From positions 7,874,001 through 7,938,000 of the forward strand of contig NW_024704749.1 of assembly GCF_018977255.1 (NCBI RefSeq): DNA of 64,000 nucleotides, written 5' to 3'. Shown here piece after piece: positions 1-64,000 of this stretch; the first letter of the stretch is position 1; the number at the start of each line of letters is the position of its first letter. The notes beneath the pieces were generated by a model. That model had not been told where the DNA came from. It did no database searches and saw only the letters and a list, made by a program, of their open reading frames with translations. This stretch comes from Callorhinchus milii (taxonomy: Eukaryota). Made by a program: the position numbers and the translations under genes.

Positions 1-431
1 AGTGCTACAGCACAGATTTTGTTTATATATATTCAATCGAACAGTGATATTTTTCTCCATTTGAGCTACCTGGCTTAATACCACTGCTGCTCGCTCCCCC
101 TCTTTAGCATCTTTCAAGAATTTATCCAATCTCCTTTAAAAATAATTCACAGACTCTCCGTCAACAACACTCTGTGAACACTTTCCTTCATCACTATGAG
201 CGCCAGATGCTTCCCCATCCCCACCCCATACTCACGTTATTTAAAGAACTTTCTTTCAATAACATTATGTCCAATCTGTTAGTTCCAATATGAATTTATG
301 CTACATTTCTCAATCATGGATACCATTAATCATTAATACCATCAAATACAGACACAGTCTCTCCATGTCTAAACACGGTGCAAGTGTCTCATCCTAAAAT
401 AACATTGAATTAATGCAACAACAAAATTTAC

Positions 432-2528
432 CAAGACTCGGTCCGCAATCTTCAACTCGCGTTCCCCTTTCTTAACAGAACCGGCTTCCGAAAGGTTCGA
501 GATTGATTCGCTTGCGGTTCTTAAGAGGTTGGTCATGGAGGAAGGTGTGGTGGTGTCCTGTGGTGCCTTCTGGGGGGTTGCAGTGGATGCAGCTGTACTG
601 ATTGATGCAGACGTTGGCGATGTGGCCCGGGAAGTGGACCCTGCAGGAGTCTGCGCCCCATTGGCTTCGCTGTCTGCTGTTTGTTTCCTGGAGAGTTTAG
701 AAGGTCTCGTAAATATCCCACGCAGCGCCTCACACTGGAAGTACCGTACCCCCGCGACTGAACCGTCATTTTTGCCAATTGGTTCGTCCAAAACAATCCC
801 AGCCCATTGGCCTGGGGCAAACTGAGTCTCGCCTAGGAACTGGATGAAGCCAGGCTTCGTACCGTTGACCCAAATCCGTTCTCCAATTCTAAAATCATCC
901 ACAAACTCTTCCTGTGCCTCTGTAGTGGATGAACTTGGTGGCGACTTCTCACCAGGTGATGATTTTGCTGCAGCCACTGTCGGCGCTGTTGAGGGAGAAA
1001 GGATAAACATTTCAGAATGGATTTGCAATGTTCCTCACTCTCTTCTTGTTCAGTCACACCTCACTCTTTGACATGCAAGAATCAAACCCAGTTCTTAAGA
1101 AGGAATTGCCTCCTCAACCTCAAGCTCCCCTTCCAACAGTGATGCCATTCCAGCTAAGGGGGAGAAACAGCTAAATATCAGAGTCAGACACCATGCCTTT
1201 CTAGCCCAGGGGTGACAAGTTGATTAAAGTAATGCCACTCCCAGCCTGGTTCAGATCAGGTAACATATCCCAACCCTGAGACTCCCCTAGGCTTTACAGC
1301 ACTGGACCAAACTGAGCAGACTATCGAATGAACCATTCCATCGGGACACTTCAAGAAAACCTCCCAAAGTTTATAAAGTTTGGTCTTTTACCCATTTATT
1401 GCGCTAAGAATCACCAGCACAGCCAAGCGCAGCATGAATGCTGAAATACCCAGCATTCAGGTACGGCAAGCACAAGTTCATGGTCATAGTTCAGAGTAGG
1501 CACTGGACCACACTGGAAGCAGGTGACACCAAAGTTGTAATTTGAAAAGAAAACAGTAGTCAATGTAAAATAAACTCACTCAGAAGAAGAGGAGAGACAA
1601 AGAGTCCAGTACAGCCCGACTCGTTGCAAACAAGTCACTGAGGCTTTATCCCTCCCAACCACATCTTCCCTCACACCAACTGATCACATTCTGTGGGCCA
1701 TCACTGCAGATCTACTCTGTCAGTCCATCTCCCCTCAATTATGTGTCTTAAAAGATTCTCAAGAATATTTCTTTGTTTGACACCACACAGAGAGAAAACA
1801 GAGATATGCACATACACAGGCAAACAGAGAGGGGGAGAGAGGGAGGGAGAGAGAGTTCATTTTATTGCATTTAATTAAAAATTATTGGGCTGAAAGTCAC
1901 CAATCAACTGATTAAAGAATCACATTGAGCACTGAACCCCTCTCATTGAATAATAAATGAAAGGAGAATTGGAAAATATAATACTTGGCTTAATGCACAG
2001 GAATCATTGCTTTATAGTTCTTTAAGATCACCATTTGGCAACAAACTGGGCACTCCACCATTCTTTACTGCATACTCATTGCAGTGCAACAAATAGCGCA
2101 CAAATAATACAATCCAATGGACTAGCAATTTTTGATGATACATTTATTAAATTCCAGCCACTGAAGAGTGGAAACATGTTAACATCATGACTGTACTGTA
2201 TCACACCCTAAAACAATAGCTTGGGTTTGCAGTGCAAACAGCAGACCGACAAATTGAACAGCACAAAGCTGCAAAGACGGTAGAATAATCTCATCATAAA
2301 TTTTGCCTTAGGAGCTTTGACGAGACGGTGCTTGAGAATTTAAAGAGACAATCTCACATAAAATAAATTGTTGGTGTTAAGTTAAGTATCCTTTGCAACA
2401 GATCTAGCTTAAAGCCGAGATTCTAATCACTTACTTGATGATTGAGAAGCACTCGTCTTTGCTGCGGTACTCCCTGACTTGGCAATCTTGTTCGGAGCCT
2501 TCAGCCCACTCGGCTTTAGGAGACTCAT
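432..2528 (-). CDS. CLIP1: CAP-Gly domain-containing linker protein 1 (CLIP-170), first two coding exons; gene continues off the left edge
   Basis: Coding exon 2528-2435 reads [31 protein letters not shown] with a GTAAGT donor; its acceptor is at 2647 in the 5'UTR. Exon 985-432 encodes CAP-Gly 1 ([59 protein letters not shown] motif) through [12 protein letters not shown]. Phases are compatible and synteny with ZCCHC8 fits. Confidence 0.95.
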
Positions 2529-5500
2529 CCTCCTTCTCCCCCTCCCCTCTGTCTGGTTCCAGCCTTTGTCTCAAAACAGGGATGAGCTTTTCCCAATCAT
2601 TGGTTTGCCTGCACGGCTTTCAGATCCCACCCGTCATCCGGCAAAACCTGGAGGGGGAGAGAGAACATTTCACAGGCTGTGGGGGAAAAAAATCTTCTGG
2701 CACCCACAGAAAAAAAAGGTACTGAATCATTGCAGCAAGCAGCCTACAGCACAGCTTCCTCCCGACAAAGCACAATGCTCCGTTCCACACACGCCTGAGC
2801 TCCTATCAATGCACTCTTCAAAGAGGTCCTCCTCCCCTAAACCATCTCATAAAAGCTTGTGAGTTTTTTTAAAAAAAATCTGAATCAATTATTAGGTCCC
2901 CAATTAATTAGTCATCATTTGTGGCCAGTGCAGAAATCATCATTTTAATAGTTTTCACTTCTCTGCGGTACAAGGTTAAATACACATGGATCAGTTTTAA
3001 AGATGTTCAAAAAACACACAGCTAAAATGCATATGGAATATTTTGGGTAGTTTCACGGCAAGTCTTTTGTCTGCCGCACAAGGCCTTTCGTTCCCTACGA
3101 TTTATAGTCCCGTTTACACAGCGGATCACCAAACCTGGGGTGCCCTCTTTTGTTGGAAACACATAAAGCAGTTATTGGTAAAATTTATACCTTGCTTCTG
3201 AAATGAAAAGGCATCAAATAGACAATGGGATGCACTGAACCCATAGAGTTCATGTATTATTAATGATAAAGCTGCTGGCTCCCAGTAATTAATTGGCTGC
3301 AAAATGAAAACCCGGCATCTATGGTGGTTTCCCAAAGCATCAACAAATCATTTAAGGTTCTTCACACTACTCAGAGGTCACTGAACATCTAATGCAACTT
3401 TCAAAAGGGTGTTTAAAAAAAATCTCCACAAAACAAATTCATTCAAGGCAGCAGGAAGCCAATAAAAGCGAGGAAATAATTCTGTACGTGGTCCATGCGC
3501 GGAGTTTTCAAAATGAATGAATGAGTGCGGAGACCAATTTCGTATCAGATCGATGTCTGCCATCCATTTCACAGCATCCGTTCAACATTCACAGCAAAAA
3601 CGAAGGTTACTGTAGAAACCTCAAGAGTTATTTGACATGCTTGCTCCAACACAAAGCTTGGCAATAAAGTGCAAATATGCACAGTTTTAAAGTTTCATTT
3701 GATTCCCAAGGTAAAATACTCCCAAATTTTCCAGTCCCATGTGAACTTTGATTATGTCTTGTAATTCTCTGCCTTCACATTGATATTCATTTACTAACAT
3801 TCCAGAGACAAATCATGCAATGCAGAGTGAATGGAATTAAAGGTTTCTTTACAAATTCCCATAGTTAGCTTCACTAAACTCCCCCTGTGTCACATACCAT
3901 TCATTGACCCAGACTAGACTCCCTTCTGTGCTGCTGGCAATGCCCAACAAAATAGCGGCAACAAATCCACTCCCTTTTCACCCATGTCCCTGATCCAGGA
4001 ATTTTTTTCTCCTGCACCTTGTAATTATACAGTGCCTTTCCTGTAGAAGAAACTTGTTAAGTGCTTCACATAACAAGATTAATGAGATAGGATGGGAATT
4101 TTATGTGGGCAAAGGCAACAACTAATTTTCACCATCAACCTTCCACAAACAAGTTGCCAAAGGTTTTAAACACAGGATGAACAGAAGCCAGGACAACCAG
4201 GAGAATGTTTTCTACCCTAAGGAGATACCCAAAGTGCATTATCGATTACATCTATAAACACGGGCTTGGGGAGCACAGGCATTTAGGAAAATACATTTGT
4301 AGAGCGGAAGAAAAAAAATCTGTTAAAAAAGAAATTGACAGCTCCTCTCTGCAGAGAGAAGGGATGGAGTTGAACAGTTCTATGGCGAGATTGACATAGC
4401 GAGGCTGAAAATTCAAAATGGAACAGGACCGTCGAACAGAGCACTATGTCGGGCTGCCAAAAATTGTTAGGTTTTCACTTCACCCTTTACTTAAATGGAA
4501 TATATATTTATTCACAGTATCCGATGATAAGCCAAACACAACATTTACAGAAAAGTAACCTCAGAATTTTACTCATACGTAAGCCTTTCCAATACTTCCA
4601 CCTCAGTCATTTCCAGTATTATAGAATATAGGGTTTCATTTAGCTGGAACTGTCCTCTGTTATATCACCAAGTCATACATAAAATTATACAGCAGACATT
4701 TAATCTGATCGATAAATACAGAGTGAGTGGGAAAGTATCTGTAAATGGGACAGAAGAGGTTTTATTTAAGCTTTCCTGATTTTTAATATTAACTTCACAC
4801 CTGTCACTTTACAGTATTGCCCATTGAAAACCTATCCGTTCAGTAAGACAGAGATCCAGTAACTGTACAGTGAAATAAAGCCCAGGCCAACAGGATAAAG
4901 TTTCTCTGCCTCTGACATAAGTAGCTTATACCTTAAATGGATCAAGTTGAGATTAAATAAAAGAAGGTAAAAGTAAAACCACTGTAGTGGAAGTGCAAAA
5001 AAATAAAACTAAAGTAATTTTACTTTAAAGTTTAGTGGGTCAGCCCAAGACATGTTGATGATATTCAGTGCTTCAAATTAAACTTTACTCTATTAGCTGT
5101 GCTACACTCTGATTAATTCAGACTGGCTCACAGATGAGGACTTATCCCTGAGTATAAATCATATCTTCAGGGGAAAATTTAAAGGATATCTGATGTACTG
5201 TATAGAGAAAGACACTTCTGTCAGGAACAGGGCAAATCCAATCTTCACACATGGGAGAGGCTCTGTGATTGATGTTAAGGGAGACAGCTACTAGAATTCC
5301 AGTTGGGAGATGGCAATGGCAGCAGTGAGCACATCAATTGAAAATGAGAAATATTCCATGGAGCCTTACCAAGAGTTCTCAATGTTCTGGAAGTGTTACA
5401 GGAGCTGCTCTCCAGTCATGTAAATCAACACAAAATACAAACTCTGGCTAAGATTTCCACAGGGAGACTTGTGATTGGCGTAAATATCAAGTAGCACTTT

Positions 5501-5690
5501 TATCCAACCATAAACTTACAAGTGTTTACCCTCTTCTTCCCTGTTGTCAGATCTTCAATCCACAAACTATGAGGAACAGTCGCTGTTGAAACTGTTTGAG
5601 TGCTGTCTGCTGGATCCAACAGCTCAGCAGTTGTATTAAAAGCGAAGTGCAAAAAAAAAGCCAACTTCCAGGTCATTAGATCGCTGCTGT

Positions 5691-5721
5691 CACTTCCTGC
5701 AGGAAGTGTGCAGGAACCACA
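5691..5721. promoter_or_regulatory. Palindromic double ETS site plus RUNX site in CLIP1 intron 1
   Basis: Perfect 18-bp palindrome CACTTCCTGCAGGAAGTG (5691-5708), a third GGAA at 5713, and AACCACA at 5715-5721. Confidence 0.35.
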
Positions 5722-7019
5722 AATTCTTTGCGAAGTGGCACCACAGTAAACTAAGGAACCAAATGGCAACATAATAGAGTTCTACTGTATATGTCAATTT
5801 AGAAACAGCGATTAGTTGTGAAGTGCTTTGAGACATATCAATGCTATAGGTGCTATATTAAATGCAAGGATTACTCACCATTTTAAAAACTAAATTTAAT
5901 TTAAATTTAACTAAATTAGTAAAACACCCCAATCAGGAGGCGAGAGATTATGTAAAATATTTGGTGCAGTGTAAAATGGGCTTGCCAACTTCCAACAATC
6001 TCACATTTCCACCTACAAACCGAGAATAGCTATTCTGCTTAGTCATTCGCCATAAACTCTTCTAACACTTAAAATCCCTCCATTTTCTCTTCAGCCTACT
6101 TACAGACTGCAGCCAAAAGGGAGCTTAGGCAATCCTCTTCAACTATCCTGTGAACCATCCAATTTAATCAGCATTACTTGTTAATACCTTTCTATGCTGT
6201 AGGGTGCTGGGAACTTGTCCTCCCCTTGTACTGTACATATTCGTTCACTTCAAATATTACAAACCATTTAACTGTTGAATGTGCTAAGAATCTCCTTTTC
6301 TACACAGGTAGCACTTTAAATACATTCCTACAACAAGCTAATAAATAAAGCTAGCTTTGCAGGACAAGCAACAGCAAATGACCAGAGCCCATTGGGTGCA
6401 AACAAAGTGTGGCTGTTTTGATAATAATAATACTTGCATTTGATACAGTGCCTTATGTTGTTGAGCTATCTCAAAGTGCTTTGCACTAATATGTAAACCA
6501 CCATCAAAAACTCACCAACAGAATTTCAACCACTTTCGTATTTAACAATAAGAGCATCTTACTGAATATTAGTCTTACCAATGAGTGAAGGGGGAAATAG
6601 ACTAATTAACGAAGCAGCGAGTCTGTCATCTAAATCGGGACGTAATGAGTATAGGAAGAGGCAGCCTCAGAGTACCAGGTTACCCAGGAAACATTCATTT
6701 GATACCAGTCTGTTTAAGAAGCAGCGGGTAAGAAGTCAAACCCATCTGAATATTAGGTTACCTGGGCGACAGGATAAATATATCAGTAGTAGAATTTTGG
6801 AAAACAAAATTTCACCAAATCTGCAGGACATAGACATTGCTATTGTCAACAAACAAGGAGCCATTCAGTCCATTGTCTGCACCACTGCTAACTGATCACC
6901 CTCATTATATACCAATGCAGTCACAGACCGATTTAGTAACACATACAATAAAATGGGCAAGAAAGTTTCAGTGCTCTCTGAACCAGCTCAGACTTCGACA
7001 AAACAGCTATTGAACTTTG

Positions 7020-7237
7020 GACAAAACACAAAATACTGCAGATGCTGGAATCTGAAACAAAAACAGAGAGCTGGGAAAACTCAGCAGGTCAGGCAGCATC
7101 TATGTAGAAAGGAAAGTGAGTCAACGTTTTGGGTCCAGTTCTGATGAAGGGTCGTGGACCTGAAATGTTGACTCACTTTCCTTTCTCCATAGATGCTGCC
7201 TGACCTGCTAAGGTTTCCCAAATCTCTCTGTTTTTGT
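7020..7237 (+). mobile_element. Penelope-like long inverted-repeat element with a minimal hammerhead-like core
   Basis: Imperfect inverted arms of about 70 bp (~7058-7129 and ~7163-7237) flank CTGATGA-AGGGTC-GTG-GACCT-GAAA-TGTT. Confidence 0.7.
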
Positions 7238-7689
7238 ATTGAACTTTGGGTTTGGTCAGAAATTGCAGCAACTCCGAATGAAAGTGTAAGCTAATTATAC
7301 AATATTGGTTTTCTGGATGATCACTGTACAACAAACATGCTAACCACCTGATGACACAGGAAGGACTGGACTCAAATTACTGCTCGCAATCCAAGCTATT
7401 CTGCAAGATAATAAACGTATCAGACTTCAGCTCACAAACTGCCTCTGGGACACAACAGTAAATGTAAATGGCAGGGAGATCAAATTCACTTTGGGAGTAT
7501 TGATCTGCACTGAATTCAATCTCCTTTGTCAGAAGCACCAGTCTGAAGGGTCCTGAACTGGAACTATTTACAAAGTCGTACCACTGACATTCAAAGTGTC
7601 CTGATAGCCTATTTGAAAAGTAGGAAACAAATGCAAAAGCGATTTGGTCAAAATACACTAGGAAAATATAAAGGCTTAAGGAGCAAGTA

Positions 7690-8150
7690 GGATATAGTCA
7701 TATCTTAATGGGAGTCAGCATTTTATAAAAAGTAGTGGAGAAGGTGCAGCATAGATTCACTCTTATCTCTGTTACCAGGGATAAATAAGCATTTTCAATT
7801 GCTTAGAATGATATTAGAAGTTAATTTTTTTCACTAGAGCTGAAAAGATTAAAGGATGATCTAATAGAGATCAAGATTATTAAGGGTTCCAACAAGGTAA
7901 ATAATCACTCATGGAATTTAAAGAGCAGTTAGAAGATTATGTCCACCCCAAGCATAACTGGAATGCAGAATTCTCTGCTGGGAATCGTTAAGAGGCAGAT
8001 CAAAACAATTCTTTAAAATATTGGATAGATCTTTGAAGAGGAGGAGCATTAATGGTCTAAGAAGAATGCAGGAAAGTGGGATTAGACTGGGGGAACCACA
8101 TGGAGAAAAACATCAGTGAAAACTTGATTGACTTCATGACCTGTTTTAGA
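7690..8150 (+). mobile_element. Degenerate CR1-type LINE 3' fragment
   Basis: Decayed CR1-like 3' phrases (GATCTAATAGAG..AAGATTATTAAGGG, TTGGATAGAT, GCAGGAAAGTGGGATTAG); no ORF. Boundaries approximate. Confidence 0.45.
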
Positions 8151-11100
8151 ACTGCAACATTCCAGATTGATTCGCAGCCAATTACACCCATTCAATATTT
8201 TATTTGATTGATGCATTATTTTAACTGGCTCATAAGCAGGGACACTATTTTTCACAAGATCAACAAGGTTGAAGAAACAGTGAACAGCAATCACTAGACA
8301 TGCTGTCACAGGATAGCAGGTAGTTTTGAGGTTGCACTTGTCAGCACATGTTGCAGAACCTTGCTCTAATATCAGTGGAGGTGCTGAGCAGAGCAGAGGG
8401 CAATCTTCACCATTGTATCGCAAAGTTAGCAGTGGCTCAGACGAGGTCATCTGACTTCTGCCCGAGCCAGGGAATGATCCATGTCAGCATGACAAGGCTA
8501 CTATAAATACGACCTTAGTCAGACCTCGTGTTAATATGACTAAAATATCAACATGGGATTCTCACAAGTACATGTTCAAAGATACCAATGCAACAGCATT
8601 AGTATTTACAGGTTTTTACAAGTTCAATTACAAAAAAAATTTCACAATCTTAAAATTAAGACTAAATGATTGCGCAAATGTGGAAGGCACTGCCCTATAA
8701 GCTGAATTAATTAGGATTTTAAAAGAGAGGACACTTGGAAGGAAAGTAAGTCTATAATAAAGGATGCGGAGAAAAGGCAGGGAAATGGGCTTCGGTCTTC
8801 ATGAGAGAAAATCAAATATTTACAGTCTCAGTAATTCCAAAATCCTCTCTCCTCCTCCGGCCCCAAGCTTTCTTCAAATCACAGTTTGGACCAGCGCATT
8901 GCAAGTACAGTGCACCTGCAATGCATAGGAAACCCAACCCAAAAGAGAGCAAGTAATTTCCCAGACTGTGAAACAACTCAAGCATTTGGCAGCCTCGCCC
9001 TATAGTGTCCCTCCCATTAGCTGATCGGATCACAGAGCGGCTTTGATGGCAACATAGTCCCCACCTGCCCTCCCAGCTAACTGGTGGCCTCGCCACTGCG
9101 CAGAACACAAAAGGAGAAACACAAAGACGTAGCAAATCTTTATTCTAAAGAAAAGTGCATAATCAGCCACAGACTAAGACTGAAAAGTGGCAGATTTTAT
9201 GCACACAAGCACAGTTCCTCAAAACGACAGCCTGACATGGAAAATCAGACGCATCGTGTCTGAATCGTTTCTCCTACCTTCTCGATCCTGATCCTTGGGC
9301 TGAAAGCTGAAACTTTATGTGGCGTGCACTTTCCTGAACAAAGCACCTGCATAATTTATGACTCAAATTGACAGTAAAGGGAAGACTGTAAGCAATCTAG
9401 CACAACAATGTTTTGGTGTTTATAAAAGCGCAGCAAGAGAGAAAAATGCACGGGGCATTGTACCTTCAAATAGACAGTCACTATACCTTACTCTGTGAGG
9501 ACTTTGGAACATTTTGATGCAATAGAGGCGTCATCTCAAATGCACATTTTTTTATGATACAGCTGTACAGGATCTGCACAGCTTTTGGTTATATTTCTCA
9601 AAAGGGAATTGTAAACTTGTACTCTGCACTCTCTAGCAAAATACAATCTGCAGCCACCAACATCTGAACGAGAACAGAAACCCCTGACTGCACCAGTCTA
9701 TTCTTTATTAATCCTACTTTGCAGCTCTTTCCCCACCCACAGCTCCCAACACAACACTTCAGTTTTAGAAGATCAAATTTAGTACAAGGCACAACAGAGA
9801 CACATTGCGACACTTACCTATCCACACTGGTTAAAACAGTTCACTTGAAATCAAAAGGACTTTCTGGTTTTCCCTCGGTTTGGTAAGTTTGCCAAGTCTG
9901 AGGCTGGCTGGGACAAGAGTACATCATATCCTGTTTATAGCAGTGAGTTATATTACTCAGCTCAAGATTAACTGTTCCTTGTACAGGAGGTGGAACAAAC
10001 AAAAATAGTTTAACGGGGAGCAGGTTAAACAGAGGGCATGAATGACAAAAGCTACATCACTTCCTTCAAGTGAAAGGCAACACAACTACACTAAGATATT
10101 AAAGATCAATCTGATGTCTGAATGCCAGGGCCACAAAAATGCAAGTAAATTCCAAGCATAATTCTAAACATCCAACAGCAGATAAAGTGTCTGAACAGCA
10201 GCAAACATATAATCTGGTATCTTTATCATCAAAAGGTTTGAATTTTCTTTGCAATCAAAATGGACAGACTTTAGCACAGATGGGTTTTATGCAGAGATAT
10301 GCCCTGAAATGCAGTGCTGGTTATTAGTTTACAAGCTGGGTGTCTGACATATGTGCTGCTTTAAATTGTAATCTGAGCAGGCCAGAGTTAAACCACCATG
10401 ACCTTAACACATTTCTGTGGAATTCATCGACCATGCAATGGATTAGGAAATTACACTCTCTTGATTACAATGTGACACCCAAATTAATAAAAAAAAGTTT
10501 AATGACTTCCATTGGAGTGAAGGTTTTTTGAGACAAAGGCTGCATCTGTTTTGATGGGTTTTGTATTTGGTACTAAAGAACATTTAGTATCTGAAGAATT
10601 CTCACTATTCAAAGCAGCTACTGCACACAGTGAGAGGGGAAGAGAATAATCACTTCTACCCGATTGTCACCAACAATGACACCAACATTGTCAGTCACAT
10701 AATAATATCCTTGCATTTGATACTAACACCATTATCTCACCAAGAGCTTCACACGAGCGATGCACAAAGGGATTGTCTCCTCCCCGCCCACTCACAGCAA
10801 AATATATTTTGGGTATTCTGAGGGAACCTGGAATTTTGAAAGCTTTTTAAAAAAAACAGTCCCCTGAGAATAAATTGAGTTCACACCACAACAAATCCCA
10901 AAAGTTTAAAAATGAAGGCTGATCCAAGTTAGTTCATCTACTAAGAGGCAAGCAATTAAAACATTTAGTCATGCCCAATGTGTTCTCTGGTTTATTTCCA
11001 ATTAAAATGCATAGATATCCATCAGGTGTTTTTAACCTGAATTCCATAAACTGATAACATTTTTTTACATTTTAAATAAAGAAGAACTCCTGAAACATGT

Positions 11101-11999
11101 TAATTGAAGCAGCTCTAATTATAATATGAATAGCAGTGAATCTACACAGAAAAATGGTCACTGCTTGACAATAATTACTGTGAAGCCCTTTGAGATATTT
11201 GACTCAATAAGGCCCTATAAAAATGCTAGTTCTTCTTTCTAGTGTGTTGCTCTTTGATCTTTACAATGTATTTTAAGAGGATTTGCCTTTTTGTATTTGC
11301 CAAGTGATAAAGCACACCAATCTGAATCCCCCCATACTGATCCTGTTGAAAAAACAAATCTGTAAGTGGTTTGCCAAATCACATTGTGTTACAAATTCCA
11401 TTTTTGACAAGTTAAGTTAGATGAGAGAAAAGACAAATGATGAAGCAAAAGAGGAAACTAAATGTTGAAAAAATTGTTTTTCACAAGTTTCCTCTAAATT
11501 ATACTTTGTGATTTAAAGCAGGTTCTACCGTCCTCTCAGAAATCTTCAAACTCTTTTTCAAAATACAGAAGAAGGTTTTAATTCTTCCCTTGGTACAAAA
11601 TGAATACTGTCTTAAAGATCATGGAATACCTCATCTGTGTAACAGTATTTATTCTCTTTGCCAAATAAACTATCTATTGTTCATGCAACACAAATTGCCA
11701 ATTTGAGTGACTACTGCATTGTTATCATAATTCCATTTCTATCAGCTCTGTCACAGTCTGTCACTGACTGAACAAGAACATCCAATGGTAATCATTACAC
11801 AGTAGATGATTGCACAACCTCGGCTTCGCCAAAAGTAATGAAATCACCACAATTTTCAGCTCAAATGCCCTTTAACAGTTTCAGGATATGTTTGAAATCC
11901 CAAATGCGGCAAATGAAATATACAGGAAAAATTAAAACAGAAAGCTTGAGAAAAAAACTCCAGTATCTGAAAGGGTCTAAGCATAATCTACTATACATA

Positions 12000-12725
12000 T
12001 ATAAGACATGGAGTCAACTTCCACACGTATGCAGATGATACCCAACTCTCTGCCTCTACCCTAGGCTCCAGGACCACTGTTGTCCTGACAGAAGGTCTGT
12101 CAGACATCAAGTCCTGGATGAGAGCTAATATTCTACACTTGAACGTCAACAAGACTGATGCACTCCTGATTGGCTCCAGTCAGCGCCTCCAAACCTAAGG
12201 TGCTGAGAGCATCACCATCCGTGGATGCACACTCCACCTTACTAAGCCAGTCCGGAACCTTGGCGTCTTGTTTGACCCTCAACTATATTTCTACCCCACA
12301 ACTGTGCCATGACCCGCTCTGCCTTCCCTCACCTCCGGAACATCACCCGACTCCGCCACCGTCTCACACCCCAGGCTGCCGAAACCCTCATACACGCTTT
12401 CATTACATCGAGGCTTGACTATACAAACATCTTACTTGTCGGCCTCCCCAACTCTTCCCTCCATAGGCTGCAGATCATCCAGAACTCTGCAACCCGTGTC
12501 CTTTCCCGCACCAGGCTCCCATTACCCCCATCCTCGCCTGACTCTACTGGCTTCCCATCACACAGAGGATACAGTTCAAGATCCTGGTCCTCACCTTCAA
12601 AACCCTCCATGTTCTTGTTCTCTCCTACCTCTGCAAGCTCCTAACCCCCTATCATCCTGCTCGCTCCCACCACTCAGCTGGCTCCGGCCTTACATACCTT
12701 GTATCTCATCCTTCCAAATCTTGCA
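12000..12725 (+). mobile_element. L2-clade LINE ORF2 reverse-transcriptase fragment (frameshifted)
   Basis: HGVNFHTYADDTQL (YADD motif) at ~12008, and HLRNITRLRHRLTPQAAETLIHAFITSRLDYTNILLVGLP...RLQIIQNSATRVL, typical of the L2 RT C-terminal region. Confidence 0.9.
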
Positions 12726-14689
12726 TTGATAGAAATAGATCTTCTCAGCCATTGAACCAAATATCAAAGGTATTGAAATCTTGCTTAGAAATAATAGGAA
12801 CATCTGTTTTGCCAATCTCCATGTAAAAGCTGGCTAACACACACACACTTTCCCCCTTCACAAATCAAAGTATATGTTTTACGTTAGCAATTAGAATTAA
12901 CCTAAGCAGCAATCTTTCATCATTGGAAGGAAGATATTTTACCTTTAATTAATGAAAGGTCAGCTCCAGCTTTAGAAATGGTCAATTGTGAAAATGTAAT
13001 TGTCAGATCTCCATGGGGAGGTTCAATATAATTGTTCAAAAGTAGTAACACTGGTTGGATTATTATTATTATAAGACTAACCTCAATACTCAATCCAAAT
13101 TAACTGATTAATATTAGTTGTCAAATCAAAATATTTAGTTCCTCCTATTTTGAGACCCAACTTAAACATAGGACTTTGTTTAATTCAATGCAAATATCAA
13201 ACCACAACAACTTATCCCCCCATAATTCCCTCATCTAAAACTACATTGTTGCAAAAGAATGAGATAACCTACCCTCAGTATTCGATCATTCCTAGTAGAC
13301 TGAGGAGCTATTCATTGACCCCCTCTGTGTCTTTTTACAGTTTTGCTGAAATACACACTTTAACATTCACAGAATTTTGATTTGGAAATCTCAATGAACA
13401 AATGGTCTGATAATGTGCAAGATGCAGGTTTGAGGGAAAGCAAACCGATCGCAAATCCACCTCCACATTATATCTGTACTACATATGGTATCCAAAACTG
13501 GATCATCAAATTTGTTTTGTACTTACACCAACACCGAATGCATCTGCAGATAACGAGGAGATTCATAAAATCATAGTATTACAGCTCAGAATCAGGCTCA
13601 GCAAGTCTGTGCTGTTCTCCACACAAGCCTCCTAATTTAGCCCCACTCTCCCACTCACTCTACATACAGTTCCACTTAACATTGCTCCCGTCTCACATCA
13701 CATGATTGTGTCCAGAACTCTTCCTCCCACTCCCTGTGGGCATTTTAAAAAGTTCTAACAAGTTGACCAACAACAAATACCCAGTACGTCTAGTACGACT
13801 AAGAACAAATATTGCCATACTTAAAAAGCTGCAGTACGACCAAAATAAACACTAGAATAATAAAAAAAAATTGTCATAAAGCTGGTAAACAAGAATTTTA
13901 AGGAGATTAAAAAAAACGAGGTTCCGGAGTAGCTTCTGGTGAACGGCAAACCCAAACCACTGTCAATCTCTGAAAGGAAGCTCTAACCAGTCAGACTTAC
14001 AGGTAAACTAAGAAAGAAGCCTGGAGATAGCTGCAAATCATCTGGTGGTTGGGTTTGGGACACAAGTCACTTACAGGAAATAGTTAGTACGATTAGTAAA
14101 ACTCAATGAGCCAAGGCAGCACAGTGCCAGTTTAAAAATGTACAGCTTGATCAGTCAAGTTCAAGTTGATTGATTACAGTTGGGTTTAATACTTAATACT
14201 TAAACCAACACAGAATGCATCAGCAGATAACTAGCAGACTCATAAAATCCTAAGTGGTACTGCTCAGAATCGGGCTGTGGAATCGTGAGGTTTATCCCCC
14301 AAAACCTCGCCATTCACACTCTTCCAAAAACAATAACGCTTAATAAAAAGAGAGAGACAGAACAGACAGACAGACAACGCGGGGTGGGGGGGGGGGGGAG
14401 GACGGTCCTCTCGGCTTTTAAACGAGCATTTTGAAGTTCACTTTCTCCGCAAAGTNNNNNNNNNNNNNNNNNNNNNNNNNNNNNNNNNNNNNNNNNNNNN
14501 NNNNNNNNNNNNNNNNNNNNNNNNNNNNNNNNNNNNNNNNNNNNNNNNNNNNNNNNNNNNNNNNNNNNNNNNNNNNNNNNNNNNNNNNNNNNNNNNNNNN
14601 NNNNNNNNNNNNNNNNNNNNNNNNNNNNNNNNNNNNNNNNNNNNNNNNNNNNNNNNNNNNNNNNNNNNNNNNNNNNNNNNNNNNGACAG

Positions 14690-15900
14690 GAAGGGAGGAA
14701 AGTGCCACATCCCCACTCCTCAGCCCCCCCTGTGGCACCGGGAGCCCAAATAAACTCACGTCAGTATCATTCCTCGCCGCCGAGCGAACCGGCAGCGTGT
14801 TTATTATTATTATTAATTATTATTATTGCTGTTATTAAGGAGGGGGGCGCCTCAGGACAGAGCAGGAGGTCGACCAAAGGGCTCGAGGCCGCGCGCGCGT
14901 GTGCGCGTGTGTGTGTGTGTGTGTGTGTGTCAGGCGGCTCCACACTCTCCCCGGTGCCCGCTGAGGGGAGGAAAAAGGCCCAGACACCGAGGCCTCTCCA
15001 CTTCCCCTTCCCCCTCCCTGGTCGCGGCTCTCCCACCTCCTGGTAGCCGCTTCCCCCTCCCCTCTCCTCCGAGCCGGGACACCCGGCTTCCCCTCCCTCC
15101 CTCCCTACCTACCGGCGAGGCTCGCGGCTTGACCAGTCGCCGGGCGGTGGCCGCTCGCTCCTCAGAGGCAGCGCCGTCACCCACTCCCACCGCTCTTCCC
15201 GCCCAGATCGCGCCACGTGACCGAACCCTCCTCTGCAGGCTCCACCCACGTGACCCCCCCCCCCCGCCGCCGCGCGAGGCGGGCTCCGACCGTGTGACCC
15301 CTCCCCCCGAGGAGCTCGGACCACGTGATCCCCGAGGAGGGCCCTGATCACGTGATCCCCCGGAGGGGAGCGAGAGAGGGCTCTGGTCACGTGGTCCCGG
15401 GGAAGGGCTCTGGTCACGTGATCCCTACACCACCACCACCACCACTACACACACACAGCAACATGAGGTCATTGGGTGATTATGGGGTTGTATCTCTCTG
15501 CACAGTTATTATTCGCCCCCCACCGCCCCCCCCCCACCCACCCCCACAAGGACACTCACTTTATTTCTGTTTGGTGTACCTCCGCGCAACAAAACAACCA
15601 TTCGCCCGTACGCGGCGCCCTTCGGCGTCTCGGAGCGCACACGTTTACCACCAGCTAAATAGTATTATTATTCATACCATCATTTTAAACCTTGGGTGCA
15701 CCCGCCACGTGCACCGGGACGCTCGCCGTGGTGGTCAAGAGCGCCCTGGAAGGCTGGATGCAACTCGCCCGCTCGCGGACGCGGTGCACGCAGGGACATT
15801 CGAGCTGTTTCTATAAGCGCGCCCCGCAAATGTGCGCACGTCGCTTGTATTATAAACCCGTCCGTACGACCCCGTAGGGGGAGGGTGTGGCAATAAGGAC
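14690..15900 (-). promoter_or_regulatory. CLIP1: CLIP1 CpG-island promoter and probable non-coding exon 1 (donor GTGAGT at 14759)
   Basis: GC- and CpG-rich island 12 kb upstream of the first coding exon; minus-strand donor GAC|GTGAGT; six CACGTG E-boxes at 15214-15420. Confidence 0.7.
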
Positions 15901-18763
15901 ACGGCCATGACAAGACCCATACATTTGACACTGCGTCACATAATATCAAAACGCCTCAAGCAGCTTTGCAAGAGATTACTATCAAAGATAGTGACTTTTT
16001 TTTGTTGGCTTAACACAATATTGATACAAAACAATTTACATGAATACACAGTTTGTGCCTTTCAGGTCTCGAATTGCTTCAATGTGTGCTTGATATAATC
16101 TGCTCTCAAATGTTTGCATCAACACCAAGGCATTTTAAAAACAAATCTATTCTCTGCTTTAGCTTGAATATTAACATGAAATGGTTAAGAACTCCCTTTT
16201 GCCTGAATCCTATTTTAAAATTCTTCCAATGTGCCAGCTGCTAGCATGAAGAATGAGTATTACCAGATGATCTCTGGTAATTACAGGAGTGTCAGCTGAG
16301 ACAATTAATGTGATTACATATACCATGTGCATTATTATAAAATTGTTCATTTACACCTTCATAAAATATATTTTAGGTGCTCTATAAAATCAACTGCCAT
16401 TTATACTTCACTCTTGCTGATTTGACTACAGTAAACTCCTGATAACTCATCGCTCCAAGGGAAAGGAGCTCAGTGACGAGTTATCCGCATTTAAGGCATA
16501 TGTATAAATACATAAATAAATGTGGCCATGACATTGATAGCATTATGACTTTGGTGGTAGTGACAAGTTAAACCAGGGTCAAGTTATCAGTTTACTGTAT
16601 TTCTTCAAATCAGCTTGGTTGAGCTAGTTTTTTCAGTTCAGTAATTCTGATCTGCCCAATTCCTTTAATTCATTGACAAATGTAAATTTAGCATTGTGAA
16701 AAGAGACTGACTGTCATCTATTTATAGATTCATTTGAAATTCAGGGTGATTGAATCATGAAGGCTGTAGCTTTTAAACTGCAGGGGTTGGTGTGCATATG
16801 GAATGGTTAGATGGCTGTAGGTGTGTGTGATTTCTCTTGTGGGCAAATTTCCAATCGTACTTGCATTTGTAGAGAGCTAGAAAATACAGTATGTAGACAG
16901 GCCACTAAAAATGGCTCATGGTACATGTCAAAGTGGCCAGTCTAGTTATTTTCTAGGCCATCATTTAATAATAGCACTGTGTGCCAGACAATATGTCAAA
17001 ATTACACCACGCTCAAAGATAAAGACAAGACAATCAATCCACTTGATGAAAGGACAATGGTTTGGGACATTCCCCAGCGCCCTGGTATGTCCTCCCACTT
17101 GAAAGCAGTTATATAAATGTAAATTTGTATAGTATTTCTGTGAATGTTCCTTGCTGGACCCCCAAGGGTCAAAGCCCAAATTGGCTTCTGGGAATCCCAT
17201 TCACAGCTACAGTAACATTTCCATTGAAAAAACACCTGATCTAATGCTCTTCAAAATCAGAGATTATCGAGTCACCAAACAATGGGAATTACCCTCTCTA
17301 AATAGTTCAGTAGGATCCACTCTTTAACCGCCCCATTTCAAGGAAAAATACCCTGTTTTTTTCCAAGTAGGTCCTCAAAACTAGAAACCTAAAAAGATGT
17401 CATTATCTCAAATTCTTTTCAGTGCAACTGCAGTATAAGCTGTGGTTGTGACCACACCAGGTAGAATTACTGGGTAAACACCAGCTTTCTTGTGGTCTGT
17501 TGAAGCTGTTCTGAAAAGAATGATGTAATGTAAAAAAGAAGCCGTCAGCACTTTGATGTGTTCCAGAAGCATAAACCAGAGAAACCTCAACACCTCACCT
17601 TGTTTTGATCCACACCCAAATGCAACTCCCATCCCAAAGGCTCTTTGAAATGTTGTAAGGGATTCGATGAATCAGAGCTTACAATGCACTTTCCTGGGGT
17701 TACACCTGCTCATTTATTACAGCTCTTACAAGCCACTTGCTTGCTGTGCTAGCAACATTTCAGCACCAATATATGGATCCATCTGCACTGCTGTGCGATG
17801 TCCAGTGAAACACAGGGATGAAATGCTGATCCCCAGCCTCCTGACTCAGGATACTCCTATATCAAATGCAAAGATTATTATTATTATTGTGGTTAAAAAC
17901 ACTTGCCTGTCTCACTCTGTGCTAATTAATATCAGGACTGTCAATTGTGGAGAGAAAGTGAATGTGGGGGGGGGTTCACTGCAAATACTCTGTGCTCAAC
18001 TTCAAAGGCCACCGGAGAACCAGAAGCACAGGATGGCAGGAGGAAAATCAGCAGAATAAACTTCTAAGATATTTCAAAACCATTTAATGCAGTCACAAAA
18101 TACTAAACTAGGATTTTGTAGAATTTTTTTATCATATTTCTGTAATCCACAGCTGTACACCTTTTTTTGTTGTTGTAAAGAATGGCGTTATAAAGGTAGA
18201 AGCAGCTTTAAAAAACTAAAGCATATGTGGATATTCATAAAATACCTGAAAACAGCCCTGGTAAATCCCTGACAATTTCAATGATCAGTTATTAGAATTT
18301 TAAAATACATTAAAATCCTTGGTATAATTATACAAAAGTACACTGATAATATCAAAAAACAAATATCAATTGTGTGTTCTGTTATATAAACAAAGATTCC
18401 ATGTACAAGTATTGACTAAAAATCCCATCACTCTACATTTTAAGACTGTTCAGAAAATGTAGAATGAGATCACGTCCCGGGGGGACACCTTTCAAAGTAA
18501 ATATTACACAACAAAAGGTTCCTTTCTGCAACAAGAGACAACACTGCAATTTTCACTCATCACCGTTTGTTTTTTTTGTAAATAAAAAAACAGCAATAAC
18601 ATCCACTTCTCTGTGATGTCTTCCGAGAAAACACCACCCTCTGCTGTGGAGACATCTCGGTGAAGAAAGCACCAGCGTAGTTAGTGCACGGTCACCCGGT
18701 GAGACAAGAAGTCCTGGATCTTGCTGTCTTGAGTGCATTTCCCCACGGAGACAGACCCACAGT

Positions 18764-21700
18764 TCATTTCTTCTTCATTTGGTTTCTCGGGGAGTTCTTC
18801 AGCAGGCTCCTCAGTTTGAGGTACGTCCCCGTCGACTCGGAGAGATTGTCGTATTCAAACGGCGTGATTCCTGTGGCGAACTTGCCGATGTCGGGGACGG
18901 AGGAGACCCGGTGCTCGGCTTGTGCTTTGGAAACGGCAGAACCTGGGACCCCATCGTCGGTGGCTTCCTCCAAACATACCTGGTTTCCTCCATTCGTGGT
19001 TCCAGTGGCCGGCTTCAGTGCGGGCTCCTCTTCAGTGCCACTGTTGCAGTGCATTTCTGCCTCCACAGTCTCCGGTTTTTGACTCTCCTCCTGTTGAGGG
19101 TGGTACTTTCCATTACACTGACTGGTTCATCCCTAGAGTCCACCAAAGATGCTTCTGCACTGGGGCTCTTCGTTTTATTTCCAATGATTCCCGTTTTTCC
19201 ACCGGATTCCTCAAACTCCATGGGAATGTCGGGAGGATTCAGTGCCAGGGAGGAGCCTGCAGAGTTCCGGGTGAGAGGGGAATCGGAAGGAGCCTCCACC
19301 TCACTGTTGATGCTCTCAGCCTGCTCCAGCTCAGCCCAGATCAACCTCTGTTGTTCTTCCAGCTCTTCCAGCGATAAGCCGTCTTCATTCAAAGCTTCGT
19401 CCACAATCCGAGGAATGCTGCTGAAGTGACCTTTTCCTTGTGAACACCCTGCTGGAGAGTAGTTAGGGGTCGATGGCGGGGTGTCTTTGGGGAGTGGAGG
19501 AGGGGTTGGGGTGAGGGGTGGAGGTGGGATGAAGGAGGGCGGTGTTGCAGGGGGCGTTCCTTTGGGTAAAGGAGGCGGGGTTGAACGCAGCTGGTGATTG
19601 GGAGGCAGGGAAGGAACATGGTTTCTAGGCCTTGGAGTATCTGAACCTGTGAAAGTAATAAACAAGAAAATTACACACAAAGCTTCCATTGCACAACTCG
19701 GATTGATCCATAAATTCTACAAGTGACTCATTCTCAGTTTGTACTGAAACTTAGCTTATCTGGAACCTCAGTAAGTCCTGAACAAATCTGGCGGACATTC
19801 CACATGCTGTTTGATTTCAGCAAATGTGGAGACCGAACACCTAAAAACTCAGTGTGTAATGAATACAAGTCTCCAATTATTATTTAAAAGCAGTTTTGCA
19901 TCTAGGTCTCCCTAGGATCCGAGACTTTAAACAAAACTATGTTCTCTTAAAATGGATCTGCCATTTCCACAAGTCTTAAATTGAGTCTTGAAGCAACACC
20001 GAAGTCTTCGATGAGGAACAGCGACTAGTTGTACACTAACGCACTTAAATTCTATACCTGAATCAATGTCCATGTCAAATGTGGATGCGTTTGAGACGAG
20101 TTCATTAGATTTGCGCTTCTTTACATGCTGAGGGCTTCTGTCACAATCCGAACCCCTCTTGTTAGAAATGAGTACAGTCTGGGGAGAAATTACCGTTAGT
20201 CACACAGCAACAGGACAGTCATCAAAACACTTCCATTAAGAGGCCAGGCATTATTTTACGGCTTGGCCTTGATGGGAGGAATCACCAACTACAGCTTTGG
20301 TGGAGAAGCAGATGTCGTTGTGGATCTTGCACATATTCCATATACCTTTCAGAGGGAGTTGTCAGAGAGGCTTTAACAAGCCTTGGTTGAGTTCCGTGAC
20401 TACATTTCAAACAATGCCTGCTTATGACAAAGTCTTGTCTACCGAAGAATGACACACCGCTCAGCAGTGCAAATAAAACACAAGAGTCTCAGATTCTACT
20501 TAACGCAAAAAGCAAAGCAACAGATCTCTACCTAATGGATGGGCTGAAAGGTAAAATGTGTTGGGACTTGCCTTGGGAAAACATGCAGCCAGATGACTTG
20601 CAAATTGCTCCTTCAAGTGATGTGACTGTATTGGAATCGAACCATAGAGCCTCCACTCCTGGGGAGACACACAATAACAGGAGATAAATCGTACACGTCA
20701 AGCTAAAGAGGTATTGTGAGACATATTCTCTCCTGTAATGTACACTTCTTTTCTGGTTGGTTTGAGGCAATTGCTTTGAACCGAAAGTAATAACAGTCCT
20801 TGCATTTGAGATAGTGCCTTATCACGTCTTCGAGACATCTCAAAGCGCTTCACAAAATTTACTGTAAAGTGAATTGACTGTGTATATTTTGTAGGCGAAA
20901 CACGGCAACCAATTATGCACAGCAGTGTCCGACAAACACTCGTGCATTGAGTGAACAAATTATTATTATTTCTTAGATTTTTTTTGAAGGGATTATTACC
21001 CCTGAAAAAGTAATCCGCAAATTGACTAACGAGATTCCTACTTACTGCCTAATGTTTTATCCTGCCCAAGAATCAAACCCGGATCCGAGGCCAGTGCACT
21101 AATGAATACACAAATCAGCCAAGTACCCCACTAGATTTTCTTTACCCAACAAGAGGTTTGAGAAATATCAAGTACAAAGCTTACATCTTGTATTCCCTTC
21201 GGGAGAATGACGTTGAACCCTATGTAATCTATTAGCTTGCTTGTATCATACGCTGGTTGATGAGTTTTGGGATGTTGCTCGTTGTCCTGTACTTCACCAT
21301 CACTGGAGTCTGCACAAAACAAACATGGACTGTTAAAGGGATGTTGATTCTTCCCAAAAGCTAAAAAGTCCATCTTCACAGCAACTTACAACCGCCCATT
21401 TATTGGGCACTTGTTTTCTTTTTTTTAAAAAAACTTTTAACATTTAAATGAATTTACAGAGGCCAATATTCAAGCATCTATAGTCATGTTTTGATGGGTT
21501 TGTTCAACACTCTTCAGAATCAAAGATATAAAGGGGGAAGCAAGCAAGTTGGTTTAAAGTTGATGTTATCAATGAGGAGCAAGCATAGCACAGGTACAAG
21601 CAGCTGAACAGCTGCCTTCTGTGCTGATGATTTTACGCTTTACCTTTTCCATCGTATAAAGCAAGCCCTGAAGTCTCCAGCTCAGCCTCCTCCAGCCACC

Positions 21701-24700
21701 CAGGTGGGTAACCCAATTGGCGCATTCGATATATAAACGGGGGGAGATTTTCATCAGTCATGCCTAGAGCGTCTTTAAGTTCGTCGCTGCATAACAGAAC
21801 AAGCAAAACAAAGGAGCAAATCAGTGAAAGAGCGCACCATTCCCACTGAACATTAGGGGTCCCATTCCCAGGGCTAGACACGTCAGGTACTGCTGAAACT
21901 CCAAGGGTGGTTGGCTGTGGTTAGTAAGCTTGCTCCAGCTTCTTGTCTGGTCTCATTAAAGTGAAAGGAGTCACTGCCAGCGAGTCAAGACTGATTACAT
22001 TTACCCTTTATGCCCAGAAATTTTCCTTTGGCAAACCAAAGCTATTTTTTATGCAGAACAAATTAATAATAATAATCCTTGCATTTGATATAGCGCTTTT
22101 CATGTCTGAGACGTCTCAAAGCTCTTCACAGAATATGCTGTAAAGTGAATTGACTGTATATTTATAGGCGAAACGCGGCAGCCAATTGCGCACAGCAGCG
22201 TCCCACAAACGTGGACTGAAAATGACCAATTTATTATTGTTTTTTTTTGGAGGGATTATTTTATTAGGCGTGTGGAGTAAGGAACCTTCCTCAACGTTTC
22301 GCCTGCCTGGAATTGAACCCAGGTGTCTTGCTTACAAGGCGAGTGCTCCAACCAGAGCTACAGGACTCCAAATAATGGCAAATACAGGGTATAGATAGGA
22401 GGACAAAGGAGAGGGGAACCAGATGACGTGCTCTTCCTCAGTCATCAAAGATGTCTTTACCTGATTACACCTGGCTTGAACTTGTCAAACTTCTCTTCGT
22501 GGTACCGGTGCTGAGAGTTTGGATGTGGTGAATCACTAACCATGGTCATGAATTCCTTCCGCTTTTCACTAATGCGAGCCAGGTCACGAGGCTATTGTAA
22601 AACATACCAAACTCAAAAGGCTGAAGGTGTTTGGATGACTTTCGCTTATTTTACACAGTGAATAAAATACAAAAACCTTAGGTGACTGAATGTGCAGATA
22701 AGCTAGAAAAAACATGGATGCAAAATATTAGTAGGTTCATCATCCCAAACTCTGCGTAGGGCTAGAACATAATCCGGGGTAAAGCACTCTCTCCCCTTCT
22801 CTTTTGAAGGTGCCGACTCTCAATGGGGCAGAACTCCACATGCACTAACTGCAGCCTTCTGGCACCTCCCAGTGGCCAATCCTCATGGGTGAGCCTCGTC
22901 AATGAGTCTACAAGATACTTAACTCCATCTTTGCCCACTGAAACTGGTGGTTAGTATATTATAATAATCCTTGCATTTGATATAGCGCTTTATCACGTTG
23001 TTGAGATGTCTCAAAGCACTTTATACTGTAAACTGAATTGACTGTATATCTTGTTGGCGAAACTATAAACCATGTCAAATCTTTGAATTCCATTTTGCTG
23101 CCTTTCCTTCTTAAACCTTACTTCTCAAGTTTCCACCTATCTTCTCTCTAACATCCCAATCAATTCAGCGCCTGCTGGCTTCTGGAAGAGTGCACCCCAT
23201 ATTCTCCTGCCATTTTATGTGAAAAACATAGGTTAAAAAAAATCACAGTGCAAATTCATGGCCATCTTACCTTCGGACAATCTTTCAGCTGATGTTCTGT
23301 TGAACCACAGTTGAAACAACACGCCTTCGGTCTGTTTGATACAAAACGTTTTTTTCCCACATGTCAACAACACATTCCCCTCTCTCAGAAATCTCACAAG
23401 CACATACTTTGATAGATTCTCCAGTAAGACAATTGAAGGCATTATACGTACCTCTTCGCTTTCAATCCCACTTCTTGTCCATCTAAGGACACGGCCTGGG
23501 CAAAGATTTGTTCGTATCTTTACAGGACATTCAGGAATTACGCAACAAGATCTTTGGACACACATCACACCAGTTTACGTGCCTTAATAAACGTGCAGCA
23601 TTAAATCACGTGAGCCTTCTCATAGTCAACAAACAATTGTTTTGGACACAAAGGATATTGTACTAAGAGAGAAAGAGGCTACAACAGAACCCCATTAATC
23701 TGGTTCTTTTATCTCCATCAAAAATCTCTCTGGTCATTTGTATCAAACCACTCCAGAGATATATTAATAATTGCCACAATTATAATAAGGAAATCAAATA
23801 CATTTTGCATTGTACTATGACGATTCCCAAATTAAATTTTAGTGCTCCAATTCTTTTCCAATTTTCTCTGCTTTTCTCCTTGCATTTGATATAGCACCTT
23901 ATCATGTCTTCGAGACATCTCAAAGCGCTTCACAAAATATACTGTGAAGTGAATTGACTGTATATTTTGTGGGTGAAACGTGGTAGCCGATTGTGCCTGG
24001 CAGTATCCCACGAATAGTCATAGATTCAATGACCACATTTGTTTTAAAAAATGGCTTATTACCTCTAGAAAAGCGATCCGCCAACAGACTAACAACCGGG
24101 TTCCTACTGACTGCTAGATAAACAGAGGCTTGTAGAGTAAGGAAACTTGCCCAACGTTTCACCCTGCCCGGGAATCTAACCCAGGTCCTCTCGCTTGCAA
24201 GGCAAGTGCTCTAACCACTACACCACAGGACTCCACATTTTCCTTTAATTGTGCAGGATACTTTGGTATTTCCCATCCATCAGTCAGCTGTGGATTCTCG
24301 TTAAGCAGTGGTTGTCCAAGTTTGTCAAGGCAGAAATTGGTGAAGTACTGAACGCTTCCCACAACCTGTGTGAAAACAATGTACAAAGCTTTCCTGATAT
24401 TCATTGGATCAGTTGACAACGACCACAGATGTCGTTTGCTGCTGTTACTTGCATAATTGCAAATTCTGCACAACCTTTCCTTAGACCATTCGCAGATGGT
24501 ATGTACAAGAAACAGACTACAAGAACAACTGAATAATTGAAGTTGAGGTACAGATCAGTCATGATCTAATAGAATGGCAGAACAGGCTCGATGGGCTGAA
24601 TAGCCTCATTCTGTTCCTATGACCAAAGGGCCTTTTTCTTTCCATGACGTTAATATTTTGAGCAATCATTAAATGTTCAGAATTTTCCCCAACTCTCATC

Positions 24701-27571
24701 AGTCACATAATGACGCATAGGAGGAGGAAGTCACTCAGTCCACTCTGCATTTTATTAGATCCCGACAGATCTTTTAATCCCATTTTCTCCACATCATCTA
24801 ACATTTTTACTTCCCAAGTATGGATCTACCCATTATACTCACTATCTAAAACTCCTCAATCAGATCACCCTTTAACCTCCTCAGCCATAATAATAGTAAT
24901 CCTTGCATTTTATATCGCATCTCATCACATCGTTGAGACTTCTCAAAATGCTTCACAGAATATATTGTAAAGTGGAGTGACAGTGTATTTTGTGGGTGAA
25001 ATACAACATAACCCACATGCACCCAGGCTTTCATCATACATAGGCCCCTCACCCAAAGGTCTGAAAATACTGCTACGAAACACAAACCATGTTGACTTAC
25101 GTAAAATACATCTTTTGTTTTCTTTATTGTATTCAGAGTGTCCGCCTTCCGCTGCTCTGTCAGCACTACACTTGATGGCTGTGAAGAGAATATTTTTATA
25201 TATATATATAAAGAAAAATTCTGATCAGAAATAACAATCTTCCAACCCCTGATGTGCAATACCTTCACTTACCTGCGGTTTCACGTTAAATGATGATTTT
25301 TCAAGATCACTCTGGTTTTCCTTTTCATATTTTTCTCTCAGCCCTGTGATGAAATCTTCAATTTCCTGATGATACCGTCTGAATTATAAAAAAATGATGG
25401 TGTGTCTTTTAAATTGAAGACTCTAAAGCTAATATTAAAGTGAGAATCTTGCGACAAATGAGCAAGCAAAGCTAAGTAACCTGTTTTGCCCATAAAATAC
25501 ACAGTCCACTTTATGGTATATCCTGTGAAGCGCTTTGAGATGTCTCAACGATGTGATAAGGTGCTATATCAAATGCAAGGATTATTTCATTAATGGTTCA
25601 ACATAAACTTACTTGGAAATGTTGTTGTTCATAAACAAGACCTGAACTAGGGGACCATCCAACTTGGAATCGCTCACCACAATTCTAAGGACCAAAAAGA
25701 TAAACAGAAAAGTTGACAGGTTTAAATAAAAAATCTTCCAAATTTCAGACTCCAATCAAGTTGCATTTTTCACTAAAAAACCCTAAATCTTAACTTTCAT
25801 GCGTTACTCCTTAATTATCTTGAACTATATACCTGAATGGTATCTCTTACCTCTAAGCCCTCAATAGAACACTGCACTGTAGAATATAGAAAATACTTTT
25901 TTTCTAAAACTCAAATGAAGGCAGTTGTCCTACTTCAACCCACCAAATTCTAACCTGTTCGAGTTTTATAAATCAGATAAGGAAGTAGACAATTATTCCC
26001 ATTTGAACTACCTTCAAAAGTAGGTAGGAATAATAAAACACACACAACTTGCTAAGAAGTTCTATCTGACACAATGATACAAACACACATGGTACTGTAT
26101 GAAATAAAATATATCCATAGCTGGAGGACAAGAGTGTACTATAAAAGTTAGTTAAGACAATACTAGATACCATAATTCAGAATTAAATGCCTTGTACTTC
26201 CTTAATGTCCAACTCACCTTGGCTGAGTCAATAAGTTTAGCTTCCGTCTGAGTTCCTGATGTAAGCTGACTGTCAAGGAAATCTTTAAGATTGGCAGTAA
26301 GTACATTCCAAACAACTCTAATAAGTCAGTCTCTTAGTGTATTATGGACTGGATATTACAGATGTTGAAATAATTTTTTAGATATTTTTAAATGTATCCT
26401 TCACACATACTATAGAGCAAATAGCTGTGAAGATCCAATGAAAAGCATGGCACAGAGAGGGGATAGGGATGTGCTGAGGAATTGAAAGTGAAACCAAACA
26501 AGTATTCATCATCAATCTGATAAAACCACGATATTGGGAATCTGATGCATCTGCCGTCGTTTTAAACTAAAACAAAATCACACAGCAAATTCCCCAAGGA
26601 AAGCGAAGCTCCCCGGGTGATAGAAGAGGCAGCTGCAGATAGAAACTTAACAGGGAATGTGAAAGTAAAGCACGACTGTTTGTGCGACACTGCTGCGCGC
26701 AACTGTCTGCAACTATCTGCCGGCAGCACAGCCCGTTTCAGGGTCCGTCCGTCGGTTTTGTGGCTCAAGTGCGGTCAAGCGGAGGGCGTGCGTCTGGAGG
26801 TCGCGGGCTGTTCCCGGAGAAGGAAGCGCCGCTGAGATGGCGGCGTTACCCTCCGCGCCGTCCCGTCACCGGCTCCCGCCGGTTGCCTCTGGCGCGGGAC
26901 TCCAAACAAACCAGTGGGGGCGGCATCTTAAAATCAGCGCTGGGCCGTTCAGGAGTGGGACCAAGAAGCGGTTTTTCCATGTAGGTGAAAAGGGAAAGGG
27001 GGGGTGGGGGGGGGGAGAAGGGGGGTAGTGGACACCTGGAACTCCGTCCCTCCCCGGAACGGCGGCGGATGCTGGACCGGTTCAAATTTTCCAAGGCGGT
27101 CAGATATCTGTTAGGTCGGGGGGGGGGGGGGGGAGGAGGTGGTCAAGGGATGTGGGGCAAAGGCGGGTATATTAAGTGGCGTTGGGGGGGGTACAGATCC
27201 GCCATGATCTAACTGAACGGCGGAACGGGCTCACGGGGGCTGAATGGCCTCCTCCGGTTCCTATCGTCTTCCCGCCGAGAGCTCCCGTACAGGCGCCGCC
27301 GTTTGATTCCCTCCTCCCTCCCTCCCGCCCGCCCGCCCTCCCGGCGCCGCTGCTGACACAGGATATTCTCGGCCTGCAGCGCCCCCGCCCGCTCCTCGCA
27401 CTCCTCCAGCCGCCTCCTCAGCGACTCGGCGGCCGCCTCGCCCCCCTCGCCGCCGCCGTCGTCGTCCTCCTCGTCGCGGAAACGGATGTGAGACGGCCCC
27501 GGGGACTCCCCGTCGTCGTTAAACTCCTGGAAGAGCTCCCGGTCACCGAAACCCACCGACGCCGCCGCCAT
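18764..27571 (-). CDS. ZCCHC8: Zinc finger CCHC domain-containing protein 8 (NEXT complex scaffold), 14 coding exons
   Basis: Exons: 27571-27367, 26260-26218, 25684-25613, 25378-25273, 25178-25101, 24365-24262, 23517-23452, 23331-23271 (zinc knuckle [14 protein letters not shown]), 22591-22461, 21786-21644 (PSP domain [18 protein letters not shown]), 21309-21185, 20658-20572, 20178-20058, 19646-18764 (Pro-rich, then C-terminus [34 protein letters not shown]). All junction phases are consistent; one frameshift lies inside the last exon. Confidence 0.96.
20790..21100 (-). mobile_element. SINE copy (tRNA-derived family with L2-type tail)
   Basis: Reverse complement of the family tail GTGAAGCGCTTTGAGA..GTGATAAGGC.CTAT.TCAAATGCAAGG, plus a degenerate B-box. 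Confidence 0.7.
22065..22350 (-). mobile_element. Near full-length tRNA-derived SINE
   Basis: Minus-strand head GGAGTCCTGTAGCTCTGGTTGGAGCACTCGCCTTGTAAGC..GGTTCAATTCC and an (ATT)n tail. Confidence 0.8.
23518..24261 (-). other. ZCCHC8: U12-type GT-AG intron (ZCCHC8 intron 6)
   Basis: Donor GTATCCTGC; branch-like TTCCTGAAT (23537-23529) close to the AG; no polypyrimidine tract. Confidence 0.8.
23876..24235 (-). mobile_element. Near full-length tRNA-derived SINE inside the U12 intron 6 of ZCCHC8
   Basis: Minus-strand head GTGGAGTCCTGTGGTGTAGTGGTTAGAGCACTTGCCTTGCAAGCGAGAGGACCTGGGTTAGATTCCC and the family tail. Confidence 0.8.
24535..24620 (+). mobile_element. CR1 LINE 3' terminus
   Basis: GATCAGTCATGATCTAATAGAATGGCAGAACAGGCTCGATGGGCTGAATAGCCT..TCTGTTCCTAT, a typical CR1 3' end. 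Confidence 0.7.
26261..27366 (-). other. ZCCHC8: U12-type AT-AC intron (ZCCHC8 intron 1)
   Basis: Donor ATATCCTGT, branch site TTCCTTGAC (26280-26272), acceptor AC. The join gives ...[18 protein letters not shown]. Confidence 0.92.
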
Positions 27572-27692
27572 CTTGTGACTGACCTCCCGCTTCCCTCCCT
27601 CCCTCCCTCCCCCCCCCCCACCGGAGTCGTGTCAAAGGTCAGGGGTCGCGCGCACGTACGCAACAGAGGTCTTCCCCATAGCAACACCTCCA
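27572..27692. promoter_or_regulatory. ZCCHC8 / unknown-gene divergent CpG promoter with DR1 and RFX-like motifs
   Basis: DR1 GTGTCA-A-AGGTCA (27629-27641), X-box-like TTCCCCATAGCAAC (27672-27685), and a YY1-type AAGATGGCGGC overlapping the ZCCHC8 ATG. CpG island spans ~26680-27690. Confidence 0.55.
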
Positions 27693-27853
27693 NNNNNNNN
27701 NNNNNNNNNNNNNNNNNNNNNNNNNNNNNNNNNNNNNNNNNNNNNNNNNNNNNNNNNNNNNNNNNNNNNNNNNNNNNNNNNNNNNNNNNNNNNNNNNNNN
27801 NNNNNNNNNNNNNNNNNNNNNNNNNNNNNNNNNNNNNNNNNNNNNNNNNNNNN

Positions 27854-28335
27854 GAAGAAAGGAGAGGGAGAGAGGAAGGGAGGGAGAGGGGGAGAGGAGA
27901 NNNNNNNNNNNNNNNNNNNNNNNNNNNNNNNNNNNNNNNNNNNNNNNNNNNNNNNNNNNNNNNNNNNNNNNNNNNNNNNNNNNNNNNNNNNNNNNNNNNN
28001 NNNNNNNNNNNNNNNNNNNNNNNNNNNNNNNNNNNNNNNNNNNNNNNNNNNNNNNNNNNNNNNNNNNNNNNNNNNNNNNNNNNNNNNNNNNNGGAGGGAG
28101 AGGGGGGAGAGGAGAAGGGGGAGGAGGAGAGGGAAGAAAGGAGAGGGAGAGAGGAAGGGAGGGAGAGAGGGGGAGAGGAGAGGAAGGGAGGGAGAGAGGG
28201 GGAGGGAGAGAGAGGGAGGGAGAGGAAGGGAGGGAGAGAGGGGGAGGGAGAGGAGAGGGGAAGAGAGGAGAGGGAAGAAAGGAGAGGGGGAGGAAGAAAG
28301 ATAAAGAGAGAGAGAGAGAGGAAGAGGAAAGAGAA
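27854..28335. repeat. Polypurine (GA-rich) low-complexity repeat broken by N gaps
   Basis: Almost purely G/A units such as GGAGAGGGAGAGAGGAAGGGA. Confidence 0.9.
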
Positions 28336-28893
28336 CTTAAGGAGGGTCTCTGAATGGTGGGAAAGGAAAAAGGAGATCACCAGAGGTTCACGCGAAGAGG
28401 TGTCTTTCGGCCCCATTTGATCTCATCGCTTCCAAAGTGATCGCCATCTCAGCGACTCGCTACTTCTTACTTGAGAAGAGGGCTATTTCTCCTCAGTCAA
28501 TCTCTCCGATTTGATTACCAGCCCTCCACCATCTCTCCAATAGCGGGCACCGTTTCTCAACCAGTTGGTTAAATGAATCCAGGGTCCCGCCCTTGACCAC
28601 CCTTCCTGGGAACCCGTTCCAGCTATTGATTACTGTTCCGTGTAAGGAAATGCTGCCTGGTGTATGTTCTGGAATTTAAGACCTTTTCACGAGTAAAAAA
28701 CGGCATGAAGCATTGGATCAAACTATAAGGAGGAGGGAAACTGGCTCCTGGTGCAACGTGGCAACAACATCAACAAAATTGCATTTGTATGGCGCCTTTC
28801 ACGTCGGAAAAACGTCCCAAGTTATAAGAAAGTCCCAAGGCACCCGAGCAGTTCTGCAGCTTCAGGGGATGTGGATGCACCGTCAAAGTAATC

Positions 28894-31637
28894 ATGGAAT
28901 CTGCTGAAGGAGTTCCAGTGTGTTTACCTGAGTGGAGCGTTGGGCACCGCAAATTCAGATATCTGTTCCTGAGGTCGCCCGAATCGATTAAAGTGTGCAA
29001 GGAGATTCAAACGGAGGTTCGTGTAACTTCACATCTCTTGACAATGGATCTGCAGCTTGCATTATCCTGCCAGTAGGAAAATGCAACAATATTTAATAGA
29101 AGTAAAATCTTTCTCTTGGACTGTACCTTCAGTCATCCTCCTACCCTCTCCCTTCCTGCCCTCAACCCCTCCTGATCCCTAACCCCCCCCCCCCCCAACA
29201 TGAAAGAAGCTTTACAGATGTAATTTCTTGTTGTTTATTTCTTCCCTGTAGGTAATATTGCCTAACATCTTGCGTTTGGTTTCCCTCTCCGTTCTCTTTT
29301 AGGAGAATCTGCCTCCCCTTTTCCTGGGGGCTGACATTGTTGCTAAAACCGGTATTCGGGTTGAAAATCATCCAAGAATTCACGCAAAGTTTGCAAAGAA
29401 AGGACTGGCAACCAAATTGAGCTTCACTTCAGGTACGATAGTGCTCCGAGATTTGACCTCTACTCTTTGCCTTTCTCGTTTCGCTCTGCAAGCATTGTTA
29501 GCTGTAAAAATTACTCGGGGCAAATTGTAAGACAGAGAAGGCAAACCCTTTTGATTTTAAAATTGGATTAATTAATTATCCTTACATTTGATATAGCACC
29601 TTATCACGCCGTTACGATGTCTCAAAGGGCTTCACAGAATCTACTGTAAAATGCAGTGACTGTATTTTGTGGGCGAATTCATCTATATGCTGTATTGTAT
29701 ACAAACCATTTGACTTCTTTGCAGTTACATCATTCAGTTCTTCAAACTCAAATTCTTTCTTTCCAACTGAAATGGTAGCAAGACCCTGTGTTTATCCTGA
29801 ACCTGCCCTTCACACCCCCAAATCTATGCCCCCTTTACCTAATGCCTTGAAGTATCTAAAAGTAACGGTACTTACAGTAACTCAATTAGCACCTTATATG
29901 TCTATAAGGCCTGCTCCGAGATTCTGAGCGCTCCAGATTATTTAGGTGTTTTTCATAGGTCATCCTGTAGCTCGTGGAGTCCTGTAGCTCAGTGATTAGA
30001 GCACTCGCTTTGCAAGCGAGAGATCTGAGTTCAATTCCAGGCAGAGGGCGAAACCTTGGGCAAGTTTCCTTACTCCACACAGAGCCTAATAATAATCCCT
30101 CCAAAACCAAAAACAATAATAAATTGGTCATTTTCAATCTACGACTGTTTGTGGGACATTGCTCTGCGCAATTGGCTGCCGCGTTCGCCCACAAATGTAG
30201 TCAATTCACTTTACAGTGTGTTCTGTGAAACGCTTTGGGACGTCCTCCCGACGTGAAAAGCGCTATATCAAATGCGAGGATTATTATTATTATTATCTTT
30301 CTTAATACAAGCTGGATTGACATTGCAAATAGCCAGATGTGCAAAGAAATCCTAAATTCTCTAAACATAGTCTCTCTGCAGTGGCTGTTGTCGTCCAGGA
30401 CTAATCGGTTGGCCCGTGCAGTTTTTCTACTGAGAAAGAAAATGTGAATTGCTCCACTTCTCGTGTTTCTCAGGACTGTCACGTTTTATGTTGAATCCTG
30501 TCTATCCTGTAACCATTTACTTTCAGCTATACGATTTGAAGGACTGAAGGTGCCAAGTGTGGTGAACAGTTTGTGGTTTTACAGCATTCAGGGACTGTTT
30601 CGAGTGGCTTTCGAAATGTACAGTAAAGAGCAACAGTTAGAAGTCCTCGACATTCTTAAGGTACTACAAGTACACAATAGATTAGTCGTTTTCATATTTA
30701 ACAATTTTACTGATGGTAAATCTAATCAAGTATTTGTCATCAATTACCTTTCCCTCTGTGGTAGGATTTGTGGAAAGGCAGGATAAATGATCCTCTTCTA
30801 AACCAGACCTACAACATTAAGTTCCTGCAAAACATCTCCGAACAGTCCGAAAATTGCCTTATGGAAACAGGAAGCCACCAAGATTTTGCATCGCCTTCGG
30901 AGTTTCAAGCCACTTATTCAGAGTGTGAATTGCATTCCATTAACAGAAATAGGACAACTGCGTCATCTTTGGACTGTGGTATCAGTACCAGAGTTGTGTG
31001 TGAAGGTGACCACAGCTACTGTGTACAAGAGAGTGAACCCTGTCCAAATAACTCAGCACGTTTGGAGGCCACAGGTTATGATTCTCTATCTGCAAGGCTC
31101 CAATTAGCTTCTCAAGCAATCAGAAATTTACCTGCACAAATTCAAGAGCAAGGGAAAGCTATTGCACTGTTGACTGATTTTTTAGAACTCTTGTTAAGTG
31201 AAACTGTATCTGTGCAGAGGTTGGTTGACACAGTGCAGGAATTTCTGTCCCAAGTTCAAGACTTAGTTGTCAAAACGGAAATTATTGAACTGGGAGCAGA
31301 TTCTATTTATGGCAGCCACATGCTTTATGCGGTCAGCAATTGGTTGGGGCATCAGTTTTATGCTGCCAATGCCTCAATCAGCAGTCAAGTGGAAGATTTC
31401 AAAACAACACATATCAGCAGGATCACAGACTTACCACCTGCAGAGGAGTTGGTGGATCAATTGTTTCCTGAAGCTATGAAGGTTTTGCTATTAAACTGGA
31501 TGGGGCTTGATGATAATTCTGCCATGTGGAAACGGCAAAGCGAGTATCCCATACTGCTTCTTATTCTAGAGTTTGCTAATCATAATCTGATCACTGGCGT
31601 AGCTCACGTTTTATATTCAAGCTTAATATGCAAGTAA
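28894..31637 (+). CDS. Uncharacterised protein, 4 coding exons, about 419 aa
   Basis: Exons: 28894-29016 (MESAEGVPVCLPEWSVGHRKFRYLFL...), 29303-29432 (ENLPPLFLGADIVAKTGIRVENHPRIHAKFAKKGLATKLSFTS), 30527-30660 (AIRFEGLKVPSVVNSLWFYSIQGLFRVAFEMYSKEQQLEVLDILK), 30765-31637 (DLWKGRINDPLL...EYPILLLILEFANHNLITGVAHVLYSSLICK*). All introns are GT-AG with polypyrimidine tracts; phases 0/1/0 join into one open frame. Confidence 0.88.
29974..30296 (+). mobile_element. Full-length tRNA(Ala-like)-derived SINE in intron 2 of the unknown gene
   Basis: A-box TAGCTCAGTGA, anticodon-like TTGCAA, B-box GAGTTCAATTCC, body, L2-like tail ending in (ATT)n. Confidence 0.85.
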
Positions 31638-33034
31638 GTATTTTATTCAGTATGTTCTGTGAAGCGCTTTGAGATGGCTCGAAGACGTGATAAGGACTAT
31701 ATCAAAAGCAAGGATTATTATTATTAAAATGCCCGCTCCAATTTCATTTAGACCGCAGATTAAGAGGATAATTGGTTTATTATTGGAGGGAAAGCTATAC
31801 ACAATACTCAGCTACACGAGAATGATTTTCACCAGAAGTCTACTTAAAGCTTAATTTGCATTAAACAAATTTATTCTCTGCAACATTTCAAAGGTGTACG
31901 AATTATTTAGGAAGCAATTCTTTGTATATTTGTATTCCATTATTGTTCATAGTGGAACATCTAACAATGATCAAGGTTTGGTTATAGCAGATAATGGCAG
32001 GAAAATAGTGCACAACAATAAGAAGGATTTTGTGCTACATTGATGTAATCAGTTATTACTGGTGCACATTAACAAGCTACATGTCTGACAACACTGAAAC
32101 ATACTTGTATGTAGCCTTTCGTTATGCATCAACATGATAAAATATTATCAACACAAGTATATTTCTTATGATTCAAAGCTCCCAAGTTCTAAAGGGGCCA
32201 CCACTGCATGCTTTTAGGTGCTCTGTGGACTTTCACTAAACTAATATTTTCACCACTTGGGAACTTACAGCAATGTCGTGACAAACAGTGAGTGAAATTT
32301 GTCAGCCTTCATGTTATTACTCTTCACTTCAAAGCAGCCTTGACATCTTAAAATATCCACCATTATCTTTGATGGACAGACTTTAAGGTTCAAATAATAT
32401 GAGAATTATCGCTTTGTGACACAATGAACCATGCTCAGAGCATTCTAGAACACATTTTGTAATAGTTATACTGAAAATCATCCATTTATTGTCCAGAAAG
32501 CTTTGCAATGAACAGTGCACTATAACGCACCTTTCAGCACTGCAATAGGTACTTACAAACAAACTATGTCCTAATTTACAACTACACAATCATTTGCCTT
32601 TCGAAAGATGAAAATAACTGTACAAGTTTTAGTACAAAAGCAATCACATAATACAGCAACATGAAGTATTACAACAAAATGTGAGATTGGGTGGTTTGAA
32701 ACCAGTCTGCAGACATCACTTCAAATACATTAAAAAAGTGATAGAATCTCCTTTCCTTGCTGCAAATAACACCACCAAATAAGTGTTCCTTCAAAGTTTC
32801 GGTTTTAAGGAAGAGTAACTATCACAATGCGATTGCCTGATACACTGTTATCTTTACAATCAAAACCTTTTTAATAATAAATTATTTTTGCATTGCAACA
32901 ACCATGCAAGCTAGACAGCTAGCTTTTTTTTCCGGTAAACAGGAAGGTGAAAAGATGAAGCTTGAAGTCTCCCAACATGGATGAAGACAATATAAAAATG
33001 TGCTGTACTTCAGCACAAGTTCAACATCTTATTC

Positions 33035-36000
33035 TTAAATCGTGTCCATTCCTCTCATGGAAGAGGAGAAACCCAGTCCCATGCCTCGCTGGGTGTGTGT
33101 TTGTGATCGTGCCATCTCATACTGAGCATCCAGGTTCCTGAACATCTCCTCTTGTTGCTTCAAAGTTTTGAAACTTTCTTCAGTCGCCGCCGTAGGTGTT
33201 CTCACCTCCTCCTCATCCTTCAACACAGAATTACAATAAAGATAAGAATTACTCTCCCGTTTCGCTCACAAAATACACAGTCACTACATTTTACAGTCTA
33301 TCCAGTGAAGGGCTTTGAGATGTCTCAAAGACGTGATGAGGCGCTATATCAAATGCAAGGATTATTATAACTAAAACATTCACATTTCAGCAAATTGAGG
33401 TCTTTATTAAAACTTAAAGCTTTCAATGATCGCTTATAATTCTCTTATCTCTGCAATCAACATTTTTAACACAAGATACAGTAAATTATGTGAAGAGTAT
33501 GGAAGTGAATTTAACGATTCTTAATATGCCTCACCTTGATGCCCATTAATTTTCGGAATTTTACATTTTGGTCCTTGTTACCAAAATTCAGCCTTTCCCA
33601 CAATTCTGCAGTCTGTGACTTATCCTGGAACATGATCAAAAAAAATTGTGAAAAATAAGCCACCATCAGCCAACCCTGTGCTTATTTCACCCACAGATAC
33701 ACACAATAGATCCCAGTATTCCTGCCAAGCAGTGATAGAGTCCCATACTGAACTAACACAGTGCCACTTGTTACCAAATTTGTTGGAACTATTTACTATG
33801 GATTCAACAAAAGAAACGTTAAACCTGGAATAATTGCTGGAGTTATTTCCCCATCCACACAACAAATCTGAACCTATTTATATTAGTGCACACAGCAAGT
33901 ACTGTCTGCAAATTCCCACGAAAAGATTCACATGAACTCCCAAATCAATCATCCAGTTATAAAGCTACACTTGGAAATAGGTACTTTACTCGCTCTGTCA
34001 CATTACATGGTGTAATTGGGTGGAGAAAAAAAAATTGTGGGACTCTGCTGTGCGCAATTGGCTGCCATATTTTGTCCACAAAATAGTCTATTCACTTTAC
34101 AGTATATCCTGTGAAGCGCTTTGAGATGTCTCAATAAGGCGCTATATTAAATGCAAGAAGTATTATTCAAATGCATCTAAAAACGTAAACTTTTCTACCC
34201 AAAGCTAGTGCAAAACCATTAAAAGTAGAGGGTATGAAGGCATTACTAATCAAACCAACTTTAAACATTCAAACTCACCCCCTCTTTCTTATTCTGCCAG
34301 AGCAGTTTCCGTTTCTTTTCTTGCTCTGCAAACTTCATTGGGTTCACAGCTGTTGGGTTGTAGTAACTGGGCACTGCTATGCCAGTTTCAGCCAATGCCT
34401 TGGCTTGTAGTGCTGCCATCTGAGCAGCCATTGCAATCTGAGGTGTGACTTGAGTACCAGATGCCAGGAGGGCAGCAACATTGAGGACTGATCCACCACT
34501 TGCCACAGCTGAAAGACACCAAACATCAGTCACTCACTACACTTGCCTCCTCTGGTCAATCTTCAGCAGTTCTGAACATTTAGGCAATTCAAACATTCAC
34601 CCACATTAGTGCATATTCAGTTTCACAGAATGAGCGCTTTTTATTTTACATCAACACTTCTGATACTGTGTTCAATCTGCAGTAGAGTCTAAAATGCACA
34701 CCAGTTGGGTCAAGCCCCATTGTTCTGAGTTCAGATATCAAATCAGTCTCCAAAATATAATGTAATGACCCAACTGCAGATGTTACACTGTTATTTAGTA
34801 CTACACAGTGTCAGCCATTCTCTCTCCCCAATATGCAGTGTTAATGTCTCTGCACCAAATCCCTGAACAAATTCAATAAATCATTGCCATTAATACTCAA
34901 GGTCAAATTTTGACCAGTGGTCAAAGTGCCCACACTCAATGAAACACTGCAAAATCCCAGCACCCAATTTTTATAATATTGTTTCAGCTGAACAACTTCC
35001 ATGAGATGCACAATCACAATTGATTGTGGCTGGAGGTTGTGCAATCCTCCAAGTGCACTCTTCTCAAACAAAACACCAAACAATCTTTTCTATATAATCT
35101 GTTTCATGTCACCAGCAACACATTTGACACAAGAATGTATGCACCTCCCAGCCTTGCAGTCATATAATAACATTCAACGTGTCGCAATAACATTTGCTGA
35201 TAGGTAGACATTAAGCTTTCCTACCTGTTGGGTTCATACTTCCAAGTGATTCGCTAGCTGGATCTATTGAAAGTAGAAAACACTTACTTTTCCAAAAAAA
35301 CATTGTCCACTAGATTTTTAAAAAATCCTAATTTTGCACTAAAGTATCACTCTTGCGTTTGTACATATAGTCTGGATCCTGATGAACCATGCACATACGA
35401 GAATCGGACATTCAGAATGCTTGCCTCGCAAGCAAGAGGACCTGAGTTTGATTCCCGGGCGGTCAAATCAGGGGGAAACCTTAGGCAAGTTTCCTTATTC
35501 ACATAAATGCCTCTCTCTGGTTACCTAGCAGTAAATGGAGTTTATTGTTAGTCAACTGGTTGTTAGTCAATTGGCAGATCGCTTCTGGGGGTAATAATTC
35601 CTTCAAAATAATAATCATGGGGTCATTCAACCCATGACTGTTTGTGGGACACTGCTGTGCGCAATTGGCTGCTGCTTTTCTCCCACAAAATACAGTCAAT
35701 TCGCTTTATAGTGTGTCCCGTGAAGTGCTTTGAGATGTCTCAAAAGACGTGATAAGGCACGGTGTCAAATGCAAAGATTACTATTATAAAATCTCCCCTC
35801 TACAACCTGCTCCCATTTCCTAACAGGAATTCTGAAGGTCTTTAAATTAGTAATACTCACAATTAAACACTGGTACAACACAATCAGACACACAGAGCTT
35901 TTAACTTGGTGCTTCGCTTACTACAGTCAGACAAGAGTCCTCTTTCCTCAGATTGTTTTTTTACAAACTGCCTTAGAAGCCAAAATAGGAACTGCAGTAA

Positions 36001-60900: not shown

Positions 60901-63855
60901 ACTCTATTTCACAGTGAATCCTGTGAAGCGCTTTGAGACATGATAAGGTTGCTATATCAAAGGCAAGTATTATTATTATTACGTGCATGCCTAATTCCCT
61001 TTTAAACGCTCTTATGGACTTGACCTCAACACTGCTGTGTATCATTTCGATGTGCTCGCTGGTCGTTCGTTCATTCATTCACTGACGTTCCTCCCCTCCA
61101 CCCCCACAGCTGATCTTCGATGCAGTGCTGCAGATCATGTATGGCGCAGTGGTGCCCTGGAGCGATGCGGTGGAGGAGCTGGTCAAGCAGCACCTGGAAA
61201 AGAACCACCGCAAGTAGGTGCCTTGGTGGGAACCTTGCACACTGGCTGCCTCGAGATGGTCAGTGGAAGCTTTGGGAGAGGCTGCTTGTGCCTTCAGCGC
61301 TTTGGGACATCCTCACAACTTGAAAGGCGCTACACAAATGTTGTCTGTTGTTGACACCGCTGAATTTTATGGGGGTGGAGCTGGTGTTGGGAGACGACCT
61401 GTTGGGCAGATCCCAATCTGCTCAAGGCCCGGCGGCTTTAAGTCCCTCTAAACGGCACGGACCACCGCAGGGATATTTATTAGCCCACCGAGGCTATTTG
61501 GTTAGAAGTATCTGTTTTGAACCCTGAAGGGTTGACGTAGATGAGGGTAAGCGCAGTAACTAACTCCCTGCATTGATGTCAGGGTGAAGCAGCTGCAGGA
61601 AAGCTACAGACTCATGGAGATGAAAAAATTGTTACAAGGATACGGGATACGCAACTTCAACGTGTCCAATGACTACGAGATCATGGTGAGGTTGGAGTGA
61701 ATGTTGTGCTCTTTTTATGTGAGTGACTGCAAAAACATTGCGATTCTTACAGTGGCGACTTGGACAATTATTTTGTCTTATTAGTGTGATGTGATTGGTA
61801 TTATATATTGTACAGCCAAGCCCCATTCTGTCCTTGCCTGGCATTCCTATACTCCCGCAGAGGAGAGTTTGGCCTCCCAGCCTGTCGTGTCATGTTGTTT
61901 TGTTGTTAAACGCTGCCAATCTCTTCTCTCGGGCAGAGGCTAGTCAACTTCATCTTGAAACAGGACCTGGGGTCCTCGCTGGACGACGCTCTGAAGGTGG
62001 TCCGTGCCTATATGCTGCCCCCCGTGGACGTTTACTTTCTTCGAATCTCGCACCTCATCTCCAATGGACGGGTAGGTTCATCCGATCTCTGTTCAGAGCT
62101 CGTGAGGACAGATCCCACAATGTAAAAGGGGATTGGCTATTGAATAACAATGGTTTCTTTCTTCGCTAGTTACTCTTAATTTCTTTAAATAGCGAGATGT
62201 TCTGTTGTTCACTCAGCATCTTTGGGCCGGGGAAAGGCTGACGAAATATTTCATAAGAAATTGTTCTGTTCTACTGGGTGTTCGGGAGAAACCGGATTAC
62301 ACATGCTGGCTTTCTTCTTTCCGTCCTTTTAACAGAGAGATGATTGCCTTAACGTCCTGAAGTCTCTTGCCTTCAGCGAAGCGGAGGACACCGCAATGAG
62401 GCTGGTCACGTGGGCCCGATTGAAGTTTCAGGACCAGCCCGATAGCCCTGAGGTGAGGCCGGCCTCTTCACTGTACTGTCTTGTCATAATAATTTGCTCA
62501 CAATACTTATTGCCTAAATGCAGTGAGATGGGGCTGCAACAACTGACGCAGCAAAATTCTGAGACGGGTTTGGCTCAAACCTTCTGACCCAGATAGAGGG
62601 GAGCATAACTGACTGAGCGAAACTGACACATATTTTGTGTGGAGACAAATATACGCCAGATTGTGAGTTGCTATTCTTTGTTTCAGGGGAAAAAGCATCT
62701 GGTGTCAATCGCAAAGGCTTTGGTGGAGGTTCTTAAATTCCTGCAGACCCATCAAAAGGGTGAGTTGTGTGTGCACTCCACAGCACGCTGTATTAATGGG
62801 CTCGGTGCAGCCTGTGTCACAGGAACAGGAGGAAGCCATTCAGTCCCTCGAGCCTGTTCCATCATTCTATTAGCTCCTGGCTGATCTGTACCTTAACTCC
62901 AATTACATAAGTAATTGTGAGACGGTTTGAAGACATGATAAGGCGCTACATCAACTGCAAGGATTATTATTATTGTCAACAAGGCTGCTTTTCTTTTGGC
63001 AGATGATACTTCGAAAAAGGAAGAGTACCAAAGCCATTTAAAAATGTTTGAAACCATTGGAAATTTACAGGTATAACGATTGATGTTTTTAAACTGTGTG
63101 TGCTTGGTGTGTTTGTTTGTGTGTGTGTCTGTGTGTATATGCGCATGTGTCCAAGTGAGAGTGTGTTAAGTAAAAAGAACATTTCCCTAGACACAGGGTT
63201 CAGTCTGAACGCTTCTGTGCAAAAAAGGCGCTATACAAATGTAATTTGTTGTTGCTCTTCTTATGACTAGATTTACACTGTAGCCTCAAGTTGTTCCAGT
63301 GTCCTGACTTCGACCACCAGTCTTGCTAAGGTGTTCTGATTTAGCCTTTGTTTCTGTTCTGTCTTTCACAACCCTGAGTGAACCTGCACCTTCTTGCCTT
63401 GCTGCCTCGGTGTATCTGAAAGCATTGTTTATTTCCGATGGTTTTGAAATCTTCTTTCCCCACTGGGGAGACTTCCTCAAGTTCAATAATTTAGCCTTGG
63501 GTGTTTGATCCTTTGAGTCCTCCCGTAGTGGCTACGCTATTTACTTACAATCGTCCATCGTCCCACAGGAATATTTTGATATCTTTATTTCTTTGCGAGA
63601 CTACGAGAGTCCAGAAGCGCTCTTGCAGTTGTACGAAGAGCAGGTGCAAGCGTTAGCCAGCACGTGGTCCAGGTCAAAGTCGGGGAAGGAGCCACTTGTG
63701 AACGGCTGCTCAGAGAACAAAGCCACGGTTCCTACTGAGGGCAGGCTCTACAGACTCTCCCTCCTGCTGCAGAACTCCGAGCAGCAAGCGGGAGGGCAGC
63801 TCGCCCTGAGAGCTCTTGCTGACGGAAAAGTGGAGAAGGCGCTGAATATTTGCAG
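48914..63855 (+). CDS. KNTC1: Kinetochore-associated protein 1 (ROD, RZZ complex), first 33 coding exons; gene continues off the right edge
   Basis: Starts [16 protein letters not shown]. Exons: 48914-49045, 49249-49369, 49855-49970, 50466-50544, 50930-51007, 51577-51611, 51724-51834, 52222-52315, 52762-52814, 52916-53028, 53618-53672, 54061-54159, 54422-54465, 54756-54821, 55047-55122 ([25 protein letters not shown]), 55595-55720, 55881-55970, 56401-56466, 56755-56816, 57251-57362, 58120-58263, 58734-58790, 58936-59037, 59305-59424, 59595-59738, 60302-60400 ([14 protein letters not shown]), 61110-61213, 61583-61685, 61937-62071, 62336-62452, 62687-62759, 63003-63070, 63569-63855. All GT-AG and in phase. 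Confidence 0.96.
50140..50410 (-). mobile_element. L2 3' fragment (antisense)
   Basis: G-rich reverse complement of the L2 tail (GGTCGAAGATGAAGGTATTGAGACGGGCG...GGAGTTCTAAAGAGCAGGGGCAGA). Confidence 0.6.
56015..56358 (+). mobile_element. tRNA-derived SINE copy
   Basis: TAGTGTAGTGGTTAGTGCGCTCACTTTGCAAGC..GGTTTGATTCCC head, family body and (ATT)n tail. Confidence 0.8.
57578..57970 (+). mobile_element. L2 LINE 3' end (ORF2 C-terminus and 3'UTR)
   Basis: [24 protein letters not shown]... continues the same L2 family as the 12 kb copy; ends in (TTG)n. Confidence 0.9.
59983..60191. mobile_element. Tc1/mariner-type MITE
   Basis: 24-bp TIRs CAGGTGTCCACAAAG(A/T)CCTGTTAC (23/24 match), flanked by TA on both sides (59981-2 and 60192-3). 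Confidence 0.85.
60560..60980 (+). mobile_element. DeuSINE-type SINE
   Basis: tRNA-like head (GCAGTGGTAG..CTGAGTCAGAAGGTTGTGGGTTGAAATCCC), central Deu-like domain (GTTAAACCGAGGTCCTGTC..GATGTTAAAAGATCCAATGGCACTATTCGAA..GTCCTGGCCAA-like) and the shared L2-type tail. Confidence 0.8.
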
Positions 63856-64000
63856 GTAAGAAATTTTTATTAATAATATCATAATAATCCTTGCATTTGA
63901 TGTAGCACCTTATCACCTTGTTGAGATGCCTCAAAGCGCTCCATGGAATATATTGAAAAGTCGATTGACCATGTGTTTTGTGGGTGAAATGTGGCAGCCA

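What the first reader, a model, noticed from the sequence alone, without database searches (positions are those of the whole stretch)
28894..31637. Unrecognised, intact 4-exon protein-coding gene wedged between ZCCHC8 and RSRC2
Seen: three short exons and an 873-nt terminal exon splice through canonical GT-AG sites into one frame of about 419 aa. The ORF track shows only disconnected pieces and misses exon 2. The protein appears bipartite: an N-terminal ~150-aa region rich in aromatic and basic residues (HPRIHAKFAKKGLATKLSF, NSLWFYSIQGLFRVAFEMY, DLWKGRINDP), a Ser/Cys/Glu-rich linker, and a helical C-terminal region (LYAVSNWLGHQF, DLPPAEELVDQLFPEAMKVLLLNWMG, YPILLLILEFANHNLITGVAHVLYS). I cannot assign it to a domain family. 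Known: as I recall, human ZCCHC8 and RSRC2 are direct neighbours. Inference: an old vertebrate gene kept in this lineage and lost on the way to mammals, sharing a bidirectional promoter with the NEXT scaffold.
Basis: partly seen in the sequence, partly recalled or inferred. Interest (0 to 1): 0.85.

Follow-up and report, generated by a model that had tools for sequence, protein, structure and literature searches.

The report
Conserved uncharacterised gene beside ZCCHC8
This is a real, expressed, four-exon elephant-shark gene, already predicted in public databases but never studied, that belongs to an old animal gene family missing from reptiles, birds and mammals and whose front half looks like a viral-type DNA-binding domain.

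Summary
Four exons (28894-29016, 29303-29432, 30527-30660, 30765-31637, + strand) give a 419-codon frame. RNA-type contigs from two studies carry the predicted GT..AG junctions.

The gene is not unrecognised. It is RefSeq XP_007900404.1, "uncharacterized protein LOC103184291" of Callorhinchus milii, orthologue of zebrafish si:ch211-110p13.9.

The family is single-copy and vertically inherited. It occurs in cartilaginous and bony fishes, coelacanth, lungfish and amphibians, and also in amphioxus, hemichordates, echinoderms, molluscs, a centipede and jellyfish. No amniote appeared in two protein searches.

It has no Pfam domain and no paper. It lies head-to-head with ZCCHC8 and tail-to-tail with RSRC2.

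A confident model of residues 1-160 (pLDDT 88.9) matches only Bro-N / KilA-N / APSES / Dachshund-type DNA-binding folds. Scores are modest and there is no sequence-level support.

Best reading: a soluble two-domain factor with a basic Bro-N-like DNA- or chromatin-binding head, a disordered linker and an acidic helical tail domain with a near-invariant C-terminus. The gene is certain; the mechanism is inferred.

The parts
27212..27631 (-). Neighbour: first coding exon of ZCCHC8 (start codon at about 27571), head-to-head with the gene
   Evidence: The translation matches residues 3-72 of human ZCCHC8 chains 7z52_A and 7s7b_B, E 1.3e-09 and 1.8e-08. A further exon at 21636-21920 (-) carries the PSP domain and matches ZCCHC8 residues 293-343, E 5e-23.
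27632..28336 (.). Intergenic stretch between the two divergent genes; candidate shared promoter (inferred). It holds two N runs, 27693-27853 and 27901-28092, which were left unfilled.
   Evidence: N runs listed. GC 0.56-0.70 and CpG observed/expected 0.64-1.24 over 26600-27799. There are no data on transcript starts.
28337..28893 (+). 5' leader as far as the RNA contigs reach (at least 557 nt, unspliced, 8 upstream ATGs). The true start is unknown.
   Evidence: Contigs of X3 and X4 begin at 28337, where the tool notes that reads seem cut at a repeat. Contigs of X5 and X8 begin at 28561 and 28585. Upstream ATGs counted.
28894..29016 (+). Exon 1, coding part (residues 1-41)
29017..29302 (+). Intron 1 (286 nt, GT..AG)
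   Evidence: Joint 29014>29301 'skips 286, GT..AG (cut +2)' in X3 and X4
29303..29432 (+). Exon 2 (residues 42-84 and the first base of codon 85)
29433..30526 (+). Intron 2 (1094 nt, GT..AG). It holds a tRNA-derived repeat (tRNA-like part at 29982-30044).
   Evidence: Joint 29427>30522 'skips 1094, GT..AG (cut +5)' in X3, X4 and X8, and in X5 with 30 letters on one side. Rfam tRNA 40.4 bits. ARAGORN finds no tRNA.
30527..30660 (+). Exon 3 (rest of codon 85 to residue 129)
30661..30764 (+). Intron 3 (104 nt, GT..AG)
   Evidence: Joint 30658>30763 'skips 104, GT..AG (cut +2)' in all four runs laid
30765..31637 (+). Exon 4, coding part (residues 130-419 and stop TAA at 31635-31637). It encodes the end of the N-terminal domain (to about 30842), the disordered linker (residues 156-234, 30843-31079) and the helical C-terminal domain (residues 235-419, 31080-31634).
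   Evidence: 100% identity to P0001 residues 130-419. Domain limits taken from the model's confidence profile.
31638..31684 (+). Start of the 3' untranslated region. The contigs break inside a repeat copy, so the 3' end is not resolved.
   Evidence: Contigs end at 31677 (X3) and 31684 (X4). The repeat core lies at 31658-31676.
33038..33265 (-). Neighbour: last coding exon of RSRC2, tail-to-tail with the gene
   Evidence: Pfam SMAP domain, E 3.1e-09. An arginine/serine-rich exon lies at 37555-38118 (-). The name RSRC2 rests on this domain, the RS-rich exon and the gene order; that RSRC2 carries a SMAP domain is recalled.

Best explanation
Shown:
- Window positions 28894-31637 (+) hold the Callorhinchus milii gene LOC103184291. 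It has four coding exons, is transcribed and spliced as predicted, and encodes a 419-aa protein.
- The protein is the orthologue of zebrafish si:ch211-110p13.9.
- The family is single-copy and vertically inherited across cnidarians and bilaterians. It was not found in amniotes.
- The gene sits head-to-head with ZCCHC8 and tail-to-tail with RSRC2.

Inferred:
- The protein is soluble and has two domains.
- Residues 1-155 form a compact, net-basic alpha/beta domain. Its predicted fold resembles the Bro-N / KilA-N / APSES / Dachshund-homology class of DNA-binding domains. I propose that it contacts DNA or a chromatin protein.
- Residues 156-234 are a fast-evolving, disordered acidic linker. Its one conserved motif is D/E-H-x-Y-C at residues 211-215.
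- Residues 235-419 form an acidic helical domain. Its last 31 residues are 97.8% identical on average across jawed vertebrates. I propose that they dock a conserved partner.
- The most likely role is therefore a nuclear transcription or chromatin factor that links a DNA-bound head to a partner-binding tail.

My odds: the gene is real and under constraint, 0.97. The N-terminal fold belongs to the Bro-N/KilA-N-like class, about 0.65. It acts by binding DNA or chromatin, about 0.4.
For: Gene and transcript:
- The exon map is identical to the public protein.
- All three junctions are seen in contigs of two runs of one study. Junctions 2 and 3 are also seen in two runs of a second study.

Constraint:
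- There were 368 and 393 homologues at E<=0.001 in the two word-indexed searches.
- The exhaustive search gave 194 cluster representatives at E<=0.001.
- Conservation is mosaic: 68%, 16% and 76.5% for the head, linker and tail domain, and 97.8% for the last 31 residues.
- 77 columns are invariant in 39 jawed-vertebrate sequences.
- In a tree of 36 rows picked from the proteins in hand, the gene tree follows the species tree. Holocephalan is sister to elasmobranchs, and the sarcopterygian and actinopterygian clades are recovered.

Fold of the head:
- The model of residues 1-160 has pLDDT 88.9 and pTM 0.85.
- Only 36 of 48,161 solved chains reach Z>=2. The best eight entries are one structural class: granulovirus Orf22 N-domain 4ye7 (Z 6.0, 99 aligned), Mbp1 DNA-binding domain 1bm8/1mb1 (5.5/5.3), Dachshund 1l8r (5.1), SKI-like 3eq5 (4.7), Swi6 N-domain 2xfv (4.4) and Bqt4 5yc2/6a6w (4.3/4.2). 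DdrC follows at 3.8.
- The second look adds the PCG2-DNA complex 4ux5 at Z 5.5.
- Against predicted viral structures, 2 matches have E<=0.001 and the best 50 have E 4e-4 to 2.3e-2 with probability 0.75-1.00. Of the 35 named rows, 24 are BRO/Bro-N proteins, 6 are 'repressor domain protein', 2 are antirepressors and 3 are other; 15 rows are unnamed.
- Independently, the language-model search on the whole protein gave Bro-N and P22_AR_N clusters as its named leads, all under 0.9.

Context for DNA binding:
- Head net charge is +1 to +8 (median +4) over 39 orthologues. Residues 60-82 are net +5. The tail domain is -11 to -2 (median -7).
- One homologue, crinoid P0146, carries a THAP DNA-binding zinc finger (E 1.2e-12) in front of the family domains.
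- Bro-N and KilA-N are described as DNA-binding domains in passages read from PMC8096241 and PMC4862756.
Against: There is no sequence-level link to any DNA-binding family:
- 0 of 60 family members match Bro-N, KilA-N, P22_AR_N or Ski_Sno among the 25 Pfam families shown out of 32 at E<=0.1.
- No annotated PHROG family recurs.
- hhalign of the family profile against P22 Ant alone gives probability 0.34%, and against a profile of 11 Ant relatives 0.45%.

The structural scores are modest:
- Foldseek against solved structures gives no match at E<=0.001.
- All Z scores are under 8, a range the tool itself calls common for unrelated arrangements.
- Query-normalised TM scores are 0.31-0.44.

Other points against:
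- Some members of this fold class bind peptides rather than DNA. This is recalled for Bqt4, whose listed entries are complexes with Rap1 and Sad1.
- The THAP fusion is 1 of 60 and could be a merged gene model.
- No nuclear localisation signal was looked for, and no expression site is known because run identities are coded.
- The C-terminal domain matched nothing beyond a generic helical hairpin at residues 252-308, Z<=7.5.
Confidence: 0.5

Rival explanations
1. The head has the same fold but is a protein- or peptide-binding hub, as in fission-yeast Bqt4 or the Swi6 N-domain. The protein is then a scaffold that does not touch DNA itself.
For: Bqt4 (5yc2, 6a6w; Z 4.3 and 4.2) and the Swi6 N-domain (2xfv; Z 4.4) are among the nine best structural matches. 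The Bqt4 entries are complexes with Rap1 and Sad1. The near-invariant tail also points to protein partners.
Against: The closest matches are DNA-binding members: Mbp1, the PCG2-DNA complex and Dachshund. The head is net basic in all 39 orthologues examined. One homologue carries a THAP fusion.
Confidence: 0.22
2. The fold resemblance is a chance arrangement. The family is a new fold class with a role unrelated to nucleic acids, for example a cytoplasmic adaptor.
For: All Z scores are under 8, there is no Foldseek match to solved structures at E<=0.001, TM scores are under 0.5 on the query, and there is no profile-level similarity. All language-model hits are under 0.9, a range that a third of shuffled proteins reach at 0.8.
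Against: Three differently built searches agree on one class: the structure aligner on solved chains, Foldseek on viral models, and language-model features. For this model only 36 of 48,161 chains reach Z 2, so the background is low.
Confidence: 0.22
3. A tail-anchored membrane protein, like Bqt4 at the inner nuclear membrane. The hydrophobic, invariant C-terminus would be the anchor.
For: The last 31 residues are hydrophobic and end three residues before the stop. The model has low confidence there, under 50 for residues 399-419. Bqt4 shares the head fold class.
Against: The best 19-residue Kyte-Doolittle mean in the tail is 1.41, and the protein's maximum is 1.51 at residue 261. The usual cut-off is about 1.6 (value recalled). 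E398, N401, H402 and N403 sit in the middle of the stretch and are invariant or nearly so.
Confidence: 0.04
4. Not a functional host gene: a mis-annotation, a pseudogene, or a transposon or virus gene.
For: The fold class is typical of DNA viruses and mobile elements. One homologue is fused to THAP, a domain related to P-element transposase (relation recalled).
Against: The frame is intact and spliced. There is one copy in the window. The gene tree follows the species tree. The last 31 residues are 97.8% identical across jawed vertebrates. No transposase or viral Pfam family is found.
Confidence: 0.02

Closest known systems
Bro-N domain proteins (baculovirus, ascovirus and entomopoxvirus BRO proteins; phage BRO and antirepressor proteins; Pfam PF02498 and the related P22_AR_N, PF10547)
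   Same: The predicted fold of residues 1-160 matches them best among viral models. 24 of the 35 named rows in the best 50 are BRO/Bro-N, with probability 0.75-1.00. They are also the language-model leads. The domain sits at the N-terminus and is followed by an unrelated C-terminal part.
   Different: There is no sequence or profile similarity. This is a single-copy cellular gene of animals with introns, not a viral multigene family. The C-terminal domain is unrelated to anything found.
Fungal KilA-N/APSES DNA-binding domains (Mbp1 1bm8/1mb1, PCG2 4ux5)
   Same: Structural alignment at Z 5.3-5.5 over 88-97 residues. They are a cellular use of a fold otherwise typical of DNA viruses.
   Different: No match to the Pfam KilA-N model. 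There are no ankyrin repeats and no other APSES/SBF architecture. According to passages read in PMC4862756, known eukaryotic KilA-N domains lie in fungi, with three exceptions, none of them a conserved animal family.
Dachshund-homology domain of SKI, SKIL and DACH (1l8r, 3eq5, 1sbx)
   Same: It is an animal nuclear-protein domain with a similar alpha/beta arrangement, Z 4.5-5.3 over 89-93 residues.
   Different: No Ski_Sno Pfam match. The alignment stops at about residue 118, so it lacks the last helix and hairpin. The rest of the architecture differs.
Fission-yeast Bqt4 (5yc2, 6a6w)
   Same: The overall layout is the same: an N-terminal APSES-like domain, a long disordered middle and a hydrophobic C-terminus (layout of Bqt4 recalled). 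Z 4.2-4.3.
   Different: The C-terminus here does not score as a membrane helix. There is no sequence similarity. Bqt4 is fungal.

Membership tests
LOC103184291 / si:ch211-110p13.9 orthologue family (uncharacterised, no Pfam model) | Collinear similarity over both conserved domains to the annotated members | tested here: met
   Exon 4 alone matches P0001 at 100% identity and sharks at 57-63%. The four exons map onto P0001 residues 1-419. In the 39-sequence alignment 77 columns are invariant.
LOC103184291 / si:ch211-110p13.9 orthologue family (uncharacterised, no Pfam model) | Orthology: one copy per genome and a gene tree that follows the species tree | tested here: met
   There is one locus in the window. 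In the tree of 36 chosen rows Callorhinchus is sister to 7 elasmobranchs (SH-aLRT 95) and the main vertebrate clades are recovered. Copy number elsewhere in this genome was not tested.
LOC103184291 / si:ch211-110p13.9 orthologue family (uncharacterised, no Pfam model) | Conserved position between ZCCHC8 and RSRC2 in other species | not testable with these tools
Only the position in this window is known.
Bro-N / KilA-N / P22_AR_N DNA-binding domain superfamily | Match to a Pfam model of the superfamily at or near its threshold | tested here: not met
   No family for exons 1-3 at E<=1, and only Nup54 at E 0.11 for exon 4. Among the 25 families shown of 32 at E<=0.1, none of these is matched by any of 60 members.
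Bro-N / KilA-N / P22_AR_N DNA-binding domain superfamily | Profile-profile similarity to a member family | tested here: not met
   hhalign of A2 against P22 Ant gives probability 0.34%. Against the 11-sequence Ant profile A3 it gives 0.45%. A3 has low diversity (template Neff 2.6), and no Bro-N proper profile could be built, so the test is weak.
Bro-N / KilA-N / P22_AR_N DNA-binding domain superfamily | Shared three-dimensional fold | tested here: inconclusive
   The best matches are consistent: Z 6.0-4.2 to 4ye7, Mbp1, PCG2, Dachshund, SKIL, Swi6 and Bqt4, and Bro-N proteins at probability 0.75-1.00 and E from 4e-4. But Z is under 8, query TM is under 0.5, and the query is a predicted model.
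Bro-N / KilA-N / P22_AR_N DNA-binding domain superfamily | Binds DNA | not testable with these tools
   Only indirect hints: a net-basic head and one THAP fusion.
SKI/SNO/DAC family (Dachshund-homology domain) | Match to the Ski_Sno Pfam model, plus the family's further conserved domains | tested here: not met
   There is no such Pfam match. There is only a fold resemblance at Z 4.5-5.3.
Tail-anchored membrane proteins | A C-terminal hydrophobic helix long enough to span a membrane | tested here: not met
   The best 19-residue hydropathy mean in the tail is 1.41, with invariant E, N, H and N inside it. No dedicated predictor was available.
Transposable element or integrated virus gene | Repeated copies, transposase or viral hallmark genes nearby, and patchy phylogeny | tested here: not met
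   There is a single locus with host introns, no such Pfam match, and a tree congruent with the species tree.

The most novel reading that the evidence does not exclude
Before cnidarians and bilaterians split, an animal ancestor captured a Bro-N/KilA-N-type DNA-binding domain of viral origin and fixed it as a single-copy regulator. This would be the animal counterpart of the fungal SBF/APSES acquisition. The gene has since been kept under strong constraint in animals from jellyfish to amphibians and was lost in the amniote stem. Because it is absent from human and mouse, and was not seen here in fly or nematode, it has escaped study.
Probability: 0.22. Interest if true: 0.7.

Novelty: new variant of a known kind. 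Interest (0 to 1): 0.45.

Why it matters
The gene model itself is not new; it is in RefSeq. Three things appear to be new.
- The family reaches back to the cnidarian-bilaterian ancestor.
- It is missing from amniotes.
- Its most conserved N-terminal domain has a predicted fold otherwise typical of DNA-virus and phage regulators and of fungal APSES factors.

Passages read in PMC4862756 state that known eukaryotic KilA-N domains are fungal, apart from three sporadic cases. A conserved animal family of this fold class would widen that picture.

The family also has genetically tractable members in zebrafish and Xenopus. The function of a deeply conserved, amniote-lost gene could therefore be tested directly.

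If the fold link fails, this remains one of many conserved uncharacterised genes.

Tried and rejected
Searches that led nowhere:
- Pfam on each exon gave nothing usable.
- A family profile against all Protein Data Bank sequences gave only a designed helical protein at E 0.53.
- PHROGs on 60 members gave no annotated family that recurs.
- The language-model search on residues 235-419 gave no usable hit.
- Fold searches with the whole model were filled by a generic helical hairpin at residues 252-308, Z<=7.5. I therefore make no claim about the fold of the C-terminal domain.
- hhalign against P22 antirepressor was not significant. Both runs aligned the same short stretch, family residues about 101-138 to Ant 88-126, which I take as a hint only.
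- Paper searches found 0 papers for the zebrafish clone name and 0 for six locus names of orthologues. Expression tables that list si:ch211-110p13.9 may exist there and could bear on tissue and function.

Ideas considered and rejected:
- Tail-anchored membrane protein, rejected on hydropathy and invariant polar residues.
- Zinc finger in the linker. Only H212, Y214 and C215 are conserved, which is too few ligands.
- Transposon or virus gene.
- A functional tRNA gene in intron 2. Rfam gives a partial match, ARAGORN gives none, and the piece is part of a repeat.

Steps that could not be done:
- Transcript start, transcript end, strand and tissue. All runs laid were contigs with coded identities.
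- A direct look for remnants in amniote genomes, because no such collection was at hand.
- Constraint is therefore argued from protein conservation only. The six coding differences among runs are too few to use: 2 synonymous, plus E5G, V7L, S157P and L316I.

The exons were searched apart (exon 4 alone).
Full report
WHAT IS THERE. The stretch 28894-31637 on the + strand holds four coding exons: 28894-29016, 29303-29432, 30527-30660 and 30765-31637. They add up to 1260 nt, which is 419 codons and a TAA stop. Each intron begins with GT and ends with AG behind a pyrimidine tract. The start codon has A at -3 and G at +4, and an in-frame stop lies upstream at 28825. Searching the translation of exon 4 alone returned, as best hit at 100% identity, a 419-aa public protein. 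It is XP_007900404.1, 'uncharacterized protein LOC103184291' of Callorhinchus milii. The window is therefore elephant-shark DNA, and the gene is already predicted. The one difference is E30 in the window against D30 in the record. The exons were searched apart, and full-length work used the public record by its id.

IS IT EXPRESSED AND SPLICED. Fourteen runs hold exon 4. None is on record as RNA, and ten are guessed to be RNA. I laid four of these, two from each of two studies, on 28300-32800. Two runs of study P1 each have one contig, of 1869 and 1875 nt, that covers 28337-29014, 29301-29427, 30522-30658 and 30763-31677/31684. With the tool's cut offsets, the three GT..AG joints are 29016/29303, 29432/30527 and 30660/30765. 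In study P2, run X8 has joints 2 and 3. Run X5 has joint 3, plus joint 2 with only 30 letters on one side. DNA assemblies would not skip introns, so these are transcripts. A processed DNA copy is not formally excluded, because the tool did not report the joined form in DNA runs. Contigs cannot show starts, ends, strand or level. The leader reaches at least 28337 and holds 8 upstream ATGs. The contigs break 40-47 nt after the stop, inside a repeat.

SURROUNDINGS. From left to right the window holds five genes:
- the CAP-Gly exon of a CLIP1-like gene (372-1034, minus strand);
- ZCCHC8 on the minus strand, with its PSP-domain exon at 21636-21920 and its first coding exon at 27212-27631. The latter matches human ZCCHC8 residues 3-72, with the start codon at about 27571;
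- the gene in question on the plus strand;
- RSRC2 on the minus strand, with its SMAP-domain last exon at 33038-33265 and an RS-rich exon at 37555-38118;
- KNTC1 on the plus strand, with an N-terminal domain exon at 49815-50135.

The gene is thus head-to-head with ZCCHC8. It is 766 nt from the ZCCHC8 start codon to the first base seen in RNA contigs, and 353 of those bases are written N. It is tail-to-tail with RSRC2. A CpG-rich stretch covers 26600-27800. A shared promoter is plausible but not shown.

THE FAMILY.
- Exon 4 finds 368 proteins at E<=0.001. The best 120 include 101 named rows, all from cartilaginous fishes, ray-finned fishes, coelacanth, lungfish and amphibians.
- A caecilian orthologue, the closest available relative of amniotes, finds 393. 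The best 120 include 117 named rows, of which 28 are amphibian and none is amniote.
- An exhaustive HMMER search with a 39-sequence profile finds 194 cluster representatives at E<=0.001, of which 150 are listed.
- I looked up 30 of them; 10 gave an organism. These are Branchiostoma, Ptychodera, Amphiura, Anneissia, Argopecten, Littorina, Pomacea, Strigamia, Sanderia and Rhopilema.
- I compared 146 stored representatives (ids P0121-P0266) with the named vertebrate proteins. Full-length ones fall either at 59% identity or more to a fish or frog, or at 36% or less. Two fragments lie at 50% (P0134, P0162), and their best hits are teleosts.
- No amniote orthologue is therefore visible. A very divergent or unannotated one cannot be excluded, because 44 weak hits were not listed and no amniote genome could be searched.
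- A tree of 36 chosen rows follows the species tree (quick search, LG+G4; the invertebrate branches are long and their order is unsure).

CONSTRAINT. Over 38 jawed-vertebrate orthologues, mean identity to the Callorhinchus protein is 37% for residues 1-41, 68% for 42-145, 16% for 146-234, 23% for 235-310, 76.5% for 311-419 and 97.8% for 389-419. In total 77 columns are invariant. The tail motif persists in amphioxus, hemichordate and echinoderms, and in weaker form in jellyfish. Such a mosaic across lineages that have long been separate shows purifying selection on two domains joined by a free linker.

WHAT THE PROTEIN LOOKS LIKE. The whole-protein model (mean pLDDT 67) is confident for residues 1-155, below 50 for 156-234 and 399-419, and in between, 53-82 by blocks of ten, for the helical part 235-398. 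A model of residues 1-160, built with 59 homologues, has pLDDT 88.9 and pTM 0.85. It consists of a three-stranded meander, further strands, and three main helices at 61-73, 105-115 and 118-134.
- Foldseek against solved structures gives nothing at E<=0.001.
- The Foldseek-independent aligner finds only 36 of 48,161 chains at Z>=2, and the top of the list is one structural class:
  - granulovirus Orf22 N-domain (Z 6.0);
  - Mbp1 DNA-binding domain (5.5 and 5.3);
  - Dachshund (5.1);
  - SKI-like (4.7);
  - Swi6 N-domain (4.4);
  - Bqt4 (4.3 and 4.2);
  - DdrC (3.8).
- The second look adds the PCG2-DNA complex at Z 5.5.
- Against predicted viral structures the best 50 rows have E 4e-4 to 2.3e-2. 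Of the 35 named rows, 24 are BRO/Bro-N proteins and 8 are repressor-domain or antirepressor proteins.
- The language-model search had already given Bro-N and P22_AR_N clusters as its named leads, all below 0.9.

These three lines agree. Each is weak on its own: Z is under 8, query TM is under 0.5, and the query is a model. At the level of sequence nothing supports membership. No Pfam or PHROG match appears in 60 members, and hhalign against P22 antirepressor gives a probability under 1%. I therefore say that the head is Bro-N/KilA-N-like in fold (about 0.65). I do not file the family as a member.

HOW IT MOST LIKELY WORKS. Passages I read describe Bro-N and KilA-N as DNA-binding domains (PMC8096241; PMC4862756). 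The latter cites Iyer et al. 2002, which I did not read. The head is net basic in all 39 orthologues (median +4), and its helix region 60-82 is net +5. The tail domain is acidic (median -7). One crinoid homologue has a THAP zinc finger in front, 1 of 60 members, and this is possibly a merged gene model. No membrane helix is indicated. My best reading is a soluble nuclear factor. Its head binds DNA or a chromatin protein, and its invariant C-terminus holds a conserved partner (about 0.4). The rivals are a peptide-binding scaffold with the same fold, a chance fold resemblance with an unrelated role, a tail-anchored protein, and a non-functional or mobile gene.

NOVELTY AND VERDICT. Still, no paper mentions the family under the names I searched (supplements closed) and it has no Pfam model. 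According to passages read in PMC4862756, known eukaryotic KilA-N domains are fungal, with three sporadic exceptions. A conserved, amniote-lost animal family with this fold class would therefore be a modest but real addition, and it is testable in zebrafish and Xenopus. Interest 0.45.

Noticed in passing
window 29982-30044 (+), inside intron 2; wider repeat about 29960-30290: A tRNA-like segment (Rfam tRNA, 40.4 bits, model positions 5-66) that ARAGORN does not call. It is the head of a tRNA-derived short interspersed repeat. In the RNA-type contigs its word depth is about 7e5, against about 35 for the gene's exons.
   Followed up: partly
window 31658-31676 and 18 other places: A 19-base repeat core occurs 19 times in the window at up to 3 mismatches (0 expected by chance). 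One copy lies 21 nt after the gene's stop codon. It breaks the RNA contigs there, so the 3' end of the transcript stays unresolved. A separate contig covers 31698-32800 and beyond, and could belong to this gene or to the RSRC2 3' untranslated region.
   Followed up: partly
window 31634-31639: The last codon and the stop are overlapped by GTAAGT, a consensus-like 5' splice site. In the alignment one salmonid isoform (P0042) leaves the family's C-terminus just before 'ICK' and continues with other sequence, so an alternative end may exist in some species. No joint from this place is among the 15 joints listed for the four runs; 80 more were not shown.
   Followed up: no
window 28337-28893: The leader seen in RNA contigs is at least 557 nt long and holds 8 upstream ATGs. 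That is unusual for an efficiently translated message. Either the true start lies closer to the coding start, or translation is regulated.
   Followed up: no
window 28907, 28912, 28962, 30846, 31205, 31323; codon 30 at 28981-28983: Six coding differences occur among the four runs. Two are synonymous. E5G, V7L and S157P lie in variable parts. L316I lies at a nearly invariant place where one ray also has I. The public protein has D30 where the window and all covering contigs have E30.
   Followed up: partly
window 27693-27853, 27901-28092, 47161-47763, 47768-47907, 14456-14684: The N runs lie at or near the two divergent promoter regions (ZCCHC8 with this gene, and RSRC2 with KNTC1) and in a GC-rich stretch near 14.5 kb. 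They hide the very bases needed to judge the shared promoter.
   Followed up: no
window 44001-46600 (-): A 2-kb block with GC 0.61 holds long open frames of acidic E/G-rich repeats (for example 45382-46191, minus strand), upstream of the RS-rich RSRC2 exons. It is probably low-complexity repeat DNA near the RSRC2/KNTC1 promoter rather than coding sequence.
   Followed up: no
protein P0146 (Anneissia japonica, XP_033113538.1), residues 5-78: This crinoid homologue carries an N-terminal THAP zinc finger (E 1.2e-12) ahead of the family's two domains. It is the only one of 60 members scanned with a known added domain. It may be a true fusion or a merged gene model.
   Followed up: partly
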